Shown here: one piece after another, positions 1-64,000 of the stretch
Position numbering within the stretch: position 1 is the first letter of the stretch
How the letters are laid out: the number at the start of each line of letters is the position of its first letter
Source: Candidatus Beckwithbacteria bacterium GW2011_GWC1_49_16
GTDB lineage: Bacteria; Patescibacteriota; Microgenomatia; UBA1400; CG1-02-47-37
NCBI GenBank assembly: GCA_001029675.1
Contig: CP011210.1
Span: 256,193-320,192 of the forward strand
Length of the DNA: 64,000 nucleotides
Direction of reading: 5' to 3'
Position numbers and translations under genes: made by a program
Notes under the pieces: generated by a model
Database searches by the model: none
What the model was told of the DNA's origin: nothing
What the model saw: the letters and a program-made list of their open reading frames with translations, nothing else

Positions 1-130
1 GTCGGCCAAACGACTTTTTTTAATTCCGTCAAAGACTCTTTGACGAAACGTTGAGGCGCTGATTGTACCATACTTTAACACGTATGGTACCACAGAAAGG
101 TGAGCGCGTGGTATACTTAAAGTCCTAGAT

Positions 131-1027
131 ATGGCAGGAGGCAAGAAAATCTCCAAGGCGGTAATCGCGGTAGCTGGCTACGGCACCAGGTTTTTGCCGG
201 CGACTAAGAATCAACCCAAGGAAATGCTGCCGATCATCGACAAGCCGATCGTCCAGTATTTGGTAGAAGAGTGTGTTGAATCAGGGATTGAAAACATCAT
301 CATGGTGACGCGGTTTGGCCAGAGCGTTTTGGAAAACCATTTTGATTCCAATATCGAACTGGAGCAGCAGCTTCGGGCCAACGGCAAGCTTAGCTTACTC
401 AAAAAAGTCCAGAGGGTGAGCCAAATGGCTAACATTGTCTATGTGAGGCAAAGGAAGCACTTTCCTTATGGCAACGGCACACCGCTTCTGGCGGCCAAAG
501 ATTTGATTGACGAAAACGAAGCCTTTGTGTTTATGTGGGGGGACGACTTGGTCAAAGCAAAAGTGCCGGCCACCAAGCAGATTATTCAGGTGTGGGAGAA
601 AGAGGCCGGCGCTTTGGTGATGGCGGCCCAAGAAGTGCCGGCAGACGAGGTGGACCGCTACGGGATTGTTAAACTCAAAAAGGGCAGCGAGAATCAAGTA
701 GAGGCGTTGGTAGAAAAGCCGGAGCCCGACAAGAGTCCGTCGAGGCTGGCCCAATACGGCCGGTTTGTTTTAGACAGAAGAATCATCGACATTTTGTGGG
801 AGAATTTTGAAAAAAAGAGCTTGGGTAAAGGCGGGGAATTGTGGTTGACCGATGCGATCGAGCAGTTTATAAGAGGCGGTGGTAAGGTGGTAGTGGCGGA
901 GGTTGCCGGTAAGTGGATGACAACGGGAGATCCGCTTCGGTACATGCAAACCCAAGTGGAGTTTGCTTTGGAGAGAGAAGATTTAGGGAAAGACTTTAGG
1001 AATTATTTAAAGTCTTTAAGGCTGTAG
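131..1027 (+). CDS. galU: UTP--glucose-1-phosphate uridylyltransferase (sugar nucleotidyltransferase)
   Basis: N-terminal AVAGYGTRFLPATKxxPKEMLP motif typical of GalU-type nucleotidyltransferases; 298 aa. Confidence 0.8.
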   Translation: MAGGKKISKAVIAVAGYGTRFLPATKNQPKEMLPIIDKPIVQYLVEECVESGIENIIMVTRFGQSVLENHFDSNIELEQQLRANGKLSLLKKVQRVSQMANIVYVRQRKHFPYGNGTPLLAAKDLIDENEAFVFMWGDDLVKAKVPATKQIIQVWEKEAGALVMAAQEVPADEVDRYGIVKLKKGSENQVEALVEKPEPDKSPSRLAQYGRFVLDRRIIDILWENFEKKSLGKGGELWLTDAIEQFIRGGGKVVVAEVAGKWMTTGDPLRYMQTQVEFALEREDLGKDFRNYLKSLRL

Positions 1028-1226
1028 TTTAGCCAATGCGTCAGGGTAAAATTGTTTCTCAACTTTCACAGATTATCTTGTCAATTGAGGCCGTTTCATC
1101 ACAGAGTCTGTCTTGGAGCTTGGATACCTGTCACGCGTGGGCGGCGGGTTACTCTTTGGGTAATCTTGGGAAGTCGTTGATAGGGAATGATATAGTTAAA
1201 GGGTTAAAGATGGCAAAAATACTAGA

Positions 1227-2222
1227 ATGAATGGTTGGTTTAAACGGCATTGGTGGTGGGTGTTGATTTTACTAGCGGTTATTGGAGCGACTTGGTGGGT
1301 GAGAACTGACAAACAAGTGTTTTTGAGCCCGGAGGCGCCGTATGTTTTGCTAGAAAAACCTTTGGAAAAATACAGCTTTGCCAATTTGCGCCAAGCCTCA
1401 TTTACCGGCAGCGAGATCAAGCTGGAGCGGGTGTTGGCGGAGGAAGCCGGTTACACCAGTTGGATGTTTGTCTATGACGCAGATGGGGGGAAAATCAGCG
1501 GCCAGGTAAATATTCCTAAAGGAGAGCCGCCGGCTGGCGGTCGGCCGGTGATTGTGATGTTGCGGGGTTACGTCGATCAAGAGATTTATGAAATAGGAGT
1601 GGGAACGAGTCGGGTGGCGGCAGTTTTGGCCGCCAACGGCTTTATCACTTTGGCGCCGGATTTTTTGGGCTACGGCGAGTCGGATCTGCCGCCGAATAAT
1701 ACTTTACAGGAACGATTTATGCGGCCGGGGCAAGTGATTCAACTAATTGAATCGGTAAAAAGCTTGCCGCAGGCTGACCCTGACAGGGTGGGAATTTGGG
1801 GGCACTCCAACGGAGGCCAAATTGCTCTTTCGGTTTTGGAAATAACCGGCAAAGACTATCCGGCGGTTTTGTGGGCGCCGGTATCAAAGCCTTTCCCTTA
1901 CTCGATTCTTTACTACACCGATGAGTTTGACGACTACGGCCGGGCTTTGCGCCAGGTGGTGGCCGGGTTTGAAGCAGTCTACAACGCCGACGACTACTCG
2001 ATTCACCGCTACTATGACTGGATTTCTGCCCCGACTCAAATCCATCAGGGCACCAGTGATGACGCCGTGCCCTATGAGTGGAGCCAGGAGCTCAACGATC
2101 GGCTGGAAGCTCTGGACAAAGAAGTGGAGTTTTACACCTACCCGGGAGCGGATCATAACTTGCTGCCGGCGTGGGATACGGCAGTTAGTAGGAGTATGGA
2201 GTGGTTCGCCGCGAGACTATAG
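1227..2222 (+). CDS. membrane-anchored alpha/beta hydrolase (S9 peptidase / dienelactone hydrolase-like)
   Basis: N-terminal TM helix; GHSNGG nucleophile elbow (GxSxG); GADHNL near C-terminus. Confidence 0.55.
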   Translation: MNGWFKRHWWWVLILLAVIGATWWVRTDKQVFLSPEAPYVLLEKPLEKYSFANLRQASFTGSEIKLERVLAEEAGYTSWMFVYDADGGKISGQVNIPKGEPPAGGRPVIVMLRGYVDQEIYEIGVGTSRVAAVLAANGFITLAPDFLGYGESDLPPNNTLQERFMRPGQVIQLIESVKSLPQADPDRVGIWGHSNGGQIALSVLEITGKDYPAVLWAPVSKPFPYSILYYTDEFDDYGRALRQVVAGFEAVYNADDYSIHRYYDWISAPTQIHQGTSDDAVPYEWSQELNDRLEALDKEVEFYTYPGADHNLLPAWDTAVSRSMEWFAARL

Positions 2223-2229
2223 GTTAATC

Positions 2230-2238
2230 TGGTATAAT
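2230..2238 (+). promoter_or_regulatory. extended -10 element (TGgTATAAT) about 8 nt upstream of the rpoD ATG; leaderless-like geometry
   Basis: TGnTATAAT at 2230-2238 and ATG at 2247, read directly from the sequence. Confidence 0.3.
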
Positions 2239-2246
2239 CGGGGCTT

Positions 2247-3842
2247 ATGATGGCGGAGATGGAAAACAAACCGGTGAGTCAGGAGTTAGGCGCTGAAGGC
2301 GGTGCCAACTTGACGCCGCTTGAGAGCCTGATCGAGATTGGCAGAGAAGGCGGTCTGGTGACTTTTAATGATGTTTTAAGTTTTTTCCCCGACGTCGACG
2401 AACCCGGGGATTTTGATCGAGTATTGGATTCTCTACAGACAGCAGGGATATTGGTGGTTGAGGAAGAAGTTGAGTCGGAGCCAACGGATGAGGATTTGGC
2501 CGATAACGAACTGACCCGTCTAAGTAGCGGGACAGATTTAAAGCATCTTAATTCAGATGATATCGTGGGAACGTATCTTAGAGAAGTGAGCCGAGTGCCT
2601 TTGTTGACCGGCAAAGAGGAGGTTAATTTAGCCAAAAGGATTGAAAAAGGCAGGCAGGCGAGAGAAGAAGTGGCAGAGGGAGATTATGAGGCGGAAGAGT
2701 TGGGGAGGTTTCGGGAAATCATAGACAGTGGTGATGAGGCCTTTAAGCATTTAGTGGCTGCCAATGGGCGTTTGGTAGTCAGCGTGGCTAAAAAATACAT
2801 GGGGCGCGGCGTGCCTATTGAGGATTTAATCCAAGAAGGCAACATTGGCCTAATCAGGGCGGCTAAAAAGTTCGACTATCGTCGGGGTCATAAGTTTAGC
2901 ACTTACGCCACTTGGTGGATTCGGCAGGCTATCACTCGGGGGATTGCTGATCAGGGCAGGACGATCAGAGTTCCGGTTCATATGGGAGATAGTATTAACA
3001 AGATGCTTAAAGTGCAGCATCAGTTAGTCCAGAAACTTGGTCGAGAACCAACTAATGAAGAGGTGGCGGCGGAGCTTGATAAGACTAAGACGAGTAAAGC
3101 ACCGATTACGGCTAGTAAGGTAAAAATGATGAAGCAAGTTGCCAGAAGGCCGTTGTCTTTGGAGCAGCCGACCGGAGATGTTGAGGATGATTCGGTGTTG
3201 GGAGACTTTGTTGAGGATAAGACTGAACTACCGCCAGATGAAACTGCGGCAAACAACTTACTCAATGAACATTTGGCGGAGGTGATGGCAGATTTGCCGC
3301 CAAGAGAACAGCGGGTGTTGGAGTTAAGGTACGGCTTGGCGGACGGAATGGCTTACACTTTGGAAGAGGTCGGCAGAAAAATGGGTGTAACTAGAGAGAG
3401 GGTGAGGCAAATCGAGGCTCAGGCGTTATCGAGAATGAGACACCCGATGGTGAGAAAGAGGTTAAGAGAGTATTTGTCTGAAGATACATTTGAATATTTT
3501 AAGAAACCAAGTCTTGAGCGAGCGAGAGCGTCAAGAGAAAACATATTTAAGACTGGCAGTTTTGATAGCTACTATCTTAGTCTTTCCGGGAGAAAAAACC
3601 CGATGGTGGTAAGCAGCTTAGATCGATTGGGGGGCATAAGTTTGAGCGAAATTAATAAAACTCTTCTGGGATTTTTAAATTTTGAAAGAAGGGTGCTGAA
3701 AAAAGCTTTGGGAATAGAATTGGAAAGGGGTTTTGTTTATTCGGTGCCAGGGATTATGAAAGAGACCGGGTTATCGCGGTACGCGATTGAAGGAATTATT
3801 TCCAGGGGTTTGGCTGAAATAATGGCGAGATATAAAGGGTAG
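2247..3842 (+). CDS. rpoD: RNA polymerase sigma-70 factor RpoD carrying an extra C-terminal extension of about 120 aa
   Basis: Regions 1.2, 2 (YATWWIRQAITR), 3 and 4 (LEEVGRKMGVTRERVRQIEAQAL) are present. The ORF continues about 120 aa past the normal end and includes an HTH-like stretch (GIMKETGLSRYAIEGII). Confidence 0.85.
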   Translation: MMAEMENKPVSQELGAEGGANLTPLESLIEIGREGGLVTFNDVLSFFPDVDEPGDFDRVLDSLQTAGILVVEEEVESEPTDEDLADNELTRLSSGTDLKHLNSDDIVGTYLREVSRVPLLTGKEEVNLAKRIEKGRQAREEVAEGDYEAEELGRFREIIDSGDEAFKHLVAANGRLVVSVAKKYMGRGVPIEDLIQEGNIGLIRAAKKFDYRRGHKFSTYATWWIRQAITRGIADQGRTIRVPVHMGDSINKMLKVQHQLVQKLGREPTNEEVAAELDKTKTSKAPITASKVKMMKQVARRPLSLEQPTGDVEDDSVLGDFVEDKTELPPDETAANNLLNEHLAEVMADLPPREQRVLELRYGLADGMAYTLEEVGRKMGVTRERVRQIEAQALSRMRHPMVRKRLREYLSEDTFEYFKKPSLERARASRENIFKTGSFDSYYLSLSGRKNPMVVSSLDRLGGISLSEINKTLLGFLNFERRVLKKALGIELERGFVYSVPGIMKETGLSRYAIEGIISRGLAEIMARYKG

Positions 3843-3843
3843 T

Positions 3844-3852
3844 TGCTATAAT
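3844..3852 (+). promoter_or_regulatory. extended -10 element (TGcTATAAT) 8 nt upstream of the ATG at 3861
   Basis: Same geometry as the rpoD upstream element; overlaps the rpoD stop codon. Confidence 0.3.
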
Positions 3853-3860
3853 GATCTTTA

Positions 3861-5177
3861 ATGCCTACCGATAAGCACGAGTTGCCTCCGGAAAGTTTGG
3901 ATTTGAAACAAGCGCTTCACGAAGAGCGGCATATGCTCGAGGACGTCGAGACACCAGTGGTGACGGTATCAGCCACTTACCGCAAAGAGCTGGCGTATAA
4001 ATATCAGACTTTGGTTCACGCCGCGTCTGACGTGGTTTTCTCCCGGGCCCACTACTCGATGGCCGAGGCGGTGGTGCGGGCGTCGACTCTTTTAGGAAGA
4101 GCGGCCCACATGGCGGATCCGACTAACTTTGTTTCGCACCGCGATTGGCAAAAGGTTCAGTTTACCGAAAAAGTGGGGCAACTGATGGCCCGGTCAAAGA
4201 TACTCAAGTGGGTTAAAGACAAAGTCGACACCGTGGCTAGAAATCAACTGCCGATCAACCAAGCGATTACCCCGCCTTTAATTTACCTTACCGGCAGAGT
4301 CCGTTGTCCGGTGGTGTCGCTACACTATGAAGTGGGCAATATTTTGGTTGAAAACGGCCGGGAGGTAGTTCAGGTGGTGACCGACCCGCACGTTAGGCCG
4401 CAGTATTTAACCTGCCTGCCTTCAGACAAAATTACCTACTGTGTTTTTGACGAGAGGACTAAAAAGGATTTATTAAAGCAGGCCAGAAAGATGGGGAAAA
4501 ATATCAAGCGGGGGCAGGTGGCAGTCACCGGGCCGCCGGTAGACCCGAGAATTGTCAGATTGGGTAGAAGCGTTAAAGATCTTGGTAAAAACGAGATGGT
4601 CAATTTGGCGGTGGCGACGGGAGGTTTAGGGACGAACATGGACGAAATCAGGCAAATTTTGGACCAGCTGGTGCCGCTTCTTAAGCCTCCGGCTAAAATT
4701 AGGCTGTTCTTGTACGCCGGAACGCATCGGGACTTTAGGGCTTTGTTTGAGGACTATGCCGAGGACAACGGGGTGAGGATCGGTAACCTGGACGATGAGC
4801 TGGCACCAATAAGGATTCTTTACGAGGACTCGATAATTGATGCCAACAACAACCTGATCCGTTACATGTTTCCTTGGGCTCACGGAGTGGTGACCAAGCC
4901 GTCGGGAGACATGGCTTACGACGCGGCCGCGGCCGGGTGCTTTTTACTCTTTTTGAAGCCTTGGGGAGAGTGGGAAGAAAACATTCAAAAGCGGTTTGTC
5001 AAACGCCGCGTGGGTTATGATTTTCCGCCGGAAGATGCTTTGGAACATTTTAAAAGTTTGTGGTCGAGGGGGTTACTTAATAGCGCCATGAGCCGGGCGC
5101 GCCGGCTGCCCAAAATTTTCCGCGAAGGCGCCAAAAACATCGTTAGGGTGCATCAAGGTAAGCCGTGCCGGGTGTAG
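3861..5177 (+). CDS. glycosyltransferase, GT28 / MurG-UgtP-like C-terminal domain (tentative)
   Basis: AVATGGLGTN and AHGVVTKPSGDMAYDAAAAGCFLLF resemble the nucleotide-sugar binding half of MurG / MGDG synthase family enzymes. Confidence 0.4.
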   Translation: MPTDKHELPPESLDLKQALHEERHMLEDVETPVVTVSATYRKELAYKYQTLVHAASDVVFSRAHYSMAEAVVRASTLLGRAAHMADPTNFVSHRDWQKVQFTEKVGQLMARSKILKWVKDKVDTVARNQLPINQAITPPLIYLTGRVRCPVVSLHYEVGNILVENGREVVQVVTDPHVRPQYLTCLPSDKITYCVFDERTKKDLLKQARKMGKNIKRGQVAVTGPPVDPRIVRLGRSVKDLGKNEMVNLAVATGGLGTNMDEIRQILDQLVPLLKPPAKIRLFLYAGTHRDFRALFEDYAEDNGVRIGNLDDELAPIRILYEDSIIDANNNLIRYMFPWAHGVVTKPSGDMAYDAAAAGCFLLFLKPWGEWEENIQKRFVKRRVGYDFPPEDALEHFKSLWSRGLLNSAMSRARRLPKIFREGAKNIVRVHQGKPCRV

Positions 5178-5179
5178 AG

Positions 5180-5250
5180 CAGGGGCGGCAGGAGTCGAAC
5201 CTACAGTCCGGGTTTTGGAGACCCGTGGTTTGCCATTAACCGACGCCCCT
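5180..5250 (-). tRNA. tRNA-Trp (anticodon CCA)
   Basis: Reverse complement folds as a cloverleaf. Acceptor AGGGGCG pairs with CGCCCCT. Anticodon loop is CUCCAAA. T-loop is GGTTCGACTCC. Confidence 0.85.
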
Positions 5251-5337
5251 ATGAGGCTATTTTAACACGAAGTGGGTTTCGAGCCAGCCACCTATTGACA
5301 AGCGCATTTATTTTCGGGTATTGTTTGTATAGAGGAT

Positions 5338-6111
5338 TTGAGTATGAGGTGGGATAAAGTTATAGTTCACAAAGCTAGGAAATTAAGAACAGGAGGAAGA
5401 ACCTATTCAGAAATAAATGCTCAGCTGGGAGTTAATGTGCCGAAATCTACTTATAACTTTTGGTTTAAAGACTTAATTTTGCCAGAGTCGTACTACAAAA
5501 GAATTGAGAAGTTAAATAAGAAAAATTTTAGTAAGGCGATTCGGGCGGCTCAAAAGATAAACAGGGAAAAATTGATGGCCAGGATTGATAGGCTTAGGGG
5601 TAAAAATAAACACTTGGTTGGTAGAATTGACAAGCAAACAGGAAAATTGCTTTTGGCAATGTTGTATCTGTGTGAAGGGAATAAGTATCCTTCCCATCAG
5701 GCTCTGCGGTTTGGCAGTTCCCATCCGGCAATGTTGAGATTGTTCATTGCTTTATTAAGGAGTTGCTTTAGGCTTGATGAAAATAAAATTAGAGGAGAGT
5801 TGCAATGCCGGGCCGACCAAGATACAAGAAAGCTGCAAAAATTTTGGAGTAAGGTAACAGGAATTTCCTTAAGTAGATTCTATCCAGCAAGAATTGATAA
5901 AAGGACAATAAATAAGCCGACAAAAAAGAGAGATTACAAGGGAGTTTTTGTTGTCAATTACTTTGACGTAGAAGTACAACTTGAGTTACAATTACTGGGT
6001 GAGTATTTAGGAGAAGAAGGGCCCGTAGCTCAGTTGGTAGAGCGCCTGCATGGCATGCAGGAGGTTTCAGGGGTTCGAGCCCCCTCGGGTCCACAGTTTA
6101 CTTCAACTTAG
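5338..6111 (+). CDS. HTH-domain protein with a LAGLIDADG-like motif (putative homing-endonuclease-like). The ORF runs in-frame through tRNA-Ala
   Basis: N-terminal HTH (RTYSEINAQLGVNVPKSTY). LLAMLYLCEGNKY resembles a single LAGLIDADG motif with an acidic residue plus Gly. No stop codon before the tRNA, so the last 30 codons are tRNA sequence. Confidence 0.35.
   Translation: MSMRWDKVIVHKARKLRTGGRTYSEINAQLGVNVPKSTYNFWFKDLILPESYYKRIEKLNKKNFSKAIRAAQKINREKLMARIDRLRGKNKHLVGRIDKQTGKLLLAMLYLCEGNKYPSHQALRFGSSHPAMLRLFIALLRSCFRLDENKIRGELQCRADQDTRKLQKFWSKVTGISLSRFYPARIDKRTINKPTKKRDYKGVFVVNYFDVEVQLELQLLGEYLGEEGPVAQLVERLHGMQEVSGVRAPSGPQFTST
6019..6093 (+). tRNA. tRNA-Ala (anticodon GGC)
   Basis: GGGCCCGTAGCTCAGTTGGTAGAGCGCCTGCATGGCATGCAGGAGGTTTCAGGGGTTCGAGCCCCCTCGGGTCCA; G3:U70 identity pair present; anticodon loop AUGGCAU. 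Confidence 0.85.
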
Positions 6112-6271
6112 TGGTTTCTTTGTGCAAGGTGTGCTGGCGGCAAACCTTGCAGTATTTTTTTAAAGATAGCTTTTCGGTAGTGGTGGTGCGGTTCTTTTGG
6201 GAAATGTAGTTTTGGGAACCGCAGACAGAGCACTTAAAAGCGATTAAAATTCTTGGTCCTTTTTTAGCCAT
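6098..6271 (-). CDS. rpmG: 50S ribosomal protein L33
   Basis: Hand translation gives MAKKGPRILIAFKCSVCGSQNYISQKNRTTTTEKLSLKKYCKVCRQHTLHKETTKLK, with the Cys4 zinc-ribbon pattern of L33. It is below the 60-aa cutoff of the ORF track. Confidence 0.85.
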   Translation of the reverse strand: MAKKGPRILIAFKCSVCGSQNYISQKNRTTTTEKLSLKKYCKVCRQHTLHKETTKLK

Positions 6272-6361
6272 ACTTCGACTCCTTCCAGTCGCTCAGTACA
6301 AGTAATATTCAGAGGCCAATTGTAACAGATTGGTTTGTACTGAGCAATTTAATGCGAAGTG

Positions 6362-6434
6362 AGCCGAGACCGGGAATCGAACCCGGGACCTCGAACTTAC
6401 CATGTTCGCGCTCTACCGACTGAGCTATCTCGGC
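6362..6434 (-). tRNA. tRNA-Thr (anticodon GGU)
   Basis: Reverse complement is GCCGAGATAGCTCAGTCGGTAGAGCGCGAACATGGTAAGTTCGAGGTCCCGGGTTCGATTCCCGGTCTCGGCT. Anticodon stem is CGAAC/GTTCG and the loop is AUGGUAA. Confidence 0.8.
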
Positions 6435-6474
6435 ACCTCGCTGCGCTCGGTGTAAACACAGCAACGAAGGTATT

Positions 6475-7134
6475 TTACGCCAGCCGTCTAACTTTTTCCA
6501 GCACTGCCTGCCAGTTTTTACAGGGAACGATGTTGATATCCGAGCGGGGGGCCTGGTCGGGGTAGTCGTAAAGGAACAGAACTCCTTGATAGTTTTTAGA
6601 CAAATCTTTAGCTAGCTGGGGGTGGTCGTCGACCATACCGATTACCTGGGGGTAAAGGTATTCTAAGACTTTGGCTTTCCAGGAGAGGCTTTCCGGGAGT
6701 TTAACTCCGGGGGTGCGGTAGGCGACTTCGGCTTGGGGAAAGCCGTATTTTTTGAGCCAGACTCGGGTGCCGGGCATGACCGACTTGGACCGGGCGGTAA
6801 GATAAACCACCACCGGGATAATTTGGTGAATTTGGTTGACGATGTGGTTGGCGTTTTTGATTAAGGGAAAATCGCGATGGAGTCTGTCGTCGTGGCGGAC
6901 TTGCTTTTCCCAGGCGCGAACCTCTTTGCCGCTCCAGTAGGGAGCATAGTAGGAGTAGCGGTATTTTTGTTGTACTTCTTCCACGCTCAAACCTTCGGGG
7001 TTGCCGAATTTTTCCATCAAACCTTTGATCCAAAAGTCACCGGTGCGGGCCAAGGTGTCGTCAACGTCGACGGCTAAACCCTTGAGTTTCTTTTTCTTGA
7101 GCTTGGCTTTAAGGTCTTTGATAAATGGGTGCAT
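6475..7134 (-). CDS. HAD-superfamily hydrolase
   Basis: DVDDTL (DxDxT motif I) near the N-terminus; 219 aa. Confidence 0.6.
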   Translation of the reverse strand: MHPFIKDLKAKLKKKKLKGLAVDVDDTLARTGDFWIKGLMEKFGNPEGLSVEEVQQKYRYSYYAPYWSGKEVRAWEKQVRHDDRLHRDFPLIKNANHIVNQIHQIIPVVVYLTARSKSVMPGTRVWLKKYGFPQAEVAYRTPGVKLPESLSWKAKVLEYLYPQVIGMVDDHPQLAKDLSKNYQGVLFLYDYPDQAPRSDINIVPCKNWQAVLEKVRRLA

Positions 7135-7780
7135 AGTTTAATGATTATAGCAACTTGTGATAAATTATCCTCTATGACGATAATAGAACGGGAAAGGGCG
7201 GGTGTGGCTCCAAGACTTGATGAGGCCCAAGGTTTGATAGTCGAGCTTAGTCAACGGTTGGAAACAGGGCTGGCGTTTTTGCTGGTTGATGGTCCGGTGG
7301 CCAGCGGTAAGACAGAGTTGGTTAAGGGGTTGAAGAGCGAATTTAATGGTCTTATGGGTGGGGTCGAGCCCACAGTAATTGAGGTTGACTGGGCAGTGCA
7401 GTCGCGAGAATATAGGAGTCAACATCCAGAAAAGCTTAATCGACACCAGGCTTGGTTCAGGCTGCACCGCCATTATGGTCTTCTACATCAGTATTTAAGA
7501 GGACAAGAGAATGGGGAATTAAGCATTACTCATAAAAATTTTTACCAAGCACAAAGTCGAACCAATAACTATTATGGTGGAGGCACCTTTGGAAGACAAA
7601 GTAAGGCGAATAAGGGAGAGAGCCAGGGCAAGAAATCAGGACCCCGATGAGCAGGAGAGGCGGATGCTAGAGGTGTTTGAAAAGGATTGGCTGTCAAGGC
7701 GGGAAGAGGTGTTGGCTCTGGCTGGTGGGGTGGCAGACTCAACCGAGGGGGAGTTTTTAGTGAGAAGGAATGGGGACTGA
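7129..7780 (+). pseudogene. P-loop NTPase / nucleoside-kinase-like gene split by a +1 frameshift (ORFs 7129-7650 and 7574-7780)
   Basis: Walker A LLVDGPVASGKTELV in the first ORF. The first ORF ends in low-complexity junk while the overlapping frame 7574-7780 reads as normal protein. Confidence 0.35.
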
Positions 7781-7785
7781 GAGTG

Positions 7786-7811
7786 GTGCTGGGGCCAGGG
7801 TTCGAACCTGG
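7786..7811 (-). repeat. 26-nt duplicate of the 3' end of tRNA-Tyr (att-like direct repeat)
   Basis: gtgctggggccagggttcgaacctgg is identical to 10111-10136, which is the T-arm plus acceptor 3' strand of the intact tRNA-Tyr. Confidence 0.7.
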
Positions 7812-7831
7812 TTTGGTAGTACAATAAACTT

Positions 7832-8395
7832 ATGTTAAAGATTAAGTTATATAAAGATTTACCTGAGGAGTTGAGATCAAAATATTCTAAACTGAAGAGG
7901 GGTGTTTTTGTTGGTGAAGCTCAGGAAGAAGAAGATGAGGGAATTGAACACGAAGAGGAATATTGTAGTGAAGCAGATCTTATCTGTTATTTAATTGCTT
8001 ATGAGGATGAGGAGATAATTGGGGGCTTAGAATTATTTAAAAGGAGGATTAAGCATCTTAATCAATTGATAATTTTAGGTGGGATTGGTAGTCTTTGGGT
8101 GAGAAAAGACAAAAGAAGGAGGGGTTTAGCTACAAAACTACTAAAGAAAGTAATGGAGGAATTAAAGATAAAAGGCTGTGAGGTGGTTTATTTATGTACT
8201 GATATAGGGAAATTAAAAAGTCTATATGCCCAAGTTGGCTTTGTGCCTTTAAAAAAGAATTATACTTTTGTAGGTAGGTCTGGGAAAAGATATTTTAAAG
8301 ATGACGGTATGATTGCTTTCATAAAACCTAAGGAAACTTTAAGGAAGATAGTTAAGAGTAAAGAACCATTCGATATTGGAGTAGGTAATTGGTGA
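7832..8395 (+). CDS. GNAT family N-acetyltransferase (AT-rich, probably horizontally acquired)
   Basis: RRRGLATKLLKKVMEEL acetyl-CoA-binding motif; codon usage visibly more AT-rich than the flanks. Confidence 0.7.
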   Translation: MLKIKLYKDLPEELRSKYSKLKRGVFVGEAQEEEDEGIEHEEEYCSEADLICYLIAYEDEEIIGGLELFKRRIKHLNQLIILGGIGSLWVRKDKRRRGLATKLLKKVMEELKIKGCEVVYLCTDIGKLKSLYAQVGFVPLKKNYTFVGRSGKRYFKDDGMIAFIKPKETLRKIVKSKEPFDIGVGNW

Positions 8396-8401
8396 ATTTG
8401 A

Positions 8402-8511
8402 TTGCCGAATTTTTCCATCAAACCTTTGATCCAAAAGTCGCCGGTGCGGGCCAAGGTGTCGTCAACGTCGACCGCTAAACCTTTGAGTTTCTTTTTCTTG
8501 AGTTTGGCTTT
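8402..8511 (-). pseudogene. duplicated 5' fragment of the HAD hydrolase gene, about 95% identical to 7001-7110
   Basis: Encodes ...KLKGLAVDVDDTLARTGDFWIKGLMEKFGN but lacks the start codon, and the C-terminal part diverges. Confidence 0.7.
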
Positions 8512-8537
8512 GTAGATTCGGTTTATAGTGTTGGAAT

Positions 8538-10067
8538 CTATTTTTCTCTTTGCTCTAATGACAGGGTGCCAAAATTGATTTTGGATTTTACAGGACCAAG
8601 AGGTTGCTGCAATTTTTGAAATTCAGGCACAAACATATATAGCCAACCTGGGTCAGATTCGTAGATAGAAAAGTGGGTTGGTTCAGATTGATCGGTTTTT
8701 TCAAGGAGGTCACTGCCGGTAATGCCAACTTGATCGGCGCCAACCCATTTGGGCAAATAACCATATTTTTGCTGGCCATACCAGGAGTAAAGATAAGCCC
8801 AAGTGGTGTTGTATTTATAAGGTGAAGTTAGGGTGGAAATGGAGAAGTTTTGTTTGTCGGCGGCTTGATAAGTGTAGTCAACCAGCTCGAGTAAACGGGA
8901 TAAGAAAGCTCCGTTTTGCACGGTGAAGATGTTAGAGTGAGATTGTCTGATTTGTTGAGCTGACTTAATGTTGGAGACAATAAACAAGATAGTGATTGAA
9001 CTGAGGCAGAAGGTTTTGAGCCAAGCTTGGTTTAGTTGTTTGAAAAGTAAGTACGAAAGAATGAGATAAAGAGCCGGTATTAGTCCGGTTAAAGAGTAGT
9101 AAGAAGCTCTGCCAGTGATTAGAAACATCAGTAAGGGACTGAATAGCCAAAGAACAAAAAAAACTTTCTTAGATGATGAAAGCTTTTTTAACAAGAAAAA
9201 AATTAAGGCGATTAAAATCAAAACAATTGAGAGGGTGGGGAAGGAAGGCAGAAGGGATAATTGGGCTTTTTGCAGATAAAGATTATAGATATTTTTAAGA
9301 ATACTCATTAGGCTAGGTTTTCCCCCTTCGTTAATATAGAAATCGCTAAGTTGATAAACATGATTAATGAGTAATTTGAGCTGAGTGAGAATCATAGTGC
9401 TGATAGCGATAAAGAAAATGGCCAATGATTTGAAGAAGTTTTTTGTGCCTAAAAAGAAGAAGTTTTTTTGCTTTAAGGTTTGGAAAAGGTAGATAGCTAA
9501 AGCAAGGCCGATTAAGTAAGTGGTGTAGAGGGTGGTTTGAATAGAAATGCCTAGGAATAGAGCAGTGAGGGGGAGGAATTTTTTTTGTTTTTTAAACAAG
9601 GATTGCCAAAGGTAATAGTGGAAGAAAGGGACAGACCAGGTAGTTAAGCTGGGAGCGCCGAGCCATGATCCGACTACAGCAGCGTCAACCGAGAAAGCAT
9701 AAAGCACAGAAGCCCAGATGCCAACTAGGCGAGATTGAAAGATTGTTTTACTAATTAAGAAGATGGGGATGACGGTTAGGGAACTTAAAAGGCTTAAGCC
9801 TAAAGTGGGGATTAATGGGTCACCGTGGGAGAGGGTGTATAAAGGGCCAATAACATAATAGTATAAAACACCGCCGTACAGTCTGTCGTTGGTGCTGCTG
9901 CTTGAAGGACCTTGAATTTTTAAATCTTTGTTTTCAAGAATTGATCGTGAAACGATGGCGTCTCGGGCTTGTTGAAAATAAAATTCAAAGTGATTATCCC
10001 TGATAAGATACCAGCGGAATAAGAAGCTTAGAGTGATTAAACTCACCAGAATGAGCTTTTGCCTCAT
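8538..10067 (-). CDS. polytopic membrane protein, possibly a GT-C-fold glycosyltransferase (ArnT/PMT-like), AT-rich
   Basis: 509 aa with at least 10 predicted TM helices and a loop-rich architecture. No confident motif. Confidence 0.35.
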   Translation of the reverse strand: MRQKLILVSLITLSFLFRWYLIRDNHFEFYFQQARDAIVSRSILENKDLKIQGPSSSSTNDRLYGGVLYYYVIGPLYTLSHGDPLIPTLGLSLLSSLTVIPIFLISKTIFQSRLVGIWASVLYAFSVDAAVVGSWLGAPSLTTWSVPFFHYYLWQSLFKKQKKFLPLTALFLGISIQTTLYTTYLIGLALAIYLFQTLKQKNFFFLGTKNFFKSLAIFFIAISTMILTQLKLLINHVYQLSDFYINEGGKPSLMSILKNIYNLYLQKAQLSLLPSFPTLSIVLILIALIFFLLKKLSSSKKVFFVLWLFSPLLMFLITGRASYYSLTGLIPALYLILSYLLFKQLNQAWLKTFCLSSITILFIVSNIKSAQQIRQSHSNIFTVQNGAFLSRLLELVDYTYQAADKQNFSISTLTSPYKYNTTWAYLYSWYGQQKYGYLPKWVGADQVGITGSDLLEKTDQSEPTHFSIYESDPGWLYMFVPEFQKLQQPLGPVKSKINFGTLSLEQREK

Positions 10068-10111
10068 TGAATGATTATAAAATTTTAGCTGGTTGGTTGC
10101 CAGCGGTATAG

Positions 10112-10194
10112 TGCTGGGGCCAGGGTTCGAACCTGGGTAGGCTTGCGCCGCGAGTTTTACAGACTCGTGTGTTTGACCACTCCACCACCCCAGC
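10112..10194 (-). tRNA. tRNA-Tyr (anticodon GUA), type II with a long variable arm
   Basis: Reverse complement is GCTGGGGTGGTGGAGTGGTCAAACACACGAGTCTGTAAAACTCGCGGCGCAAGCCTACCCAGGTTCGAACCCTGGCCCCAGCA. Confidence 0.85.
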
Positions 10195-10225
10195 GTGAGA
10201 ATATTTTAGCAGATTTTGTTTGGGG

Positions 10226-10299
10226 AGCCGCCTTTCGGATTCGAACCGAAGACCTGCTGTTTACAAAACAGCTGCTCTGGCCGGCTGAGCTAAGGCGGC
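10226..10299 (-). tRNA. tRNA-Thr (anticodon UGU)
   Basis: Reverse complement is GCCGCCTTAGCTCAGCCGGCCAGAGCAGCTGTTTTGTAAACAGCAGGTCTTCGGTTCGAATCCGAAAGGCGGCT. Confidence 0.8.
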
Positions 10300-10320
10300 A
10301 TACAAAAAAATGCCCCACTC

Positions 10321-10458
10321 GGCCGATTTCTGGAAGTTGGTCCCCAGACAAAGTCCAGGAGGGGTAGGCTGAGCCGACGGCAAAAGCCTGTCGAGCTACT
10401 TCTCCGAGTGAATTTCATTCGGAGCTTTACGCCTCCCTTTACACAATCATTGAGGAGT
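10321..10458. other. GC-rich, highly self-complementary intergenic segment (candidate structured RNA or leader)
   Basis: Closing helix ctggaag...cttccag. Internal hairpins ccccagacaaagtccaggagggg, cgacggcaaaagcctgtcg and ctccgagtgaatttcattcggag. No ORF is present. Confidence 0.2.
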
Positions 10459-10528
10459 AACCTTCCAGAATGTCAACGAGCCTCGTAGGGCAGGGTCACG
10501 ATGGATATCGGACCAAAATCATTATATC

Positions 10529-11008
10529 ATGGTGTCAATAGCTATGGCTGAAGAAGGAAGAGTAGAAAGAGAAGTTTATTTAGAAAGTTTGTCTCAGTCT
10601 GACCGTGAGAACTTAGGCTTGATAATGACGGCTTTTCTCGATTATTTAGATACAGAAAATCTTACAGGAGAACTTCTGGTTGTCGGTGGAAGCGTTGTGC
10701 CTGAAACTAGAGGCACAAAGCGTAAAGACATTGATTTAGTGCCGTTGATTGATAACCAAAGCTCGTTTGAGGATTTTGAAAAATTGGTGACTTTTTTTCG
10801 TGACAAAACAGAATTTATGAAGATAAAGGTAATAAGGCCGATTATTGACGAGGAGTTTGGAGATCCGGAGATTTTAAGACATGATGGTTCGTTTATCTTA
10901 CTGCCGGACGAGGGGACACCTTTTGAATTTATTAGAATTGATCCAACCGTTGATAAGGGAGATCGTTTTTTTAGCGTGTTGTTACCTAAAGCAACAGGTT
11001 CAAAATAA
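10529..11008 (+). CDS. minimal nucleotidyltransferase (Pol-beta superfamily, MNT-like)
   Basis: VVGGSVVPETRGTKRKDIDLV matches the GS-x11-DxD nucleotidyltransferase signature; 159 aa. Confidence 0.5.
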   Translation: MVSIAMAEEGRVEREVYLESLSQSDRENLGLIMTAFLDYLDTENLTGELLVVGGSVVPETRGTKRKDIDLVPLIDNQSSFEDFEKLVTFFRDKTEFMKIKVIRPIIDEEFGDPEILRHDGSFILLPDEGTPFEFIRIDPTVDKGDRFFSVLLPKATGSK

Positions 11009-11597
11009 ACTGGATAGGGGGCAGAATTAGGTTGATCGCCAAGGAGTTGCCGCCGATGGGAAGAATGAGCAGGATCAGTAGCAGCATGCCGTAGTCGCGC
11101 ATAAAGGAGTTATACTCGTCGGCCCAGTCCATCGGTAAAATACCGTAGAGGATTTTAGAGCCGTCAAGCGGGGGGACGGGTAGGAGGTTAAAGATAGCCA
11201 GGTTGACGTTGATGATGATCACCGGAACAAGTAGGGCAGTCAAAAGCGAGGCGGGGGCGAGTTTCATAATAAAAGATAAGACGACAGCTAAGGCGATATT
11301 GCTGGCCGGGCCGGCAAGAGAAATTAAGGCCGAGTCGCGTTTGGGGTGAGCCAGGTTAAAAGGATCAAAAGGCACCGGTTTGCCCCAGCCAAAGCGAAAA
11401 AGGAGTAACATGATCGTGCCGACTGGGTCAAGATGAGCCAGTGGGTTTAAGCTGACGCGGCCCGAAAGTCTTGCCGTGGGGTCGCCCAAGCGGTCGGCGA
11501 CAAAGGCGTGGGCAAATTCGTGGATGGTAACGGCGATGACCAGGCTTGCCGCCCAGACGAGAAAGAGGATAGGATTTGAGAGTAACTCGGTTAACAT
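10986..11597 (-). CDS. site-2 protease family (M50) zinc metalloprotease, small form
   Basis: HEFAHAFVA (HExxH) and NLLPVPPLDGSKIL (LDG motif); multiple TM segments. Confidence 0.7.
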   Translation of the reverse strand: MLTELLSNPILFLVWAASLVIAVTIHEFAHAFVADRLGDPTARLSGRVSLNPLAHLDPVGTIMLLLFRFGWGKPVPFDPFNLAHPKRDSALISLAGPASNIALAVVLSFIMKLAPASLLTALLVPVIIINVNLAIFNLLPVPPLDGSKILYGILPMDWADEYNSFMRDYGMLLLILLILPIGGNSLAINLILPPIQFILNLLL

Positions 11598-11629
11598 AAT
11601 ATAGATAGTATGTTATCATACTCCCCAAT

Positions 11630-11821
11630 ATGGCTTTAAAGTGTGACAACTGCGGCAAGGGAGTCCAGCACGGCAATTACGTTTCCCACGCCAAAAACCG
11701 AACCAAAAGAACTTTTAGGCCCAATTTGAAAAGGGTGACTTTAAAAATTGACGGCGCCAAAAAGATAATGACGCTTTGCGCTAAGTGCGTCAAGCTTTTA
11801 AAGAAGCGGGCCTATAAGTAG
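11630..11821 (+). CDS. rpmB: 50S ribosomal protein L28
   Basis: [36 protein letters not shown] matches the L28 consensus. Confidence 0.85.
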
Positions 11822-12384
11822 AGCCGGTTTTGTTTGATGTAGCGGGCAACTTTTGAGGGAACTAAGTGTTTGATCGACAGTTGGGCTTTGAGTCTTTTGC
11901 GCACCATGGTGGAGGAGATGTTGGTGACGATTTGCAGCGGGTGGGTTAGGGGTTTCATGCCCGGTTTTAATGGTTTTAAGGGAAAGCCGGCTCGGGGATA
12001 AACGTAAAAAGGCATGAGTTTGAGTAAGGTCTGCCACTGGGGCCAGGAAGTAAAGTTTTTTAGGTTATCAGAACCCATCAAAAAAGAGAACCGGTGTCGG
12101 GGATGCTTTTTTTTGAGGAAAGTAATGTGGTCAATGGTGTTGCCGGACATTTTATTATCAATGACACAGGTTTCGGTTTTAACCTGGCTGTTTTCGAGCA
12201 TTCGAGCCATGCTCAAGCGGTGTTTGACCGGAGCCAGATGAGAATTTTTGGCAAAAGAATGCTGGTAGTCGGGAAGCAGCCAGATTTGGTTGAGGTCTTT
12301 GATTAATTCAAAGGCCTGAGACAGGACTAGCTGGTGGCCTAAGTGGGCCGGATTAAAGGAGCCGCCAAAGAGGGTGACGTTCAT
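11812..12384 (-). CDS. nadD: nicotinate-nucleotide adenylyltransferase
   Basis: [12 protein letters not shown] (HxGH-type nucleotidyltransferase motif). Confidence 0.8.
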
Positions 12385-12388
12385 GGGG

Positions 12389-13084
12389 TTATTTTAGCAG
12401 ATGGGAGTAGCCGTTTTTGAATTGTTTGAGGCTGATCGGGTTTTTGCCCTCAAGTTGGACCATATTTTTAGGCAACAGCTTTAGTATTTTACCATTAGGC
12501 ATGGTTGTCCAAACCCCCGGCCAAGGATAAAAAGCCCGGATTTTTTTGTCGTCAACGCCGTGTTTAAACTCTTCCCAGGAAACAAAACCGTCTTTTTTAG
12601 TGAATTTGTGGCAGTATGGGGTAGGCGAATCTTTCGGTTGCGGCCTCGAGGTGATTTTGCCTTCGATATAATCGGGCAAGGTTGATATTAAAAGCTTAGC
12701 CCCTTCGGTAAAACAGCGCCTAAGCAGGCTTTTGACGGTGTCTTGAAGCAGGATTTTGACCGGTTTTTGGGCGACGATCGGGCCTTGATCAAACTCCTCA
12801 ACCATCTTGATAATCGATATCCCCGACTCTTTTGCTCCATTTAATATTTGGTAAGGCGCGGGAGTGGCGCCGCGGTAAGCCGGAAGAAGCGAGGGGTGAA
12901 GATTTAGCCCGCCGAACTTGATTTTCTCAAGAGTTTCTTGGGAGATTTTCTGGCCGTAGTCGGCCACGACGATCAGCTGGGCGCTTTTAAGGTTGTCAAC
13001 CAGCCTGTAACCGGCCTTTTCCAAGGCGCTTTTAACAATTTGCGAGTTCTCCGACGAGCCGAAAAAAAGAAGGTTAGGCTTCAT
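12389..13084 (-). CDS. fmt: methionyl-tRNA formyltransferase (short form)
   Basis: NLHPSLLPAYRGATP formyltransferase motif; adjacent to def; only 231 aa, so the C-terminal domain is reduced. Confidence 0.7.
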   Translation of the reverse strand: MKPNLLFFGSSENSQIVKSALEKAGYRLVDNLKSAQLIVVADYGQKISQETLEKIKFGGLNLHPSLLPAYRGATPAPYQILNGAKESGISIIKMVEEFDQGPIVAQKPVKILLQDTVKSLLRRCFTEGAKLLISTLPDYIEGKITSRPQPKDSPTPYCHKFTKKDGFVSWEEFKHGVDDKKIRAFYPWPGVWTTMPNGKILKLLPKNMVQLEGKNPISLKQFKNGYSHLLK

Positions 13085-13647
13085 ATTTTGGGAAAGTGTT
13101 CGGCGAGGGAAACCGGGTGGAAGTCGCCCTTTGTGTCGGACTTATAAAGCTGGTGGCCGGAGTGCTTCAAGTGATCGATGAACAAAATGCCGTTTAAATG
13201 GTCGAGTTCGTGGGCAAAGTAGGAAGAATGGGGCGGAGTCAGGGTTTTTTGTTTGAGTAAGCCCTTTAGGTTCATGTAGCTGACTTTGATTTTGATTGGC
13301 CGGTCGATAAAGCCCCAGTAATTTTCTATCGACAGGCAGCCTTCAAGAAAACGGGCCTTTTGGGGTAAGCTCGAGAGGGTTTTTGAAGAAGCTTTGACGA
13401 TTTTAGGGTTGACGACGATTTCGTAGCGTCCTTCTGGCATTTTGACCACAAAGATGCGGTAGAGCTGGTTAACTTGGTTTGAAGCCAGCCCCACGCCCAG
13501 GGGTTTTCCCCGGCGCGGCACCAGGGTTTTTAAAAGCTCTTGGCCAAACTCAAGAATTTCCGGGGTGAACTCGGTTACCGGCCGGGCTTTTTTTCTCAAG
13601 GCCGGGTGGGGGTATTGGACAATGGTGAACATGATGGTATTATACAA
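13081..13647 (-). CDS. def: peptide deformylase
   Basis: GVGLASNQV, EGCLS and HELDHLNG motifs (GxGLAAxQ, EGCLS, HExxH). Confidence 0.85.
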   Translation of the reverse strand: MYNTIMFTIVQYPHPALRKKARPVTEFTPEILEFGQELLKTLVPRRGKPLGVGLASNQVNQLYRIFVVKMPEGRYEIVVNPKIVKASSKTLSSLPQKARFLEGCLSIENYWGFIDRPIKIKVSYMNLKGLLKQKTLTPPHSSYFAHELDHLNGILFIDHLKHSGHQLYKSDTKGDFHPVSLAEHFPKI

Positions 13648-13861
13648 TTATGGTAACTGTAGGTAAGAGACCAGAAGATTTACAAGCCGAAGATCAAAGA
13701 GACGGCTTTTTTGCCCGACTAGGCAAGAGATTTGGAATTAAAGTGTCCTCTCCGGAAGCGCGTGAAGAGGTTTTAAGAAATCCTAGGGGTTCGAGAGATA
13801 TAGAGGCTGGAAAGAGAGAGGGAGGACAATTTAACCCCCCAGGGGTGGGAGAGAGAAAGGG

Positions 13862-15985
13862 TTAGAGTTCTTCCAGCTTGTCTTTGACGGTTTGGTTGGC
13901 GGGATTTAAGTAATCAAGGATGTATTGGTATTGAACGCGGGCCAGATCGAGTTGGCCGGCGTCTTGATAAAGGGAACCTAGGGCAAAACGGGCGGCTTCG
14001 TAGTTTGGTTTTAAGTCGATGGTTTTTTCCAGAATTTGTTGGGCCAGGCCGTTTTGACCCATTTGCACGTACAAAAGCCCTAGGTTGTAGTAGAGTTTGG
14101 CGTCGGTGGGCGAAAGCCTTAGGGTAGTTTCAAAGGCAGACAGAGCCTGCCCCCGGTAGTTTTCGTCGATGGTGGATAAAAGCAGGAAAATCTGGATGCG
14201 GGACTTCCAGTAGTTGAGGTGAACTTGGTTTTGTTGGTTGACAACATCGATTTGGGAGACGGCCTCTTTGACCATCTGGTCGCGGACGGTAGCGGCTTGG
14301 GTGGCCAAGACAGGGTCGGAATCGGTAAGTGTCTGTTGGTGGTAAAGAACGGCCAGTTTGGCGGCGGCCTCGGCGTACTCGGAGCGGAACAACGGCTCGT
14401 CAGGTTGGCTGTCGACGGACTGCTTGAGGGTGAGAAAGCCGTTTAAGATTTGGTCGGCGGCAACAAGGTTTTTACCGGTGTTGAAAGCGACGTCGGCGCG
14501 CCACATGGTAACCAGACCGAAAGCAAAGTAGGCGGCGGTTAGCCAGGCGGCGGTAAGGAAAAGGGATTGTTGGTTGTTGAGGGCTGATGGTTGAGTCGCT
14601 TGGTCGGTTTGAGGGGAAGTGAGGGAAAAAGCCAGTGCCGGCCACAAAAAGAAAAACAAAGACACGGGGACGACGGCAAAGCCGAAGAAGTTGGAGACGG
14701 ATAAGCCGATAAAGCCTGCCAGCAGGGCAATTTTCAATTCCCAATTTTCAATTTTCAAACTTTTTAGACACCAAATTGTAAACCAAATTTGCAGCAGCAA
14801 ATAGCTGCCTAAGCCAAAAATGCCCGTGGTAGCTAAAAAATTAAGGTATTCGTTGTGGGCTTTGTTGTAAAGAAAGTCCCATTCGGAAAGAAGGTTGTGG
14901 GCTTGGGGTTTGAAGTTGTAGTAGGAGTAGGCAAAAGTTTCTACGCCCGAACCAAACCAGGGGTAGGCGCGCCAGACATCAAGCGCCCCCTGCCAAACCA
15001 CGTTTCTTATTTCCTGGGAACTGGAGCCGCCCAAGGTAATGGCCGGAGGGGCAATCTCGTTTCCACCGTCCGAGGAGTCACTTCGTGCCACCTCGGAGGA
15101 GGAAACTTCAACACCACTCCGGGAGCGGAGAAACTCTTTGAAAGTGGGGGTCAAGTCGGTGCCGACGAGGCCGGCGATTAGGGCTAAAGCGGCGCTGGTG
15201 AGTAAAAACTTTTTCCAGGGAAAAGATTTAATTTTTTGCTTAAATAAAATTAAGATCCAGAAGACGGAGTAGGCGACGGCCAGCCCGGCCAGGCCGGAGC
15301 GGGATTTGGTGTAGAGCAAAGTGAGGTAGAAAGCCGTAATCAGTAAACCGTAAACGGTAATTTGTAATTTTGTTCTGGCTTTTAAGAAAAAGGCCAGGGC
15401 GACGGGGATGAGGGTTAAAAGATAGGCGGCCAGCCAGTTGGGTTGGCCCAGGGTGGAAAAAACCCGGTTTTTGACGTCCTGGATCCAGACGTGTTCGTCG
15501 ATGCCGAAGTGCTCTAAGATGCCATAGAGGGAAACTATCAGGGCGGTGGTCAGGGTGACTTTTAAAAATTTTTTGGTAAAGCGGGGCGAGGCAAGGTTTG
15601 AGATATAGGCATAGTAGAGGGTGAGGTAGCTCGCGGTGGACACAAGGCCGCCGTTGAAGCGGGAGTAATAGCCCCAAAGCGAAGTGTGGCGGTCGATGGA
15701 AAATACGGTTGAAACAAGTTGGGAGAGGAAAAATAGAAGTATTGGAATATCAAACGGGGTGCGCCTGAAAATCAAGCGCCGGGCGAGGATCATTTTGCTC
15801 ACCCAGGCGGCGGCGATAACCAGGGTGAAAAAATAAACTGCCAGAATCTTGTTAAACTCAAAGAGTTCGTAGTTAACCGGCGTTAAAATCAGGGGAACGA
15901 TGATGGTCAGAGCGTAAAAGGAGGCGCGGATGATTTGGTCGAGACGATGATTCAAGCTCATTGCTGCCAGTATAACATGATACAA
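13862..15985 (-). CDS. O-antigen ligase (Wzy_C) family membrane protein with C-terminal TPR repeats
   Basis: Many TM helices; C-terminal TPR-like repeats (AKLYYNLGLLYVQMGQ...). Confidence 0.6.
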   Translation of the reverse strand: MYHVILAAMSLNHRLDQIIRASFYALTIIVPLILTPVNYELFEFNKILAVYFFTLVIAAAWVSKMILARRLIFRRTPFDIPILLFFLSQLVSTVFSIDRHTSLWGYYSRFNGGLVSTASYLTLYYAYISNLASPRFTKKFLKVTLTTALIVSLYGILEHFGIDEHVWIQDVKNRVFSTLGQPNWLAAYLLTLIPVALAFFLKARTKLQITVYGLLITAFYLTLLYTKSRSGLAGLAVAYSVFWILILFKQKIKSFPWKKFLLTSAALALIAGLVGTDLTPTFKEFLRSRSGVEVSSSEVARSDSSDGGNEIAPPAITLGGSSSQEIRNVVWQGALDVWRAYPWFGSGVETFAYSYYNFKPQAHNLLSEWDFLYNKAHNEYLNFLATTGIFGLGSYLLLQIWFTIWCLKSLKIENWELKIALLAGFIGLSVSNFFGFAVVPVSLFFFLWPALAFSLTSPQTDQATQPSALNNQQSLFLTAAWLTAAYFAFGLVTMWRADVAFNTGKNLVAADQILNGFLTLKQSVDSQPDEPLFRSEYAEAAAKLAVLYHQQTLTDSDPVLATQAATVRDQMVKEAVSQIDVVNQQNQVHLNYWKSRIQIFLLLSTIDENYRGQALSAFETTLRLSPTDAKLYYNLGLLYVQMGQNGLAQQILEKTIDLKPNYEAARFALGSLYQDAGQLDLARVQYQYILDYLNPANQTVKDKLEEL

Positions 15986-16018
15986 TTTCTAATTGACCTA
16001 ATTTTTAATTAACCTAAG

Positions 16019-17068
16019 ATGAAATTTATCAATCTTTTTCGGCTGGTGGGGAGTGAGTTGGCGGTGGATTTGGGAACGGCCAACACGGTGATCTTTGTCA
16101 CCGGTAAAGGGGTGGTGGTGCGCGAACCGACGGTGGTGGCCAGGAGAAAGAAATCCAAAGAACTTTTGGCGGTAGGGGGCGAGGCTAAAAAAATGCTGGG
16201 GAAAAACCCGGAAGAGATCGAGGTGGTCAAGCCTTTGGTCGATGGCGTGATTGCCGATTTTGACGCGGCCACCGACATGCTCAAATATTACTTTAGACAG
16301 CTTAGCCAGCACGGAGGGATCATTCCCCGGTTGTCGGGGCCAAAAGTCTTGGTGGGGATTCCCTCGGGGGTGACCGAGGTAGAAAAGCGGGCGGTGCAGG
16401 AAGCCGCGCTTAGCGCCGGCGCCCGCCAAGCCTTACTGGTGGAGGAGCCGATGGCGGCGGCGATCGGTTCGGGGCTGTCGGTAGAAAAGGCCGACGGCCA
16501 GCTGGTGGTGGACGTGGGCGGCGGTACCACCGAGATCGCAGTGGTGAGTTTGGCCGGGATAGTCATCAACAAATCGTTAAGGGTGGCAGGATCGGAAATG
16601 GACGAGGCGATCGTCAAGTCGACGAGGTTAAAGCACGGGCTACTCCTGGGGGAGGCGACGGCCGAGGAAGTGAAGATGGCCATCGGCAGCGCGGTACCGT
16701 TTCCCAGCGAAAAAAGCTATGTGGTGCGGGGAAGAAATTTGGAGAAGGGTTTACCCAAGTCGTTGAAGCTGGTAAGCGGCGAGGTAAGAGAGGCATTGGC
16801 GGGGGTGGTGCGCGAGATCGTGGCGGCGGTGGCGGGGACGATCGAGGAGACGCCGCCGGAGTTGGTGGCGGACATTTTAAAACACGGTATCGTTTTGTCG
16901 GGAGGCGGAGCCCAGCTTTATGGCATCGACAAGGTGATTGCTGAGGAAACTAGGATGCCGGTGTGGATGGTCGACGACCCCCAAGATGCGGTGGTCAGGG
17001 GCCTGGCGAAATTACTCCGAAACGGCAAACTTTTGGAGCAGGTTAAGGTGACAAGAGGCTTACGCTAA
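16019..17068 (+). CDS. mreB: rod shape-determining protein MreB
   Basis: DLGTANTVI actin-fold phosphate-1 motif; 349 aa. Confidence 0.9.
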   Translation: MKFINLFRLVGSELAVDLGTANTVIFVTGKGVVVREPTVVARRKKSKELLAVGGEAKKMLGKNPEEIEVVKPLVDGVIADFDAATDMLKYYFRQLSQHGGIIPRLSGPKVLVGIPSGVTEVEKRAVQEAALSAGARQALLVEEPMAAAIGSGLSVEKADGQLVVDVGGGTTEIAVVSLAGIVINKSLRVAGSEMDEAIVKSTRLKHGLLLGEATAEEVKMAIGSAVPFPSEKSYVVRGRNLEKGLPKSLKLVSGEVREALAGVVREIVAAVAGTIEETPPELVADILKHGIVLSGGGAQLYGIDKVIAEETRMPVWMVDDPQDAVVRGLAKLLRNGKLLEQVKVTRGLR

Positions 17069-17362
17069 ATTATTCTAATTACTAATTCCTAATTACTAAC
17101 TAAACACCAAAAAACCAATTACCAATGAACAAAGGGTTTGATTTGGAAGAAAGAACGGCTAAGTTTGGCGAAAAAGTGATACTGGTTAAATGCGCTACCA
17201 GCATTGGAGCCAATTACTGTGAAGCAGATGATGCGGAAAGCAGGAAAGACTTCAAACACAAAATTAAATCTTATTTTCAACTCAATTTATAAAAAGTTGT
17301 GAATTAGTTATTGGGTAATTTTGAATTTGTTAGAAATTAGATCAATTAGAAATTAGATATTG
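17068..17362. mobile_element. MITE-like element: remnant four-helix-bundle ORF flanked by imperfect inverted repeats of about 32 bp
   Basis: The left end (17068-17100, aattattctaattactaattcctaattactaac) is close to the reverse complement of the right end (17329-17362, gttagaaattagatcaattagaaattagatatt). Confidence 0.45.
17125..17292 (+). pseudogene. truncated four-helix-bundle protein (23S rRNA intervening-sequence protein family) remnant, 55 aa
   Basis: MNKGFDLEERTAKFGEKVILVKCATSIGANYCEADDAESRKDFKHKIKSYF matches the conserved SIGANYxEA...SxKDFxHK core but is internally deleted and C-terminally truncated. Confidence 0.5.
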
Positions 17363-17370
17363 AGTTAAGT

Positions 17371-18099
17371 ATGAAGTTAAGTAAGACAAAGGTTTATATA
17401 GTGTTGCTGCTAATCAGCGGTTTATTGTGGTGGGGTGATGGACGAGAATATTTTGACTGGTTAAGGCGGCCGGCGGCAAGGATTTTTCAACCTTTACGGG
17501 CCAAGCTGTATCAAACCCAAATTAAGCCAGAGCCGGAAAGGGCGGAGAAGCTGCAACAGCAGTACGATTTGCTGACTGTCGAGGCAATGAAGTTAAGAGA
17601 AGAAAACGAAAGTTTAAGAAAGCTTTTGGGGGCAAATTTACCGGCGTCGATGGCTTTTATCCCGGCTAAAATTTTAAAGCTTGATGAAGACGAAATCCGG
17701 CTTGATGTCGGCAGTGACCAGGGGGTCAAGACAGGCCAGACGGTGATCGGCGACGGGGCGCTTGTCGGTCAAGTGGTGGAGGTGACGGCGACCGAGGCGG
17801 TGGTGAGATTGCTTTTGAGCCAAGACAGCCGGGTCTTGGCGGTGACGGCCGGCGGGGCAGAGGGAGTGGTAGCGGGGTATTTGGCAGAGGCGGGGTTGAG
17901 ATTGACAGAGGTTTTAAACAAACATGAATTAAATCAGGGAGAGCTGGTGGTGAGTAAAGGAGGAGACGGGGTTAGGCCCGATTTGGGCATCGGCAGGGTG
18001 GCCGAGGTGTTCAAAGAGGACAGGCAAGTGTATCAGGAAGCCAAATTGGCCCCGATAGTTGATGTTTTAAGCTTAAATCAGGTGTTTGTGATCCGGTAA
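17371..18099 (+). CDS. mreC: rod shape-determining protein MreC
   Basis: N-terminal TM, coiled coil, then beta-rich domain (GDGALVGQVVEVTATEAVVRLL). Confidence 0.8.
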   Translation: MKLSKTKVYIVLLLISGLLWWGDGREYFDWLRRPAARIFQPLRAKLYQTQIKPEPERAEKLQQQYDLLTVEAMKLREENESLRKLLGANLPASMAFIPAKILKLDEDEIRLDVGSDQGVKTGQTVIGDGALVGQVVEVTATEAVVRLLLSQDSRVLAVTAGGAEGVVAGYLAEAGLRLTEVLNKHELNQGELVVSKGGDGVRPDLGIGRVAEVFKEDRQVYQEAKLAPIVDVLSLNQVFVIR

Positions 18100-18101
18100 G
18101 C

Positions 18102-18407
18102 CTACTGACCTAAAATCATCTCCATGCCCTGGCGGTGAAGGTCGAGGATGGCGTCGACTTTTTGGGTAAAACTCAATGGTTCGGCGCCGATTTGCTTGAT
18201 GGTAAGTTGGTTGAGGCCGGAGTTTGCCGGTTGGTCGGCGGGATAATCAAGCTCGTCGGCTAAAGGGTCGGGAGGGATAGCTTCTTCGATTAAAATGGCG
18301 TTTATGGCCGGCAAAGACGAGGGGACGATGAGGATGGGGTAAGCCAAATAAATGAACATGAGAGTCAAGATGAAGACCAACGAACGCCAGAGGATCCTTA
18401 AAGACAT
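18102..18407 (-). CDS. hypothetical small membrane protein (uncertain ORF lying in the mreC-mreD gap)
   Basis: ORF with an N-terminal TM helix and an acidic tail; it fills an otherwise unusual 330-nt gap. Confidence 0.2.
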   Translation of the reverse strand: MSLRILWRSLVFILTLMFIYLAYPILIVPSSLPAINAILIEEAIPPDPLADELDYPADQPANSGLNQLTIKQIGAEPLSFTQKVDAILDLHRQGMEMILGQ

Positions 18408-18432
18408 AACTGAAATAGTATATCATGGGGTC

Positions 18433-18705
18433 ATGGAACGAATTAGGCTGATTATTTGGTTGTTGGCGATATCATTAATGGTGCTTCAAACCAGTGTTGT
18501 TGGTGGCAATTGGCTGTGGTTGGTGGTGGCGTGGTGGGGGGCGCGGGGAGATTTTTTGGAGATTTTTTTGGCAGGACTAGCTTTGGATTTAATCGGCGGC
18601 ACCAGGCTGGGAGTAACCAGCTTAGAGTTTCTGGGAGGGGGCTTGGTGGTTTATTTTGCGGCAAGATGGGTGAGGCAGCCCGACTATGGCAAGTTTGGTT
18701 TTTAA
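18433..18705 (+). CDS. mreD: rod shape-determining protein MreD (start chosen at an internal Met)
   Basis: Small polytopic membrane protein lying between mreC and mrdA, which is the conserved operon position. Confidence 0.45.
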   Translation: MERIRLIIWLLAISLMVLQTSVVGGNWLWLVVAWWGARGDFLEIFLAGLALDLIGGTRLGVTSLEFLGGGLVVYFAARWVRQPDYGKFGF

Positions 18706-20125
18706 GTGGTTTGAAGCGGCTTTGGTGGCCGTTTTTATGGTCTTGGTCGGCAGGGTGATGGTGCTGACGGTATGGGAGGGAAGTTACTATCGGGAATTGG
18801 CTGAAGGCAACCGGGTCGAGGTGGTCGACCTGCCGGCGGACCGGGGAGTGATGTATGACAGAAATGGAGTCCAGCTAGTCAGGAATACGCCGGAAGGCAG
18901 GGAATACATTTTTGGCAAAGCCCTGGCCCACGTTTTGGGGCACGTGGGGGAGATTAGCCAATTCGAGGGGGACACCGTGGGCAAGGTGGGACTGGAAAAG
19001 GAGTACGACGCGGTTTTATCAGGACAAGACGGGGCCTTGTTAGTAGAAAAGGACGCCGAGGGCAAGCTGGTCAGGGAAGTGGGCCGGAAAGACCCGGTGG
19101 CGGGAGAGAGTTTAGAGTTGACTGTGGATGTTTCTTTGCAGCAGAAAGCCTTTCAGGTTTTGGCGGGAAGATTAGGAGCGGTGATAGCTAGCGACTCTCA
19201 AACCGGAGAAATTTTGGCCTTGGTTTCTGGCCCGGCGTTTGACCCGAATAAAGTGGAGGAGGCTTTGGCTGATTCCAAATTGCCTTTGTTTGACCGGGCG
19301 ACTTCGGGTGAGTACCCGCCCGGTTCGGTTTTTAAAGTGGTGACGGCGACTGCCGGTTTGGAGGAGGGTCGGGTAAACGAGTCGACCCAAATCGAGGATA
19401 CGGGGGAGATCGTCATCGGCGACTTTCGCTACGGCAACTGGTACTACGATCAGTACGGCAGGAAAGAGGGCCTGCTTAATATTGTCAGGGCTATCGCCCG
19501 AAGTAACGACATCTTTTTTTACAAAATGGGTGAAGCTTTAGGGATTACCGCCCTGTCTGACTGGGCCAAATACTTTGGAGTCGGCCGGGCGGTGGGAATA
19601 GATTTACCGGGCGAGGCCAACGGCCTGATGCCGGATCCTGACTGGAAACAAAAATATATCGGGGAAAGCTGGTACCTGGGCGATACCTATATTTCTGCCA
19701 TAGGCCAGGGGAATATCTTGATGACACCTTTACAAGTCAACCAAATGATGAGCATTGTTGCCAGCGGCGGCCGCTGGTGCCGGCCTCACCTGGTAAAGTC
19801 CGAAACCAACTGTCAGAAGTTGGACATCAGTAACAAAACCATTGCTACGGTGACCGAGGGGTTAAAGCAAGTCACCGAGACCGGCGGGACGGCCTGGCCG
19901 TTTTTCGACTTTACGGTTGATGGCGAAAGAATCTTGGTGGCGGGTAAGACCGGCACGGCCGAGTACGGCGATCCGGATGATAAAACTCACGCCTGGTTTA
20001 CCGCTTTTGCGCCCGCCGATGAGCCGGAAATTGTGGTGACCGTTTTATTGGAAGGGGCGGGCGAGGGGTCAAACGAAGCCGCGCCGGTGGCCAAAGAATT
20101 ACTCGCGGAGTGGTTTAGGCGTTAG
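18686..20125 (+). CDS. mrdA: penicillin-binding protein 2 (transpeptidase), short form
   Basis: N-terminal TM, dimerisation domain, transpeptidase motifs (SVFK-type SxxK region, KTGTAE). Confidence 0.85.
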   Translation: MASLVFKWFEAALVAVFMVLVGRVMVLTVWEGSYYRELAEGNRVEVVDLPADRGVMYDRNGVQLVRNTPEGREYIFGKALAHVLGHVGEISQFEGDTVGKVGLEKEYDAVLSGQDGALLVEKDAEGKLVREVGRKDPVAGESLELTVDVSLQQKAFQVLAGRLGAVIASDSQTGEILALVSGPAFDPNKVEEALADSKLPLFDRATSGEYPPGSVFKVVTATAGLEEGRVNESTQIEDTGEIVIGDFRYGNWYYDQYGRKEGLLNIVRAIARSNDIFFYKMGEALGITALSDWAKYFGVGRAVGIDLPGEANGLMPDPDWKQKYIGESWYLGDTYISAIGQGNILMTPLQVNQMMSIVASGGRWCRPHLVKSETNCQKLDISNKTIATVTEGLKQVTETGGTAWPFFDFTVDGERILVAGKTGTAEYGDPDDKTHAWFTAFAPADEPEIVVTVLLEGAGEGSNEAAPVAKELLAEWFRR

Positions 20126-21777
20126 CGGTTTTTGCAGTATTTTAAGCACAGGGTGGGGTTGGGGGCGGTGCGACAAAGGTCTTGGCAATTTAGTGTGGTT
20201 GGTGGAGGAGTTGGGCTGGGACTGGGTGAGGGCGAGGGATACGGGTCAGGCGGGGGTGGGTTGTCAGCCTCAGGAAGATAGTCGGGGAAGGCGGTGGCCT
20301 CTTTCAGATTTAAGATATATTTCCACCAGTTGTTGAGCCGGGATGCGGTTGAGCCGGAGACCCTGGGTAAATGGCTAAACCAGTATTTATGAAAGTCGTA
20401 GCCGCTGCAGTTCCAGGCTTGGCAGTTTAAGTTTTGTTTGGCTTCGGTTAAGTCGGGATAGTTGACCCAGTCCTGACAGGTGCTTGGAACATAGGTTTGG
20501 TTGCTCCAGTCGTAGTCGGTAACCGAGTTGGGAGCGTAATGAATTGAACCGCAACCGCTGTAGTCGTAGTTCGGAGATTGAGCTTTTACTAAGGCGAATT
20601 TGTCCCAGTCATGGGCGGTGCGGTTTTGTGCCCAGCCGCCAAATGCTTGGGTTAGGGCCGACTCGGCCCTGTGGCCAAAACTTTCCAATGCCTCGTTGAT
20701 TTGTCTTTGGTAATTAAGGCCCATGATGGGCAGTTGACGTTGGCAGCCGGTGCCAGCCAGGGGGGGTGAGTTGTACCAAAAGGTGTCGGGTCCGGCCAGG
20801 CGAGATTCGTAAAAGCCAAACCAGGGTCCACCCCAAATCCAAAGCTCGTCTATTTGATTATCATTGACTCGATCGCAGATGTTGAATTGATCAAGGATTT
20901 TTAGATAATCTGCGGTGGCCGCGTCACAGTTGCCTTGAGCCATACAATCAAGGTAACTCTCGTCGGTAAAGTCAAAGCCGGATTCTTTTACTGGGAAGTC
21001 ATCGATGTCTTGCCAGTTGACGATTTGGTAGTTGACGTAGTAGTCGCTGACGGTTTTAAAATCTTGAACCAGCTGGTTGGTTAATTGTTGAGGGTCCTGC
21101 CAGTTATAGTAGTCATAGAGTTTGACTTTATCCTGACTTTCTAAAATTGGTCGGTAGTTGAGAACAACAACCTTGGTAGCTGTGGCTTGGTTGGGGCCCT
21201 GGATAGTGATGATTAGTTTGGCCGCCTTTTCTTCCTCCCGTTCGTAAGCATAGACCCGGCGGATGGTGGCAGATTGAGAGTCAAGAATGATGGTGAGGTT
21301 ATTGCCGGCTTGCCAGTCGGCTTGGTCGACGATTTCTTGAATCACCGGGGCAAGATCGGGAGTAGTTTTGGTGGTGTTAAAGTCCCAGTTGTCGGTGATG
21401 GTCCAGGCAGAGGTGTTGGTGGTGGGAGTTAAGTCTTTGGGTTGACGGCTGGTGCTTAAGGGGGTGGAGTCGGCGGTAGCTTCGGCGGCGATGGTAACGT
21501 TTAGGGGGTCGGTATAAGGGCCGTCGACGGTAAACTGCAAATGAGCCGAGACTACTTGGGAGCCTTGAATTATGGGGAGATTTTCGAAGCGGAAAGCGGC
21601 GGTGTATTGAGTATCGGGGCAGTTAGGGTCAGCTCCGAGGTAAATTTCGTTTCTGGTTTGGGAGTAGTCGCAGCCGGAGGTGGCGTCGTTGGCGCCAGAG
21701 TTTATCTGAAGCCGGTGGTCGGCGTTGATCACTTGGGAGGACCCCGTTTGGTAAATGGTGGGTTCGTTCCGAAACAA
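20122..21777 (-). CDS. secreted hypothetical protein (paralog A) with a PT-rich linker and a C-terminal Cys4 tail; the true start is probably upstream
   Basis: C-terminus ...SPSPSPSPTPPPTTLNCQDLCRTAPNPTLCLKYCKNR. Extending the frame upstream encodes a signal-peptide-like KFYFSSLIFIFFVAPLAGISLG before LFRNEPTIYQ, but it contains no ATG. Confidence 0.5.
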   Translation of the reverse strand: MFRNEPTIYQTGSSQVINADHRLQINSGANDATSGCDYSQTRNEIYLGADPNCPDTQYTAAFRFENLPIIQGSQVVSAHLQFTVDGPYTDPLNVTIAAEATADSTPLSTSRQPKDLTPTTNTSAWTITDNWDFNTTKTTPDLAPVIQEIVDQADWQAGNNLTIILDSQSATIRRVYAYEREEEKAAKLIITIQGPNQATATKVVVLNYRPILESQDKVKLYDYYNWQDPQQLTNQLVQDFKTVSDYYVNYQIVNWQDIDDFPVKESGFDFTDESYLDCMAQGNCDAATADYLKILDQFNICDRVNDNQIDELWIWGGPWFGFYESRLAGPDTFWYNSPPLAGTGCQRQLPIMGLNYQRQINEALESFGHRAESALTQAFGGWAQNRTAHDWDKFALVKAQSPNYDYSGCGSIHYAPNSVTDYDWSNQTYVPSTCQDWVNYPDLTEAKQNLNCQAWNCSGYDFHKYWFSHLPRVSGSTASRLNNWWKYILNLKEATAFPDYLPEADNPPPPDPYPSPSPSPSPTPPPTTLNCQDLCRTAPNPTLCLKYCKNR

Positions 21778-21910
21778 CCCCAGACTGATGCCGGCAAGCG
21801 GGGCGACAAAAAAGATGAAGATTAAGGAGCTAAAGTAAAACTTTTGAAAATAGGAGAGCTTTTCCAGATAGTTTAATCTAGCGTGAAAAGAGGACGGGTG
21901 TCAAGTAAGG

Positions 21911-23572
21911 CTAGCGGCAGTATCGAAGACACAACGTGGGGTTGGGGGTTTGTTGGCAGATTTGTTGACAGTTGGAGGAAGAAGGTGACGGAGTGGGCGT
22001 AGGTGTGGGTGAAAGGTAGGGGGTGGGGGAAGGTGTGGGTGTGGGGGAAGGGTTAGGTATCGGGGTGGGAAGAGGCAAGTCGGCTCTAAAAAGATGGACG
22101 TTGTAAGGGTTAAAAGTGGAGGTGGTGAAGTAAAAGCCCTGGCCGTTACCAACCATCAGGTTCTGATGGCTGAAGGCGCCGTAACAAGTGGGCAGGTTGC
22201 TTTGGCAATCTAGAAGAGTTTGGGGTGGGCTCCAAGGTCCCCAGAGGTTTTTGGCGGTAGTGAGCACCAGTTGGGCCGCTTGAGGGTTTAAGTAGCTGGC
22301 CTGCCAGAGGGAAAGATAAGGGTTGAAAACGACCGAGATTTCTCCGACCGGGTGGAAAGAAATGATAAAGCTGGCGTTTTGTTCTTGGTTAATCCACAGG
22401 CAATCGTTGGAGTCGGTCAGCTGGCAGAATTGGTAGGCGCTTGAGTCGGTGAGGTCGCCAGCGACGCGGGCTAGTTTGGCAAAGCCGGTTCTGCCGGCCG
22501 GAAGGCCAAAGAGGTAAATATATTCCGACGAGGGTGGTTTGACCGGGTAGATTTGGATAAAGTTTGAGTCAGAGCCGAAAAGGTTGTCGTGGCGGGTGAA
22601 GCTGGCGCCGTCGTTTTCGGAAACGGCCACGCCAGAAAAGTTTGCCTGCCAGTATCCGGGTTCGCCCCAACTTTTGACCGATTGGTAGAAGGCAAAGATT
22701 TTATTATCGTCAGATATGGCCCCGGTGGGAATCAAAGTAACTTCAGCGGCAAAGGTTTTGGAAGGGATGGCCTGTTTGACCTTTTTGTTTGCCAGAAGGT
22801 CAAAAATATGGTTTGACCGGGCGACGGTTTCTTGGTAGATGGCTTCAAACTGGGTGGCGGTGTCTTTGGCCCAGAGGTAATGGGCTTGGTAATCGAGATA
22901 GTCGCGGGCGCGGGTGGCCGGGTCATCGGGATTTTGGAAGGCAAAGCCGAGCAGGTTGAATCTAACGGCGGTTTTGGCGTAATAGGCGGCCAGCTGATCA
23001 GGCCCCTGGTTTTGATAAAAGGTAAGGATCTTTTTGAATTTACGGTTTAGCTCACCGGTTAAAACCGAAACTTCCTGGGTTCGGGACCATTGGTAGTAAA
23101 ACGAGTAGTTATCAAAGATGAGCTTGTCGATATCTTGGTTGGAGCTTTTTTCTTCTTCGGCTTGAATGACTGATTCCCGGGCGAAAAAGTCGGCCGGGTT
23201 TTTGTAGAGGTTTTGGGCGGTGATAAAGCTTAATTTTAGACAATCTTCCGGATCAGTATCCCGGGTAAAGGCTAAGATATTGGCCAGGTCGCTTTTGGGC
23301 TGATCCTGGCTTAAGTTGGTGTCGCCGAAGATAAAGTAAAGTTTATCTTTATGGGAGAAGCTGATGCCCAAATCGGTGCCTTTGACATTGGTAACGTTGG
23401 TGTTGTTGACGCCGGTTAACTGGCAGATTTGTTGGGTGGTGAAGGCTTCGGCCGCCGTCGCCCCCGGGATAGCCTGGTAGATTGCCGGCTCCGGGCGGCT
23501 TAAGAATACCGAGACGGGTCCCAAAACTAAAAAGGAAGCAAGAAAGAGTAAGAAAGATTTGTACTTAGCCAT
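21911..23572 (-). CDS. secreted protein (paralog B), DUF4185 / sialidase-like beta-propeller (tentative), with a PT-rich linker and a C-terminal Cys4 tail
   Basis: Signal peptide MAKYKSFLLFLASFLVLGPVSVFLS; LYFIFGDT and NLWGPWS motifs; C-terminus ...NCQQICQQTPNPTLCLRYCR. Confidence 0.5.
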   Translation of the reverse strand: MAKYKSFLLFLASFLVLGPVSVFLSRPEPAIYQAIPGATAAEAFTTQQICQLTGVNNTNVTNVKGTDLGISFSHKDKLYFIFGDTNLSQDQPKSDLANILAFTRDTDPEDCLKLSFITAQNLYKNPADFFARESVIQAEEEKSSNQDIDKLIFDNYSFYYQWSRTQEVSVLTGELNRKFKKILTFYQNQGPDQLAAYYAKTAVRFNLLGFAFQNPDDPATRARDYLDYQAHYLWAKDTATQFEAIYQETVARSNHIFDLLANKKVKQAIPSKTFAAEVTLIPTGAISDDNKIFAFYQSVKSWGEPGYWQANFSGVAVSENDGASFTRHDNLFGSDSNFIQIYPVKPPSSEYIYLFGLPAGRTGFAKLARVAGDLTDSSAYQFCQLTDSNDCLWINQEQNASFIISFHPVGEISVVFNPYLSLWQASYLNPQAAQLVLTTAKNLWGPWSPPQTLLDCQSNLPTCYGAFSHQNLMVGNGQGFYFTTSTFNPYNVHLFRADLPLPTPIPNPSPTPTPSPTPYLSPTPTPTPSPSSSNCQQICQQTPNPTLCLRYCR

Positions 23573-23599
23573 GAAATCAGGATATAGTGAAGGTTAGGC

Positions 23600-24478
23600 A
23601 TGAGTCAAGACGAGCTCAAGTACTGGGTGGGGGTGGCCGGGTTTGCCGGCATGGGGATAAAGCGGTTTACACTACTTAAAAAATACTTCGGGTCGGTGGA
23701 AGCGATTTGGCAGGCGTCGACAGGTAAACTAATATCTTTGGGAATAAAACCGGAAATGGCTAAAAGTTGGCAGGTGTGGCGCGAGGGCCGCGATCTCGAT
23801 CGGGAGATAGAAAGGTTGGGTAAGGAACTGATTAAAGTTATTACCATTGAAGATAGCAGGTACCCTAAACTATTAAAAGAGATTGACTTACCGCCATTTA
23901 TCTTGTTTGTTAAAGGTAAGGTAAACGTCCTAAACAGGCGGGCGGTAGCGGTGGTGGGGACGAGAAAGGTCAGCAGTTACGGCCGGAGGGTAACGGGTGG
24001 TCTGGTTAGTGGTTTAGTCAAAGAAAAACTGGTAGTGGTGTCGGGTTTGGCGCGGGGGGTGGACAGTTTGGCCCATCGGGCCACTTTGGCCGCCCGCGGA
24101 GTGACGGTGGCGGTTTTGGGGCACGGTTTAGACCGGGTCTATCCGCCTGAGAATCGACCTCTGGCAGAAGAGATCGTTCGCTCTGGTGGAGCCATCGTCA
24201 GTGAGTACCCCTTGGGTTATGGGATTCAAAAAGGCAATTTTCCGGCCCGAAACAGGATTGTGGCCGGTTTAAGTCTGGGAGTGGTGGTGACCGAGGGGGC
24301 GCACCGCAGCGGCACCAAGATCACGGCCGGTTTTGCGGCAGACTTCGGCCGCGAGGTTTTTGCCGTACCCGGGCCGGTAGGCAGTCCGACGTCCGTCGGA
24401 CCGGCAGATTTGATTAAACAGGGGGCAAAATTGGTGACGGGGGTCGAGGACGTTTTAGAGGAGTTGCCGCGGGGTTGA
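23600..24478 (+). CDS. dprA: DNA-processing protein DprA (Smf)
   Basis: Rossmann-like core AVVGTRKVSSYGRRVTGGLVSGL...VVSGLARGVDSLAH. Confidence 0.85.
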   Translation: MSQDELKYWVGVAGFAGMGIKRFTLLKKYFGSVEAIWQASTGKLISLGIKPEMAKSWQVWREGRDLDREIERLGKELIKVITIEDSRYPKLLKEIDLPPFILFVKGKVNVLNRRAVAVVGTRKVSSYGRRVTGGLVSGLVKEKLVVVSGLARGVDSLAHRATLAARGVTVAVLGHGLDRVYPPENRPLAEEIVRSGGAIVSEYPLGYGIQKGNFPARNRIVAGLSLGVVVTEGAHRSGTKITAGFAADFGREVFAVPGPVGSPTSVGPADLIKQGAKLVTGVEDVLEELPRG

Positions 24479-24511
24479 CAACATGTTATACAACATGTTA
24501 TATTAGGCTAT
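24475..24511 (+). promoter_or_regulatory. sigma70-like promoter (TTGACA, 17 nt, TTATAT) with a direct repeat acatgttata x2 (likely TA operator)
   Basis: ttgacaacatgttatacaacatgttatattaggctat immediately upstream of the RHH gene. Confidence 0.35.
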
Positions 24512-24781
24512 ATGTTAAAGACTTATCTTTACGTGCCAGACGAATTAAATCGTGAAGTCGAAGCTTTGGCTACGGCCGGTAAGACCAGCAAGGCGGCGGT
24601 GATCAGAAGTGCGCTTGATGCAGGAGTGAAAATGCTCAAGAGAAAAAAGACTGGTTCTGTGGAGGTTTTAAACCGAATAGCCGAGATTGGCAGAAAATAT
24701 AATCTTAAAGGGCCAAAGGATGCTTCTGCTAAGATGAATGAGTACCTCTGGGATAAAGATTGGAACAAAAAGGATGAATAA
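24512..24781 (+). CDS. ribbon-helix-helix (CopG/VapB-like) antitoxin
   Basis: 89 aa; RHH-like N-terminus; overlaps the downstream PIN gene by ATGAATAA. Confidence 0.55.
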   Translation: MLKTYLYVPDELNREVEALATAGKTSKAAVIRSALDAGVKMLKRKKTGSVEVLNRIAEIGRKYNLKGPKDASAKMNEYLWDKDWNKKDE

Positions 24782-25196
24782 ACAAACTTTGGTGGTGGGG
24801 GACGCAGATTCGATCGTGGCGCGAGCTAATCCCAACGACCTGAAGCACCAGGAAGCTAAAAAGATTACCGATAGACTTAGTGATTTGGAAGCCCAGCTTA
24901 TTTATCCTGTTACCGCTGTGGTTGAGGCGGTAACGTTTATTCAGCGAGCTTTAAATAGTGGGGCAACCGCTTATGGGACAGCGGTGGAGTTTATCGAGTC
25001 GGGGCAAGTGGCAGAGGTAGATGAAGAGATTTATTCCAGGGCCGTTAACGATTTTTTTGACGCCAGTGTCAGCAAACAGGATACTCTATTTGATTGTATC
25101 GTGGCTGCGGTGGCCAAGAAATACGGAGCGGAGGCGATTTTCAGTTTTGATAAGTTTTACCAAAAACACGGGTTTAAGTTGGCGTCAGAGCTGTAA
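24774..25196 (+). CDS. PIN-domain toxin (VapC-like)
   Basis: MNKQTLVVGDADSIV...FDCIVAAVAKKYGAEAIFSFDKFY, a PIN acidic quartet pattern; start overlaps the upstream stop. Confidence 0.65.
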   Translation: MNKQTLVVGDADSIVARANPNDLKHQEAKKITDRLSDLEAQLIYPVTAVVEAVTFIQRALNSGATAYGTAVEFIESGQVAEVDEEIYSRAVNDFFDASVSKQDTLFDCIVAAVAKKYGAEAIFSFDKFYQKHGFKLASEL

Positions 25197-25198
25197 AG

Positions 25199-27184
25199 AT
25201 GAAATTAATTGTGGTGGAGAGTCCGACAAAGGCCAAGACATTGTCTCGATTTTTAGGGGAAGACTATCAGATTGAGGCGTCGATGGGGCACATCAAGGAT
25301 TTACCTAAGAGCAAGTTGGGAGTCGATCTTGAAAAAAACTTTTTGCCCGACTACCAGGTAATCGAGGGCAAGAAAAAAGTGGTGGCGGCCTTGAAAAAGG
25401 CGGCCAATGGGGTAAGCGGGGTGATTTTAGCCACTGACCCGGACCGGGAAGGAGAAGCGATTGCGCGTCATGTTCAAGAGGTGTTGGGCGCAAATAACCA
25501 ATTTTCAAACTCCAATTTTCAAAGAATCGTCTTTCATGAGATTACTAAAACAGCGGTGTTGGGGGCGTTGGCGCACCCGGGAAAGGTGGATTTAAAGCTG
25601 GTAGATGCCCAAACCGCCCGCAGGGTTTTGGACCGGTTGGTTGGATATAAATTGTCGCCAATTTTATGGAAAAAGGTTCGTAGAGGTCTATCTGCCGGTA
25701 GGGTACAAAGCGTGGCAGTACGCTTAATTGTTGAGCGGGAGAAAGAAATCGAGGCTTTTTCGGCTATCGAGTATTGGGAGATTAAAGCACATCTTCGCGC
25801 GACCAAAGGCGAGGTTTGGTTTGATTTGGTTAAGGTCAATGGCAAGAAGCTTGAAGTGGGGAATAAAGAGCAAGCAGATAAGATTGTTGAGGATCTTGAA
25901 AAGGCTAAGTATAGACTAATAGAGGTAGCGGAGAAAGAGGTCAAGCGTTATCCAGCGCCGCCACTGATTACCTCGACTTTGCAGAGGAGTGCGGGCAATA
26001 GGTTTGGTTGGAGCGCCAAAAAGACTATGAGAGAGGCCCAAAGACTGTACGAAGAGGGTTTGATTACCTATCATCGGACAGATAGCGTTAATTTATCTGT
26101 GGTTGCTGTGGAAAAGGTGAGGAAAATGATTGAGGAAAGATACGGAGGCGAGTATTTGCCGGAAAAAGCGGTTTTTTATAAAGCCAAGTCTAAAATGGTC
26201 CAAGGAGCACACGAAGCGATACGGCCTACTGGGCTAAGCACAAAACATGAAGCACGAAGCACGAAACTAGGCAAAGGCGCGGTTTTGCTTTACCGGTTGA
26301 TTTGGGATAGGTTTGTGGCATCACAAATGAAGCCGGCAATAGTCAAAAGAACTATTGCCACTGGTGAAGCGAAAACGGACTCACTTTATTTATTTAAAGC
26401 GAAGGGCGAGCGGTTGGTGTTTGACGGCTGGTCAAAAATCAACGAAAAAATTAATTTACTGACAGTTCAGGAATTACCTCAACTAACAGAGGGAGAAGCG
26501 CTTCAATTAATTAAATTACAACCGGAGCAAAAATTTACCCAACCGCCGGCCCGCTTTACCGAAGCCAGTTTAATTAAAGAATTGGAGCAAAAGGGAATTG
26601 GCAGGCCGTCTACTTATGCGCCGATTATTTCTACCATTCTAATGCGTCAGTACGTAGAAAAAGAAGAAAGGAGTTTGAAGCCGACGGTGATTGGATTGAC
26701 GGTGACGGAGTTTTTGCTTAAACACTTCGCGGGCGTGATGGATTACGAGTTTACGGCTAAAATGGAAAACAATTTGGATCGGGTGGCGGAGGGCAAAGTG
26801 GTTTGGGTCAAGGTGGTAGAGGAGTTTTATCGGCCTTTTTCCGAGAGGCTAACCAAAACTGAGGAAAATGCCAAGAGGGTTAAAATCGCGGTAGAAAAAA
26901 CCGGTGAGGCCTGCCCGGAGTGTAAACAAGGCCTGCCTGCCGGCAGGCAGGGAGAGGTGGTAGTCAGAACCGGAAGGTTTGGCAAGTTTTTATCTTGCTC
27001 GCGGTTTCCGGAGTGCAAATACACGGCTAATTTCAAAGAGGTGGTCAGCGGAGTGGTTTGCGACAAGTGCGGCGGCCAGGTGGTGGTGAAAAAGACCAAA
27101 AAGGGTAAAAAGTTTTACGGTTGCGCCAATTACCCCAAGTGCGATTGGGCCAGCTGGAGCAAGCCCAAACCAAACAAAAGTTGA
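25199..27184 (+). CDS. topA: DNA topoisomerase I
   Basis: TOPRIM ESPTKAKT, active-site Tyr region, C-terminal Cys4 zinc ribbons (CPECK...C..C). Confidence 0.9.
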   Translation: MKLIVVESPTKAKTLSRFLGEDYQIEASMGHIKDLPKSKLGVDLEKNFLPDYQVIEGKKKVVAALKKAANGVSGVILATDPDREGEAIARHVQEVLGANNQFSNSNFQRIVFHEITKTAVLGALAHPGKVDLKLVDAQTARRVLDRLVGYKLSPILWKKVRRGLSAGRVQSVAVRLIVEREKEIEAFSAIEYWEIKAHLRATKGEVWFDLVKVNGKKLEVGNKEQADKIVEDLEKAKYRLIEVAEKEVKRYPAPPLITSTLQRSAGNRFGWSAKKTMREAQRLYEEGLITYHRTDSVNLSVVAVEKVRKMIEERYGGEYLPEKAVFYKAKSKMVQGAHEAIRPTGLSTKHEARSTKLGKGAVLLYRLIWDRFVASQMKPAIVKRTIATGEAKTDSLYLFKAKGERLVFDGWSKINEKINLLTVQELPQLTEGEALQLIKLQPEQKFTQPPARFTEASLIKELEQKGIGRPSTYAPIISTILMRQYVEKEERSLKPTVIGLTVTEFLLKHFAGVMDYEFTAKMENNLDRVAEGKVVWVKVVEEFYRPFSERLTKTEENAKRVKIAVEKTGEACPECKQGLPAGRQGEVVVRTGRFGKFLSCSRFPECKYTANFKEVVSGVVCDKCGGQVVVKKTKKGKKFYGCANYPKCDWASWSKPKPNKS

Positions 27185-27212
27185 TTTGGGCGGGTGATTT
27201 TAGTACATTTGA

Positions 27213-28628
27213 TTGATGGCAAAAAAGCGAGGACGCTTAGTTGTGCGGTATGGGCCGATGTGGTCGGATAAAACCAGTTGGTTAATAAAGCAGTTTGGTA
27301 AAGTGGCTGACACATTGGCTTTTAAGCCCGATATTGATACCAGGTATACTAGAAAGCCGGTTTTAAGGACTCACGATGGAAAGAGCGTGCCGGCAGTAAT
27401 GGTGCCAATTGATCAACCAGAAAAGATTTTCGAGGCAGTAAAAAGAAAACGGGGGGTAATAAAACGAGTGCTGATTGATGAAACTAACTTTTTTTCTGGT
27501 GGTTTGGTGAAAGTAGTTAGAAATTTGATTGGAATGGGGATTGATGTTTATACTGCTGGGTTAATCTTGGATACCGACCTGCAAGACTTTGGTCCAACCA
27601 GGAAGTTAACTAGGATGGCCGATGAGGTGGTAGAAAGTTTTGCTAGGTGTGATTTTATGTTTTTAACTGGTAGGTGTGGGAGGAGAGCCAGGTTTAACTA
27701 TTTTAAAGCAAAAAAGGATACGCAAATTGTGGTGGGGGCCGATGAGTTGTACGGCGTAGCCTGTGAAGATCATTATCAGGCCCTTCACTTTAAGACTGGT
27801 AGTCAAAAACAGTGGTGGTCAAGAATTAAGAAGCTGGTTGGGGCTAATCACCAAAAGAGCGACTGGAGTTGGTTTAGGCGATTAAAGTTACCGTCTAAGA
27901 AAAGGAGGCCGTTAAAGTTTTCCTTTGACCGGTGGCCAAGAATCGAAGTAGTAGCAGACAGTATGCGGGTGGGTAAAACTACGGCGGCTAGGGCTTTGGG
28001 TATAGAGCTTAAAAAACTGGGTCTGCCAGTAAGAGTCAGTTTAGAGGATTGGTCGAATAATCCCTATTTGGAAAAGAGTTACCTTGATTCGTCGGAATGG
28101 ATACTTTTGTCACAAGAGTGGTTTGCTAAGAAAAAATTTGAGCAAATTAAACGTGGAGAGAAAGAAGCAATATTTATTCAGGATGTTAGTCCGGAGATGG
28201 ATTTTGCTTATGCTTTGACCAATGTGCTCATGGGTAGGATGTCAAAGGAGCATTTTAAGGATTACTTTAAGTTCTATTCTAGCCACAAATGGGAAAATCT
28301 GCCGGCTCCAGACGTATTGGTTTATTTGACGATTAGCGATGAAGCCTTAGTGAAAAGGGCGTTGGAGAGTGTTAGGGATCTGGAGAAGATTGATCCATCA
28401 TATTTTTTGTTGATGCGAGCGGTTAATCGAACCTGGCTGGCTGATTCAGACCATATGACGGTGGTTAATATTGATACTGACGACCTTGATTTTTCTAAAG
28501 AAGGCCCGGCTAGAAAAGCCTTAGCCGGGCAGGTTTTAAAAAAACTACACGATTTAGGCTGGAAGTGGGATAATAGTTTTACTGCTGAGATGAAAAGGCA
28601 GGATTGGTTTGCTATGGTAGCAATATGA
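27213..28628 (+). CDS. tdk: fusion protein: thymidine kinase (N-terminal, about 195 aa) plus deoxynucleoside kinase (C-terminal)
   Basis: TK: GPMWSDKTSWLI P-loop, LIDETNFF, CxxC zinc motif. dNK: VVADSMRVGKTTAARAL P-loop and ISDEALVKRALESVRDLEKIDPSYF lid region. Confidence 0.7.
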   Translation: MMAKKRGRLVVRYGPMWSDKTSWLIKQFGKVADTLAFKPDIDTRYTRKPVLRTHDGKSVPAVMVPIDQPEKIFEAVKRKRGVIKRVLIDETNFFSGGLVKVVRNLIGMGIDVYTAGLILDTDLQDFGPTRKLTRMADEVVESFARCDFMFLTGRCGRRARFNYFKAKKDTQIVVGADELYGVACEDHYQALHFKTGSQKQWWSRIKKLVGANHQKSDWSWFRRLKLPSKKRRPLKFSFDRWPRIEVVADSMRVGKTTAARALGIELKKLGLPVRVSLEDWSNNPYLEKSYLDSSEWILLSQEWFAKKKFEQIKRGEKEAIFIQDVSPEMDFAYALTNVLMGRMSKEHFKDYFKFYSSHKWENLPAPDVLVYLTISDEALVKRALESVRDLEKIDPSYFLLMRAVNRTWLADSDHMTVVNIDTDDLDFSKEGPARKALAGQVLKKLHDLGWKWDNSFTAEMKRQDWFAMVAI

Positions 28629-29383
28629 AAAAACAACCGTGGTGGCAAGATCTTAAGAAAATTGGTAGCTGGCCGCTTGGTTGGTTAGCCGAAGTTGAAT
28701 TTCCTGACCAGAGGAAAGCTCAAAAGGAAAAGGGTAGAAAGTGGCCGAGAATTGAAGTGGGAGGCGACACCATGCGGGTGGGTAAAACCACGGCGGCAGT
28801 GGTGTTAAATGAACAGTTTAAGAGGAGGGGTCTGTCGGTTAATTTATCTGACGAAGATTGGCAGTCAAATCCATATTTGTTTGAAAGTTATCGGGATTCT
28901 TCCAAGACGATTTTTGAGTCGCAAAAATGGTTTGCTCAACGTAAGTATGAACAGTTAGGCAGGGAAAATAACTCGATTATGATTCAGTGCGTTCATCCGG
29001 AAATGGATTTTTGCTACGCTTTGACCAACGCGATTATGGGCAAGATGAATCAACGCCATTTTAAAGCCTATATGAGAGTTTATCTGTCTTTGGGGTGGGA
29101 TAAAATTGCGGCGCCTGATTTACTTGTTTATGTCACTGCCAGCGATGATATTTTAGTCAATCGAGCCCAACGGTCAGCGAGAGATTTTGAAGTAATTGAT
29201 CCGGAATATCTTTTGGTGATGAAGTTTTTAAACCAAACTTGGCTCAGTGGAGCTAAAAAGAGAATGGAGGTGTTAGTGATAGATACTGACAATTTTAACT
29301 TTGCCCTCAACCAGAAATCCAGAAAGGAGTTGTCTGACCAAGTGATTAAAAAACTAAAGCAGAGAGGTTGGAGATTAAAGTGA
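28625..29383 (+). CDS. deoxynucleoside kinase family protein (paralog of the C-terminal domain of the upstream fusion)
   Basis: GGDTMRVGKTTAAVVL P-loop, ASDDILVNRAQRSARDFEVIDPEYL. ATGA overlap with the upstream stop. Confidence 0.7.
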   Translation: MKKQPWWQDLKKIGSWPLGWLAEVEFPDQRKAQKEKGRKWPRIEVGGDTMRVGKTTAAVVLNEQFKRRGLSVNLSDEDWQSNPYLFESYRDSSKTIFESQKWFAQRKYEQLGRENNSIMIQCVHPEMDFCYALTNAIMGKMNQRHFKAYMRVYLSLGWDKIAAPDLLVYVTASDDILVNRAQRSARDFEVIDPEYLLVMKFLNQTWLSGAKKRMEVLVIDTDNFNFALNQKSRKELSDQVIKKLKQRGWRLK

Positions 29384-30033
29384 GAAAACAGCAGGGTAAG
29401 TTGATAGTTTTTGAGGGAATCGACGGTTCGGGTAAAGCCACGCAGGCAAAGTTATTGTTTAATTATTTAAAGAAGAGAAAAGTGGCTGTGGAGGAGATTG
29501 CTTTTCCAAGATATGACACCATTCACGGCCAGGTAGTTAAGCGGATGCTTCAGGGTGAGTTTGGTAAAAGCGTTAATCCCTATCTGGCCTGTTTGCCGTT
29601 TGCTTTGGACAGGTTGATGGCTAGAGATATGATCAAAAATTGGCTGGCTCAGGACAAACTAGTGATTGCCGACCGGTATGTGACGGCTAGTATGGTGCAT
29701 TTATCAGCTTTTTTACCGCAGGATAAGCAGCAGCGGAAGTTTATGGACTGGGTGGCGATACTTGAGTATCAGATTCATGGTTTACCGCTGGAGAACTTAG
29801 TGGTTTTACTGAAAGTGCCGGCGAGATTAAGCCAGAAGTTAATGGTAAAAAAAGACATGGTGGAGAAAGATTTAATTTATCAAAAACGGGTTTATAACCA
29901 GTATCAACAGATGGCTAAAAAATTTGGGCATTGGGTAGTGGTCGAGTGCGTTGATAAAAAAGAGGAGATTTTGCCCAAAAGTGAGGTCCACCAGAGGGTG
30001 CTTGAGGCATTAAAGAGAAGAAAGATAATTTAG
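29380..30033 (+). CDS. tmk: thymidylate kinase (GTG start overlapping the upstream stop)
   Basis: LIVFEGIDGSGKATQ P-loop; DRY-type motif ADRYVTAS. Confidence 0.8.
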   Translation: MRKQQGKLIVFEGIDGSGKATQAKLLFNYLKKRKVAVEEIAFPRYDTIHGQVVKRMLQGEFGKSVNPYLACLPFALDRLMARDMIKNWLAQDKLVIADRYVTASMVHLSAFLPQDKQQRKFMDWVAILEYQIHGLPLENLVVLLKVPARLSQKLMVKKDMVEKDLIYQKRVYNQYQQMAKKFGHWVVVECVDKKEEILPKSEVHQRVLEALKRRKII

Positions 30034-30072
30034 GGCTTGACAAGCCCCCATCGGGTTTGGTAACTTTAAATC

Positions 30073-30117
30073 CCAGAGCCACTGGTTGCCTCACGGCAAG
30101 CCAACTCTGGTTTTTTT
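30073..30117 (+). terminator. rho-independent terminator after tmk
   Basis: ccagagccactggttgcc-tcac-ggcaagccaactctgg followed by ttttttt. Confidence 0.6.
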
Positions 30118-30138
30118 ACGGCTCTGAAAGGAGAAAAG

Positions 30139-30396
30139 GTGAAGTTTCCGGAAGGAGCGCCGATTCAAATCAAGGGGTTAATGAGTCAAGACGGAGGAGG
30201 AACATTGCCAGTGGACGGAAAAGATGAAGGTAAGGGTCAAGAAGCTTCAGTAAAACCACCCCATTGGACAGCCATTCCAGACGAAGCATATAAGTCATCG
30301 CCCTGGTTAAAAGACCCTAAAGTCTTGGGGGCGAAACAAACTAGGACAAAACCTGCAACGGTAAGAAAGGGCACTAACCCTGCAGGCAATCCGTAA
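30139..30396 (+). CDS. small Gly/Lys/Pro-rich hypothetical protein (GTG start, good RBS aaaggag)
   Basis: 85-aa ORF bracketed by two intrinsic terminators; strong SD 7 nt upstream. Confidence 0.35.
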   Translation: MKFPEGAPIQIKGLMSQDGGGTLPVDGKDEGKGQEASVKPPHWTAIPDEAYKSSPWLKDPKVLGAKQTRTKPATVRKGTNPAGNP

Positions 30397-30399
30397 GCG

Positions 30400-30422
30400 A
30401 CCACCCGAGAGGGTGGTTTTTT
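30400..30422 (+). terminator. rho-independent terminator
   Basis: accaccc-gaga-gggtggt followed by ttttt. Confidence 0.7.
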
Positions 30423-30461
30423 AAAGTATGAAAGTAAAGCATTAGAAGTTAAATAGTTTAT

Positions 30462-32078
30462 ATGAAGAAGGACTACTACACCAAAGTTTCAAGCTACGAA
30501 GCCAGAATGGGTGAAGTGAAGCGGGTGGTGCTTTTGTATTCTGGGGGTTTGGACACCAGCGTGTTGATGAAGTGGATTCAAGATAAATATAGGGCAGAAG
30601 TGATTGCCCTAACCATAGATTTGGGACAGCAAGGCGACGATTTAGACAAGATCAGAAATAAGGCTTTGAAGCTGGGGGCGAAAAAAGCTTATGTGATTGA
30701 TGCCAAAGACGAGTTTGCTGATGAATATTTGTCGCACATGATTAAGGCCAATGGTTCATATCAGGGGGACTACCATATATCGACAGTGAGTAGGTATTTG
30801 ATGGCCAAACTGGCGATTGTGGTAGCTACCAAAGAGAAGGCTGACGCAGTGGCTCACGGTTGTACCGGAAAAGGTAATGATCAGGTGAGGATTGATTCGA
30901 GCATTTTAACTTTAAACTCCAACGTTAAAATTATTGCGCCAATTAGAGAGTGGGACATGACACGGGAAGCGGAGATCGAATACGCTCAAAAACACCAGAT
31001 TCCTGTGCCGGTAAAGAAAGATTTTCCTTACAGCGTGGATGATAATATGTGGGGAATGACTTGGGAGGGTGGGGAGATTGAAGACCCGGGTAAAATTCCT
31101 CAAATCGACCGGTTTTTGACTGCGTGTAGAACCTTGGACAAGACACCGGATAAACCGCAGATGATTACTTTGGAGTTTAAAAAAGGCGTCCCTTATAAAC
31201 TCAATGGTAAGAGTTATAAGTTAGCAGAGATGATTATGAGGCTTAACAAAATAGCCGGCAGACACGGAGTCGGGGTGGTTCATCATGTGGAAGACAGGCT
31301 AGTGGGCCTAAAAACGAGAGGGGTGTATGAGCATCCCGGTGGTCATACTATTATCCAGGCTCATAAAAATCTAGAGAAGTATGTTTGCACCAGAAGAGAA
31401 AACGAGTTTAAGGAGATTATGGATGTGAGATTTGGCTATCTTTGCTACGGGGCTTTGTGGTTTGACCCAATTATGGATGATATTAGAACTTTGAACGACA
31501 AAATTAACGAAAAGGTAAACGGTAAGGTAACGCTTAGGCTCCATAAAGGCCACGCGACTGTGGTGGCGATGAGGTCGCCTCATGCGCTTCACCACGTGTC
31601 GTTTGAGGACAAGGCGACACCATTTAATGTGATGACCAGTGCGCCTTTTATTGAGGTTTACTCGATGCAGATGAGGTTGTCGCAACAGCGGGGTGAGAAA
31701 AGAGTTTTGTTGTCGATTGGGAGGCAGGGAAATAAAGAAAAATTGTTACCGACTGCCAGGAAGCTTTCTAAGTTGGGTTACGTGATTTTTGCCACTGAAA
31801 AAACTCACAGGTTCTTAACTGAAAATGCGGTGTCCAATTACTTGGTGTATAAAATCAGCGAGAAGAAAGCCCCCAATTTGGGGGTGATGCTTAACGAAAA
31901 GGGGTTTGATCTGATTGTAAACATTCCCACGTCAAGCGTTGACAAGAAAGAAATGACCGACGGCAAGCTGATTCGGCAAAAGGCGGTGGATGATAAAGTG
32001 ACTCTGTTGACGACCGTGGACACAGCCAAGCGCCAGATTGAAAAGCTATATGAAGCTAAATTTGGTAAGCTGGAGTGA
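30462..32078 (+). CDS. argG: argininosuccinate synthase fused to a C-terminal MGS-like domain (CarB allosteric-domain type)
   Basis: VVLLYSGGLDTSV PP-loop and HGCTGKGNDQVRID. C-terminal 130 aa (RVLLSIGRQGNKEKLLPTARKLSKLGYVIFATEKTHRFL...DLIVNIPTS) matches an MGS-like fold. Confidence 0.75.
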   Translation: MKKDYYTKVSSYEARMGEVKRVVLLYSGGLDTSVLMKWIQDKYRAEVIALTIDLGQQGDDLDKIRNKALKLGAKKAYVIDAKDEFADEYLSHMIKANGSYQGDYHISTVSRYLMAKLAIVVATKEKADAVAHGCTGKGNDQVRIDSSILTLNSNVKIIAPIREWDMTREAEIEYAQKHQIPVPVKKDFPYSVDDNMWGMTWEGGEIEDPGKIPQIDRFLTACRTLDKTPDKPQMITLEFKKGVPYKLNGKSYKLAEMIMRLNKIAGRHGVGVVHHVEDRLVGLKTRGVYEHPGGHTIIQAHKNLEKYVCTRRENEFKEIMDVRFGYLCYGALWFDPIMDDIRTLNDKINEKVNGKVTLRLHKGHATVVAMRSPHALHHVSFEDKATPFNVMTSAPFIEVYSMQMRLSQQRGEKRVLLSIGRQGNKEKLLPTARKLSKLGYVIFATEKTHRFLTENAVSNYLVYKISEKKAPNLGVMLNEKGFDLIVNIPTSSVDKKEMTDGKLIRQKAVDDKVTLLTTVDTAKRQIEKLYEAKFGKLE

Positions 32079-33055
32079 TGGTTAAAAAAACTGATGGTTG
32101 GGACTTAAAAAGGTTGCTTGTTGAGGAAATTAAAAAGCAGGGCGGCTGGGTTAATACTCATGCTCATTTTGATAGGGCTTATACTATTTCTCCAAAGCTT
32201 CTTAATCAAGCACATGCGCTTATGGAGCGGAAATGGACTTTGGTTGACCCTATGAAACGGGCTTCTAGCGAAGAGGTATATGAGGCGAGAATCGAAAGAG
32301 CTGTGAGGGCGATGATTAGTCAGGGAGTATCTGCTTGTGCGACATTTATTGATGTTGACCCTGTTGCTGGACTTAGAGCAATAAAGGCAGCATTGAAGGT
32401 AAAGAAAAAATACGCCGGGAAAATTACCATGTTGCTTATTAATCAAGTACTTAAGGGTGTAATTGATGAGGACTCGAGACGATGGGCAGAAAAAGCCTTA
32501 GAGTATGTTGATATTATTGGCGGTAATCCTTCTAAAGACCGACCTCAACCCAGAAAACATCTGGATATTGTGTTGGGATGGGCGAAGAAGACGGGCAAGA
32601 TGGTTCATGTACATATAGATCAGGAGAATAATCCGAAAGAACACGACACTGAACTGTTAGCAAGAAAAACAATAGAGCATGGCCTTGAAGGAAAGGTGGT
32701 AGCGGTTCATTCAATTTCAGTCGGGGCTCAACCAAAGAAGAGAAGAAAAGAAATTTACAAGTTGATGAAGGCGGCTGGATTGATGGTTGTCTGTTCGCCT
32801 TCGGCGGCCATTTCCATGAAGCCGTTGTCATACAGAACAGAAATTCACAATAGCATTGCTCCGGTGCCAGAACTTCTAGATGCGGGGATTACTGTAGGGT
32901 TAGGGTGTGATAATATCGGTGATATTTTTCAGCCGCTGGTTGATGGAGATATGTTTACAGAGTTGAGGTTTTTGGCAGAAGCGTGTCGATTTTACGAGCT
33001 TGATCAGCTGGTGAAAATTGCTACTATTAATGGTAAAAAGGTTTTAGGGATTTAA
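32075..33055 (+). CDS. amidohydrolase-superfamily metal-dependent hydrolase (dihydroorotase-like, possibly PyrC)
   Basis: NTHAHFD (HxH), HVHID and a late GCDNIGD Asp. Translationally coupled to argG (GTGATGG overlap) and directly upstream of pyrD. Confidence 0.5.
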   Translation: MMVKKTDGWDLKRLLVEEIKKQGGWVNTHAHFDRAYTISPKLLNQAHALMERKWTLVDPMKRASSEEVYEARIERAVRAMISQGVSACATFIDVDPVAGLRAIKAALKVKKKYAGKITMLLINQVLKGVIDEDSRRWAEKALEYVDIIGGNPSKDRPQPRKHLDIVLGWAKKTGKMVHVHIDQENNPKEHDTELLARKTIEHGLEGKVVAVHSISVGAQPKKRRKEIYKLMKAAGLMVVCSPSAAISMKPLSYRTEIHNSIAPVPELLDAGITVGLGCDNIGDIFQPLVDGDMFTELRFLAEACRFYELDQLVKIATINGKKVLGI

Positions 33056-33056
33056 A

Positions 33057-33977
33057 ATGGCAGATCTAAAAGTAAAGTTTTTAGGATTAACTTTTGCCAA
33101 CCCGCTGGTGATGCCGTCGGGGATTATTCAGGAGATTGGCGACCACGTGCGGGCGGAAAAAGCCGGGGCCGGCGGGGTGACGACGAAATCTTTAACCAAA
33201 GAACCCAGGGAAGGAAATCCCCTGCCGCGGGTGATCAAATATCCCTTTGGGCTGTTGAATTCGGTGGGTTTGAGAAATCCGGGGATCAAAGAAGGGGTTA
33301 AGCAGCTAAAGGAGTTTGTGGCCCAAAGCAAGATTCCGGTGATTGCCAGTGTTTTTTCGGCCAACGTGCCGGATTTTGTCAGTCTGACAGAACAGGTGGT
33401 AACAGCAAAGCCTGATTTTATCGAGCTCAATCTTTCCTGTCCCAACACCACCGACGAGCTGGGCGAGTCGTTGGGCATGGGGGCGGAGTCAACGGAAAAG
33501 TCAGTAGCGGCGGTGAGGCAGGCAGTGGGAAAAAAGATTAAGTTGATCGCCAAGTTGAGTCCGAATGTGGCCAATATCGACCAGGTAGCCAAAGCCGCGT
33601 CTGACGCGGGAGCCGATGCCATTTCCGCCATCAACACCGTCGGCCCGGGGATGGTGATTGATATTGCTACCAAAAAGCCCAGATTGGGCAACAAAAAGGG
33701 GGGAGTGTCCGGGCCGGGAATCAAGCCGGTGGCGGTGCGGTGTGTTTATGATATTTATAAAGCGGTTAAAATTCCGATTATCGGCATGGGCGGGGTGGAG
33801 ACAGTTTTAGACGTAGTGGAGATGATGCTGGCCGGGGCGACGCTGGTGGGGGTGGGGTCGGCTACCTACAGGCACGGTTTTGGGGTGTACCAAAAGATTA
33901 ACCAAGGTTTGGAAAAATACCTGGAAGAGAATAAGATTAAATCATTAGCAGAACTCGTGGGAGGAGCTCATGAATGA
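33057..33977 (+). CDS. pyrD: dihydroorotate dehydrogenase (class 1-like)
   Basis: FANPLVMPSGI, LNLSCPNT, GMGGV TIM-barrel motifs. Confidence 0.8.
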   Translation: MADLKVKFLGLTFANPLVMPSGIIQEIGDHVRAEKAGAGGVTTKSLTKEPREGNPLPRVIKYPFGLLNSVGLRNPGIKEGVKQLKEFVAQSKIPVIASVFSANVPDFVSLTEQVVTAKPDFIELNLSCPNTTDELGESLGMGAESTEKSVAAVRQAVGKKIKLIAKLSPNVANIDQVAKAASDAGADAISAINTVGPGMVIDIATKKPRLGNKKGGVSGPGIKPVAVRCVYDIYKAVKIPIIGMGGVETVLDVVEMMLAGATLVGVGSATYRHGFGVYQKINQGLEKYLEENKIKSLAELVGGAHE

Positions 33978-34617
33978 CGTAGTAGCTATCTTAAAAAGAA
34001 TCGGGGCGGTGATCACCAACGATCACTTTGTTTACACTTCCGGCAAGCACGGCGAGGTGTATATCAATAAAGACGCGCTTTACCCGCATACTAAGGAAAC
34101 CAGTGAAGTCTGCCGGATTATGGCGGAAAAGTATAAAGATGCTGATGTAGAGGCGGTGGCGGCTCCGGCCGTGGGCGGAACGATTTTGTCCCAATGGGTG
34201 GCTTATCACTTGAGCCAGATAAAGGGTAAAGAGATTTTGAGCGCCTATACGGAAAAAGACGCCGGCACGACCGCTTCGGCGGCGGAGTCAAAGCAATTGT
34301 TTCGTCGCGGCTACGACGCCGTGGTCAAAGGCAAAAAAGTTTTGGTGGTGGAGGATTTGACTACCACCGGCGGTTCGGTGAAACAGGTAGTCGATTGCGT
34401 GAGAGATGCCGGCGGCGAGGTGGTCGGCGTCTGCGTCATGGTCAACCGCGACCCGGAAAATGTCAATTCCGAGTCAGTCGGGACGCCGTTTACGGCCGCC
34501 GGGGTGCTTAAAGCCGAAGCCTTTGACGAGAAGGACTGCCCGTTTTGTAAACAGGGCAGACCGATTAATACCAAAATCGGCCATGGAAAGAAATACCTGG
34601 AAGAGAAAGGTAAATGA
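33970..34617 (+). CDS. pyrE: orotate phosphoribosyltransferase
   Basis: PRPP-binding VLVVEDLTTTGGS. Confidence 0.8.
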   Translation: MNDVVAILKRIGAVITNDHFVYTSGKHGEVYINKDALYPHTKETSEVCRIMAEKYKDADVEAVAAPAVGGTILSQWVAYHLSQIKGKEILSAYTEKDAGTTASAAESKQLFRRGYDAVVKGKKVLVVEDLTTTGGSVKQVVDCVRDAGGEVVGVCVMVNRDPENVNSESVGTPFTAAGVLKAEAFDEKDCPFCKQGRPINTKIGHGKKYLEEKGK

Positions 34618-35036
34618 GTTACGTAGTTTTTTCGATTGCTACGGCTTTGTTTTTTTCGCTGACTTTTTTATTAAGAAAGCTGGCGGTTAAAACTCTGCCG
34701 TTTTCTGCGGCTTTACTGATCGAGGTGGTGGTGGAGTTGGTTTTGTTCGCTATTTTGTTTTGGGTTTTAAAGCCGGAAGGCAGGGTGGAATTGGACTGGT
34801 CAAACAAGGGAGTAAGATACGCGGTTTTGGCCGGAGTGATGGTGGCTTTGGGTGTGGCAGCCAATATCTTGGCAGTCCGAAGTGGGTTTTTGTCTAAGGT
34901 GGTAGCGATTACCTCACCGAGCCAGATTATTTTCGGGGTGCTGTTGGGGCTGGTTTTATTAAGCGAAGCATTGAGCCTGAGGCAGATCGTGGGGGTGATA
35001 CTTGGAGTAGTGGGAGTAATTTTAGTAGTTTACTAG
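34614..35036 (+). CDS. small EamA/DMT-family membrane protein (4 TM)
   Basis: 140 aa with four hydrophobic segments; C-terminal SLRQIVGVILGVVGVIL. Confidence 0.45.
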   Translation: MSYVVFSIATALFFSLTFLLRKLAVKTLPFSAALLIEVVVELVLFAILFWVLKPEGRVELDWSNKGVRYAVLAGVMVALGVAANILAVRSGFLSKVVAITSPSQIIFGVLLGLVLLSEALSLRQIVGVILGVVGVILVVY

Positions 35037-35038
35037 CC

Positions 35039-35614
35039 ATGAAATACAAAGTCGGGGTTTTTGGGTCGGCGGTGGATGAGGGGGACGAGGTGATGGCTAA
35101 GGCGCGGCAGGTGGGCGAAGCGCTGGGTAAGTTTAAAGAGAAAATCATCGTGGTGACCGGTGCCTGCAGCGGCGTGCCCTACGAGGCTGCCCGCGAGGCG
35201 GCCAAGGCAGGAGTAACGGTTTGGGGTTATTCGCCCGAGTTTGATGTTTCAGGCCAAAAGCGGTTTACTCCGGAGGATGACTTGTCAATCTATCAAAGAA
35301 TAGTTTTTGTGCCGCGGCAGTTTGGTTTTGAAGACAGGCCGATGGTGAGGAAAAAGTACAGAAACGTGATTTCTACCGCCGACTGTGACGGGGCCATTTT
35401 TATTGCCGGCCGCTGGGGGACGCTTCACGAGTTTAGCTCGTTAGTTGACTATGGCGGAGTCTGCGGAGTTTTGACCGGCACTGGGGGTATCGCCAAGGAA
35501 CTGCCGCAACTAGATGCCAAGGTCAAAAAAGCCGGCTCGGGGAAAGTGATTTTTGATGTAGATCCTGCTAAGCTGGTCAAAGGAGTGATTGATGAGATTT
35601 CAACAAAAGCTTAG
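35039..35614 (+). CDS. LOG/SLOG-family Rossmann-fold nucleotide-binding protein
   Basis: VGVFGSA...VVTGACSGVPYEAAREA...GRWGTLHEF. Confidence 0.45.
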   Translation: MKYKVGVFGSAVDEGDEVMAKARQVGEALGKFKEKIIVVTGACSGVPYEAAREAAKAGVTVWGYSPEFDVSGQKRFTPEDDLSIYQRIVFVPRQFGFEDRPMVRKKYRNVISTADCDGAIFIAGRWGTLHEFSSLVDYGGVCGVLTGTGGIAKELPQLDAKVKKAGSGKVIFDVDPAKLVKGVIDEISTKA

Positions 35615-36365
35615 TGCGATCCAGAAGAAAAATAACTCGCTGGTATGCGTGGGGTTAGACCAGGGCGAATTTGAGTTTGATAAAAAAATTATTGAAAAAA
35701 CCCACGACTTGGTTTGCGCTTACAAACCCAATTTTTCCTTTTACGAGGCCCGCGGCGAAACGGGTTGGCGGGATTTGAAACTGACGGCGGAGTATTTAAG
35801 AAAAAACTACCCGGAAGTGGTGACCATTGCCGACGCCAAACGGGCAGATATAGGCAACTCCAACCAAGGGTATGTCAAAGCCATTTTTGACGAGTTAAAG
35901 TTTGACGCGGTCACGGTGCATCCCTACTTGGGTCGGGAGGCGGTGTTGCCGTTTCTTGAACGGGCGGACAAGGGAATATTTGTTTTGTGCCGGACGTCAA
36001 ACCCCGGAGCGGGCGAGTTTCAGGATTTGAAAGTTGGTTCTGCGGCGGGTTCGGGGCAAAAACCTTTGTGGCAGGCAGTGACGGAAGGGGTGCGTGATGA
36101 CTGGAATGAAAACGGCAACGTGATGCTGGTGGCCGGAGCCACTTACCCGGAAGAACTCAAAAAGATTAGAGAAGTAGTGGGGGAGATGACGCTTTTGGTG
36201 CCTGGAGTCGGGGCCCAAGGCGGCGATGTAGCCAAAACCGTCAAAGCGGGGGTAAACAGCCGAGGCGCGGGGATGATTGTTAATTCCTCGCGGGGGATAA
36301 TTTTTGCCGACGATCCGAGAACAGCGGCGGAAAAATTAAGAGACGAGATAAACTCGTTTAGATGA
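35589..36365 (+). CDS. pyrF: orotidine-5'-phosphate decarboxylase
   Basis: IADAKRADIGNS (DxKxxDI motif), VCVGLD. Confidence 0.8.
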   Translation: MMRFQQKLSAIQKKNNSLVCVGLDQGEFEFDKKIIEKTHDLVCAYKPNFSFYEARGETGWRDLKLTAEYLRKNYPEVVTIADAKRADIGNSNQGYVKAIFDELKFDAVTVHPYLGREAVLPFLERADKGIFVLCRTSNPGAGEFQDLKVGSAAGSGQKPLWQAVTEGVRDDWNENGNVMLVAGATYPEELKKIREVVGEMTLLVPGVGAQGGDVAKTVKAGVNSRGAGMIVNSSRGIIFADDPRTAAEKLRDEINSFR

Positions 36366-37240
36366 AGTTAACTTTTGCCGGACACTCGGTGGAAATAGTT
36401 TCGGCCCGGCCGGGAGAAAAGATCGACGTTGCCAAACTGTTGGCATACCCAGATGAGTTTCACGGTGACACCCGGGTGAATCATTTGGTTAAGTTCGGCG
36501 ATTCGTTTAGCAGTTTAATTGGTCAAAGCAGGGCGGTTTTGCCGAAAGAGGCAGTGGTGGTTTTAGAACATCATTTTGACGAGGCCAAGAAACTGATGGA
36601 TAAAATTAACGCCTTAGCGCAAAGGTTGGTGGCAGAGCCGGAAAAGTACGACGACATCGGTTTTTGCCGACAGTATTTTGAGCTGGCCCGCGCCGGCTAC
36701 AGCTTGCTTGCCAAGCACGAAGCCGAGTTTGGTTTTGATGCTAAGTCTATTCCGGTGAGTCTGGAGCGGGCAGGGCTGGTGACTACCAGGTTGGCCGGGG
36801 GACTCACTCAAGACGCGGTTATTGATAACGAGGTGGCGGTGGTGACCAAAAGGGTTCACCTTAAAGGCGAGCCGGAAACAAATTTGGCGGTGACGGTCAA
36901 ATGGCGGGATAAGCATAAGCTGATTTCAATCAACGGCCGGGAAGTTTTACTGGCTGATTTTGTCAATCCGGCCTCGGGAGCGAGCGGGGCGGCTTTTTTA
37001 CTGGCGGCCAAAGTGGTGAAAGTTTACCCAATTAAAGTACAGCATCGGTCGGTATCTTTAACCCGGCAGGGGGTGAATTTGATCAAACCAGCGCTGAAAG
37101 AGCTGGGAGTGAAAACCAGTTTTTACAGCGTGGGAGAGGCCAGTCAGCTTAACCGCCAGTATTACCTGGTTGGTAATCGAGCCGTGGCTGACGCCGGCCA
37201 GGTTTTGCGGCATTTTCTGCCTAAGTTTTACAAAGATTAA
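36362..37240 (+). CDS. hypothetical protein embedded in the pyr/pur cluster
   Basis: 292-aa ORF with translational coupling on both sides; no motif recognised. Confidence 0.4.
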   Translation: MKLTFAGHSVEIVSARPGEKIDVAKLLAYPDEFHGDTRVNHLVKFGDSFSSLIGQSRAVLPKEAVVVLEHHFDEAKKLMDKINALAQRLVAEPEKYDDIGFCRQYFELARAGYSLLAKHEAEFGFDAKSIPVSLERAGLVTTRLAGGLTQDAVIDNEVAVVTKRVHLKGEPETNLAVTVKWRDKHKLISINGREVLLADFVNPASGASGAAFLLAAKVVKVYPIKVQHRSVSLTRQGVNLIKPALKELGVKTSFYSVGEASQLNRQYYLVGNRAVADAGQVLRHFLPKFYKD

Positions 37241-37260
37241 GCCCCGTGATATAAGAAGTT

Positions 37261-38148
37261 ATGTTGGTGTTTAGCGGGTCGTCAAATAAGCTTTTGGCCC
37301 AAAGAGTCGCCGCCAAACTAAAGACGCGGCTGGGCAAAGTGGAATTGTCGCGGTTTGCCAACGACGAAGCCAGGGTGTGGGTGAAAGAGGCAAGGGTGGG
37401 TAAGAGAGCGATTTTAGTCCAGTCGATGAGCGCACCGACCGATGAGCATTTAATCGAGTTTTGTTTATTGGGAGATGCTTTGGTGAGGCGGGGGGTAAAA
37501 AAAATTATCGCCGTTATCCCCTGGCTGGGGTACACCAAACAGGATAAGGTGTTTCGTCCGGGCGAGCCTTTGTCGGTGGCAGTGATTGCTAAAATCATCG
37601 AGCTTTTACCGCTTCAAAAGGTGATTACTTTTGACCTTCACAAACCGCATACAAGGCGGTTTTTTAAGACTCCGATTGCCAATTTGTCGGCCCGGGAGCT
37701 GCTCGAGGAATATTTTAGAAAACGAGTCAGCAAAAACACCATTGTCGTAGCGCCTGACGTCGGTTCGGTTAAATCCAATACCAGCTTTGCCAAGAAGCTG
37801 AAGCTGCCTTTGGTAAAGATTGATAAAAAGCGGAGTCTGGCCAACGGTAAAGTCAGGGTGGGGGGAGTCAGCGACGAGGTTAAAGGGAAAAGGGTGCTAA
37901 TTAAAGACGACATGATTGCTACCGGCAGTACTTTGATTGAGGCGGTCAAATTCTTGAAAGCCAAAGGGGCAAGTCAGATCGAGGTGGCGGCGACTCATCA
38001 TCTGTATGTGCCGGGGGCGCAGGCAAAACTTGATCGAAGCCCGATTGCCCGCGTGGTGGTGACGGATACGGTCGAGCCTAGAGTAAAGTCAAAGAAATTG
38101 GTCGTTTTGTCCGTGGCGGAGGTGATCGCCCGCGAGATCAGAGTTTAA
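37261..38148 (+). CDS. prs: ribose-phosphate pyrophosphokinase
   Basis: VAPDVGSVK and LIKDDMIATGSTL PRPP-binding loop. Confidence 0.85.
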   Translation: MLVFSGSSNKLLAQRVAAKLKTRLGKVELSRFANDEARVWVKEARVGKRAILVQSMSAPTDEHLIEFCLLGDALVRRGVKKIIAVIPWLGYTKQDKVFRPGEPLSVAVIAKIIELLPLQKVITFDLHKPHTRRFFKTPIANLSARELLEEYFRKRVSKNTIVVAPDVGSVKSNTSFAKKLKLPLVKIDKKRSLANGKVRVGGVSDEVKGKRVLIKDDMIATGSTLIEAVKFLKAKGASQIEVAATHHLYVPGAQAKLDRSPIARVVVTDTVEPRVKSKKLVVLSVAEVIAREIRV

Positions 38149-38191
38149 TTTGGGGCTTGACAGAAATCTAAGTCAAAGCTAAATTCAACTT

Positions 38192-38218
38192 AGGGCTTGA
38201 TTCAGGCCCTATTTTTTT
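38192..38218 (+). terminator. probable intrinsic terminator after prs
   Basis: agggc-ttgattcag-gccct then atttttttg. Confidence 0.4.
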
Positions 38219-38254
38219 GGGAAACAAATTACTTTTAGGGCCGGAAAGGAAGAA

Positions 38255-38467
38255 ATGAGCGGAGAGAGGTGTTTTCCTGGAGCCGAAGCATTTCTTGTGA
38301 GGCAAGCTGATAAGGCTGGTGAGAGCGGCGGGAGCAACGAAAAAGCAGAACGCCCAGTGGTTCAAGTAGATACTCGTCCGCCGCAAGTAATTCATAAAGA
38401 ATGGCAAGAGGAACAGGCTAGACAGCCCAAGCCGAAGGTGCGCTCATGGACCGGTCGTGGTGGGTGA
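38255..38467 (+). CDS. small hypothetical protein (70 aa)
   Basis: Strong RBS ggaaaggaagaaATG; overlaps the next small ORF. Confidence 0.3.
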   Translation: MSGERCFPGAEAFLVRQADKAGESGGSNEKAERPVVQVDTRPPQVIHKEWQEEQARQPKPKVRSWTGRGG

Positions 38468-38742
38468 AGGAGGGAAAAATGTCAAATTGTGAAGTAGACT
38501 TGGGGCCAAAGGATCCTCCCAGAAGAGTGGGAAATAACTGGGTTAAGGCAAATGAAAATTGGGAGTTAGTAGTAACTGAAAGAGAAGATTATCGACCTAT
38601 GGGTGGGGAAGTCAAACGCAAAAGGGTGGTATGTGGCAATGGATCTGTGAGTATAGGTGAAGTGACTTTTAAGCCTAAGGGTTGGCCTGGTATCAGACAG
38701 GCTGCGGCTACTCGTAGAGGACAGTTGATCGAGACAATTTAG
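38446..38742 (+). CDS. small hypothetical protein (98 aa; alternative start MSNCEV at 38479 with RBS aaggaggg)
   Basis: ORF plus SD; no homology recognised. Confidence 0.3.
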   Translation: MDRSWWVKEGKMSNCEVDLGPKDPPRRVGNNWVKANENWELVVTEREDYRPMGGEVKRKRVVCGNGSVSIGEVTFKPKGWPGIRQAAATRRGQLIETI

Positions 38743-38764
38743 TATTGTTTGGTATACTCAAACT

Positions 38765-39385
38765 ATGAGGACAGAGTTGTTAGCAGATTTGAAGTTTTTG
38801 AGAAGTGAGTTTTTGCGGGACGCCAAAGTCATTGACGCGGATAAAGGTTATATTTCGGTGTCGGCCTTTAACTTGCGGATGAAGCCGAAGATTTTGGCGG
38901 TGGCGGCGCGAGTCATAGCGGCCGAATTCAGAAAAGATGAGATCAGCGCCATCCACGGCATCCCCCATTCGGGCAATTTTTTGGCCACGGCGACGGCGAT
39001 TGAACTCAATCGCGATGTCAGGCTGCACGCGTCAAGAAAAGACCAAAACATTCCTGCCTCCTGGAAAGACGTTTATCGGGAAGAGATTCGTTCTTTTACC
39101 ACCAGCTCGGCAGGAATTGATGTGTTTTCGGGGATCAACTTGTCTTTTGTCAAAAAAGGCGACAAGGTGTTACTTTTGGATGACGTTTGCGCCACGGGTG
39201 AGACTGGCTACCGGATTGTAGCAGGCTTAAAAAAGCGGGGGGTCAACGTCGTCGGCTTCGCCGTTTTGTGGGATAAAGTGTTTCAGGGCGGAGTGGACAC
39301 GGTGGCGAAGTTGGGGATAAAAGTTTTTTCCTGCGTGCGGGTGAAAAAGTTAGGCCGTGGCGACCAAGTGGAACTTTTAGAATGA
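38765..39385 (+). CDS. type I phosphoribosyltransferase (purine/pyrimidine PRTase)
   Basis: VLLLDDVCATGETG PRPP-binding motif. Confidence 0.65.
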   Translation: MRTELLADLKFLRSEFLRDAKVIDADKGYISVSAFNLRMKPKILAVAARVIAAEFRKDEISAIHGIPHSGNFLATATAIELNRDVRLHASRKDQNIPASWKDVYREEIRSFTTSSAGIDVFSGINLSFVKKGDKVLLLDDVCATGETGYRIVAGLKKRGVNVVGFAVLWDKVFQGGVDTVAKLGIKVFSCVRVKKLGRGDQVELLE

Positions 39386-40896
39386 TTGCCGTTATCGACT
39401 TTGGCTCCCAAACTGCCCATTTGATCGCTAGGAGGGTGAGGGATCTGGGTGTGGCGGCCAAGATATTTAGTTTTAAGACGAAGGCCATGGCCCTGAGCGA
39501 AGCGGAGGGGATAATTATCTCCGGCGGTCCGGGGACGATATACCTGCCCGGGGCGCCGAAGCTGGATAAAAAAATTTATTCATTGGCAGTGCCGGTTTTA
39601 GGGATTTGCTACGGCATGCAGCTGATGGGTGACCAACTTGGCGGTAAAGTAAAAAAGGGCAGCAGCCAGGAGTATGGCGGGGTGAGGGTAAACTTAAAAA
39701 AGTCGAAGCTTTTTGAGGGAGCGGGCGGGTGGCAAAGGGTATGGATGAGTCATAGCGACCAGGTGGTTAAACTTCCTTCAGGTTTTGTCAGGACGGGGGA
39801 AAGCCGCGGCACTAAAAATTTGGCCATGGTTGACGAAAAACGAGGACTTTACGGGGTGCAGTTTCATCCCGAGGTGGTCCATACCCAAAAGGGCAGGAAA
39901 ATTTTGAAAAACTTTTTGTTTGACATTTGTGGGGCGAAAAAGAATTGGGGTAAATCAGAGTGGCTTGAAAGTAAGCTCGCGGCGATTAGAAAAGAAGCGG
40001 GAGTCAAAAGAGCCATTTGCGGTTTGTCCGGCGGAATAGACTCGACCACGGCGGCGGCGATGGTTTTTCGGGCGATAGGCAAAAATTTAACCTGTGTTTT
40101 TGTCGACAACGGCTTGATGAGGCTGGGTGAAGCCGGGCAGGTCAAAAAAGATTTTAAGGAGTTTTTTGGAGATAATTTGGTAGTGGTTAGAGCCCAAAGG
40201 GAGTTTCTAGCCGCCTTAAAAGGGGTAACCGATCCGGAGAAAAAAAGAAAGATCATTGGCAGGCTTTATATCCGGCTGTTTGAGGCAGAGGCTAAAAAAG
40301 TTGGGGCAAGTTACTTGGTTCAGGGAACGATTTACCCTGATGTGATTGAAAGCGCCCGAATGCACGATGCCGCCGCTAGCATCAAAACCCACCACAACGT
40401 CGGCGGCTTGCCCAAGAAAATGCGTTTGCAGCTGATTGAACCCTTGCGAGATCTTTATAAGGATGAGGTCAAAGCGGTGGCAAAAAAACTTGGTTTGCCC
40501 CAAAGCGTTATCGAGCGACAACCGTTTCCGGGGCCGGGTTTGGCGGTGAGAATCAGGGGCGAGGTGACTTTAGCCAGGCTTGCCCGCTTGCGACAGGCAG
40601 AGGGGATTTTAAAAGAGGAGATGGAAAAAATTACCCGGCCGAAAGATCTATGGATGGCCTTTTGTGTTTATGTGCCGGTTGCCACCACCGGCGTCAAAGG
40701 CGACTCCAGGAGTTTTGAAGAGATGATTGCCATCCGTTCGGTTGACTCGACAGACGCGATGACGGCGAACTGGACCAGGTGGCCTCCTGGCTTTTTAGCC
40801 CGGGTGTCGGCTCGTATCGTCAACGAGGTACCGGGAATAAACCGGGTAGTATATGATATTACTACTAAGCCTCCGGCGACCATGGAGTGGGAGTAA
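39382..40896 (+). CDS. guaA: GMP synthase (glutamine-hydrolysing)
   Basis: GATase catalytic Cys region GICYGMQ; SGGIDST PP-loop; C-terminal dimerisation domain. Confidence 0.9.
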   Translation: MIAVIDFGSQTAHLIARRVRDLGVAAKIFSFKTKAMALSEAEGIIISGGPGTIYLPGAPKLDKKIYSLAVPVLGICYGMQLMGDQLGGKVKKGSSQEYGGVRVNLKKSKLFEGAGGWQRVWMSHSDQVVKLPSGFVRTGESRGTKNLAMVDEKRGLYGVQFHPEVVHTQKGRKILKNFLFDICGAKKNWGKSEWLESKLAAIRKEAGVKRAICGLSGGIDSTTAAAMVFRAIGKNLTCVFVDNGLMRLGEAGQVKKDFKEFFGDNLVVVRAQREFLAALKGVTDPEKKRKIIGRLYIRLFEAEAKKVGASYLVQGTIYPDVIESARMHDAAASIKTHHNVGGLPKKMRLQLIEPLRDLYKDEVKAVAKKLGLPQSVIERQPFPGPGLAVRIRGEVTLARLARLRQAEGILKEEMEKITRPKDLWMAFCVYVPVATTGVKGDSRSFEEMIAIRSVDSTDAMTANWTRWPPGFLARVSARIVNEVPGINRVVYDITTKPPATMEWE

Positions 40897-40899
40897 GTT

Positions 40900-41556
40900 A
40901 TGCGCAAAAGCGGCGTCATTACCGTAATCGGCAACATTGCTTCGGGTAAGTCGACGGCGGTGCCGATTCTGGCAGAGGCTTTGGGCGGCCAGGCAGTATT
41001 TGCCGACGAGCTGTTCCAAACCGTGGACCCGTTTCGGGATAGGTTTTTAGTTGACATCAAGCGTTGGGCTTTAGCCAACGAGTTGTGGCTGGCGGTGGAG
41101 AGGGTGAATTTATTGAAAACCCACCTTAAGGATGCTAAGCGTCGCTGGCAAGTGATCGACAGCGGGATATTGATGAGTTGGGCTTTTACCCACAGTCATT
41201 TTTTGGCCGGCAATTTGACCGAGGACGAGTGGCGTTTGTTTGAGGTGATTTACCGGCGGTTGACCGATGATTTTTTGGCCGGCACGGTGGTGGTGGCCTT
41301 AAGCTGTCCGGTGGCGACCTTGAGAAAAAGGGTGGTCAAAAGGGGTAGAGTTGAAGAGGAAAGGCGGTTTGAGATTAAATATTACCAAAAAAAGTATCTT
41401 AACAATATTAATAAGGGCTTGACGGCGTTGAAGCGGAAGTTAAGACAAGAAAAGAAAGTTAAATTAATCAGCGTCAACGAAGGTAAGATTATGGATTTTG
41501 CCGCCACCGAGCGGGGCAAGAAACAACTGGTGCGGCTGGTGAAAAAAGAACTTTGA
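40900..41556 (+). CDS. deoxynucleoside kinase (dAK/dCK/dGK family), third paralog
   Basis: ITVIGNIASGKST P-loop; ERV/DRY region; LRKRVVKRGRVEEE lid. Confidence 0.7.
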   Translation: MRKSGVITVIGNIASGKSTAVPILAEALGGQAVFADELFQTVDPFRDRFLVDIKRWALANELWLAVERVNLLKTHLKDAKRRWQVIDSGILMSWAFTHSHFLAGNLTEDEWRLFEVIYRRLTDDFLAGTVVVALSCPVATLRKRVVKRGRVEEERRFEIKYYQKKYLNNINKGLTALKRKLRQEKKVKLISVNEGKIMDFAATERGKKQLVRLVKKEL

Positions 41557-42890
41557 GGTTAGAATACTCTATGGTGATGGACAAAATATTTGAGATTATT
41601 AAAAAAGAAAAAAAGCGGCAGCGGGAAGAGCTGGCGATGATTCCCTCGGAGAACTTTGCCTCCGAGGCGGTGATGCGGGCGGTGGGATCGTCCTTGATGA
41701 ACAAGTACGCCGAGGGTTATCCCAGGAAACGCTATTACCAGGGCAACGTCAACATGGACCTGGTGGAGAGTTTAGCTCAAGAGCGGATTCTTAAAGTTTT
41801 TGGTTTGAATGAGGCAAGGTGGGGGGTTAACGTCCAGCCCTATTCGGGTTCGCCGGCTAACTTGGCGGTTTACAATGCGCTGCTTGCCCCGGGCGACAAG
41901 ATGATGGGCATGTACTTGCCAGACGGCGGGCACCTAACCCACGGTTGGCGGCTTGATAGTCGGCCGATCAGCATTACTTCAAAGTTTTACCGCTCCGAGT
42001 TTTACCATGTGGATCGTAAAACCCGCGTCTTTAACTACGCGGCCATTGCCAAACAGGCCAAAAAGTACCGGCCGAAAATTATTATTTCCGGCGGCACGGC
42101 TTACCCGAGAAACATCAACCATAAAAAGCTGGCCGGTATTGCCAAAAAAGTCGGGGCTTACTACCTGGCCGACATTGCCCACGAGGCGGGACTGGTTGCC
42201 GGCGGCGCCAACCCGTCGCCGTTTCCTTATGCCGATGTGGTCACTTTTACCACCCACAAGACATTTCGCGGTCCCCGGGGAGCGGTAATTGTGGCCAGAC
42301 GCGACTTGATTGACAAGATTAATTTTTCGGTTTTTCCCGGGCTTCAGGGAGGGCCGCATCTTCATACCATCGCCGGGATTGCGGTGGCGGCCGGTGAGCT
42401 TACCACGGCAAGTTTCCGCCGCTACGCGAGGCAAGTGGTCAAAAACGCCCAAACACTGGCGGCGGAACTGAAAAAAGGAGGACTGGATATTGTCTCCGGA
42501 GGAACGGATAAACACTTGGTGCTGGTTGATTTAAGAAACCTTAAGCTTTCCGGGTGGACGGTAGCCTGGGCTTTGGATAAAGCGGGAATTATTGCCAATA
42601 GAAACACCGTGCCCTACGACACCGCCTCGCCCTATTATCCTTCGGGACTAAGACTGGGGACGCCGGCGTTGACCAGCCGGGGAATGAAGGTGCCGGAGAT
42701 GAAAAAAATCGCCGTTTGGATTTTGGCAGTAATAGACCACGTCAAAAAAGAAAAGATGCCTGAAGGTAAAAAAGCGGTTAACCGCTTTGCCAAAAAGTTT
42801 AGACAAGCAGTAGACCGCGACCCCTGGCTTAAGAAACTGAACCGAGAAGTGACGGCTTTTGCCAAGAAATACCCTTTGCCGGGAATATAA
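41553..42890 (+). CDS. glyA: serine hydroxymethyltransferase
   Basis: TTHKTFRGPRGA PLP-lysine motif. Confidence 0.9.
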   Translation: MRLEYSMVMDKIFEIIKKEKKRQREELAMIPSENFASEAVMRAVGSSLMNKYAEGYPRKRYYQGNVNMDLVESLAQERILKVFGLNEARWGVNVQPYSGSPANLAVYNALLAPGDKMMGMYLPDGGHLTHGWRLDSRPISITSKFYRSEFYHVDRKTRVFNYAAIAKQAKKYRPKIIISGGTAYPRNINHKKLAGIAKKVGAYYLADIAHEAGLVAGGANPSPFPYADVVTFTTHKTFRGPRGAVIVARRDLIDKINFSVFPGLQGGPHLHTIAGIAVAAGELTTASFRRYARQVVKNAQTLAAELKKGGLDIVSGGTDKHLVLVDLRNLKLSGWTVAWALDKAGIIANRNTVPYDTASPYYPSGLRLGTPALTSRGMKVPEMKKIAVWILAVIDHVKKEKMPEGKKAVNRFAKKFRQAVDRDPWLKKLNREVTAFAKKYPLPGI

Positions 42891-43696
42891 TGGCGCGAGT
42901 GTTTGACGGCGAGGCTTTGGCTAAGAAAAAAGAAGGCGAGCTTAAAACAAAGATAGAGCGGCTCAAAAAGCAGGGCAAAGGCGCGAAGCTGGCGGTGATA
43001 GTTTTTTCAGACGATGCGGCGGGCAAGCTTTATAGCGACTTGAAGCAGGCGGCAGCCGAAAGGGTGGGGATAGAGTTTGAGGAATTTAACTTTAGTGACA
43101 TTGACCTAGAGCCGGTGATTAAACTGATAGGCAGGTTAAACCGCGACCCGAAAGTGACCGGGATAATGATTCAGCGGCCGGGGGTATCTTGGGGGAAAAG
43201 CCGGGGAATGGATAGAGTTGGGTTTGAGGCCTGGTGGGTACAATTGGTTAAAACAATTGTACCAGGGAAGGATGTTGATGGTTTAAGGCAGGGGAGTCGC
43301 TTTGTGCCGGCTACGGTCAAAGCAGTCGAGGCGATCCTTAACTCGCTGCCGTCCCGGGACGGAAAAGTGGTCGTGGTGGGGAGTTTGGGCTTGGTGGGGC
43401 GGGCCTTGGTGAAAAAACTTGGAGCGACCGGAGTTGACATTGAAACAAAAGATCTGGGAGCGATTACTCTAGAAGCTGACGTTCTGATTTCGGCTGCGGG
43501 GCAGCCCAATTTGATCACGGTCGAAATGGTCAAAGACGGGGCAGTGGTAATTGACGTGGGTTGGCCCAAAGGCGATGTGGATTTTGAGGCGGTAAAACGC
43601 CAAGCGGCAGTAATTACGCCGGTGCCGGGAGGGGTGGGGCCGGTGACTGTGGTTAGCTTACTTGAAAATTTAGTCGAGGCGGGGTATAGTAACTGA
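42890..43696 (+). CDS. folD: bifunctional methylenetetrahydrofolate dehydrogenase / cyclohydrolase
   Basis: VVVGSLGLVGRAL Rossmann region; PVPGGVGPVTV. Confidence 0.8.
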   Translation: MARVFDGEALAKKKEGELKTKIERLKKQGKGAKLAVIVFSDDAAGKLYSDLKQAAAERVGIEFEEFNFSDIDLEPVIKLIGRLNRDPKVTGIMIQRPGVSWGKSRGMDRVGFEAWWVQLVKTIVPGKDVDGLRQGSRFVPATVKAVEAILNSLPSRDGKVVVVGSLGLVGRALVKKLGATGVDIETKDLGAITLEADVLISAAGQPNLITVEMVKDGAVVIDVGWPKGDVDFEAVKRQAAVITPVPGGVGPVTVVSLLENLVEAGYSN

Positions 43697-43700
43697 TCTA

Positions 43701-44438
43701 ATGACCAAAAAAACGACCAAAAAAACAGACTACAAAATCGACCTGAAGGAGTTACTCGATGCCGGGTGCCATTTTGGCCACCAGGCCAGGCGGTGGAACC
43801 CGAAGATGAAGCAGTACATTTATGTCAAGCGCGACGGGGTGCACATTTTTGATCTTGAAAAAACGGCTGCCCACCTCTCGGCGGCGATGGAAAAGGTGCG
43901 GGATTTGGTAGCCGAGGGCAAAGAGGTGGTGTTTGTCGGCACCAAAAGACAAGCCTCTTCGATCGTGGAAGAGGAAGCCAAAAAAGTGGGGGCGCCTTAT
44001 GTGGCCATCCGCTGGCTGGGAGGAACGGTGACTAATTGGGAGCAGATTAAAAAGGGAATCGACAAGTTGAATGAGTATGAAGAAAAAAAAGCCAAAGGCG
44101 AGTTTAAAAAATATACCAAAAAAGAAAATTTATTGATCGCCAGGGAGATGGAAAAGCTAGACCGGTTTTTAGGGGGGTTGAAGACTTTAACCCAGATTCC
44201 GGAGGCGATTTTTGTGGTGGATATCAAAAAAGAGGTGGCAGCGGTAAAGGAAGCCAAGATCCGCGGCCTGGAGTTGATCGCCATGGTCGACTCAAACGCT
44301 GACCCCGACGTGGTGACCGATGTGATTCCGGCCAACGACGACGCGGTCCGGTCGATCAAATTAGTGGTAGCCAAAATGGCCCAAGCTTACAGTGACGGCA
44401 AGGGCTTAAAAGGCAAAAAGCCCAAGGCAAAATCATGA
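43701..44438 (+). CDS. rpsB: 30S ribosomal protein S2
   Basis: LLDAGCHFGHQARRWNPKM. Confidence 0.9.
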   Translation: MTKKTTKKTDYKIDLKELLDAGCHFGHQARRWNPKMKQYIYVKRDGVHIFDLEKTAAHLSAAMEKVRDLVAEGKEVVFVGTKRQASSIVEEEAKKVGAPYVAIRWLGGTVTNWEQIKKGIDKLNEYEEKKAKGEFKKYTKKENLLIAREMEKLDRFLGGLKTLTQIPEAIFVVDIKKEVAAVKEAKIRGLELIAMVDSNADPDVVTDVIPANDDAVRSIKLVVAKMAQAYSDGKGLKGKKPKAKS

Positions 44439-44890
44439 GTAAAATTTCTTTAAAAGACATCAAAAAACTAAGAGACGAGACCGGGGCGGGGTTGATGGAG
44501 GTGAGAGTAGCCCTTGAGGAGGCGGGAGGCAAGGCTAAAAAGGCTAAAGAGATTTTGAAAAAGCTGGGGGTCAAAAAAGCAGCCAAACGCGGCGACAAAG
44601 CCACCGATGAGGGTTTTATTTTCACCTACGTCCACCAGGGCAGGATCGGAGCCATGGTCAAGCTGCTTTGTGAGACTGACTTTGTGGCCAGATCGAGTCA
44701 GTTTCAAAAATTGGGAGCTGAACTGGCGCTGCAAATTGCCAGCATGGAGCCAAAAAACGTTGAGGCGCTTTTAAAGCAGGAGTATATCAGGGACAACAAA
44801 ACCAAGATTGCCGATTTAGTGGCCGCGGCCGCGGCCAAACTCAAAGAGAACATTAAGGTGGACGATATCGCGAGATTAGCTTTAAAGTAA
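44435..44890 (+). CDS. tsf: elongation factor Ts (short, 151 aa)
   Basis: KKLRDETGAGLMEVRVAL UBA-like N-terminus. Confidence 0.8.
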   Translation: MSKISLKDIKKLRDETGAGLMEVRVALEEAGGKAKKAKEILKKLGVKKAAKRGDKATDEGFIFTYVHQGRIGAMVKLLCETDFVARSSQFQKLGAELALQIASMEPKNVEALLKQEYIRDNKTKIADLVAAAAAKLKENIKVDDIARLALK

Positions 44891-44931
44891 TACTTGACAA
44901 TATAGTAATACTTATTTATAGTAGTATTACT
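44889..44931 (+). promoter_or_regulatory. promoter (TTGACA, 17 nt, TATAGT) embedded in the inverted repeat agtaatact...agtattact (TA operator)
   Basis: agtaatacttgacaatatagtaatacttatttatagtagtattact. Confidence 0.4.
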
Positions 44932-45174
44932 ATGACGATTCTTTCTACCGTAACCACCAAGGGCCAGGTGACTATTCCCCAAGAGTTTAGACAAATGCTG
45001 AACATTAAACCAGGCCAAAAAGTACAATTTTCCAAAGGCGGGTCAGGAGCAATTAAGCTTAAACCTGTACCTGATTTTGCGGATATGATGGGTTACTTTA
45101 AAACTAAAATTAAATACAATAAAAAGGCTGCTAGAGCAGCTTACGTTAAGGATTTAATTGCTGGTAAAATCTAA
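44932..45174 (+). CDS. AbrB/MazE/SpoVT-family antitoxin
   Basis: TTKGQVTIPQEFRQMLNIKPGQKV swapped-hairpin motif. Confidence 0.6.
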   Translation: MTILSTVTTKGQVTIPQEFRQMLNIKPGQKVQFSKGGSGAIKLKPVPDFADMMGYFKTKIKYNKKAARAAYVKDLIAGKI

Positions 45175-45557
45175 TGGTTATTGATACGGATATTATTATT
45201 CGATTTATAACCCAAGACGATAACCAAAAGGCGAAAAAATTTCAAGTTTGGCTGAAAAAAAACAAAAAAATTCTCCTGTCTGATGTTACGGTTGCCGAAA
45301 CCTATTGGGTGCTTAAGTCTTTTTACGGTTTTTCTCAAAAAAGAATAATTATCAGTCTTGAATCACTGGTGAGCTATAACAATATCGTATGTAATAAAGT
45401 TTTGCTGTTATCAACGATGGCGCAATTAAAAAGATATAAGATTAGTTTTGTTGATGCTTACGCGTCAGCATATAGTTTGCTGGAAAATGATGGGAAAATA
45501 CTTTCTTTTGACAAGGATTTTGACAAAATTAAAGGCATTAAAAGAATTGAACCTTAG
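45174..45557 (+). CDS. PIN-domain toxin (VapC-like)
   Basis: MVIDTDIIIRF...SFDKDFDKI acidic residues; ATG overlaps the upstream stop. Confidence 0.7.
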   Translation: MVIDTDIIIRFITQDDNQKAKKFQVWLKKNKKILLSDVTVAETYWVLKSFYGFSQKRIIISLESLVSYNNIVCNKVLLLSTMAQLKRYKISFVDAYASAYSLLENDGKILSFDKDFDKIKGIKRIEP

Positions 45558-45580
45558 TGTGTTAGACTATAAGAAATAAT

Positions 45581-46141
45581 ATGGACGAGTCGATATTTGC
45601 CTCGGGTAAAGCCAAGATGGACCAGGTAGTCGAGCTGGTGAGTCAAGAATTGGATCAAGTCAGAACCGGCAGAGCCAAGCCGGCCTTGGTGGAACGGGTT
45701 AAAGTCGAAGCCTATGAGGGGACGACGATGGAGGTACGGGAAGTGGCGGCGATTGCCGCCCCCGACCCGCATTCGTTGATTATCAAGCCGTGGGATACCA
45801 ACGTTTTAAAGTCTTTGGAAAAAGCGCTTCTGAAAGCTGATTTAGGGGCAAGTCCGGTAGTCGAAGGAGAGCAGGTGAGGTTGACGATTCAGCCCTTAAG
45901 CCAGGAGCGCCGGGAAGAGTTGGTCAAACAGGTTGGTCAAAGAGTCGAGAGTGGTAAGGCGATGTTGAGACAGATAAGAAACGAGGTAAAGCATGAAATC
46001 GACGAACACGAAGACGACCCAGGGGTGTCGGAGGACGACGTTCACGCCATGTATGACCGGCTGCAAAGTTTAATTGACGATTACAACGGCAAGCTTGATT
46101 CTCTCGAGGAAGCCAAGGCCAAAGAATTGATGGAGCTGTAA
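45581..46141 (+). CDS. frr: ribosome recycling factor
   Basis: Typical RRF length and sequence (EAYEGTTMEVREVAAIAAPDPHSLIIKPWD). Confidence 0.9.
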   Translation: MDESIFASGKAKMDQVVELVSQELDQVRTGRAKPALVERVKVEAYEGTTMEVREVAAIAAPDPHSLIIKPWDTNVLKSLEKALLKADLGASPVVEGEQVRLTIQPLSQERREELVKQVGQRVESGKAMLRQIRNEVKHEIDEHEDDPGVSEDDVHAMYDRLQSLIDDYNGKLDSLEEAKAKELMEL

Positions 46142-46155
46142 AGTAAATTAACCTA

Positions 46156-47235
46156 ATGCAAATCATTATATTCCTGATTATCTTGTCCGTCTTGGTTTTG
46201 ATCCATGAGCTGGGGCATTTTGTGGCAGCGAGAATTTTTGGCATTAAAGTGGAGGAATTTGGTTTGGGCTATCCGCCCAAGGTTTGGGGTAAAAAGGTCG
46301 GCGAGACTATCTATAGTATCAACTTTCTTCCCTTTGGTGGTTTTGTCCGGCTTCTGGGAGAAAACCCCACTTCGCTCGAAGAGTTACGCGGGGCAGGCGT
46401 TGATAGAAAGAGAACGTTTTTCAGCCAGAAAAAAAGAGTCAGGACGGCGGTTTTGACGGCCGGGGTGGCGATGAACTTTTTACTGGGAGTGATTCTGTTT
46501 AGCGCCATTTATACCAAAATCGGCATTCCCGAGGAAACCGATTATCTGACGGTGACCGGGGTGGCGGCCGGGTCGCCGGCAGAGGCGGCCGGAGTCAAAG
46601 CAGACGATAGGATTGTCGGGGTAACCGGCCTTAGCTTTGAAGACGGAGAAGTGGACCAGGCGTTTATCGACCATGTTAACGCTCACCGGGGAGAAGAAAT
46701 TATTTTACAGCTTAAGGATGGCCGGCAGGTGAGGCTAGTTCCTAGAACCGAAGAAGCCACTCCGGCAAACCAAGGGGCTTTGGGAGTGGTGATCACCAAC
46801 GTTGATTTGATCCAGTATCCGATGTGGCAAAGACCATTCAGGGGCGCGGTCGTGGGTTTGAAAGAAGCGCTTTCGTGGGGCAGGGAGATTTTGGCCTCTT
46901 TGGGGCTGATGGTGGCCCGACTGGCTCAAGGGGTGGTACCCAAGGATGTCGCCGGGCCGGTGGGGATTTACGAGATCAGTAAAAGCGTGTCCCAGGAAGG
47001 CATTTTGGCGGTGCTACAGTTTATGGCGGTGTTGTCGGTCAACCTGGCTATTCTCAATTTACTCCCCCTGCCGGCGCTTGACGGAGGCAGGCTGGCTTTT
47101 GTGGTGGTGGAGGCGGTCACCGGCAAACGGGTCAAGCCGGAAGTAGAGCAGTGGGTTCATCTTGTCGGTATGGTCTTACTCTTGGGCCTGATGGCCCTGG
47201 TGACCATTGCCGATATCAGGCGGCTGGCGGGGTAG
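46156..47235 (+). CDS. rseP: RIP metalloprotease RseP (M50 with PDZ)
   Basis: HELGHFVAA HExxH; PDZ segment; NLLPLPALDGGRL. Confidence 0.85.
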   Translation: MQIIIFLIILSVLVLIHELGHFVAARIFGIKVEEFGLGYPPKVWGKKVGETIYSINFLPFGGFVRLLGENPTSLEELRGAGVDRKRTFFSQKKRVRTAVLTAGVAMNFLLGVILFSAIYTKIGIPEETDYLTVTGVAAGSPAEAAGVKADDRIVGVTGLSFEDGEVDQAFIDHVNAHRGEEIILQLKDGRQVRLVPRTEEATPANQGALGVVITNVDLIQYPMWQRPFRGAVVGLKEALSWGREILASLGLMVARLAQGVVPKDVAGPVGIYEISKSVSQEGILAVLQFMAVLSVNLAILNLLPLPALDGGRLAFVVVEAVTGKRVKPEVEQWVHLVGMVLLLGLMALVTIADIRRLAG

Positions 47236-47268
47236 GTTTGACATTTTTACATACATTGTATATACTTT
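47236..47268 (+). promoter_or_regulatory. promoter (TTGACA ... TATATA) with palindromic tacatacattgtatata upstream of relB
   Basis: gtttgacatttttacatacattgtatatactttgtgtat. Confidence 0.35.
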
Positions 47269-47577
47269 GTGTATATGAGTGACACAGCGGTAATCAACAT
47301 CAGAACCGATGCTCGGATAAAGGCTCAAGCCCAAAGAGTGGCCAAGGAAGCCGGTTTGACTTTGAGCGGCTTGATTAACTTTTTAATTAGAACAGTAGTA
47401 AAGACAAAAAAGTTGGAGTTTGACTTAAACGAGACGCCTAGCCCTTATTTGATTGAGTCACTTAAAGAGTCCGAAGAGGATATTAAAGCTGGTAGGGTTT
47501 CTCCGGCTTTTGACAATGTCAAGGACGCCATTGCCTGGTTAGAGGATAAAGACAGAAAGTATGTCAATCAGATTTAG
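47269..47577 (+). CDS. RelB/DinJ-family antitoxin
   Basis: VINIRTDARIKAQAQRVAKEAGLTLSGLINFLI, a DinJ-like RHH. Confidence 0.65.
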   Translation: MYMSDTAVINIRTDARIKAQAQRVAKEAGLTLSGLINFLIRTVVKTKKLEFDLNETPSPYLIESLKESEEDIKAGRVSPAFDNVKDAIAWLEDKDRKYVNQI

Positions 47578-47824
47578 CCGGAAGTTTAAAAAACAACATG
47601 GCAAGGCACCGCTAAAAATCAGAAAAGCATTCTACCAAAGGTTGACACTTTTTGAAAAAGACAAATTTTCTCCGCTTTTAAACAATCACGCTTTAAGCGG
47701 ACAGTGGCGAGGTTATAGGAGTATCAACATATCAGGAGATTGGCGGGCGGTGTTTATTGAGAGTACCAGAAGCAATTTGGTTATTTTTGTGGCTTTGGGC
47801 ACTCACAGCCAGTTATACGGCTGA
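47561..47824 (+). CDS. RelE/YafQ-family toxin
   Basis: LSGQWRGYRSINISGDWRAVFIE...ALGTHSQLY, a YafQ-like signature; overlaps relB. Confidence 0.65.
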   Translation: MSIRFSRKFKKQHGKAPLKIRKAFYQRLTLFEKDKFSPLLNNHALSGQWRGYRSINISGDWRAVFIESTRSNLVIFVALGTHSQLYG

Positions 47825-47897
47825 TTAATTTATAACTCATTTAGTCTTCATTGATTAGGTATTGACAAAGTAGTTAGTTTGTGCTTAACTTAAGTCA

Positions 47898-48083
47898 ATG
47901 AAAAAGCTGCAGTTATCGCTCACCCGCCAGGAAGCCCAGTTACTCGAACTCAAAGGCGCCGAACTTGGCTACGACCTGACCAAGTACGTTAAGTTCATTT
48001 TGGCGCGCGAGGCGGCCAGCGTGATGGAAGCCGCTCACCCCAGCCAGCCCCAAAAATTTGATCAGGATGATAAAATAGAGTGA
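47898..48083 (+). CDS. small RHH-like DNA-binding protein, 4 nt upstream of the large membrane protein gene
   Basis: LSLTRQEAQLLELKGAELGYDLTKYVKFIL; own promoter-like TTGACA...TTAACT upstream. Confidence 0.4.
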   Translation: MKKLQLSLTRQEAQLLELKGAELGYDLTKYVKFILAREAASVMEAAHPSQPQKFDQDDKIE

Positions 48084-48086
48084 TAT

Positions 48087-50486
48087 ATGACTATAGCTAC
48101 AGGTGAATTAGCTTTACCTTTGCCGCGCGCCAAACAAGGCGTGCCAGAAGTTAGGTCGATAGACTCTTCGGAATTACCGCCGTTGACAGTGGGGGAGATG
48201 TTGACTGATTTGACCCACGACGCCCAAGACTTATATCAGGCAGTAATGGGGGAAGCAGTGAGCAGATATAGTAGGGAGCCGGCCCTGCTTTTGGCTGATT
48301 TAAAAGAGGTGGGTCGGTTTGGCTTGGAGTTTATTAAGCAGCTACCCCAGGACGCCAGAGTTTTTGGTGAGATGATTGCCGGTTTGAAAGAAGCGGATTT
48401 TTCGTGGCGGAACCCAGACGGCGGCTGGAACAGGACAGGAATTTGGAACACGATAAAACTAGCTTTCACCGGTGTGGTAATTGGAGGTTTAGTGTCCGCC
48501 TGTGCTCAAGATCCTGAACGAGTCACTCCAACCCAAGACGGTGATGACGACTGGCTGGGGAGCGAGTGTGCTGGTTTGATAGGAGCGATTCACGGGTTAA
48601 ATCCCGACCAGGTAGATTTTGCTTTTGTTGACGCTAACTCTTTAGACTCCGGTGAGCTGGGCGCGCTTCAGGCTGACTTCCAGGCGGATATTCCCGGCGC
48701 CTTAGTCAGGGGTTTGGTTGGCGGTGCGGGAGATTTTCCGGTTTTGGGGCTGGCAGAGCCTGATAGTACCGGCCGGCTGCAGTCTGTTTGGGCAGTGCCG
48801 GTTTGCGAAGCGGGCGACTCTGTCGGCCTTGGGTTTATTTGGCCGGATTTAAGCCAGGTTGGCCCGGATATGATTACCAGAAGCAATGGTAGTCTGACGA
48901 TTCCTTTGCACCAGCTTGTTTTTAATCCGGAATCAGAGGATTTTGAGCCGGTCGAAGCAGCAACGCCTATGGTGGTAAGGGTTAATGAGGCTGGAGAGTT
49001 TACTTATGAGCTGGAAGGTCCGGATGGCGGAAAGGTGGTTCTGGTCGAAGAAAATTTGACCGATGCATTGGCTGCTGCTTTTTTGGTCGACCAGGTGCAC
49101 GACATTGTTGACGCAGAAAACGAGCTGGCAGGGACGCCGGCGTTTGTGGGTTTTAACCCGGAAATCGTGGCCTTAACCGGTTTGCCGGTAGAGGTTAACG
49201 GTCAAGAATATTGGGCTAACTCGTTTGAGTTGCAAGACGCCCTAAACGACCAAGGTTTGTCGCCGGCGGTGGTTACCGTCAACAACGGCGACGGCAGCAG
49301 TTTTAATGCTTTGAGCATTACTAAAAACGGCGAAGCCTTCGTCAGCTACGCCGATCAACTATATGACCCTTATGACGTCAATGGGCCGGAAGACAAGTTT
49401 ATCGGCATTAATGACGCTGGCATGGCCGAGTATGGTGATGAACTGGACCAGGCAATAATCACCTTGCCTAGCGAAGGCTTGGGTGACAACGTGGGCATAG
49501 CGGCCATGATCGTTACCGATCCGGATAAACTACCGGATCACTTAGGCGAGTTTAAGACAGGGACGGTAATAATTGCCACTGTAGACAAGAATACTAACGA
49601 GGTAATCTCGGCGGTCAGGGCCATTTGGGAGAAGGACGACAAGATCGATATCACCACCGCCGAAGGCAAGATAATTTTGACAGTTGACGAAGGCGACGGC
49701 CAAGTTAGCCGCCACGAGCTGACCACAGTGCTTGAATCTTCGGTGTCGCTACCGACGACTTTGCCCGAGGAGTTGCAAGTGCTAGTCGAGGAAAAAGGGT
49801 TAACTTATGACGATGAGACCAACACTTACGTTAATAGCTATGACGAGAAGAGGCTTTACCAAAACGAGGCCGGCGACTGGGTAGATTTTTACCAAGAGTT
49901 GATTGACAACGCGCCCACCAAGAATTTTTGGGAGAATCGAGAGACTGGAGATGGTGGTATTATCAATCGAGATGCTTGGCCGGTGTTTACCGGAGAAACA
50001 AGAACCATGGAAATGGAGCTCATTTCTGGTACTCAAGTAACTTTGGATGTTTTAGTGGCATTAATTGCAGACCCGACCAACCCAGAAATTATACGAACTG
50101 CCCTCATTCTTGAAAAAATGACCGACTCGAACGGCACAGAGCTTGCTAGCATCTCTCCCGCAGCCTCAGGTGGATACAGACCGATTTTTGAGCCAGGGAC
50201 AGAAAAAGTGCGCCTTAATAGTCTTGATGGTGATGGTGGTTTTTTAAGTGATTTTTCTGGCATGATAGCCGGTGACCAGTTAGGCATCAGTTATTGGTTC
50301 CATTTCCCTTCAATTCTTCCCAGTTGGGGCGTTAAACCAAACAGGGTCGGTTGGTTTTATGACTTAGATCAGACGACTGGCTCGACTAGGGTGCTTGAGG
50401 CGATGTTTTCTGGCCAAGCCTACGACTGGCCCGAAGACGGTTTGATTATCTCCGCGCACACCAACTGGGTATATGTCTTAAGATAG
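48087..50486 (+). CDS. large acidic membrane-anchored protein (about 110-aa cytoplasmic N-terminus, single TM, about 660-aa extracytoplasmic domain)
   Basis: One hydrophobic segment IWNTIKLAFTGVVIGGLVSACA near aa 115-135; the remainder is D/E/G-rich; no motif recognised. Confidence 0.45.
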   Translation: MTIATGELALPLPRAKQGVPEVRSIDSSELPPLTVGEMLTDLTHDAQDLYQAVMGEAVSRYSREPALLLADLKEVGRFGLEFIKQLPQDARVFGEMIAGLKEADFSWRNPDGGWNRTGIWNTIKLAFTGVVIGGLVSACAQDPERVTPTQDGDDDWLGSECAGLIGAIHGLNPDQVDFAFVDANSLDSGELGALQADFQADIPGALVRGLVGGAGDFPVLGLAEPDSTGRLQSVWAVPVCEAGDSVGLGFIWPDLSQVGPDMITRSNGSLTIPLHQLVFNPESEDFEPVEAATPMVVRVNEAGEFTYELEGPDGGKVVLVEENLTDALAAAFLVDQVHDIVDAENELAGTPAFVGFNPEIVALTGLPVEVNGQEYWANSFELQDALNDQGLSPAVVTVNNGDGSSFNALSITKNGEAFVSYADQLYDPYDVNGPEDKFIGINDAGMAEYGDELDQAIITLPSEGLGDNVGIAAMIVTDPDKLPDHLGEFKTGTVIIATVDKNTNEVISAVRAIWEKDDKIDITTAEGKIILTVDEGDGQVSRHELTTVLESSVSLPTTLPEELQVLVEEKGLTYDDETNTYVNSYDEKRLYQNEAGDWVDFYQELIDNAPTKNFWENRETGDGGIINRDAWPVFTGETRTMEMELISGTQVTLDVLVALIADPTNPEIIRTALILEKMTDSNGTELASISPAASGGYRPIFEPGTEKVRLNSLDGDGGFLSDFSGMIAGDQLGISYWFHFPSILPSWGVKPNRVGWFYDLDQTTGSTRVLEAMFSGQAYDWPEDGLIISAHTNWVYVLR

Positions 50487-50536
50487 GCTGTCAAACCGGT
50501 TGACTTTTAACCAGAGCTTCATGCTACCATTAGGTT

Positions 50537-51115
50537 ATGGATAACAGGAAGTTGATTTTGGTTAGCTACATTGTCCTGATTAGTCTGTTTCTTGGTTTTC
50601 TGGGTTACTACTGGTTTGTTAAATACTATGTTTTTCCCAAGCGATCAGATTTAACTCCTTTCCCGGTACTGTCTTCCAAATATGCGACCGTAGGGGTAAG
50701 CGACGAATGGCGCTTTGAGTATATTCAGCCTTTCTTAAAAAACTTTTTCTCTCAAGACGGAGTTAATTATCTTGAAGTTTTCTATTATGACACCGATAAC
50801 AAGAGGCATAATATTAAGCTATTTATTTCCGGTGGGTTTAAGAGTGAAGCTGTAGATGGTATAGGCTACGGTGACGGAACCGATTCGGGCTTGATTGATT
50901 TTGCTGAACTTAAAACTAAAATCAAGCCCGGCCAGCAGGTGGGGATAGAGTATTTAGCCAAGCCCTTTCCCAAATTTTTTAGAACGGAGCAGGTTTGTGC
51001 TAAGTTGGGACATTTATGCCTTTTGGCGGACATTATGGAAGAAAAGTCGCAGGAGGCAGAAGGGGCTACTTTTTTGGTGGCCACGGCTATTTACACCGAC
51101 TTATATGAAGAGTAA
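50537..51115 (+). CDS. small N-terminally anchored membrane protein
   Basis: N-terminal TM LILVSYIVLISLFLGFLGYYWFV; 192 aa. Confidence 0.4.
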   Translation: MDNRKLILVSYIVLISLFLGFLGYYWFVKYYVFPKRSDLTPFPVLSSKYATVGVSDEWRFEYIQPFLKNFFSQDGVNYLEVFYYDTDNKRHNIKLFISGGFKSEAVDGIGYGDGTDSGLIDFAELKTKIKPGQQVGIEYLAKPFPKFFRTEQVCAKLGHLCLLADIMEEKSQEAEGATFLVATAIYTDLYEE

Positions 51116-52856
51116 GTTGTTTTTGGTCGTCTTAGGGGCCATCTTTGGTTTGAGTTTACTGGTGGCAAAAGACAGGGTTTTGGCTGACGAACTTTGCCCC
51201 GGAGGCACTTGTTTGGGGGAGTCGGTATTGGACGTGTATGACTATTGTAAGGCACACCAGTCAGAAAACTGGTGTGTGCAATACTATGCCAGAGATACAG
51301 TTACTTGCGGTGCCTTAACTTGTAGGTATTCCAAGTTTAGCCTAGGCCCAAACGTTAAGTGTATTTCGGAGGATATCAGTATTAACCCTGAGTGTGATGG
51401 GACGACTTTTGAGATGCAGGCAGGTAGTTGTTGTAGTAATGATCCTGGTGGGGGTAGTGGTGGTAGTTGCCCGGCGGCGGCGGGGGTGCCGGGGAGCTTG
51501 ACCATTAGCCCCTCAAACGGCTCGACGACAGAGCCGGACGGGGACGGCAACATTACCGTGTCGTGGAGCTCTGACTCCAATGGCAAGGCTGACGTGTGGA
51601 ATTATGAGATTTACCCTGCCGGCACCAGTTGTTCTAACCCTTTGGCCTATTGCAGTCAGTTGGTGGGCCGGGACAACCGGTCTAAAACCTTTACTTCTGC
51701 CGCCGACACTTACTTTGCCCGGGTTCAGGGAGTCAACGTTTCCTGCAGTATTCAGCCCGGGCCGTGGTCATCAACCACCTTTTTTGTCGGCGAGCCTTTA
51801 GGAGATATATCCGGCACGGTCTATTTACTGGGTGACGGGAGTACCGCTAGCCAGGTGGGATTTTGCCAGCTTGATCCTGGTAGTAGCGCTAGTCCATTAA
51901 ATTTAGGTACCAATGTAACGGTTAGCAACCCGGGAAACTACACCGGAACGGTGGGCGGGGGCGGCAACTACACGGTGGCAGATGTTCCTGCCGGGGGAGC
52001 GTACACGGTGACTTTGGATCCTTCTACCTACACTTGCGCCTGTCCCTCGGGGACCTGCCAGTATGGGGGAGTCAGTTCTCCCCAAGCAGGAGTGGATTTT
52101 TATCTGACAGATTTAGCCGATGCCTGGTGGCAGGCAGAAGGGGGTAATCTTCATGCCGACGGCGGCAGTGTCTCGTCTAACATTCCGGCAAGCTGCGCCG
52201 GGCTGTGTTCGCCTTATCTTGTTACCGAGGATGCGTCCGGCACTACCGGTCTGGTGAGTTACACCGGGTCTTTGGTTACCGGCAGCGGCGACATTAGTCA
52301 GGACGGCAACGACTGGAATGCCAAGACCCAATACAAGGGGCTGGAAACCAAATATGCCTATTTTGCCCGGATTTTGGAGGACGACCCGGAAGAGGCAAGT
52401 GTTTGGGACGGGAGCGAGCCGGGAGCCTCCGGGGTCTATGCCGCCAGCGGGTCGACGGCTACCTTTGGTGGTGATTGGAGTATCGGCTCGGGTACGGCGG
52501 CGGTGATCCTGGTTGACGGCGACGTCACCATAGCCCAAAACATCAACGTTGACGAGGGCGGCTTTTTGGCCATCATTGCTTCGGGGAATATTTCGGTTAA
52601 CTCGGCGGTCACTAACGTCGAGGGGGTGTATATTGCGGACGGAGTAATTGCCACTGGGACAACGGGGACAGGTGACGAGCAGCTTATCGCCGAAGGCATT
52701 TTCACCGGTTGGGGCGGGTTTAATTTGGAGCGGGATCTTGACAGCGGCAACAACAACGAGGCGGCCGAGTACTTTATCTACCGGCCGGATTTACAGGTCA
52801 ACGCTTACCAGTACCTGACCCGTTCCAAGTACCGCTGGGAAGAAGTGGCGCCGTAG
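51105..52856 (+). CDS. secreted Cys-rich, Gly/Ser/Thr-rich surface protein
   Basis: Signal peptide MKSKLFLVVLGAIFGLSLLVA; 12+ Cys in the first 120 aa; GGGSGGS linker; beta-rich repeats. ATG overlaps the upstream ORF end by 11 nt. Confidence 0.45.
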   Translation: MKSKLFLVVLGAIFGLSLLVAKDRVLADELCPGGTCLGESVLDVYDYCKAHQSENWCVQYYARDTVTCGALTCRYSKFSLGPNVKCISEDISINPECDGTTFEMQAGSCCSNDPGGGSGGSCPAAAGVPGSLTISPSNGSTTEPDGDGNITVSWSSDSNGKADVWNYEIYPAGTSCSNPLAYCSQLVGRDNRSKTFTSAADTYFARVQGVNVSCSIQPGPWSSTTFFVGEPLGDISGTVYLLGDGSTASQVGFCQLDPGSSASPLNLGTNVTVSNPGNYTGTVGGGGNYTVADVPAGGAYTVTLDPSTYTCACPSGTCQYGGVSSPQAGVDFYLTDLADAWWQAEGGNLHADGGSVSSNIPASCAGLCSPYLVTEDASGTTGLVSYTGSLVTGSGDISQDGNDWNAKTQYKGLETKYAYFARILEDDPEEASVWDGSEPGASGVYAASGSTATFGGDWSIGSGTAAVILVDGDVTIAQNINVDEGGFLAIIASGNISVNSAVTNVEGVYIADGVIATGTTGTGDEQLIAEGIFTGWGGFNLERDLDSGNNNEAAEYFIYRPDLQVNAYQYLTRSKYRWEEVAP

Positions 52857-52903
52857 GATTACTTCTTGACAAATCTTTACATTTAGTATATTCTTTACTT
52901 ATT

Positions 52904-53161
52904 ATGAATGTAAATTATTCTATTACTTTACCGGTAAGCGCTAAGGGGCAGGTGACTATCCCTGTTAGCATTAGACGCCTACTTAAGCTTGATAAAACTC
53001 AAAGGGTAACAGCGGAAGTAATTTCTAAAGATAAAGTGATCTTAAAACCGATTAAATTTACCCTTGAAGATGTTTACGGCTCAGTTAAGCCGATTGCCAG
53101 GAATTTTAAAGAAATGAGGCAAATTGTCCGACAGGAGAGAGCGTTGCGGACAAGCGGCTAA
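52904..53161 (+). CDS. AbrB/MazE-family antitoxin (paralog of 44932)
   Basis: SAKGQVTIPVSIRRLLKLDKTQRV. Confidence 0.6.
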   Translation: MNVNYSITLPVSAKGQVTIPVSIRRLLKLDKTQRVTAEVISKDKVILKPIKFTLEDVYGSVKPIARNFKEMRQIVRQERALRTSG

Positions 53162-53574
53162 TGAAACCCACTTTTGTTGACACCAACATTTTTATTCGCT
53201 TTATTACTAAAGATGACTCTAAAAAAGCGGCTAAGTGCTGGTTATTGTTTAAAAAGGCCAGAGAGAAAAAAGTCATTTTAACTACCTCCGAGGCTATTCT
53301 GGCAGAAACGGTTTATATTTTGACATCTAAGGCGCTGTATGGGCTTTCGAGAGAAGAGGTTAGGGATAAACTCCAGCCTTTAATCGGGCTTAAAGGGCTA
53401 AAGCTTAACTTTAGAGTTGAAATATTAATGGCTTTGGATATTTTTGTAGAATACAAAATTGATTTTGAAGACGCTTTAACCGTGGCGCGAATGAAGAGCG
53501 AGCAGATAAAAAACATTTATTCTTATGATCAAGATTTTGACAAGGTGGATTGGATCGGCAGACAAGAACCGTAA
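53161..53574 (+). CDS. PIN-domain toxin (paralog of 45174)
   Basis: FVDTNIFIRFITKDD...YSYDQDFDKV. Confidence 0.7.
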   Translation: MKPTFVDTNIFIRFITKDDSKKAAKCWLLFKKAREKKVILTTSEAILAETVYILTSKALYGLSREEVRDKLQPLIGLKGLKLNFRVEILMALDIFVEYKIDFEDALTVARMKSEQIKNIYSYDQDFDKVDWIGRQEP

Positions 53575-53645
53575 GTTCACCTGGCGGGAAGTGACGTCGG
53601 AGCTTGGGGCTGGGATTTTAGGGGGAATTTTGATAGAGTAAACTC

Positions 53646-54875
53646 ATGCGTTATAGTCAGCTTTTTCCCAAGACTAAAAAGGAAGCGCCTAAGGGCGCCG
53701 AGAGCGTCAACCATAAGCTGTTGGTGCGGGGCGGTTTTATCGACCAACTGATGGCGGGGAGCTGGACGTTACTTCCTTTAGGCTGGCGGGTGGTCAATAA
53801 TATTAACCAGATTATAAGAGAAGAAATGAACGCCGTCGGCGGCCAGGAAATGCTGATGCCGTTGCTTCACCCTAAAGAGATTTGGAACGAGACCGGGCGG
53901 TGGGACAAAGCCGACGAGATAATGTACAAATTAAAAGACGCCCGGGACCGGGAATATGTGCTTTCCTTTACCCATGAAGAGATTGTCATGGATTTGTTGC
54001 GCAAAAACATAGTGAGCTTTAAAGATTTGCCGGTGGCAGTGTATCATTTTTCGACCAAGTTCAGAAACGAACCGAGAGCCAGGTCAGGGATTTTGCGCGG
54101 CCGCGAGTTTATGATGAAAGATCTTTATTCGGCGCATACCTCGGAGAAAGATTTGATGGAGTATTACGAGAAGGTTAAGGGGGCTTATGTGAAAGTGTTT
54201 GAGCGCTTGGGGTTTGACTATCGGGTGACCGAGGCCGGCGGCGGCGTGTTTACCGACAAAAATACCCACGAGTTCCAGGTGCTATCAGCGGGCGGCGAGG
54301 ACACGATTTTTTATTGCGACAGCTGCGACTGGGGAGCCAACCAGGAAATTTTTAAGGGCAGCCAGGGGGATAAATGCTCCGAGTGTGGTAAGGGTCAGGT
54401 AGTTAAGACAAAAGCGATCGAGGTGGGTAACGTTTTTCCTTTGGGGACCTGGTACGCGGAGAAGATGGGGATGTATTTTACCGACAGCCAGGGCCAGAAA
54501 AAGCCGGTTTGGTTTGGCAGTTACGGCATCGGCCCGACCAGGGTGATGGGGGCGTTGGTAGAAGTCAATCACGACGAGCGGGGCATTATCTGGCCGGAAG
54601 TAGTGGCGCCGTTTGCGGTGCATTTAGTGTCGCTTCCCGGGGCAGAAAAGCAAACCAAAGAAGCCTATGGCCAGCTTAAGGAGGTAGGAGTGGAGGTGTT
54701 GTGGGATGATCGGGAGGTGTCCGCCGGAGTTAAGTTTGCCGACGCCGATTTAATCGGCATTCCGGTAAGATTGGTGGCGTCGGCCAAGTCGAAAGATAAG
54801 TTAGAGTGGAAGGCAAGAAGTAGCGATAAAACCGAATTGGTGAGTTTAGATGAAGCGGTCAAGCGGTTAAAATGA
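53646..54875 (+). CDS. proS: prolyl-tRNA synthetase, short form lacking the INS editing domain, with an inserted Cys4 zinc ribbon
   Basis: Class II motifs; CDSCDWGANQEIFKGSQGDKCSECG insertion; 409 aa. Confidence 0.8.
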   Translation: MRYSQLFPKTKKEAPKGAESVNHKLLVRGGFIDQLMAGSWTLLPLGWRVVNNINQIIREEMNAVGGQEMLMPLLHPKEIWNETGRWDKADEIMYKLKDARDREYVLSFTHEEIVMDLLRKNIVSFKDLPVAVYHFSTKFRNEPRARSGILRGREFMMKDLYSAHTSEKDLMEYYEKVKGAYVKVFERLGFDYRVTEAGGGVFTDKNTHEFQVLSAGGEDTIFYCDSCDWGANQEIFKGSQGDKCSECGKGQVVKTKAIEVGNVFPLGTWYAEKMGMYFTDSQGQKKPVWFGSYGIGPTRVMGALVEVNHDERGIIWPEVVAPFAVHLVSLPGAEKQTKEAYGQLKEVGVEVLWDDREVSAGVKFADADLIGIPVRLVASAKSKDKLEWKARSSDKTELVSLDEAVKRLK

Positions 54876-55732
54876 AAACTATCGTCACCCATATTTTTCC
54901 CGACCTGGATGCGGTGTGCGCGGTATGGTTATTGAAGCGTTTTGATCACGAATTTGAGGGAGCCAAGGTAAAGTTTGTGCCGGCGGGGACGACCTTAGAT
55001 GACAAAGCGGTTGACAGCGACCCTGATGTAGTTCACGTTGACACCGGTCTGGGCAGGTTTGACCACCACGACAGCAACGCACGAACCTGCGCGGCCGACC
55101 TTGTCTTTAATTATTTAAAGAGTGAAAAAAACATTACTTTAAAATATCAAAGTGCGCTGGAACGCTTAATAGACTTAGTAATTCAGATAGATCATTTTGA
55201 GGATTTTTTCTGGAACGATGCGGCGGCCGATATTTATGATCTAAGCCTCCACCATCTTCTTGACCACCTGAAAATGTCGGGCCGGCTAAACGACAGAGAA
55301 CTGGTGGCTCAAGGGGAGTTACTCCTTGAAGCGGTTTTGTATGGCCTTCATCAGAAAGATTTGGCGGAGAAGGAGATTAGAAGCGGGATTGAGTTTATTT
55401 CTCCCTGGGGCAAATCTTTAGGAACGGAAACAAAAATGAGCCGGGTTTCTAAACTAGGACAGAAAATGGGTTTTGCCCTGATAGTGAGAAAAGAGCCGGG
55501 AACGGGTTTTGTGTCGGTCAAGTGCCAACCGAAGAAAAGTCTTGATTTGACTGCTGCCTACCAGGCGCTAAAACAAGCTGATCCAAAAGCAGACTGGTTT
55601 TTTCATCCCAGCCGTCATATAATCTTAAATGGCTCCAGACACAATCAAAAGGTGAAGGCCTCGAGCCTGAACCTAAAGGAGCTAGTAGACCTATTAAAGG
55701 GGGTGGATTTTTTAAATGCCGGTGGTGGTTAA
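54872..55732 (+). CDS. DHH-family phosphoesterase (NrnA-like nanoRNase / pAp phosphatase)
   Basis: FPDLDAV (motif I), GRFDHHD (DHH), C-terminal NAGGG (DHHA1 GGG motif). Confidence 0.6.
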   Translation: MKTIVTHIFPDLDAVCAVWLLKRFDHEFEGAKVKFVPAGTTLDDKAVDSDPDVVHVDTGLGRFDHHDSNARTCAADLVFNYLKSEKNITLKYQSALERLIDLVIQIDHFEDFFWNDAAADIYDLSLHHLLDHLKMSGRLNDRELVAQGELLLEAVLYGLHQKDLAEKEIRSGIEFISPWGKSLGTETKMSRVSKLGQKMGFALIVRKEPGTGFVSVKCQPKKSLDLTAAYQALKQADPKADWFFHPSRHIILNGSRHNQKVKASSLNLKELVDLLKGVDFLNAGGG

Positions 55733-55925
55733 ATCACAACCTGGTGAATCGACTGATCAAATAATCAAGAAGTTTAAAAAGAAAGTGCTGGCAAGTCAGC
55801 TTTTAACCAAGATTCGGGATCGGCAGTATTACAAGAAACCGTCGGTGAAGAAAAAAGAAAAACTGGCGGAGTTTAAAAGAAGAAGCAAGCGGCGCAAGCG
55901 TTTGAGGAAAAAGAAAAATAAATGA
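55716..55925 (+). CDS. rpsU: 30S ribosomal protein S21
   Basis: MPVVVKSQPGESTDQIIKKFKKKV...KRRKR. Confidence 0.8.
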   Translation: MPVVVKSQPGESTDQIIKKFKKKVLASQLLTKIRDRQYYKKPSVKKKEKLAEFKRRSKRRKRLRKKKNK

Positions 55926-56350
55926 TTTCAGTTGATAAGATCCGAACTGATCTAAACCAGGCAGTTAAAGCCAAGGACGCCGACAAGGTGTCGACCTTGA
56001 GAATGTTGTTGGCGGCGCTTCATAACGCCGAGATTGAAAAAAAGGGCGGACTTGAAAGTCAAGATGTGTTGAGGGTGTTAAAACAAGAGGCCAAAAAAAG
56101 GCAGGAATCGATCGAAGCCTACAGGAAAGGTGGGAGGCCGGAATTGGCGGACAAGGAAACAAGCGAGCTTAAAATAATTAAAGCGTATTTACCCCAAGAA
56201 ATGGGCGAGGAGGAAATAAGGCAGGCGGTGAAGGCAGTTCTCGCCGAGGCTAAAGGAGATTTTGGCCAGGCGATGAAGCTAGCGATGGTTAGGCTTGCCG
56301 GTAAGGCAGACGGGGCGGTGGTAGCCAGAATTGTAAAGCAAGAGTTATGA
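55922..56350 (+). CDS. GatB/YqeY domain protein
   Basis: Typical YqeY length and helical pattern (LRMLLAALHNAEIEKK). Confidence 0.75.
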   Translation: MISVDKIRTDLNQAVKAKDADKVSTLRMLLAALHNAEIEKKGGLESQDVLRVLKQEAKKRQESIEAYRKGGRPELADKETSELKIIKAYLPQEMGEEEIRQAVKAVLAEAKGDFGQAMKLAMVRLAGKADGAVVARIVKQEL

Positions 56351-56715
56351 GGTTGTCGGTGAGGCTGGCCTCACGCTACCGGGTCAAAAAAGAACTGCTG
56401 GAGCAAGCGGTCGCCAGGGTGATCAAAGGCCACGGTTTGACCGGTAATGTCGAGGTTTCGGTGAGCTTGGTTGACGACAAAAAGATGACTCAGCTCAACC
56501 GAAAATACATGGGAAAGCTTGGGACGACGGATGTTTTGAGTTTCCCTCTCGATAAAGAGCCAGGGCCGGATGGGGTGGTGAGATTGGGAGACGTGGTGGT
56601 AAGTTTTCCCGAGGCCACCAGGCAGGCAAACGAACGTGGGGTGGGGGTTGACGAAAGTTTGCGGTTTTTGACCGAGCACGGGGTGCTCCATCTTCTCGGA
56701 GTACATCATGACTAA
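56347..56715 (+). CDS. ybeY: rRNA maturation endoribonuclease YbeY
   Basis: HGVLHLLGVHHD zinc-binding motif. Confidence 0.85.
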   Translation: MRLSVRLASRYRVKKELLEQAVARVIKGHGLTGNVEVSVSLVDDKKMTQLNRKYMGKLGTTDVLSFPLDKEPGPDGVVRLGDVVVSFPEATRQANERGVGVDESLRFLTEHGVLHLLGVHHD

Positions 56716-56770
56716 ATTGACCTAATTTCTAATTGACCTAATCAATGACCAATGACACAATGACTAATAA
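56716..56770 (+). repeat. intergenic array of degenerate TTGACCTAAT units (ttgacctaat, ttgacctaat, tgaccaat, tgactaat) upstream of dnaX
   Basis: Direct reading. The same unit pair ttgacctaat / ttaacctaag occurs upstream of mreB at 15991-16016. Confidence 0.5.
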
Positions 56771-56779
56771 ATAAAAAGT

Positions 56780-58222
56780 ATGGCGTACTATTTAAAATAC
56801 CGGCCGCAAAAAATTTCTGATTTGGATATTAAGGAGGTTAGCTCTGCTTTGGGCGAGATTTTGGCAGCCAAAGACGTGCCCCACGCCTTTTTGTTTGTGG
56901 GGCCTAAAGGTACGGGTAAGACGTCGGCGGCCAGGATCGTAGCCAAGGCGGTAAACTGCACGGCTAAAAGGGGTAATCCGCCAGCCGGCGGAGAGCCGTG
57001 TAACAAGTGTGAGGCGTGTTTGAGTTTGAGCCGAGGGAACGCTTTAGATTTGATCGAGATCGACGCGGCCTCAAATCGGGGAATTGACGATATCCGGGAT
57101 TTACGGGAAAAGATCAGGCTGGCGCCGGCAAATTTAAGCAAAAAAGTCTACATCATTGACGAAGCCCACATGCTGACCAAGGAGGCCTTTAACGCGTTAC
57201 TGAAAACCCTGGAAGAGCCTCCAGAGCACGCTGTGTTTGTGCTTTGCACCACTCAAGCCGAGAAGATACCGGGGACGATTGCCTCGCGCTGTTGGCAGGT
57301 TAATTTTAGAAAGGCTAACTTAGAAGAAATTATCAGGGCGTTGACCCGGGTGGTCAAGGGAGAGAAGCTTAAAATTAGCCTCAATGATTTAAGGCTTATT
57401 GCCAAACAGGCCGGAGGAAGCTTCAGGGACGCGGTCAAAATTTTGGAGCAGTTGGCGGCGGCGGGGAAAAAGATCAGTTCGGCCAAAGTTGGTGAGGTGT
57501 TAAAGACAAAGTTGATGGGTGAGGAGCTTGATGACTGGTTGGTACTGGTTTACCAAAAAGAGGTTAATAAAGCTTTGGAGTGGTTAAGAAAAGCGGGCGA
57601 ACAAGGCATCGACGTGAAGCAGTTGGCGATTAACCTGGTGGAGCGGTTGAGGCAAGTGTTGTTTTTGCGCTTGGGCGTTGAGGAGGAGGCAAGCGACATC
57701 GACGAGCTAAAAGACAAAGATGAAGTTAAAAAATTGCTGGCGCTTTTGGCGGCGGCGGCCGAAAAAATTAAAGGAGCGGTAATAGAAAGTTTGCCTTTGG
57801 AGTTGGCGGTGGTGGAGTGGTCCGCCTCTGCTAAAGCTTCGGAGGATAAAGGGGGTAACCCCAGCCCACCCAGCCCAGAGCCTGATTTAAAAACCAAGTC
57901 GGGAAAGCTTAGCTTGAAGGCGGTGGAGGATAGGTGGGACGAGGTGCTAAAAGCCTTGCGGCCCCACAACCATAGTTTAGAGGCACTGCTGCGGGCGACC
58001 AAACCGACCGGTTTTGACGGTAAGAACCTGGTTTTAGAAGTGTTTTATCGGTTTCACAAAGAGCGTTTGGAGATAGCCCGCTACCGCGAGTTGGTAGAGA
58101 CGGTGGCTTCAAAAGTGCTTAAAAGCCCGGTGGGGGTGAGGTATTATTTAAGCGAGAAGGGGAAGAAAAGCAACGACGATGATATTATTAAAACTGCTCA
58201 GGAAGTTTTTGGGGGGAGGTGA
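56780..58222 (+). CDS. dnaX: DNA polymerase III subunit gamma/tau
   Basis: FVGPKGTGKTSAARI Walker A; CNKCEAC zinc module; sensor motifs. Confidence 0.85.
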   Translation: MAYYLKYRPQKISDLDIKEVSSALGEILAAKDVPHAFLFVGPKGTGKTSAARIVAKAVNCTAKRGNPPAGGEPCNKCEACLSLSRGNALDLIEIDAASNRGIDDIRDLREKIRLAPANLSKKVYIIDEAHMLTKEAFNALLKTLEEPPEHAVFVLCTTQAEKIPGTIASRCWQVNFRKANLEEIIRALTRVVKGEKLKISLNDLRLIAKQAGGSFRDAVKILEQLAAAGKKISSAKVGEVLKTKLMGEELDDWLVLVYQKEVNKALEWLRKAGEQGIDVKQLAINLVERLRQVLFLRLGVEEEASDIDELKDKDEVKKLLALLAAAAEKIKGAVIESLPLELAVVEWSASAKASEDKGGNPSPPSPEPDLKTKSGKLSLKAVEDRWDEVLKALRPHNHSLEALLRATKPTGFDGKNLVLEVFYRFHKERLEIARYRELVETVASKVLKSPVGVRYYLSEKGKKSNDDDIIKTAQEVFGGR

Positions 58223-58229
58223 AGGATAA

Positions 58230-58532
58230 ATGTTTGATAAAGTCAAACAGTTGGGCCAGTTGAAAAAAATGCGCGATCAGGCCCTAAAGATTCAGAAACA
58301 GCTGGCAGCAGAAACGATCGAACTTGATGAGGACGGAGTCAAGGTGGTGATTTCGGGTGACCAAAAACTGGTGAGTCTAGCCATAGATGGTATGGCCAAC
58401 GAGCGGGTGATGGCAGTAGTCAACAAAGCGGTAAAAAAGTCTCAAGAGTTGGCAGCGCGTAAATTGGCCGAGATGAGCGGGGGCTTAACGGGGCTGCTAA
58501 AAGGCCAAGGGCCGATGGGGGCAGGCGAGTAA
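58230..58532 (+). CDS. ybaB: nucleoid-associated protein YbaB/EbfC
   Basis: MFDKVKQLGQLKKMRDQALKIQKQL. Confidence 0.85.
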   Translation: MFDKVKQLGQLKKMRDQALKIQKQLAAETIELDEDGVKVVISGDQKLVSLAIDGMANERVMAVVNKAVKKSQELAARKLAEMSGGLTGLLKGQGPMGAGE

Positions 58533-58534
58533 GT

Positions 58535-59329
58535 TTAACTAAATCTTTCAAAGTCGATTTCGGATTCAACCGGGGGTTTGCCGAAGTGAAGGTAAGCGTT
58601 GCCGGAGCGCAAAAAGACCTCGATGAAAGGGTCGGGGCCGCCGGAACTGCCGGGGGCAAAAGCCAGGTCGCCGGCCTTGACGGCAAAGTTGCCGTTGGCG
58701 TAGTAGGCGGTATGGGTCAAGTGGTTGATGGTGATTCTTAGTTTTTCTCCGGGCTTGAATTTAACCTTAGAGCTTCTGACGGTGGTTTTGAGGTTGCCGT
58801 AGGAGTCGATGTGCATTAGCCGGTTTGGGGGAACTTCCGGTATGGTGGTTTTAGAAATTGGCGGACCTAAGTACTTTAATTTTTTGCCGCTTAAAATGCC
58901 GACGGCGGCTTGGGGCCAGAAGTCGCGGGAGCGAAACTGGGAGCCGCTGTGTTTGACGTTGACTAATTGGAGTTTTTTGATATGGGATTTTATAAAGCTT
59001 AAACAGTAGCCGGCGTTGACGGCGCAGATTTCCACGCCGTTTTCAAGCTTGAGGTAAACGAATTTTTCGCCTTCATTTTGAAGGCGCTTTTGGGGGTTGT
59101 CCTTCCGGGGAGCGGTGTTGGAGTAGATAAATAAGTTTTGGCTGGGGTTGTAAAGGGTTAGTTGGGCTAGACAAAAGCCAGTGTTGAGCGTGGAAAAAGG
59201 CGGAGTCGAGGTGGCAAAAACTTCGGCTTGGGGTAGCAGCTGTTTAAATCTTTGAATAACTTCGGCGAAGGCTAAATCACCGGTGCCGTAGTCAGCGACG
59301 ATATGGATGAAGGGAACTTTTGCGGCCAC
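58535..59329 (-). CDS. SAM hydroxide adenosyltransferase / SAM hydrolase (DUF62, fluorinase-chlorinase family)
   Basis: IHIVADYGTGDLAFAEV N-terminus; IDSYGNL motif. Confidence 0.55.
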   Translation of the reverse strand: MAAKVPFIHIVADYGTGDLAFAEVIQRFKQLLPQAEVFATSTPPFSTLNTGFCLAQLTLYNPSQNLFIYSNTAPRKDNPQKRLQNEGEKFVYLKLENGVEICAVNAGYCLSFIKSHIKKLQLVNVKHSGSQFRSRDFWPQAAVGILSGKKLKYLGPPISKTTIPEVPPNRLMHIDSYGNLKTTVRSSKVKFKPGEKLRITINHLTHTAYYANGNFAVKAGDLAFAPGSSGGPDPFIEVFLRSGNAYLHFGKPPVESEIDFERFS

Positions 59330-59351
59330 GGGGCTATGTTATACTGGGAAG

Positions 59352-59951
59352 ATGAAGTTGGCAAGGGGGGCAAGACGTTTAATCGACGCTTTTGAGCGCT
59401 TACCGGGTATTGGTCCCAAAACCGCCCAACGCTTAACTTTTTATCTGCTTCATAACCCGCAGAGCCAGCTAACCGAGTTTGGCGAGGCGGTCAGCCGGTT
59501 GAAACTGGATACCAAAGAGTGCGGTTTGTGCTTTAACGTGGGGGAAAAAGACCCGTGTGAAATTTGCACCGATAGAAACCGGGATCAAAGTAAAATTTGC
59601 GTGGTGGAGAGCGTCTTGGATATTTTAGCTATCGAGCGGGGTGGGTTTTACAGCGGTTTATACCACGCTCTGGGAGGGGCGATTTCGCCTTTAAATAACA
59701 TTGGGCCGGAAGAGCTTCATTTGAGAGAGCTAACGCCCAGGATTAAAAACGGTAAAGTAAGCGAAGTGATTATTGCTACTAACCCGAGTATGGAAGGAGA
59801 AGCCACGGCGATGTACATCGCCAAGTTAATTGGCAAACGCAAAACTCTTAAGATTACCCGGATCGGGCGGGGACTGCCGACCGGGGCCGATTTGGAGTAT
59901 GCTGACGAAGAGACTTTGAACCGCGCCTTTGAAGGCAGAAAGGAGTTTTGA
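59352..59951 (+). CDS. recR: recombination protein RecR
   Basis: HhH LPGIGPKTAQRL; Cys4 CGLCFNVGEKDPCEIC; Toprim. Confidence 0.85.
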   Translation: MKLARGARRLIDAFERLPGIGPKTAQRLTFYLLHNPQSQLTEFGEAVSRLKLDTKECGLCFNVGEKDPCEICTDRNRDQSKICVVESVLDILAIERGGFYSGLYHALGGAISPLNNIGPEELHLRELTPRIKNGKVSEVIIATNPSMEGEATAMYIAKLIGKRKTLKITRIGRGLPTGADLEYADEETLNRAFEGRKEF

Positions 59952-60475
59952 TGCCCAAGACAGTGGTGCGAGACGTTTTCGGCGAGTTATTGGAGACCGA
60001 TAAACAAACGGTTAAAGCCGGCGGCAAGGCGGCAGGCGATGTGGCTAAGCAAACGGCCAAAACGTTTTTGGGCCAGGGACAAACTGGAGGCCAGCGGCCT
60101 CCGGCGCCGTCTGCGGCCATTGACAGAATGGAAAGCCTGCGTCAGCAAAGGCAGCAGCAACAGCAAAGGGAGCAGGGAGAGGAAGAGACGAGAAAGAAGC
60201 AGATCGAAAAGTTGAAACAGATGGATAAGGATCGATCGAGAAAGGCCTACGAGGAAATCCAGCAGCAGATAAGACACTATCAAAAAATAAAAGCCAGCCA
60301 GCCGAGAAAGTATGTCACGGCTGCTCCGACTTTTGACCAAGAGCAAGTCGAGGACCCGGAAGGGTTTATGGAGAAGATGAAGAAAAAGGCGGCCAAAGCA
60401 AAGGAAAAGTTTTTGCCCTGGACTTCGAAAAAGGGCATGGGCACGGGAGAAATACAAAGAGGGGTGTCGGGATGA
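59948..60475 (+). CDS. hypothetical K/E/Q-rich coiled-coil protein
   Basis: RQQRQQQQQREQGEEETRKKQIEKLKQ low-complexity helix; translationally coupled to recR and cysS. Confidence 0.4.
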   Translation: MMPKTVVRDVFGELLETDKQTVKAGGKAAGDVAKQTAKTFLGQGQTGGQRPPAPSAAIDRMESLRQQRQQQQQREQGEEETRKKQIEKLKQMDKDRSRKAYEEIQQQIRHYQKIKASQPRKYVTAAPTFDQEQVEDPEGFMEKMKKKAAKAKEKFLPWTSKKGMGTGEIQRGVSG

Positions 60476-61893
60476 AGCTCTACAACAGCCTAACCCGAAA
60501 GCTTGAGGAGTTTAAACCGATTGTGTCGGGCAAAGCGGGGGTGTATACCTGCGGGCCGACGGTTTACGACTACATTCACATCGGTAACTGGCGTACCTAC
60601 GTGCTGGGAGATTTGTTAGTCAGGACGCTAACCTGGAATGGATTTAAAATTGATTACATTATGAACATTACCGATGTGGGGCACTTGACCGGCGACAATG
60701 CGGGAGACGCGGATACGGGTGAGGATAGGATGGAGAAGGCGGCGGAACGCGAGGGTAAAACGGCTTGGGAGATAGCCAAGTTTTATACCCAGGATTTTTT
60801 GGCTGGCTACGACAAGCTTAATTTAATCAAGCCGAAACAGTTTACCAAGGCCACGGAACATATAGCCGAGCAAATAGAACTGGTGAAAAAAATTGAGGCG
60901 GCAGGATTCACCTACAAGATCGAAGACGGCATTTACTTTGACATCCAGGCTTATGAAGCGGCGGGTAATACCTACGGGGCGTTATCGACCCTGGACCAGC
61001 GGGAGGCGGGGGCAAGGATTGAGCCTAACCCCGACAAAAAAGACCGGCGGGACTTTGCTTTGTGGAAATTTTCCCCCTCGACTGCGCTCGGGGCTGTAGT
61101 TCCCAAGCGGGAGATGGAGTGGGATAGCCCCTGGGGCGTGGGATTTCCCGGTTGGCACGTTGAATGTTCGGCGATGAGCATGGGCTATTTAGGGGAACAG
61201 TTTGATATCCATATCGGCGGAGAGGACTTAAGAAGCACCCACCACCCCAATGAAATCGCCCAGTCAGAGGCGGCAACCGGTAAGAAGCCGTTTGTCAAAT
61301 ATTGGCTGCACGGGGCCCACCTTTTGGTTGAAGGGGGCAGGATGGGTAAAAGCCTAGGTAACGCCTACACTTTGGCGGATTTAACCAAGCGCGGCTTTGA
61401 ACCCTTGGCTTTGCGCTACTTTTATTTGACCGGCCACTACAGAAAGCAATTAAACTTTACTTTTGAGGCTTTGGGTGCGGCCAGTGAGGCTTATAAAAAA
61501 CTAAGACAGGTGGCTGGTTCATGGCTGGGGCAAAAAGGCAGAACCAGTTTGAGCCAAGAAAAGCTCGAAAAACTTCAGGGTTTATCCTTGAAGTTTAGGC
61601 AGGCGGTAGAGAATGATTTGAACTTTCCCGAAGCTTTAGCGGTGGTATGGGAGATGGCCAAAAGCAACCTTCCGGAGCAGGACAAGAGTGAGCTTATGAC
61701 TGATTGGGATCAAGTATTGGGGTTAAAGTTAACCGAGCCGCCGCAGAAGGTAAAGGTGCCGGAAGAGGTTGAAAAGCTTATGGCCGAGCGGGAAAGGCTG
61801 CGGCAAGCCGGTGACTTTTCTAAGGCGGATAAGCTAAGAGAGGAAATTGAGGAAAAGGGTTTTAAGGTTGAGGATGACAAAATTAAGGCTTGA
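60472..61893 (+). CDS. cysS: cysteinyl-tRNA synthetase
   Basis: HIGN and RMGKSLGN (KMSKS) class I motifs. Confidence 0.9.
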   Translation: MKLYNSLTRKLEEFKPIVSGKAGVYTCGPTVYDYIHIGNWRTYVLGDLLVRTLTWNGFKIDYIMNITDVGHLTGDNAGDADTGEDRMEKAAEREGKTAWEIAKFYTQDFLAGYDKLNLIKPKQFTKATEHIAEQIELVKKIEAAGFTYKIEDGIYFDIQAYEAAGNTYGALSTLDQREAGARIEPNPDKKDRRDFALWKFSPSTALGAVVPKREMEWDSPWGVGFPGWHVECSAMSMGYLGEQFDIHIGGEDLRSTHHPNEIAQSEAATGKKPFVKYWLHGAHLLVEGGRMGKSLGNAYTLADLTKRGFEPLALRYFYLTGHYRKQLNFTFEALGAASEAYKKLRQVAGSWLGQKGRTSLSQEKLEKLQGLSLKFRQAVENDLNFPEALAVVWEMAKSNLPEQDKSELMTDWDQVLGLKLTEPPQKVKVPEEVEKLMAERERLRQAGDFSKADKLREEIEEKGFKVEDDKIKA

Positions 61894-61965
61894 CAGGAAG
61901 GAAGATGATCGGTAGATTTAGTCTATCTGTTAGTCTATTCGGGTAAAAATCCAAAAAGACTAAGT

Positions 61966-64000
61966 TTGACAATCGAGTCTTTTGGCGGCAAGGCTTTTAA
62001 TCTTTTTAAGATGGCCGCGTTTAACAAGGTGGCGGTGCCGCCTTTTTTTGTGGTTTCGGCAGATTTGTACCGGTTGCTTTTGAAGGAAGACAAAGCCTTG
62101 GCGCAGATGGTGGGGCGGTTGAACGACGGTTTGAAATTGCCCCAAGTGGAGGAGTTGACTGAAAAGATCCGCGGCTATTTTGGCAAGGTGACTTTGCCCA
62201 CTGCGGCGGAAAAAGAAATCATTACCGCCTACCAAAATTTAGACGGGATCAAACCCTTAGTGGCGGTCAGGTCCTCGGCGACGACTGAAGACTTAGCCGA
62301 GGCTTCGTTTGCCGGCCAGCAGGACACCTATCTTAATGTTTCCGGAGACAGGCAGCTTCTTACCAGCGTCAAGAAGTGTTTGGCGTCGCTCTTTACCACC
62401 AGGGCGGTGATGTACCGCAGGCGACAGAAAGTTAGTCAAAAGCGGGCGGCGTTGAGCGTGGTGGTGCAGAAAATGGTTAAACCAGTAGTTTCCGGGGTGG
62501 CTTTTTCGGTGGAGCCGACGACGGGTTTTGCCAGGGTAGTGAGGATTGAAGCCGCCTTTGGACTGGGCGAGGGCATTGTTCAGGGGCTGGTAACCCCGGA
62601 TACTTTTTTGGTGACCAAAAGCGGCGTGATGCTGGCACGCGACATGGGGGCTAAAGAAAAGCAGGTGGTCAAAGCGGCGGGGCGGGGGACTAAGATCGTC
62701 GCCACGTCAAAAAAGCAAGCGAGGAGTTGGACCCTGACCGACGGGCAAGTTTTGCGCCTGGCAGAAACGGTAAAAGAGATCGAGAGCTATTACGGCCATT
62801 TTGTCGACGTCGAGTACGCGGTCGACTCAAAGGGCAAGATTTGGTTGCTCCAAGTGCGGCCGGAAACTAAGTGGCAGGCATTGGCTGATAAAAATCCCAG
62901 CTTAATTCCTTTGAGCCAAGCCAGATTGGATGCCGAAGTAGCCAGGAAGCCAACTTTGACCGGTTTGGGAGTGTCGCCCGGAGCCGCCGCCGGCCGTGCG
63001 GTGTTTTTAGGGGAGGGAGAGTCGCTTTTAAAGGTGAAACCGGGGAACATTTTGCTTACCAAAAGGACTGACCCGGACATGGTGCCGGCGATGCAGGTTT
63101 GCGGTGGGGTAGTGACGGCGGTGGGCGGCAGAACCTCGCACGCAGCTATAGTTTCTCGAGAATTGACCCTGCCGGCAGTGGTGGGCACGGAAAATTTGGG
63201 TCAACTGAAGCGTCTGGACGGGCAAGACCTGACGATCGATGGCGACACCGGGTTGGTTTACCGCGGGCTCTTGCCTTTAAAAAAGCGGTCTGCGGACATT
63301 GATACCGGAAACGTTCCCAAGACCCGGACCCGAGTGGGGTTGATTTTGGCCGACGTTAACCAGGCGTTTAAACTTTCAAAGCTCTCCGAAAATGATTTTG
63401 AGGTGGGACTACTTCGGGCTGAGTTTATTTTGGGCCGGATCGGCATCCACCCCAAAGCTTTGGATGAGTTTGACCAAGGTAAACTGGCGCGCACCGCCCC
63501 AAAAGTGTCTCAAGCGATAAAAGACAAGCTGGTAAGTTCCGGCTTTACCTCGGGCAAGAAGTATTTTGTCGACGGGTTGGCTAGCGGCATGGGGGCGTTT
63601 GCCCAGGCTTTTTTTGGCCGGCCGGTGATTTACCGGACGACGGATTTTAAAACCAACGAATATAAGGCACAGTTAGTCGGCGGCGAGCTTTATGAGCCAG
63701 ATGAGGATAACCCGATGCTGGGCAACCGGGGAACGGGTAGGTATTTACAGGATGAGAATTTGAAATATTTAGGCTGGGAGCTTGAAGCCTTAGATATTGC
63801 CCGGTCAAAATTCGAAGGCGACAACTTAGAGCTAATGCTGCCGTTTGTCAGGACGCTGTTTGAAGCCCAAGAAGCGCTGAAGTTTATCAAGGCCAAAGCG
63901 AAAACAGGCAAGCTCAAAGTGATTGCCATGTCGGAAATTCCGTCCAATGCTCTTATTGCCACAGAGTTTATCAAAGTGTTTGACGGTTTTTCCTTGGGGA
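61966..64000 (+). CDS. ppsA: PEP-utilising enzyme (phosphoenolpyruvate synthase / pyruvate phosphate dikinase family), partial. It has a TTG start and runs off the window
   Basis: FGGKAFNL ATP-grasp N-terminus; phosphohistidine domain GGRTSHAAIVSRELTLPAVVG; C-terminal PEP-binding TIM region. It is absent from the ORF track because no stop codon lies within the window. Confidence 0.7.
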   Translation, partial: MTIESFGGKAFNLFKMAAFNKVAVPPFFVVSADLYRLLLKEDKALAQMVGRLNDGLKLPQVEELTEKIRGYFGKVTLPTAAEKEIITAYQNLDGIKPLVAVRSSATTEDLAEASFAGQQDTYLNVSGDRQLLTSVKKCLASLFTTRAVMYRRRQKVSQKRAALSVVVQKMVKPVVSGVAFSVEPTTGFARVVRIEAAFGLGEGIVQGLVTPDTFLVTKSGVMLARDMGAKEKQVVKAAGRGTKIVATSKKQARSWTLTDGQVLRLAETVKEIESYYGHFVDVEYAVDSKGKIWLLQVRPETKWQALADKNPSLIPLSQARLDAEVARKPTLTGLGVSPGAAAGRAVFLGEGESLLKVKPGNILLTKRTDPDMVPAMQVCGGVVTAVGGRTSHAAIVSRELTLPAVVGTENLGQLKRLDGQDLTIDGDTGLVYRGLLPLKKRSADIDTGNVPKTRTRVGLILADVNQAFKLSKLSENDFEVGLLRAEFILGRIGIHPKALDEFDQGKLARTAPKVSQAIKDKLVSSGFTSGKKYFVDGLASGMGAFAQAFFGRPVIYRTTDFKTNEYKAQLVGGELYEPDEDNPMLGNRGTGRYLQDENLKYLGWELEALDIARSKFEGDNLELMLPFVRTLFEAQEALKFIKAKAKTGKLKVIAMSEIPSNALIATEFIKVFDGFSLG

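Follow-up and report, generated by a model that had tools for sequence, protein, structure and literature searches.

A Patescibacteria gene family that ends within tRNA genes: candidate site-specific selfish elements at tRNA 5' ends

Protein-coding genes and tRNA genes are joined in several known ways. In mitochondria, an arrangement called tRNA punctuation places protein genes directly against tRNA genes or partly within them, and the ends of the mRNAs are set as the tRNAs are processed. Genomic islands and prophages that land in tRNA genes do so with tyrosine or serine recombinases acting on the 3' half of the tRNA, bring kilobases of cargo and leave att repeats. Homing endonucleases are also among the closest described systems: SegB of phage T4 is a free-standing GIY-YIG homing endonuclease encoded in a tRNA cluster and recognises tRNA sequence (PMC2330249), and homing endonuclease genes are abundant in the rRNA and tRNA introns of CPR genomes (PMC11270868, PMC13011429). 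The gene described here runs directly into a tRNA gene in a Candidatus Beckwithbacteria genome, and its homologs do so across the CPR. The reading that we favour, with a probability of about one half, is that they form a new family of site-specific selfish genes located at tRNA 5' ends and spreading in a homing-like manner.

In the window (the whole stretch of 64,000 nucleotides that was analysed), the minus strand carries tRNA-Thr(GGT) (6361-6434) as the upstream member of an array that continues with rpmG, encoding ribosomal protein L33 (6098-6271; PF00471, E 5e-20; TIGR01023, E 2e-21), and tRNA-Trp(CCA) (5179-5250; Rfam 57.1 bits). Antisense between rpmG and tRNA-Trp lie a plus-strand ORF and tRNA-Ala(GGC) (6019-6094; Rfam 60.4 bits), both convergent with rpmG, while tRNA-Trp is the divergent neighbour on the 5' side of the ORF. 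This layout agrees with that given in an earlier note made from the letters of this DNA alone, and four RNA genes are supported by ARAGORN and Rfam, the fourth being tRNA-Tyr/tRNA-Thr(TGT) at 10111-10299 on the minus strand. The tRNA-Ala(GGC) gene has the cloverleaf, the GGC anticodon and an acceptor stem in which 5' GGGCCCG faces CGGGTCC, giving the G3:U70 identity pair followed by A73; CCA is not encoded. Its whole length lies in the frame of the ORF.

That frame is open on the plus strand from TTG 5338 (257 aa), the position given in the earlier note, through to TAG 6109-6111. The start is likely ATG 5344, which gives an ORF of 255 aa (5344-6111), stands 7 nt after the Shine-Dalgarno sequence AGAGGA and matches the MRWDK start of the homologs. 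Because the frame meets CAG rather than TAG at tRNA positions 13-15, translation would span the whole tRNA and add a 30-residue tail (GPVAQLVERLHGMQEVSGVRAPSGPQFTST; 6019-6108, plus strand, covering tRNA-Ala and 14 nt antisense to rpmG), which comprises 25 tRNA codons and five codons antisense over the rpmG 3' end. With an AlphaFold pLDDT of about 53 the tail is probably disordered, and tRNA-encoded tails also occur in homologs P0002-P0015 and P0021. A promoter-like site, TTGACA-18-TATTGT (5295-5324, plus strand), precedes the ORF; such sites lie within 90 nt of the ORF start at 48 of 81 loci, against 6.7% of control windows, often in the form TTGCAC(A)-N16/17-TACAAT. A second, TTGACG-18-TACAAT (5963-5992, plus strand), falls in the 3' end of the ORF, its -10 hexamer ending 27 nt before the tRNA; the same site stands at -56 in three other loci (L089, L093 and L094), and 29 of the 81 loci have one within 75 nt of the tRNA, again against 6.7% of control windows. 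An annotated Beckwithbacteria protein matches the ORF at 100% identity, and 107 homologs were found. Together with residues that stay invariant across 28-75% identity and a confident AlphaFold model (pLDDT 89.7), these homologs show that the ORF is a real gene. In several deposited records the gene was left unannotated, presumably because of its overlap with the tRNA.

The junction with the tRNA recurs throughout the family. At 78 of 81 loci, which come from different CPR species, tRNA-Ala(GGC) lies on the same strand directly 3' of the homolog, and two of the three remaining loci are contig ends. When stop positions are counted from stop-to-stop ORFs, the stop codon falls within tRNA-Ala(GGC) at 58 of the 78 loci and within 15 nt of the tRNA 5' end at 17 more (-15 to +1). 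The last base of the stop stands at tRNA position 10 in 34 loci, where TAG is formed by U8-A9-G10, at positions 13-29 in 22 and beyond position 30 in two; full read-through of the tRNA, as in the window, is a rare extreme (2/78). Independently of this count of loci, G-x forms the C-terminus in 46% of 316 full-length family proteins and corresponds to GGC-CNN followed by TAG. The run-in of the ORF to the tRNA is thus far beyond chance, and fusion to a tRNA is, as judged from these junctions, a family-wide rule.

The same junction recurs on other tRNAs. One divergent ORF stops at U8-A9-G10 of tRNA-Val(GAC) (L108) and another extends 35 nt into tRNA-Val (L106), while at a third locus (L061), which also holds an Ala-type ORF, the TAG of a paralog occupies positions 8-10 of tRNA-Arg(CCU). 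Further matches to the family profile were absent from the other ORFs of the loci; tRNA-Arg(CCU) is carried by 45 loci, and only that of L061 has a family ORF. At least two tRNA-Val(GAC) genes (L014, L035) leave no upstream space for such an ORF. The Ala-GGC, Val-GAC and Arg-CCU tRNAs are all isoacceptors, and part of the reading of their codons can be done by another tRNA. An exhaustive search placed the size of the family at 3,278 clusters at 50% identity, and on the sequences retrieved its distribution is confined to CPR/Patescibacteria. Among the matches listed, no homolog carries a Pfam domain. A scan of IMG/VR and a tblastn search of phage records found no phage copy, and the papers searched do not describe the family.

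The protein is modelled by AlphaFold in three parts. An N-terminal three-helix HTH (residues 7-42 in the 257-aa numbering; 5356-5463, plus strand; helices at residues 7-18, 23-30 and 36-42) bears out the HTH proposed earlier, and Pfam gives weak matches to HTH_23, HTH_28, HTH_SB or HTH_7 in 3-6 of 33 family members; a PDB profile match to the PAI subdomain of Sleeping Beauty (E 0.11) concerns the same region, and the weak matches in PHROGs are solely of HTH type. A single long helix follows (residues 50-94; 5485-5619, plus strand; pLDDT above 90), which may act as a dimerisation or spacer element. The C-terminal alpha/beta domain (residues 99-224; 5632-6009, plus strand; domain model pLDDT 92.4, pTM 0.85) holds the invariant residues E113 (codon 5674-5676, in LYLxEGxK), R158-A-D160-Q161, D187, R189 and Y200-x-G-V. 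Foldseek returned no significant fold match for this domain in the PDB, the best being OmpA-like domains at a TM of 0.42. The window protein has no Pfam or NCBIfam match at E<=1 and none in PADLOC, and in the 33 members Pfam reported no match at all beyond the weak HTH ones. Since neither Pfam, NCBIfam, PHROGs, PADLOC, PDB sequence profiles nor Foldseek recognised a nuclease or recombinase domain, catalysis is a matter of pure inference.

A segment of the ORF had been likened to a single LAGLIDADG motif, and membership in that family was rejected on the evidence of Pfam, NCBIfam, hhalign, PDB profiles, two AlphaFold models and two PDB fold searches. None of the 33 members matched the LAGLIDADG Pfam models (LAGLIDADG_1/2/3 and the WhiA-type) at E<=10, hhalign gave a probability of 0.2% against I-CreI, PDB profile searches yielded no LAGLIDADG protein, and no solved LAGLIDADG enzyme stood among the 50 matches listed by either Foldseek search of the PDB. 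Both AlphaFold models (pLDDT 89.7 and 92.4) show the order a-b-a-b-a-b-b-a (H-E-H-E-H-E-E-H), in which helices part strands 1/2 and 2/3, instead of the a-bb-a-bb-a order of LAGLIDADG enzymes. The LAMLYLxEGxK helix does end with an acidic residue, E113, invariant in the 33 sequences and LAGLIDADG-like in its place, a property that by itself does not define the family. In BFVD, a Bodo saltans virus protein named 'Homing endonuclease' was weakly matched (E 0.095, probability 0.97, rmsd 4.0 over 115 columns), as were two phage proteins of intein size (E about 0.9).

The history of the ORF differs from that of its surroundings. In three loci (L054, L052 and L027), promoter and ORF are 79-82% identical in all three pairs, whereas the flanks share 21-34% identity; the tRNA body is 93% identical between L052 and L027 and 57-60% identical between L054 and either of them, and the similarity begins at the -35 hexamer and stops near tRNA position 8. 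Within ORF clusters at 65% identity or more, tRNA D-arm types are mixed, and genomic context varies among close homologs. By these comparisons the ORF assorts independently of the tRNA. The correlation between ORF identity and tRNA identity over all pairs (rho 0.03) is uninformative, because tRNA divergence is saturated among species representatives. In two loci (L065 and L005), the tRNA 5' end is partly duplicated at the end of the ORF, and the intact tRNA follows after a further 70-135 nt. The GC content of the ORF is below that of its flanks in 77 of 78 loci (37% against 48.7% in the window). Upstream of the ORF of L054 there is also a tRNA-like cloverleaf, for which Rfam and ARAGORN make no call and the folding z-score is only -1.75.

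An ORF-less relative bears on the earlier reading of this site. In L097, a single strand carries tRNA-Thr(GGT), rpmG, tRNA-Ala(GGC), a GIY-YIG ORF and tRNA-Trp, and the family ORF is absent; since this array contains tRNA-Ala without the ORF, the tRNA is native to the array, and the ORF, with an inverted tRNA, is the variable part. The earlier note had pictured a cassette that brought or targeted a tRNA gene and was inserted between an adjoining rpmG and tRNA-Trp. The comparative data agree with a mobile element directed at a tRNA gene. Carriage of the tRNA by the cassette is not supported, as the tRNA is resident in L097, and rpmG and tRNA-Trp do not adjoin there, being separated by tRNA-Ala(GGC) and the GIY-YIG ORF. 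L097 is only distantly related, its neighbouring protein being 63% identical, and has the sole ORF-less tRNA-Ala(GGC) site found. Empty sites were sought through homologs of the neighbouring 438-aa protein in five look-ups: one led to L097, conserved synteny was absent from three of the five loci, and in L110 rpmG adjoins the 438-aa homolog and the tRNAs are missing. An exact look-up of rpmG recovered contigs of the same species only, with an identical 920-bp interval, and the ORF was present on each of the five metagenome contigs that carry the window-type tRNA-Ala allele; these searches found no closely related pair of filled and empty sites.

The main clade of the family resides on tRNA-Ala(GGC), and divergent clades reside on tRNA-Val(GAC) and tRNA-Arg(CCU). 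In the selfish reading, the protein would bind DNA through its HTH, dimerise through the long helix, and cut or recombine ORF-less target tRNA genes near their 5' end; repair off the ORF-bearing copy would then bring the ORF in, as in homing, with the tRNA itself as the 3' homology arm. Such an arm would allow the ORF to pass from one tRNA-Ala allele to another, divergent one and, on rare occasions, to other tRNAs with the same 5' D-arm sequence, UAGCUCA. ORF and tRNA would be co-transcribed, and because RNase P cleaves on the 5' side of the stop codon, each processed transcript would become a non-stop mRNA, which would limit the amount of protein made and couple it inversely to the maturation of the tRNA. 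The reading gains support from the fixed site (78/81) and fixed geometry, with the same junction on tRNA-Val and tRNA-Arg; from the ORF-less array, the decoupled histories of ORF and tRNA and the junction scars of L065 and L005; from the variable context of close homologs and the low GC of the ORF relative to its flanks; and from the precedents of T4 SegB and the CPR homing endonuclease genes. It is weakened by the missing nuclease or recombinase domain, by a GC content that tracks the host and by intact ORFs, by an empty site found only in the distant L097 while five of five window-type alleles are filled, and by the synteny of L089, the lack of a phage copy and the lack of a general target duplication or terminal repeat. 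A broader version, put forward tentatively as somewhat short of an even chance, would make these proteins selfish enzymes specific for tRNA genes that form a superfamily of their own, with a catalytic fold unrelated to that of known homing-endonuclease families and reading frames completed by the invariant U8-A9-G10 of the target, so that site choice, termination and RNase P processing would be mechanically coupled, and with clades re-targeted to Ala-GGC, Val-GAC and Arg-CCU.

Some of these observations fit a long-resident host gene as well, namely ORFs that look intact in 80 loci and an ORF GC content that follows that of the host (r = 0.86), from which transfers would be neither frequent nor recent. 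Such a vertically inherited gene might encode an HTH regulator or a tRNA-related enzyme and share its operon with an accessory tRNA of the isoacceptor kind; the overlap would then stem from the extreme compaction of CPR genomes and the patchiness from repeated loss. In L089, a homolog about 74-75% identical to the window ORF lies in the same synteny, so the window copy is old, and a recent insertion is not supported; by our own count rpmG is about 77% identical between the two, and by that measure the ORF (about 75%) is well conserved. The very large size of the family and the retention of promoter-like elements point the same way, as do the partner tRNAs, all isoacceptors with partly shared codons, which could be regulated accessory tRNAs. 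Compaction, however, leaves unexplained why the genes of three paralog clades, each on a different tRNA, should all terminate at U8-A9-G10, and vertical descent does not account for ORFs 80% identical on tRNAs 57-60% identical with breaks exactly at the promoter and the tRNA 5' end, for the partial tRNA copies, or for the absence of the ORF from the tRNA-Ala(GGC) of L097, from at least two tRNA-Val(GAC) genes and from all tRNA-Arg(CCU) genes of the loci but one. The host-gene explanation is rather unlikely, though more probable than the two further rivals below.

A transposase- or recombinase-like enzyme, whose element would enter the 5' ends of tRNA genes through transposition or site-specific recombination instead of double-strand-break homing, is distinctly improbable. 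The N-terminal HTH resembles those of transposases and resolvases, the invariant Tyr200 and the nearly invariant Ser128 are candidate nucleophiles, comparison of the window with L097 shows the module in reversed orientation to the array, one locus (L063) has the reversed order of tRNA then ORF, and L065 and L005 contain short duplicated tRNA 5' ends. Against this, Pfam and Foldseek detected no DDE, serine-recombinase, tyrosine-recombinase or HUH domain, and Ser128 is replaced by Ala in P0021. The window contains no terminal inverted repeats and no inverted repeats of 30 nt or more, and the tRNA 5' end is only rarely repeated upstream of the ORF (5/80 loci), mostly on account of a neighbouring tRNA gene. 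The single-motif LAGLIDADG cassette that brought tRNA-Ala in between rpmG and tRNA-Trp is largely refuted, and very improbable, by the profile and fold comparisons and by the resident tRNA-Ala(GGC) of the ORF-less array.

If the selfish reading holds, CPR bacteria harbour an overlooked and widespread class of tRNA-targeting mobile genes and a new family of DNA-targeting proteins directed by nature at tRNA genes, which could help to account for the heavily rearranged tRNA arrays of CPR genomes. The family would also offer a clear example from nature of a protein-coding gene whose stop codon is supplied by a tRNA, with testable predictions on RNase P processing, non-stop mRNA decay and the control of selfish-gene dosage. 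Even as a host factor, a dedicated partner joined to particular isoacceptor tRNAs would represent new tRNA biology.

Compared with mitochondrial tRNA punctuation, the likeness is that the coding region enters the tRNA directly, so that processing of the tRNA 5' end has to sever the mRNA either upstream of the stop or at it; in mitochondria, however, this is a genome-wide strategy in which polyadenylation finishes incomplete stops, whereas here a single family is concerned and processing would remove the stop. With the tRNA-targeting integrases the family shares specific tRNA genes as landing sites, but it consists of a single 0.7-kb gene at the 5' end, with no recombinase domain and no regular repeats. 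Highly conserved structural-RNA genes are likewise the targets of two sets of homing endonuclease genes from the same organisms, the LAGLIDADG genes within rRNA insertions of the CPR (PMC11270868) and the HNH genes carried by group I introns in the tRNA-Asn of Patescibacteria (PMC13011429); these genes belong to known nuclease families and lie within spliced-out introns or insertions, whereas this ORF is intron-free, lies outside the mature tRNA save for the overlap and failed every LAGLIDADG test. SegB is similar in that both genes are free-standing and intron-less among tRNA genes, and it recognises its target through conserved tRNA gene sequence, the endonuclease gene being inherited with flanking tRNA DNA (PMC2330249); the small GIY-YIG ORF in the ORF-less L097 array is itself reminiscent of SegB. 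SegB differs in its GIY-YIG domain, its recognition of the T-psi-C motif and the lack of tRNA overlap (PMC2330249), while the present ORF is joined to the tRNA 5' end with its stop in the tRNA, resides in cellular CPR hosts and has a cleavage activity that is only predicted. Two traits of free-standing homing endonucleases are nonetheless seen in this family, namely a constant site next to a conserved target, as in the 78 of 81 loci and the identical junction of the paralogs, and a history apart from that of the flanks, as in L054, L052 and L027 and in the mixed tRNA types.

On the plus strand of the window, the ORF lies in an open frame that runs from 5338 to a TAG at 6109-6111, with translation probably starting at ATG 5344, which is preceded by AGAGGA and agrees with the MRWDK beginning of its homologs. 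Its product is 100% identical to the hypothetical protein UX85_C0003G0154 of Candidatus Beckwithbacteria bacterium GW2011_GWB1_47 (CPR, Microgenomates). As the earlier note had claimed, no stop codon precedes the tRNA: the frame stays open up to tRNA-Ala(GGC) (6019-6094, plus strand), reads the entire gene and 14 further bases, and its last 14 nucleotides (6098-6111) overlap the 3' end of rpmG (6098-6271, minus strand) in antisense orientation. The other tRNA genes of the array, all on the minus strand and, like tRNA-Ala(GGC), detected by ARAGORN and Rfam, are tRNA-Trp(CCA) (5179-5250), tRNA-Thr(GGT) (6361-6434), and tRNA-Tyr and tRNA-Thr(TGT) (10111-10299). From rpmG to tRNA-Trp, the minus strand has just one terminator-like hairpin, located at 5387-5408 within the 5' part of the ORF, so minus-strand transcription from rpmG may cross tRNA-Ala and the greater part of the ORF in antisense.

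Fusion to the tRNA is a family-wide rule. When a single genome of each species was scanned, 145 CPR genomes proved to encode a relative, and 80 loci were retained; tRNA-Ala(GGC) lies directly 3' of the ORF on the same strand in 77 of these and in the window, the other three comprising two contig ends and one locus (L063) with reversed order. The last base of the stop codon falls at tRNA position 10 (stop U8-A9-G10) in 34 of 78 loci, at positions 13-29 in 22, between 15 nt upstream of the tRNA and position 1 in 17, still further upstream in three (L039, L065, and L005), and past position 30 in only two, L047 (80) and the window (93). The frame used in the window is the one usually ended by TAG at tRNA positions 13-15, and because the D-loop carries CAG there, the window represents an extreme case of read-through; its closest relatives lack the same early stop and have similar tRNA-encoded tails, and the tail of the window ORF is modelled by AlphaFold with a pLDDT of only ~53. 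The placement of the stop codon is matched in an independent sample of 316 full-length metagenome family proteins, 46% of which end in G-x, the residues that tRNA-Ala bases 2-7 encode ahead of the TAG. Both L065 (4654-4736; GGGTCGTTAGCTCA) and L005 (4022-4166; GGGTCTGTAGC and GGGCCTGTGGC) have incomplete copies of the 5' end of tRNA-Ala at the end of the ORF, followed by 70-135 nt with a hairpin and then the intact tRNA; the sister locus (L080) has 4 nt between the ORF stop and the tRNA. In L063 (1700-2600), tRNA-Ala(GGC), which has a hairpin and a separate promoter (TTGACA...TATACT), precedes the ORF; the latter follows a family promoter (TTGCAC-N17-TACAAT) and has no tRNA at its 3' side, and the product of the gene directly after it begins with MSFSIGIVGLPNVGKST, which may be read as a GTPase P-loop.

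A promoter-like site no more than 90 nt from the ORF start was found in 48 of 81 loci versus 6.7% of control windows, often as TTGCAC(A)-N16/17-TACAAT and in the window as TTGACA-18-TATTGT (5295-5324). A second such site lies inside the 3' end of the ORF, at most 75 nt from the tRNA, in 29 of the 81 (TTGACG-18-TACAAT at 5963-5992 in the window, with the same site in L089, L093, and L094), and an internal promoter may thus contribute to production of the tRNA in addition to read-through. The RNase P cleavage site is 5' of the stop codon in most members, so that processing at this site deprives an ORF transcript of its stop codon, and rescue of the resulting non-stop mRNA would be expected to limit protein output.

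A Microgenomates contig (L097), whose homolog of the 438-aa protein neighbouring the window array is 63% identical, provides an empty site and thereby evidence for mobility. On one strand it carries tRNA-Thr(TGT), tRNA-Tyr, tRNA-Thr(GGT), rpmG, tRNA-Ala(GGC), a GIY-YIG ORF, and tRNA-Trp, and no ORF homolog. Since tRNA-Ala(GGC) is present there without the ORF, the tRNA is a member of the array and the ORF is its variable part, and the earlier proposal that both were inserted together between otherwise adjacent rpmG and tRNA-Trp genes is not supported; in the window and in L089, a relative with the ORF in the window's synteny, tRNA-Ala is inverted along with the ORF. The 62-aa GIY-YIG ORF of L097 (PF01541, E 4e-12; 6818-7006, minus strand), between tRNA-Ala(GGC) and tRNA-Trp, is a small gene of nuclease type as well, of a different kind from the ORF but occupying this same array of tRNAs. 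In L110, also from Microgenomates (438-aa homolog 61% identical), rpmG (6357-6545) is located 9 nt from the gene for that homolog with no tRNA in the whole 11 kb, and the rpmG/tRNA neighbourhood is thus highly fluid in this group. Between the window and L089 (ORFs 74-77% identical), tRNA-Ala(GGC) is 94.7% identical versus 67.6% for Trp, 84.2% for Thr-GGT, 86.5% for Tyr, and 67.5% for Thr-TGT, so that the ORF-linked tRNA stands out by its conservation, CPR tRNAs being otherwise fast to diverge. Elsewhere in the window, a 110-nt direct repeat (7001-7110 and 8402-8511, 96% identical), representing the duplicated 5' end of a HAD/LNS2-like gene (6475-7134, minus strand), flanks a 1.4-kb segment with an ORF (7129-7650) and, at 7832-8395, a GNAT acetyltransferase gene whose GC content is just 33% (window mean, 48.7%); the arrangement resembles an insertion accompanied by duplication of its target.

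The ORF is, judging from sequence comparisons, decoupled from its tRNA. For the pairs L054/L052, L054/L027, and L052/L027, nucleotide identity is 33%, 27%, and 31% in the upstream flank, 79%, 82%, and 79% from promoter to ATG, 81%, 81%, and 79% in the ORF, 60%, 57%, and 93% in the tRNA body, and 21%, 34%, and 32% in the downstream flank, the similarity extending from the -35 hexamer TTGCAC to near tRNA base 8. Moreover, ORFs that cluster at ≥65% identity go with different tRNA D-arm types. Mobility is further favoured by the unrelated contexts of homologs that are 57% and 50% identical, and by composition: ORF GC is below flank GC in 77 of 78 loci (37% versus 48.7% in the window, the 1.5th percentile of equal-sized windows). 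L054 also has a tRNA-like cloverleaf with a 9-nt anticodon loop just 5' of the ORF promoter (3861-3936), called by neither ARAGORN nor Rfam; its first 11 nt (GGGCTCGTGGC) equal those of tRNA-Ala 790 nt downstream, with 0 such matches expected by chance. On the other hand, frequent or recent mobility is opposed by the correlation between ORF and host GC (r 0.86), a 74%-identical homolog (P0002) in the window's synteny, the presence of the ORF in each of the five metagenome contigs that carry the tRNA allele of the window type, the failure to find phage copies, and the lack of a regular target duplication. The idea of a mobile element targeting a tRNA is partly supported and extends far beyond one locus.

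With a probability of about one half, we regard the family as new site-specific selfish genes resident at tRNA 5' ends, in which the tRNA would serve as the 3' homology arm in homing-like spread and the window copy would be an old resident that has lost its early stop. An operon that combines an accessory isoacceptor tRNA with the gene for a host regulator or enzyme, as host-tracking GC and conserved synteny might suggest, is a distinctly less probable account, and paralogs on other tRNAs bear on it. The most divergent homologs of the first search (P0105 and P0106, 28-32% identity) are associated with tRNA-Val(GAC), the TAG occupying its positions 8-10 in L108 and the ORF extending 35 nt into it in L106. 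L061 has an Ala-type ORF together with the tRNA-Ala belonging to it and, only some hundreds of bases away on the other strand, the gene for a 209-aa paralog (hmmsearch E 2.7e-25), which ends in ...AAG CCC TCG TAG, where the G of AAG is base 1 and TAG bases 8-10 of tRNA-Arg(CCU). No further family-profile matches were found among the ORFs of the loci, though 45 loci have tRNA-Arg(CCU), and at least two tRNA-Val(GAC) genes (L014 and L035) have too little upstream space for a family ORF. Compaction of an ancestral operon can hardly account for a single junction rule shared by three paralog clades, each on a different tRNA; this is the pattern to be expected from occasional re-targeting by a site-specific element.

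A transposase- or recombinase-type mechanism instead of double-strand-break homing is less probable again. The N-terminal HTH noted earlier is borne out by a three-helix HTH (residues 7-42) in the AlphaFold model from the family alignment (pLDDT 89.7) and by weak HTH_23, HTH_28, HTH_SB, and HTH_7 matches, the only Pfam matches when 33 aligned members were scanned singly (E≤10). A single long helix (50-94) follows, and the C-terminal domain (pLDDT 92.4 and pTM 0.85 when modelled alone) has the order helix-strand-helix-strand-helix-strand-strand-helix. The LAGLIDADG core consists of a helix, two strands, a helix, two strands, and a helix. The LAGLIDADG cassette proposed in the earlier note is very improbable and such an enzyme was rejected, given this different order, no Pfam or NCBIfam match of the ORF product at E≤1, no LAGLIDADG match in any of the 33 members (E≤10), a 0.2% hhalign probability against I-CreI, no such enzyme in profile searches of PDB sequences, and, in Foldseek searches of the PDB with either model, nothing at E≤1e-3, LAGLIDADG structures being absent from the 50 matches listed (top matches OmpA-like, IspF, and FtsZ C-terminal domains, TM≤0.42); the only hint in its favour comes from BFVD, where a viral protein called 'homing endonuclease' matched weakly (E 0.095). 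The LAMLYLxEGxK helix does exist, with an invariant Glu, and lies in a domain that could be assigned to no solved fold. Family alignments show invariant E113, R158-A-D160-Q161, D187, R189, and Y200-x-G-V, which suggest a putative enzyme active site; assignment to any known nuclease family is not supported.

The family is large: the C-terminal domain profile recovered 2,882 protein clusters (90% identity, E≤1), with no Pfam domain in the 120 listed, and when 1.84 billion cluster representatives were searched exhaustively with HMMER, 3,278 matched at E≤1e-3, 1,344 at ≤1e-10, and 164 at ≤1e-30. Gene callers that forbid tRNA overlap probably hide it, as the ORF is not called in four of eight same-species contigs (L081-L084; three NCBI assemblies and one JGI metagenome) despite a 920-bp interval of the same length, presumably due to the overlap. 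The ORF-tRNA arrangement is not mentioned in a paper on introns of CPR tRNA genes (PMC13011429), and insertions in CPR rRNA genes are treated in another recent paper (PMC11270868). Should the catalytic domain turn out to have a new nuclease fold, the finding would gain in novelty. In behaviour, the closest documented analogue is T4 SegB (PMC2330249), a free-standing GIY-YIG homing endonuclease that is encoded within a cluster of tRNA genes and recognises tRNA sequence.

Follow-up and report, generated by a model that had tools for sequence, protein, structure and literature searches.

In the window, the 64,000-nt stretch of DNA analysed here, an intact tRNA-Tyr gene and an intact gene for a HAD-like hydrolase are separated by 2,976 nt. 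This interval contains a GT-C-type membrane glycosyltransferase gene, a relic of the HAD gene, a GNAT acetyltransferase gene, a 3' stub of tRNA-Tyr and a P-loop pseudogene (Table 1). On the plus strand the order is HAD (-), P-loop (+), tRNA stub, GNAT (+), HAD copy B, GT-C (-) and tRNA-Tyr (-), exactly the interleaving of two repeat pairs that an earlier note on this DNA had described.

Table 1. Features between the HAD gene and the tRNA genes (coordinates of the window)
Feature	Coordinates	Strand	Remarks
HAD-like hydrolase, intact	6475..7134	-	219 aa, DVDDT motif
Repeat copy A	7001..7110	-	HAD codons 9-45, within the intact gene
Ancestral spacer, retained	7135..7140	-	TAAACT (read on the tRNA/HAD strand), immediately upstream of the HAD ATG
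P-loop pseudogene, PRK/uridine-kinase-like	7174..7780	+	Walker A GPVASGKT in the N-terminal part
tRNA-Tyr 3' stub	7784..7816	-	T-arm and acceptor 3' strand
GNAT acetyltransferase cassette	7832..8395	+	GC 33%, GC3 0.277
Possible further HAD remnant	8389..8400	-	12/12 match to 6823-6834 (HAD codons ~100-104)
Repeat copy B	8402..8511	-	HAD relic (codons 9-45), differing from copy A at 4 sites
Joint GT-C stop/copy B	8512..8537	-	26 nt
GT-C-type (GT39/PMT_2-like) membrane glycosyltransferase cassette	8538..10067	-	lowest GC among 40 window ORFs
Promoter-like site	10074..10103	-	CTGGCA-18-TATAAT, 10/12, consensus match only; in the 43-nt tRNA-Tyr/GT-C spacer
tRNA-Tyr(gta), intact	10111..10194	-	CCA not encoded; 10111-10141 is the second tRNA repeat copy
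tRNA-Thr(tgt)	10224..10299	-	precedes tRNA-Tyr in all relatives, a conserved pairing

The intact HAD protein carries the DxDxT nucleophile motif as DVDDT at residues 23-27, and D[IV]DDT is kept in nearly all compared relatives, the exception being P0018 with DIGDT. No curated family threshold is reached: the best Pfam match, LNS2_PITM1-3, scores 25.8 bits against a cut-off of 27.7, and searches of NCBIfam and of PDB sequences return no matches. Source names for the protein are 'Nucleotidase' and '5'(3')-deoxyribonucleotidase'. Its closest relative, P0001 (95% identical), is known only from run SRR3989344, with no contig on record; when a metagenome was scanned with the C-terminus specific to P0001, 12 loci came up, none of them from the SRR3989344 strain. 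Mosaic HAD alleles, P0001 and P0148, are present in the population. P0145, a 169-aa member of the HAD cluster considered as an alternative 5' end, proved to be identical DNA with a different gene call.

A 110-nt segment of the HAD gene (copy A) is directly repeated as copy B inside the interval. The identity, previously put at about 95%, is 106/110 (96.4%), with sharp borders on both sides (blastn E = 7e-50). The copies lie 1,291 nt apart with unrelated genes between them, an arrangement that differs from a simple tandem duplication. Copy B lacks the first eight HAD codons as well as any start codon, and departs from the HAD sequence past codon 45. It is decaying, as seen in the variant contig L029, where a 13-nt out-of-frame deletion at 8503-8515 runs across its upstream edge. 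The deletion and the missing start codon bear out the proposal that copy B is a pseudogene fragment.

The four differences between the copies are all synonymous third positions (codons 11, 18, 21 and 32), at which copy B reads AAA11, AAA18, GCG21 and GGC32. Synonymous sites make up only 20% of the sites, and the pattern has a probability of ~0.002 under neutrality, rising to ~0.01 when the constrained copy is also permitted to change, for a sample of four substitutions. This argues that copy B diverged as part of a working gene and not as a decaying local duplicate. Judged by these four codons, copy B is most likely an allele of a sister strain. A hypothetical continuation of the copy-B states past codon 45 would read ...CCCGAAGGT.

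A possible further HAD remnant lies at 8389-8400, overlapping the last GNAT codons. It is colinear with copy B, which would imply a 165-nt in-frame deletion between TTG(A/C)CGA microhomologies; this 12-nt extension is only moderately significant, its score being reached in 2 of 500 shuffles. The joint between copy B and the GT-C stop codon is homologous neither to the HAD start nor to the related locus L010.

The other repeat pair derives from tRNA-Tyr. Positions 7786-7816 match 10111-10141 at 29 of 31 positions (E = 3e-9), and the core, 7786-7811 and 10111-10136, is identical over 26/26 positions and ends at the tRNA 3' end. Positions 7784-7785 complete an encoded CCA in the stub, which the intact tRNA-Tyr lacks, and the stub's trailer differs from that of the intact gene. 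An encoded CCA and a separate trailer are expected if the insert brought the 3' end of the intact gene. The tRNAs are the sole matches in an Rfam search.

The GT-C and GNAT genes are of foreign composition, GNAT strongly so. Mean GC3 is 0.574 +/- 0.074 over the 40 window ORFs that start with ATG and encode 200 aa or more, compared with 0.632 in HAD, 0.435 in GT-C and 0.277 in GNAT, and the GC content of GT-C is the lowest among these 40 ORFs. The GT-C protein itself has no Pfam or NCBIfam match; PF13231 is found in homologues that are 27-44% identical to it, and a homologue at 58% identity is listed by NCBI as a GT39 family protein. GT-C starts 43 nt past tRNA-Tyr. In L010, a low-GC relative, a homologue (73% amino-acid and 74% nucleotide identity) occupies the equivalent site downstream of tRNA-Tyr and is typical in composition, and homology between the window and L010 ends 4 nt beyond the GT-C stop codon. 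A second tRNA-Tyr stub was sought in L010 and none was found. The 73% identity of GT-C to L010 is near the value seen for core genes (75% in M50), so that GT-C may have descended vertically at the tRNA-Tyr site, with only its composition speaking against this. An apparently longer GT-C in contig L036 (543 aa) results from a scaffold gap of Ns. No relatives of GNAT were found in viral contigs, and the GNAT variants P0155 and P0156, considered as alternative arrangements, have the same arrangement as the window.

The P-loop gene had been described as split by a +1 frameshift, which we confirm and refine. The N-terminal part runs from 7174 to ~7560 and the C-terminal part, in the +1 frame, from 7553 to 7780, placing the frame change between ~7553 and 7575. 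In addition, relative to full-length homologues the gene has lost ~37 central residues, including the LIVEG/VILEG (hydrophobic-EG) motif. Because of this loss and the frame change, the gene is dead, and it has no single frame with both Walker A and the central hydrophobic-EG strand. The PRK model (PF00485) does not match even the rejoined protein of the window; its homologue P0142 scores 27.2 bits (cut-off 22) and has weak udk matches in NCBIfam, and P0141 scores 17.9. A word-indexed search for homologues returned the same gene only, and an exhaustive search added four weak relatives, of which two are full-length. A variant protein, P0030, known from run SRR3989344 only and with no contig on record, has a different internal deletion. 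Programmed ribosomal frameshifting fits the split poorly, the homologues P0141 and P0142 being single-frame and longer.

The arrangement is reproduced across assemblies. Positions 5000-12500 are 100% identical over 7,501 nt in the NCBI assemblies GCA_003484145.1 and GCA_001774335.1, and a 4,101-nt stretch spanning both repeats and the frameshift is 100% identical in ENA ERZ909573 and two JGI assemblies. Within the collection, 78 blocks index the exact HAD protein, 101 that of GT-C and 108 that of GNAT. The near-identical variant contigs L029, L034 and L035 have the same arrangement, including those with single-residue differences in GNAT, and the shorter L036 agrees with the window over the part that it spans. 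Every near-identical contig represents the final arrangement.

Comparison with 17 related Beckwithbacteria loci points to the ancestral state. In 16 of them tRNA-Thr(tgt), tRNA-Tyr and HAD (65-70% identical) are contiguous, with HAD starting 5-52 nt after tRNA-Tyr. This adjacency indicates that both repeat families come from one contiguous ancestral junction of ~170 nt. The spacer retained upstream of HAD in the window can be aligned with its counterpart between tRNA-Tyr and HAD in L001 and L002. P-loop, GNAT and GT-C are absent from this interval in the related loci (n = 17); L010 is the only relative with GT-C. The relatives therefore show that everything between tRNA-Tyr and HAD in the window is inserted, which upholds the earlier view that several events are required at the locus. 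As the repeat families are pieces of one junction, a single junction duplication explains their interleaving; the event count comes from the three cassettes, the two repeat families not being independent.

Related duplications are found elsewhere. In L027, a perfect 99-nt repeat (the whole tRNA-Tyr, the spacer and ATGAAT) flanks 132 nt of DNA. The same 132 nt sits upstream of tRNA-Tyr in L026, identifying L027 as a stack of an L028-type and an L026-type allele. In L030, an 83-aa ORF precedes a decayed tRNA-Tyr 3' stub, which is of the window type and lies upstream of HAD; the stub's score is reached by 1 of 2000 shuffles. L027 and L030 are independent duplications of the tRNA-Tyr/HAD junction. 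Over the larger interval from M50 through the tRNAs to L33, the content differs in nearly every lineage. In the GW2011_GWB1_47_15 lineage of Candidatus Beckwithbacteria, the tRNA-Tyr 3' end is probably a gene-insertion hotspot.

Recombination with imported DNA at this hotspot has probably stacked two allelic versions of the junction. The observations behind this reading are the adjacency of tRNA-Tyr and HAD in the ancestor, the insertion between them, the foreign composition of GT-C and GNAT, a divergence confined to synonymous sites, the presence of pseudogenes and the agreement between assemblies; we infer in what order the events came and which enzyme or route produced them. In the starting state, a HAD-like hydrolase gene began 5-52 nt after tRNA-Tyr. 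The strain now has the junction in two tandem versions. Version 1 comprises the intact tRNA-Tyr, the GT-C cassette and the HAD relic (codons 9-45, perhaps ~100-104), and version 2 the 26-nt tRNA-Tyr 3' stub, the dead P-loop kinase cassette, the ancestral spacer and the intact HAD, with the GNAT cassette between them. The two versions would be hotspot alleles of two closely related strains. The repeats themselves have no activity and are scars.

Three routes may have led to this stack. In route (a), a circle carrying a tRNA-Tyr 3' segment would have entered the tRNA 3' end by site-specific or Campbell-type integration, with the HAD relic as a passenger. The corresponding empty site, with the full tRNA-Tyr joined to the P-loop side, would be the 52-mer GCGGCGCAAGCCTACCCAGGTTCGAACCCTGGCCCCAGCACCACTCTCAGTCC (tRNA strand), and the circle junction would read ...TTTATTGTACTACCAAA + 26-nt core + TATACCGCTGG.... 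In route (b), homology-facilitated illegitimate recombination, one end of the incoming DNA would have recombined homologously within HAD or beyond it, and the other end would have been joined illegitimately inside the resident, already disrupted HAD. In route (c), a circle with the whole junction and GNAT would have integrated by a single crossover that duplicated the junction, and GT-C and P-loop would have been inserted later. Exact-protein look-ups returned neither the parental alleles (tRNA-Tyr/P-loop/HAD without the islet, tRNA-Tyr/GT-C/HAD) nor an excised circle or an empty-site contig. The only ORFs of the islet are GT-C and GNAT, and Pfam gave no recombinase match in the islet, among the genes called up to 8 kb to either side or in the 36 window ORFs of at least 220 aa. 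With no integrase found, route (a) would need a trans-acting enzyme or homologous recombination on only 26 nt.

Among the alternatives, an artefact in which the repeats are misassembled and the frameshift is a sequencing error is extremely improbable. Some short contigs do end at or near the repeats (P0146, P0162, P0163 and L036), as is usual for assembly graphs, but repeats and frameshift are identical in at least five independent assemblies, whose contigs are 51 kb or longer (those aligned measure 51-151 kb, and one of 1.05 Mb appears in the cluster listing), and the refutation by misassembly or sequencing error that the earlier note had allowed for fails on this point. Moreover, the two copies can be told apart at four positions, and the ~37-residue deletion in P-loop, seen against full-length homologues, is no 1-nt error. 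It is also very unlikely that the relics are functional, either through a GNAT read-through RNA antisense to HAD codons 9-45 or through programmed +1 frameshifting in P-loop. Copy B does lie directly past the GNAT stop codon in antisense orientation, 96% complementary to the HAD mRNA, with its amino-acid reading unchanged. This is countered by the 13-nt deletion in copy B of L029, by the lack of a terminator or structure signal and of an Rfam match, and, for P-loop, by the missing central motif and the other lesion in the SRR3989344 variant protein.

A local duplication in one lineage, in which the segment between the T-arm of tRNA-Tyr and roughly codon 104 of HAD was copied in place, for instance through slippage or unequal crossing-over, is unlikely. 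GNAT would later have entered the joint, GT-C the upstream copy and P-loop the downstream copy, with decay of the upstream HAD. The derivation of both repeat families from one contiguous ancestral segment fits such an origin, and the perfect, hence recent, 99-nt junction duplication of L027 shows that events of this kind happen; yet even that duplicate stacks two different alleles and is no plain tandem copy. L035 has the copy-B base at the copy A diagnostic site 7039, which could reflect exchange between the copies, but this contig has ~3x coverage and the single difference may be a consensus error. Four synonymous differences out of four are unexpected for a decaying copy, three more independent insertions would be needed at or near one point, and GNAT and GT-C differ strongly in composition. 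We also regard it as somewhat unlikely that a tyrosine recombinase alone, by route (a), brought in the stretch 7812-10110 as a single islet bounded by the 26-nt repeats as attL/attR, with the integrase later lost and the HAD fragment acquired through imprecise excision from a previous host. Such an entry would account for the insertion at the tRNA 3' end, for a T-arm and acceptor repeat that ends exactly at the end of the tRNA, for the different trailer of the displaced stub, and for the foreign composition. The resemblance of the L030 stub extends to positions immediately flanking the tRNA-identical core (TACC..AAACCAGG), consistent with a shared attP arm. However, integrase and excisionase are absent from the islet and the window, and the composition is mixed, with a host-like HAD piece between GT-C (GC3 0.435) and GNAT (0.277). 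Had imprecise excision captured the HAD piece, the stub, the spacer and HAD codons 1-8 would be expected along with it, but none of them is found beside copy B.

The preferred reading, a stacking of two strain alleles by recombination with imported DNA, explains the puzzle of the interleaved repeats as scar tissue of gene gain at a tRNA hotspot, and would make the locus a clean, datable case of DNA being exchanged between strains of an uncultivated CPR bacterium. In annotation, the P-loop ORFs and the HAD fragment are to be flagged as pseudogenes, and the tRNA-Thr/tRNA-Tyr/HAD interval is a variable locus usable for strain typing. A more general proposal, which we consider doubtful, is that single-gene cassettes are gained and swapped without integrases at tRNA/gene junctions in small, mobile-element-poor CPR genomes, with the window, L027 and L030 as three snapshots. 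DNA of a sister strain would be taken up and recombined by a homology-facilitated illegitimate event or a single crossover, stacking alleles and duplicating pieces of the junction. If general, this route would bear on how reduced symbiont-like genomes gain surface-modifying genes (GT-C glycosyltransferases, acetyltransferases).

A literature search found no paper that pairs Beckwithbacteria with 'genomic island', and we compared the locus with systems known from other organisms. A homologous anchor combined with an illegitimate joint, or a single crossover by a circle, leaves foreign DNA flanked by a duplicated host segment. Both L027 and the window resemble the products of such homology-facilitated illegitimate or Campbell integration, which is known from naturally transformable bacteria, and DprA is encoded within the window. 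Intermediates of such a route were not observed here. In specialised transduction of the lambda gal/bio type, imprecise excision captures the host gene next to the attachment site. The mobile segment with a fragment of the adjoining gene is alike, but the att stub, the spacer and the first eight codons expected from that process are missing beside copy B.

Like the genomic islands that insert at tRNA 3' ends between attL and attR, the islet lies right after a tRNA, has a distal repeat of the tRNA 3' end, and holds cargo of atypical composition that is absent from relatives. It differs in its size of only ~2.3 kb, in having neither integrase nor excisionase, in containing a piece of the neighbouring host gene, and in that the P-loop cassette lies outside the repeat pair. 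In the tycheposon islands of Prochlorococcus, successive integrations at the same tRNA push older elements inward, and these small, streamlined genomes contain degenerate remnants as well as partial tRNAs at scattered sites (bioRxiv 10.1101/2020.12.28.424599). Remnants, a partial tRNA and probably successive insertions at one tRNA are found in the window as well. Tycheposons carry a tyrosine recombinase and replication genes, none of which is seen in the window, and the window differs further in its single-gene scale and in a duplication that reaches into the flanking protein gene. Chromosomal hotspots where horizontally transferred genes collect between core genes are reported to diversify through rapid gene turnover (Oliveira et al. 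2017, PMC5635113), and they resemble the present locus in having a fixed interval between conserved genes with lineage-variable content. The type of event is already known, and the locus represents an ordinary, if tidy, gene gain at a tRNA hotspot.

The window comes from a chromosome of Candidatus Beckwithbacteria, lineage GW2011_GWB1_47_15 (CPR/Patescibacteria), the name under which its exact HAD-like hydrolase (HAD), GNAT acetyltransferase and GT-C membrane glycosyltransferase proteins are found in NCBI and UniRef. The 5' part of the HAD gene is present twice, as the earlier note described. Copy A (7001-7110, within the intact gene) and copy B (8402-8511) match over 110 nt at 106/110 with sharp borders; copy B indeed lacks a start codon, reads as HAD codons 9-45 and departs from HAD after codon 45. 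The 3' end of tRNA-Tyr is also repeated (7786-7816 versus 10111-10141, 29/31), with a perfect 26-nt core comprising the T-arm and 3' acceptor strand and ending at the tRNA 3' end. The ORFs found agree with the genes named in the earlier note.

Features of the tRNA-Tyr/HAD region
Feature	Position	Strand	Called by
tRNA-Trp	5179-5250	-	ARAGORN/Rfam
tRNA-Ala(ggc)	6019-6094	+	ARAGORN/Rfam
tRNA-Thr(ggt)	6361-6434	-	ARAGORN/Rfam
HAD-like hydrolase gene	6475-7134	-	
P-loop block	7141-7783		
P-loop ORFs	7174-7650 and 7574-7780	+	
GNAT block	7817-8401		
GNAT gene	7832-8395	+	
GT-C block	8512-10110		
GT-C, 509-aa membrane protein	8538-10067	-	
tRNA-Tyr	10111-10194	-	ARAGORN/Rfam
tRNA-Thr(tgt)	10224-10299	-	ARAGORN/Rfam

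Neither the repeats nor the frameshift is an assembly artefact. Positions 5000-12500 are 100% identical over 7,501 nt in GCA_003484145.1 and GCA_001774335.1 (NCBI), and a 4,101-nt stretch over both repeats and the frameshift is 100% identical in ENA ERZ909573 and two JGI assemblies. The aligned contigs span 51-151 kb, and one of 1.05 Mb is recorded in the cluster listing; each of the exact HAD, GNAT and GT-C proteins has index entries in 78-108 blocks of the collection. Three near-identical variant contigs (L029, L034, L035) keep the same arrangement, and so does L036, a shorter contig, as far as it reaches. L034 and L035 carry single SNPs. L029 has a 13-nt deletion (8503-8515) over the upstream edge of copy B, which is out of frame and fits a non-coding relic, and its GNAT lacks one codon, an in-frame loss that fits a gene still in use. 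In L035 (ENA NODE_3999, about 3.4x coverage), copy A has the copy-B base at the equivalent of window 7039, a diagnostic site (one of four), which either gene conversion between the copies or a consensus error at low coverage could explain.

We compared 17 loci from other Beckwithbacteria lineages, whose HAD is 65-70% identical. All share the order M50 protease, variable gene, tRNA-Thr(tgt), tRNA-Tyr, HAD, tRNA-Thr(ggt), followed by L33 and tRNA-Ala where the contig reaches. HAD starts 5-52 nt past tRNA-Tyr in 16 of them, and P-loop, GNAT or GT-C genes occur at this locus in none of the 17. In the window the distance is 2,976 nt (7135-10110), and the ancestral tRNA/HAD spacer can still be recognised by alignment at 7135-7140, next to the HAD ATG. 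About 170 nt, from the tRNA-Tyr 3' end into the HAD 5' end, were thus once uninterrupted. The interleaved order of the repeat pairs given in the earlier note stands, and the adjacency in relatives refines its meaning: the two repeat families go back to one ancestral junction, now present twice. Version 1 consists of the intact tRNA-Tyr, GT-C and HAD codons 9-45, version 2 of the tRNA stub, the P-loop gene, the spacer and the intact HAD, with GNAT between them.

All four differences between copies A and B are synonymous third positions (codon 11, AAG/AAA; codon 18, AAG/AAA; codon 21, GCC/GCG; codon 32, GGT/GGC). With synonymous sites at 22/108, this outcome has P about 0.002 under neutrality and about 0.01 allowing changes in the constrained copy A. 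The pattern speaks against copy B as a local duplicate decaying since birth, and indicates that it diverged as part of a working gene. Most simply, copy B would be a piece of a sister strain's orthologous HAD, or of a once-functional second copy. Directly adjoining copy B, 8389-8400 equals HAD 6823-6834 at 12/12 positions, colinear with it. This match (score reached by 2/500 shuffles; moderate evidence) suggests that copy B once extended to about codon 104 and that an in-frame deletion of 165 nt between two TTG(A/C)CGA microhomologies followed.

Mosaic HAD alleles are also observed in the same cluster. In P0001, residues 1-106 equal the window protein and the last 40 are diverged; P0148 joins a foreign 5' part (like P0018/L026) to a window-identical remainder from near codon 55, on a 1.25-kb contig that could be a chimera. 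These alleles indicate that recombination inside HAD occurs in the population.

Every inserted block is almost exactly one gene. Against 40 ORFs of at least 200 aa (GC3 0.574 +/- 0.074), GC3 is 0.435 for GT-C, 0.277 for GNAT and 0.632 for HAD, and the overall GC of GT-C is the lowest of the 40; GT-C and GNAT look foreign by composition. A 73% identical GT-C lies in the same position, directly past tRNA-Tyr, in L010, a relative with a low-GC genome (38.6% GC); homology stops 4 nt beyond the stop codon. The L010 locus lacks HAD, and the composition of its GT-C is typical of that genome. Homologues more distant than that of L010 carry Pfam PMT_2 or the name GT39 family protein, and the 58% identical one in L011 has an unrelated context. 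Acetyltransferase domains are clear in GNAT, for which no viral relatives were found. The stub of tRNA-Tyr is followed by CA, giving an encoded CCA as in the locus L001, and the intact tRNA-Tyr has no CCA and a different trailer; this fits the 3' end of the intact gene having come with inserted DNA.

Between the M50 protease and tRNA-Thr(tgt), a low-GC ORF (10529-11008, 159 aa, GC3 0.325) is common only to the window and L010 (53% aa), every other lineage having another gene in this slot. A low-GC relative may have been the source of the whole block running from this ORF across the tRNAs to GT-C, acquired in one piece. Of the five tRNAs, tRNA-Ala(ggc) has the opposite orientation to its counterpart in every relative that has one. 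It is overlapped by a low-GC ORF (5338-6111, GC3 0.37) that contains LYLCEGNKYP, a LAGLIDADG-like motif, and has no match in Pfam or NCBIfam. In L010, a detectable relative (27% identity) lies before tRNA-Trp at 9054-9626, and another ORF, at 5573-6199 and abutting tRNA-Thr(ggt), has the similar motif YWGEGNK. These ORFs may form a homing-endonuclease-like gene family adjoining tRNAs. A 19/20 match, GGCTTG[T/A]TGAAAATAAAATT, between the 5' part of GT-C (9966-9985) and the LAGLIDADG-like ORF (5771-5790) is probably chance between two low-GC genes.

The split of the P-loop gene by a +1 frameshift, another point of the earlier note, is borne out by its homologues. A word-indexed search matched nothing beyond this gene itself; HMMER, run exhaustively, recovered two distant homologues of full length, P0141 (269 aa) and P0142 (243 aa), the latter passing the Pfam PRK/uridine-kinase threshold. 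In the alignment, the +1-frame product (7553-7780) is the true family C-terminus (PITIMVEAPLEDKVRRIRER...NQDPDEQE versus PLYLVVDAPRQERTTRTRQR...NNDPDIQE), and about 37 residues, the LIVEG/VILEG strand among them, are missing between the two parts. The gene is thus a pseudogene with an internal deletion that also shifts the frame; with these central residues missing, programmed frameshifting has no support. A variant protein, P0030, has a different internal deletion; its source, run SRR3989344, is taken with caution because it also gives a deleted GNAT variant. Elsewhere in the window (23600-24478 and 27213-30033) lie the gene for DprA (DNA processing protein A) and a run of nucleoside/nucleotide kinase genes (TK-dNK fusion, dNK, thymidylate kinase), which may make the dead PRK-like kinase next to HAD redundant.

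Junction duplication recurs in other lineages. L027 (JGI Ga0075814_152, 2700-3029) has a perfect 99-nt direct repeat flanking 132 nt, in which each unit holds tRNA-Tyr in full, 7 nt of spacer and the first two HAD codons (ATGAAT); HAD follows the second copy without codons 3-11. Since its left part is an L028-type allele (99.3% identical) and the insert is found upstream of tRNA-Tyr in L026 (98.4% over 63 nt), L027 is two alleles stacked in tandem, newly joined by an illegitimate event at ATGAAT|ACTCATT, and is an independent case of allele stacking at the same junction. In L030 (2824-3235), the space from tRNA-Tyr to HAD is occupied by an ORF of 83 aa followed by a decayed 3' stub of tRNA-Tyr (TACCTTAAACCAGGTTCTAAC...CCAGCAC; alignment score reached by 1/2000 shuffles). 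This stub resembles that of the window, even in bases immediately beyond the tRNA core, and differs from the T-arm type of L030 itself. Inserts of 236-723 nt separate tRNA-Thr(tgt) from tRNA-Tyr in L010 (one ORF of 82 aa), L021, L022 and L026 (two small reverse-strand ORFs), the spacer elsewhere being about 25 nt. This gap is a second variable slot of the same tRNA cluster, and the tRNA-Thr/tRNA-Tyr/HAD interval is a recurrent hotspot.

The best-supported explanation is recombination at this hotspot with DNA of a close relative, stacking two allelic versions of the junction. Three routes would each yield the observed order, and we make no choice among them. A circle with a tRNA 3' segment, GT-C, the HAD relic and GNAT could integrate at the tRNA 3' end, by a recombinase in trans or a Campbell-type crossover. 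By homology-facilitated illegitimate recombination, as in L027, incoming GNAT, tRNA-Tyr, P-loop gene and HAD could join inside a resident HAD already truncated by GT-C, with a homologous crossover further on and later loss of the 5' part of the duplicate tRNA. A circle with the whole junction and GNAT could also enter by a single crossover, GT-C and the P-loop gene being inserted later. No parental allele or circle was found among the contigs examined, and no integrase in the islet or among window ORFs of at least 220 aa. The presence of DprA is compatible with uptake-driven recombination, without being proof of it. Three points make a purely local duplication less likely: the differences between the copies are synonymous only, several further insertions would be required, and the L027 case is one of two alleles. 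A regulatory role for copy B has no support, the L029 deletion telling against it.

In its architecture the locus is a small tRNA-associated islet, lacking an integrase, within a transfer hotspot. None of the papers searched connects Beckwithbacteria with genomic islands. The event is a fresh, well-resolved instance of an already known type, whose main use is in annotation and in marking recombination between strains of a CPR bacterium. Bacterial chromosomes in general have hotspots where genes turn over rapidly (PMC5635113). Prochlorococcus islands are reported to show repeated insertion at one tRNA, together with partial tRNAs and degraded remnants (10.1101/2020.12.28.424599).

Follow-up and report, generated by a model that had tools for sequence, protein, structure and literature searches.

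A small tRNA-flanking islet with interleaved flank scars in a groundwater Beckwithbacteria genome

How far can a direct repeat of a tRNA 3' end be trusted as the footprint of an integrated element? Direct repeats of tRNA fragments are routinely accepted as proving integration by an integrase, and island-finding software makes use of them; the locus analyzed here, from the genome (∼1.05 Mb) of a groundwater Beckwithbacteria (CPR), carries such a repeat within a 64-kb stretch of DNA, hereafter the window. The initial annotation had read the AT-rich DNA between the two repeat copies as an integrated and since immobilized element. Across the locus, the order of elements is HAD(A)-X-B-GNAT-A'-Z-B', in which HAD is a hydrolase gene, X a P-loop pseudogene, GNAT an acetyltransferase gene, and Z a glycosyltransferase gene, A and A' are copies of part of the HAD gene, and B and B' are the tRNA repeat; scars of both flanks are interleaved. 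Much of the earlier reading stands (the DNA is inserted, foreign in composition, and free of detected recombinases, and the repeat is a true tRNA copy), but a single contiguous element it does not appear to be. We give an even chance to the view that the span 7135-10110 is instead a mosaic of several events in a slot that flanks a tRNA and is hypervariable; the best reading is construction largely by illegitimate or one-sided-homology recombination.

A tRNA-derived repeat around AT-rich DNA

The tRNA-Tyr(gta) gene at one end of the islet (10111-10194, minus strand) is intact, as confirmed with both ARAGORN and Rfam (10112-10194, 59.3 bits), and has tRNA-Thr(tgt) (10224-10299, minus strand) as its conserved upstream partner; the Rfam search of the region yielded five tRNAs and no other structured RNA. 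The 3' 26 nt of tRNA-Tyr (repeat B', GTGCTGGGGCCAGGGTTCGAACCTGG) occur exactly twice in the window, at 10111-10136 and, in direct orientation, at 7786-7811 (repeat B, an orphan copy, minus strand), with a chance expectation of 0 (100 shuffles, up to 3 mismatches permitted), in full agreement with the repeat first reported. Repeat B comprises the T-arm, the 3' acceptor strand, and the discriminator, together the final 25 nt of tRNA-Tyr, and 1 nt beyond. An identity block running from the T-stem to the 3' end is a frequent look of integrase attachment sites; that B spans exactly from the first base of the T-stem to the tRNA 3' end counts against an integrase-free mosaic. Precise excision at the 26-mer would be expected to leave a circular junction reading ...GCCAGCGGTATA-26-mer-TTTGGTAGTACAAT... 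and an empty site reading ...GGGGACTGAGAGT-26-mer-GTAGGCTTGCGCC...

The enclosed DNA is as AT-rich as had been claimed, with a GC content of 0.380 over 7812-10110 versus 0.487 for the window, and the 2-kb windows that cover it are the top tetranucleotide outliers of the 64 kb (z 4.2 and 3.8). It should be noted that composition is no proof of recent transfer: the accessory gene p159 (10529-11008, plus strand), in a separate variable slot on the far side of the tRNA pair, is just as AT-rich (GC 0.383, GC3 0.325), and nonetheless two relatives have homologues of it at that position, L016 (53%) and L043 (50%), the other relatives having unrelated genes there.

In its strongest form, the element of the initial annotation would be one that encoded an integrase, carried at least GNAT, and inserted site-specifically at the T-loop/3' end of the tRNA-Tyr of a HAD-X-tRNA-Tyr host, producing the 26-nt repeat as attL/attR, after which the integrase was lost and Z and the HAD fragment entered in a separate event. 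In its favor, the repeat is exact, starts at the T-stem, and stops just where the tRNA does, no other DNA of the window deviates as strongly in composition as the stretch that it encloses, and an acetyltransferase and a surface glycosyltransferase are typical cargo of small islands. Z, the newest gene, also lies nearest the tRNA, like the tandem accretion at tRNA attachment sites that Williams reportedly described in 2002, with the newest gene nearest the tRNA. For reasons given below, we regard this course as possible but rather unlikely.

That the arrangement is not real, being either a chimera of metagenome assembly or a set of chance repeats in a vertically inherited AT-rich stretch, is very improbable. 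The genome is metagenome-derived, a related contig (L039) has a suspicious exact 99-nt duplication of tRNA-Tyr, and AT-rich genes can, as p159 demonstrates, reside in a genome over the long term. However, 4.1 kb of the locus are 100% identical in the three other assemblies compared as DNA (two NCBI genomes and one JGI metagenome, from separate samples and sources). An ENA assembly has the same gene order, as do all the contigs read out of 78-100 collection blocks that contain proteins of the locus, and one of the contigs on record is 1.05 Mb long. Moreover, the repeats measure 26 nt and 110 nt (the latter 96% identical) and are not k-mer sized, no 26-mer copy is expected by chance, and X, GNAT and, with the exception of L016, Z are missing from the loci of relatives. 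With NCBI and JGI sequences identical and the ENA assembly and other contigs in the same order, we rejected an assembly artefact.

The older tRNA-Tyr/HAD junction and its fragments

On the side away from the tRNA, the islet borders an intact gene of 219 aa (6475-7134, minus strand), the ancestral downstream neighbor of tRNA-Tyr, which a weak PF24694 match and a PHROG polynucleotide-kinase/phosphatase-like match assign to the HAD-superfamily hydrolases and which has a host-like GC3 of 0.63. Codons 9-45 of this functional copy (repeat A, 7001-7110, minus strand) recur in the middle of the islet as A' (8402-8511, minus strand), a non-coding remnant that is startless, cut off at both ends, and host-like in GC (0.46); A and A' are 96% identical, with 4 mismatches in 110 nt. 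This second repeat was overlooked in the initial annotation. A/A' and B/B' are the sole long near-identical repeats in the 64 kb, and both are host-like in composition. In strain L025, a 13-nt deletion in A' takes out 8501-8513, which shows that the remnant is decaying neutrally.

Both edges of A' are informative. Toward Z, a linker of 26 nt (8512-8537) without homology to the HAD 5' end separates it from the Z stop codon, and homology to L016 stops 4 nt beyond that codon. Toward GNAT, a 12-nt sequence (TTGGTGAATTTG, 8389-8400) at the GNAT/HAD-fragment junction also occurs in the HAD gene at 6823-6834. The 12-mer match is exact, abuts A' directly, and is collinear with it (p ∼4e-4 from 20,000 shuffles, in a post hoc test), A' beginning after a gap that equals HAD 6835-6998 and is flanked by GGTTGACGA / GGTTGCCGA. 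Because the C-terminus of GNAT is native, the 12-mer is a coincidental microhomology, and we read such a microhomology at an internal junction as a signature of illegitimate recombination.

In ∼17 related contigs, the HAD gene (orthologues 58%-72% identical) lies 3-52 nt after tRNA-Tyr. This synteny shows an older state of the locus in which HAD directly followed tRNA-Tyr, and thus the entire span 7135-10110 (3.0 kb, from HAD to tRNA-Tyr), X included, is inserted. The initial annotation had predicted an empty site with tRNA-Tyr followed by the P-loop gene; it is not seen, HAD taking that place in the ∼17 contigs. As judged by sequence, A' and B copy the two sides of the older tRNA-Tyr/HAD junction, and besides them and the 12-mer the islet holds no further tRNA or HAD pieces and no remnants of the genes that occupy the slot in relatives.

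The slot itself, from tRNA-Tyr to HAD or to tRNA-Thr(ggt), has genes that vary by genome between strictly syntenic flanks. L029 has a 411-nt insertion exactly at the tRNA-Tyr/HAD junction, without repeats; slots on the other sides of the tRNAs likewise differ in gene content from relative to relative, tRNA 3'-end repeats occur in none of them, and no recombinase was called in those loci of relatives that were annotated. Three contigs of a related species (L034, L035, and L054), 93%-99% identical, differ by a 582-nt insert in the neighboring slot. Closest to the present arrangement is L016, in which Z follows tRNA-Tyr in the same position and orientation (spacer 39 nt versus 43 nt here), the aligned tRNA-Tyr-to-Z stretch being 74% identical at the nucleotide level with the short spacer aligning weakly; it has no repeat, no GNAT, and no HAD. 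L016 thereby comes part of the way to the relative with unchanged gene order and no repeat that the initial annotation had named as speaking against its element.

No intermediate (HAD-X-tRNA-Tyr, or the duplication without Z) is present among the retrieved genomes, and the order of events proposed below is deduced from one end state. Searching for HAD and X protein relatives turned up no strain of this species in another state, and a 95%-identical HAD variant (P0001) has no contig on record. The exact pattern of the tRNA-Tyr 3' end gave 0 matches in metagenome_contigs and genome_contigs, where the species is apparently not searchable. L039, the only apparent parallel, with two tRNA-Tyr copies and an exact 99-nt repeat in a contig that mixes two strain alleles, was considered as an independent case of the stacking of alleles and downgraded, since assemblers commonly use a k-mer of 99 nt and the contig may be a chimera.

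Genes within the slot and their sources

Gene X (7129-7780, plus strand) is a decayed, kinase-like P-loop pseudogene with the Walker A motif GPVASGKT and a stop codon 5 nt away from repeat B. It is split in two frames (7129/7174-7650 and 7574-7780), a feature overlooked in the initial annotation. Among 1.84 billion representatives, it has just three remote homologues (243-269 aa), relative to which it carries a frameshift and a deletion of ∼30 aa; in the strain variant P0161, the deletion differs. X is absent from this locus in all relatives compared and has no relatives in genome_contigs. The idea of X as a native neighbor was accordingly dropped; X is an inserted near-orphan pseudogene.

The two genes that the initial annotation named between the repeats, an acetyltransferase and a large polytopic GT-C-like protein, are both present, and at full length. 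GNAT (7832-8395, plus strand) encodes an intact N-acetyltransferase of 187 aa (PF00583, E 7e-13; PF13527, E 7e-12) and is the most AT-rich gene of the patch (GC 0.333, GC3 0.277). It aligns end to end with 10 homologues of 185-191 aa, the C-terminal GVGNW included, and, whereas A' decays, shows just one change, of 3 nt and in frame. The closest homologue outside the species is 58% identical; P0139 and P0141 (54% and 52%) occupy ordinary chromosomal loci of low-GC CPR, with neither tRNA-Tyr nor an integrase.

Z (8538-10067, minus strand) is intact and encodes a polytopic protein of 509 aa, predicted from its structural model to be a divergent PMT_2/GT39-like glycosyltransferase with the GT-C membrane fold. 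The AlphaFold model (pLDDT 90.5) has ArnT (5f15) as its best Foldseek match in the PDB (E 1e-6, TM 0.61/0.58), followed by PglB/STT3, ALG, and PMT. Pfam gives no match to Z itself; PF13231 is matched by 11 of the 26 aligned members of its family. Z has 108 homologues, all ∼500-520 aa long. GT-C glycosyltransferases of the ArnT/PMT/STT3 type have a conserved acidic residue in the first periplasmic loop, for which R35-D36-A37, unchanged in all 26 aligned sequences, is a candidate. The spacer of 43 nt that separates Z from tRNA-Tyr contains a promoter-like site (10074-10103, minus strand; CTGGCA-18-TATAAT), recognized by consensus match alone (10 of 12 positions). GNAT and Z, whose frames are preserved from strain to strain, are probably expressed, as accessory envelope or modification functions.

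The two cassettes differ in composition (GC3 0.28 for GNAT versus 0.44 for Z; Z has a GC of 0.395 and a GC3 of 0.435), and their best homologues are found in different genomes and unrelated contexts, which suggests that they are cargo of separate origin. They are also parted by the HAD fragment at 8402-8511, and the DNA between the tRNA repeats is accordingly not one contiguous element. The L016 orthologue, the nearest to Z, is 73% identical and lies directly after tRNA-Tyr there too; the Z homologues P0033 and P0034 are found at ordinary chromosomal loci, again with neither tRNA-Tyr nor an integrase. Genomes of relatives with Z or GNAT homologues have a GC content of 0.32-0.40, matching both cassettes. 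No donor and recipient sequences from which a joint could be reconstructed were found in the databases, 73% (Z) and 58% (GNAT) being the highest amino-acid identities.

Searches for a mobile origin gave little. IMG/VR, queried with GNAT and Z, returned no relatives, and an origin from a phage or other element was dropped; a 21-nt T-arm pattern matched two high-GC viral contigs (L023 and L024), which we attribute to unrelated tRNA-like sequence or chance. An integron-like cassette was likewise dropped, there being no integrase and no attC-like repeats.

Routes of assembly and what the locus means

The locus can be accounted for most economically by a series of events in the older tRNA-Tyr/HAD junction. 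X would have entered first, between HAD and tRNA-Tyr. The GNAT cassette would then have joined the T-arm of tRNA-Tyr on one side by illegitimate recombination and HAD on the other, near codon 100, at the 12-nt microhomology, with duplication of the stretch between the two joints, such that tRNA and HAD were both kept. In the tRNA-proximal copy, the duplicated X and HAD start would have been replaced by Z, supplied by a lower-GC relative with an L016-like tRNA-Tyr-Z arrangement; the conserved tRNA genes would have provided the homologous anchor (the candidate stretch is the one where Z abuts tRNA-Tyr and tRNA-Thr), and the illegitimate joint would lie at HAD codon 9. Such an entry would amount to homology-facilitated illegitimate recombination (HFIR), plausibly after natural transformation. 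Small deletions would subsequently have trimmed the HAD remnant. In this series an integrase origin of the 26-nt repeat is possible, but unneeded.

Against an integrase element stands the outcome of the search for the enzyme: in line with the initial annotation, neither an integrase nor an excisionase was found between the repeats, no recombinase was found in the islet or among the called genes of window positions 1-20 kb, and none was detected at 20-64 kb, where 36 ORFs are 170 aa or longer and 30 of these were scanned with Pfam, the search covering the 64-kb window of the ∼1.05-Mb genome. No relative of GNAT or Z, viral or from an element, turned up in IMG/VR, Z sits at the same site without a repeat in L016, and other tRNA-adjacent insertions in the ∼17 related contigs lack 3'-end repeats. 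Nor does integration by itself explain the host HAD fragment and the 12-nt microhomology junction. An islet of 2.3 kb in which two cassettes are unrelated is much too small for any autonomous element, so that integration, loss of the integrase, and a later illegitimate event would all be required, more events than the mosaic needs.

A further possibility is that two alleles from strains of the same species, HAD-X-tRNA-Tyr and (truncated HAD)-Z-tRNA-Tyr, were stacked in tandem by one unequal illegitimate exchange, through or next to a pre-existing GNAT cassette. The order A-X-B / A'-Z-B' is that expected of two alleles head to tail, the 3.6% divergence of A and A' fits a strain-level difference, HAD is dispensable, being absent from L016, and L034, L035, and L054 provide strain-level alternative alleles in the neighboring slot. 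However, no strain with a single allele was recovered and the stacked form is found in all contigs of the species, and the exchange would require a strain whose HAD was dead and whose GNAT was already in place. We consider it distinctly unlikely; it is, moreover, a variant of the mosaic explanation and hard to separate from it.

In its outline, the locus resembles tRNA-targeting islands: foreign AT-rich accessory DNA lies just downstream of an intact tRNA gene, a distal exact direct repeat copies the T-arm and acceptor 3' end, and the cargo is of the accessory or surface-modification type. It differs from tyrosine-integrase islands in that neither integrase nor excisionase was found and it measures just 2.3 kb, in that the foreign DNA is not contiguous (a host HAD fragment sits midway between two cassettes of different origins), and in that L016 has the tRNA-proximal cassette but no repeat and the expected empty site is unseen in relatives.

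Transformation is well established to yield HFIR, which, together with related illegitimate events of insertion and duplication, has been described in Acinetobacter baylyi, Streptococcus pneumoniae, and Pseudomonas stutzeri (PMC3240628). As in its products, foreign single-gene segments stand beside a highly conserved candidate anchor, here tRNA genes, there is a microhomology junction (12 nt), and the recipient locus shows scars in the form of short pieces, duplicated or truncated. The setting may also be alike, with dprA present and competence known in the phylum: the window encodes DprA (23600-24478) and RecR (59307-59951), natural competence has been shown in cultivated Patescibacteria (Saccharibacteria only; PMC10633639), and competence has been proposed as a route of horizontal gene transfer in Patescibacteria (PMC10633639; PMC12455944). 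In experimental HFIR, however, the usual outcome is insertion with deletion, and the ∼1-kb target duplication proposed here is less common, and neither a donor nor an intermediate was recovered. The locus is also comparable to the flexible ("additive") islands of streamlined environmental bacteria, as a variable slot between conserved core genes by tRNAs, but it holds one to three genes and has kept the scars of both flanks inside the slot, so that its accretion can be read.

More generally, and only tentatively, we propose that in integrase-poor CPR/Patescibacteria transformation-driven recombination may stack accessory genes beside tRNAs and leave "pseudo-att" scars that mimic integrase footprints. 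The conserved tRNA would act as the homologous anchor, with an illegitimate joint at the opposite end, and, as the tRNA is essential and has to survive, events would be retained only if they duplicate its 3' part. If true, the present locus, which combines scars from either flank with a joint at a microhomology, would let an integrase-free route to tRNA-linked islands be read from an example.

As a single locus that offers no experimental handle, the islet is of modest practical importance; among small genomic islets it is fairly ordinary, with an internal structure that is instructive. In a streamlined CPR genome, with no recombinase found within 64 kb, a tRNA-fragment repeat can be part of a patchwork that includes a microhomology junction and a duplicated piece of the opposite flank, and the footprint alone is therefore insufficient evidence for a mobile element. 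For Beckwithbacteria, the locus documents a very small, recurrently used variable slot at a conserved tRNA cluster, and the intact GT-C glycosyltransferase and GNAT that it holds may matter for the host and phage interactions of these episymbionts.

A 26-nt repeat of tRNA-Tyr and the DNA it encloses

The 26-mer GTGCTGGGGCCAGGGTTCGAACCTGG is found in direct orientation at 7786–7811 (B) and 10111–10136 (B') and nowhere else in the window, even when up to 3 mismatches are allowed; no chance match to a 26-mer is expected in the window. B' is part of a minus-strand tRNA-Tyr(gta) gene that is intact (10111/10112–10194; ARAGORN and Rfam), so the repeat comprises the T-arm, the 3' acceptor strand, the discriminator, and one further base. 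On its outer side, B stops where the tRNA 3' end does; on its inner side (7811/7812), the breakpoint falls on the first base of the T-stem. The initial annotation had described this repeat and the AT-richness of the DNA between its copies (the islet, 7812–10110), and both descriptions hold: the GC content of the islet is 0.380 versus 0.487 for the window, and the two top tetranucleotide outliers of the 64 kb are 2-kb windows over the islet (z = 4.2 and 3.8). The GNAT acetyltransferase (7832–8395; PF00583, E = 7e-13) and the large polytopic GT-C-like protein reported between the repeats (here called Z; 509 aa, 8538–10067, minus strand) are likewise present, intact and full length. PF13231 (PMT_2) is matched by 11 of the 26 members of the Z family, and the AlphaFold model of Z (pLDDT 90.5) resembles the GT-C enzymes ArnT, PglB/STT3, ALG, and PMT. 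GC3 is 0.28 for GNAT, 0.44 for Z, and 0.56–0.66 for core genes of this genome. Genomes with homologues of either gene have a GC content of 0.32–0.40, matching the cassettes seen here, and the homologues other than the L016 Z described below (58%–59% for Z, 52%–54% for GNAT) lie at unrelated chromosomal loci that lack both tRNA-Tyr and integrases. NCBI assigns the GNAT protein to Candidatus Beckwithbacteria bacterium GW2011_GWB1_47.

The islet had been read as an immobilised integrase-type element. The extent of B/B' is exactly as expected for a T-loop/3'-end attachment site, and integrase-type excision would leave an empty site ...GGGGACTGAGAGT + GTGCTGGGGCCAGGGTTCGAACCTGG + GTAGGCTTGCGCC and a circle ...GCCAGCGGTATA + 26-mer + TTTGGTAGTACAAT. 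As had been noted, the DNA that the repeats enclose encodes no recombinase. Nor did one turn up in the called genes at window positions 1–20 kb or in a Pfam scan that covered 30 of the 36 ORFs with a length of 170 aa or more at 20–64 kb. Among the hallmarks of a tRNA-targeting integrative element, the locus displays the repeat alone; a recombinase (in the genes and ORFs just listed), contiguity, and an empty site (in relatives) were each looked for and not found.

A second, interleaved repeat and the older state of the locus

The islet contains a second repeat that had been missed. A' (8402–8511) is 96% identical (4 mismatches in 110) to A (7001–7110), that is, to codons 9–45 of the flanking HAD-like gene (6475–7134, minus strand). 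The window has no long near-identical repeats besides A/A' and B/B'. These are interleaved, the plus-strand order being A (HAD 5' part), X, B (tRNA fragment), GNAT, A' (HAD fragment), Z, and B' (intact tRNA-Tyr). A' is truncated at both ends, has no start codon, and has a host-like GC content of 0.46. X, the "P-loop gene" (7129–7780; GC3 0.43), occupies two reading frames and has only three remote homologues of 243–269 aa among 1.84 billion representative proteins, relative to which it carries a frameshift and has lost ∼30 residues; a different deletion is seen in one strain variant. These features mark X as a decaying near-orphan pseudogene.

Orthologues of HAD (58%–72% identity) were found in ∼17 related contigs, in which the order is tRNA-Thr(tgt), tRNA-Tyr, HAD, tRNA-Thr(ggt), L33, and tRNA-Ala, with tRNA-Trp further along in contigs long enough to show it. 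HAD starts 3–52 nt from the tRNA-Tyr 3' end in all of these except L029, a contig into which, by comparison with its 88%-identical sister L007, 411 nt carrying an 84-aa ORF have been inserted precisely at the tRNA-Tyr/HAD junction, without a repeat. This adjacency implies an older state in which HAD directly followed tRNA-Tyr; the empty site that had been predicted, with the P-loop gene after tRNA-Tyr, was not seen, and relatives have HAD there. Judged by this comparison, the whole of 7135–10110 (the patch between HAD and tRNA-Tyr), including X, is inserted, and A/A' and B/B' are copies of the two sides of the pre-existing locus.

One related contig, L016 (genome GC 0.39; core proteins 64%–82% identical to those of the window, no closer than those of other relatives), has a 73%-identical Z directly after tRNA-Tyr, in the same orientation and at a spacing of 39 nt versus 43 nt here. 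Identity to the window is 74% from tRNA-Tyr to 4 nt beyond the Z stop, with weak alignment in the short spacer, and L016 has no GNAT, HAD, or tRNA-Tyr repeat. This arrangement weakens the case for an integrase origin of B/B', as does the absence of such tRNA-repeat scars at the other tRNA-flanking insertions in relatives.

The locus is not an assembly artefact. A 4.1-kb stretch around the islet is 100% identical across two NCBI genomes and a JGI metagenome contig, and the gene order is the same in an ENA assembly and in every contig read out of the 78–100 collection blocks holding its proteins. An artefact or chance feature is effectively excluded. A slightly different strain (L025) shares the arrangement, with a 13-nt deletion at the junction of A' and its linker (8501–8513) and an in-frame 3-nt deletion in GNAT, showing that the HAD fragment is drifting while GNAT is held in frame.

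Neighboring tRNA-flanking slots and other window features

An AT-rich 257-aa ORF (p257; 5338–6111, plus strand, GC3 0.39), with no match in Pfam, NCBIfam, PHROG, or PDB, overlaps tRNA-Ala(ggc) (6019–6094); its conserved part stops just short of the tRNA, which the ORF reads through, and this tRNA-Ala has the opposite orientation to that in ∼17 relatives. In L016, homologous ORFs lie directly against the 5' ends of tRNA-Thr(ggt) and tRNA-Trp (5573–6199 and ∼9054–9626). In another related contig, L013, one (7760–8326) lies against the 5' end of tRNA-Thr(ggt), and 21 nt of the tRNA 5' part are duplicated upstream of the ORF (7628–7648). The p257-type ORFs may be a selfish family tied to tRNA 5' ends. 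A second variable slot lies beyond the tRNA pair, flanked by the M50 peptidase gene and tRNA-Thr(tgt), and holds a 159-aa protein without function prediction (p159; 10529–11008, plus strand). Homologues (50%–53%) occupy this position only in L016 and L043, and other relatives have unrelated genes there (395 aa, 635 aa, GGDEF); p159 has a very low GC3 (0.33) yet shares its position with these two contigs, so low GC alone is no proof of recent transfer. The tRNA-Thr(tgt)/tRNA-Tyr spacer is ∼25 nt in the window and most relatives, with inserts of 0.2–0.7 kb in several (L016, at 2770–3070, L030, L032, L035, L043, and L054); L034, L035, and L054, 93%–99% identical to one another, show a 582-nt insert difference there.

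Elsewhere, a nucleoside/nucleotide kinase cluster (27213–30033, plus strand; a 471-aa TK-dNK fusion, a 259-aa dNK, and a 221-aa thymidylate kinase) contains a diverged 99-nt repeat (27932–28030/28741–28839, 72%) because its dNK domains are paralogous; a further dNK lies at 40900–41556. Short AT-rich patches are also present at 17001–17700, 44701–45700, and 52901–53600 (600-nt GC down to 0.33–0.39). In or near two of these three are AT-rich TAATTGACCTAAT-like repeats, namely a 53-nt imperfect inverted pair (17304–17356/56722–56774) and related direct repeats (15973–16018, 56713–56742).

Junctions and proposed assembly of the patch

The patch is composite, carries host-derived scars of both flanks, and contains no recombinase, and at least one of its junctions has the signature of illegitimate recombination. 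The most informative junction is GNAT/A'. The 12 nt abutting A' (8389–8400, TTGGTGAATTTG) are identical to HAD 6823–6834 and collinear with A', a match length reached in 4 of 10,000 shuffles (a post hoc test). Because the GNAT C terminus (GVGNW-stop) is kept in all homologues, the match is a coincidental microhomology that the GNAT 3' end shares with the HAD antisense strand near codon 100, of the kind exploited in illegitimate recombination. Homology to HAD is taken up again in A' at the equivalent of position 6999; the 164 nt lost before it have GGTTGACGA and GGTTGCCGA on either side, as is typical of a slippage deletion. On its other side, A' is separated from Z by a 26-nt linker unrelated to the HAD start. 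The X stop codon and B are 5 nt apart, and spacing this close resembles native adjacency of X to a tRNA 3' end. Were B/B' of integrase origin, the integrase would have to have been lost and an illegitimate event to have followed in order to account for A' and the microhomology; we regard such an origin as less likely than not.

In the most economical history that we can infer, X would have entered first, between HAD and tRNA-Tyr. The GNAT cassette would then have become linked at one end to the T-arm of the tRNA and at the other to HAD near codon 100, duplicating the ∼1 kb in between, such that an intact copy of each of the tRNA and HAD was kept. Z would next have displaced the duplicated X and HAD start from the copy nearer the tRNA. 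Its source would have been a relative of lower GC in which tRNA-Tyr and Z are arranged as in L016, with the conserved tRNAs providing the homologous anchor and the illegitimate joint falling at HAD codon 9, as in homology-facilitated illegitimate recombination (PMC3240628); the small deletions would have come last. We give this mosaic assembly without an integrase an even chance of being correct. A variant of it, in which a single exchange between two strains with alternative slot fillings stacked their alleles, seems distinctly unlikely. It should be noted that a contig with two complete tRNA-Tyr genes (L039), in an exact 99-nt repeat (100% identity, 2700–2798 and 2931–3029), was set aside as an independent example of stacking: 99 nt is a k-mer length often used by assemblers, and the contig combines L034-type with L054-type alleles. 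It also has a 28-nt deletion at the HAD start. It may be an assembly chimera rather than biology.

The window also encodes DprA (23600–24478, plus strand; DNA_processg_A, E = 3e-75) and RecR (59307–59951, plus strand), two proteins with a bearing on how this organism takes up and recombines DNA. Cultivated Patescibacteria have been shown to be naturally competent, and competence has been proposed as a route by which they exchange genes (PMC10633639, PMC12455944). The locus is similar to a degenerate genomic islet of the tRNA-linked type and conforms to the pattern in which small variable slots lie beside tRNA genes. It works most like a product of homology-facilitated illegitimate recombination or illegitimate insertion with duplication, although none of the genomes retrieved supplied a donor or an intermediate. 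Its main interest is as a warning that, in competent lineages poor in integrases, a repeated tRNA fragment should be read with caution as an integrase footprint.
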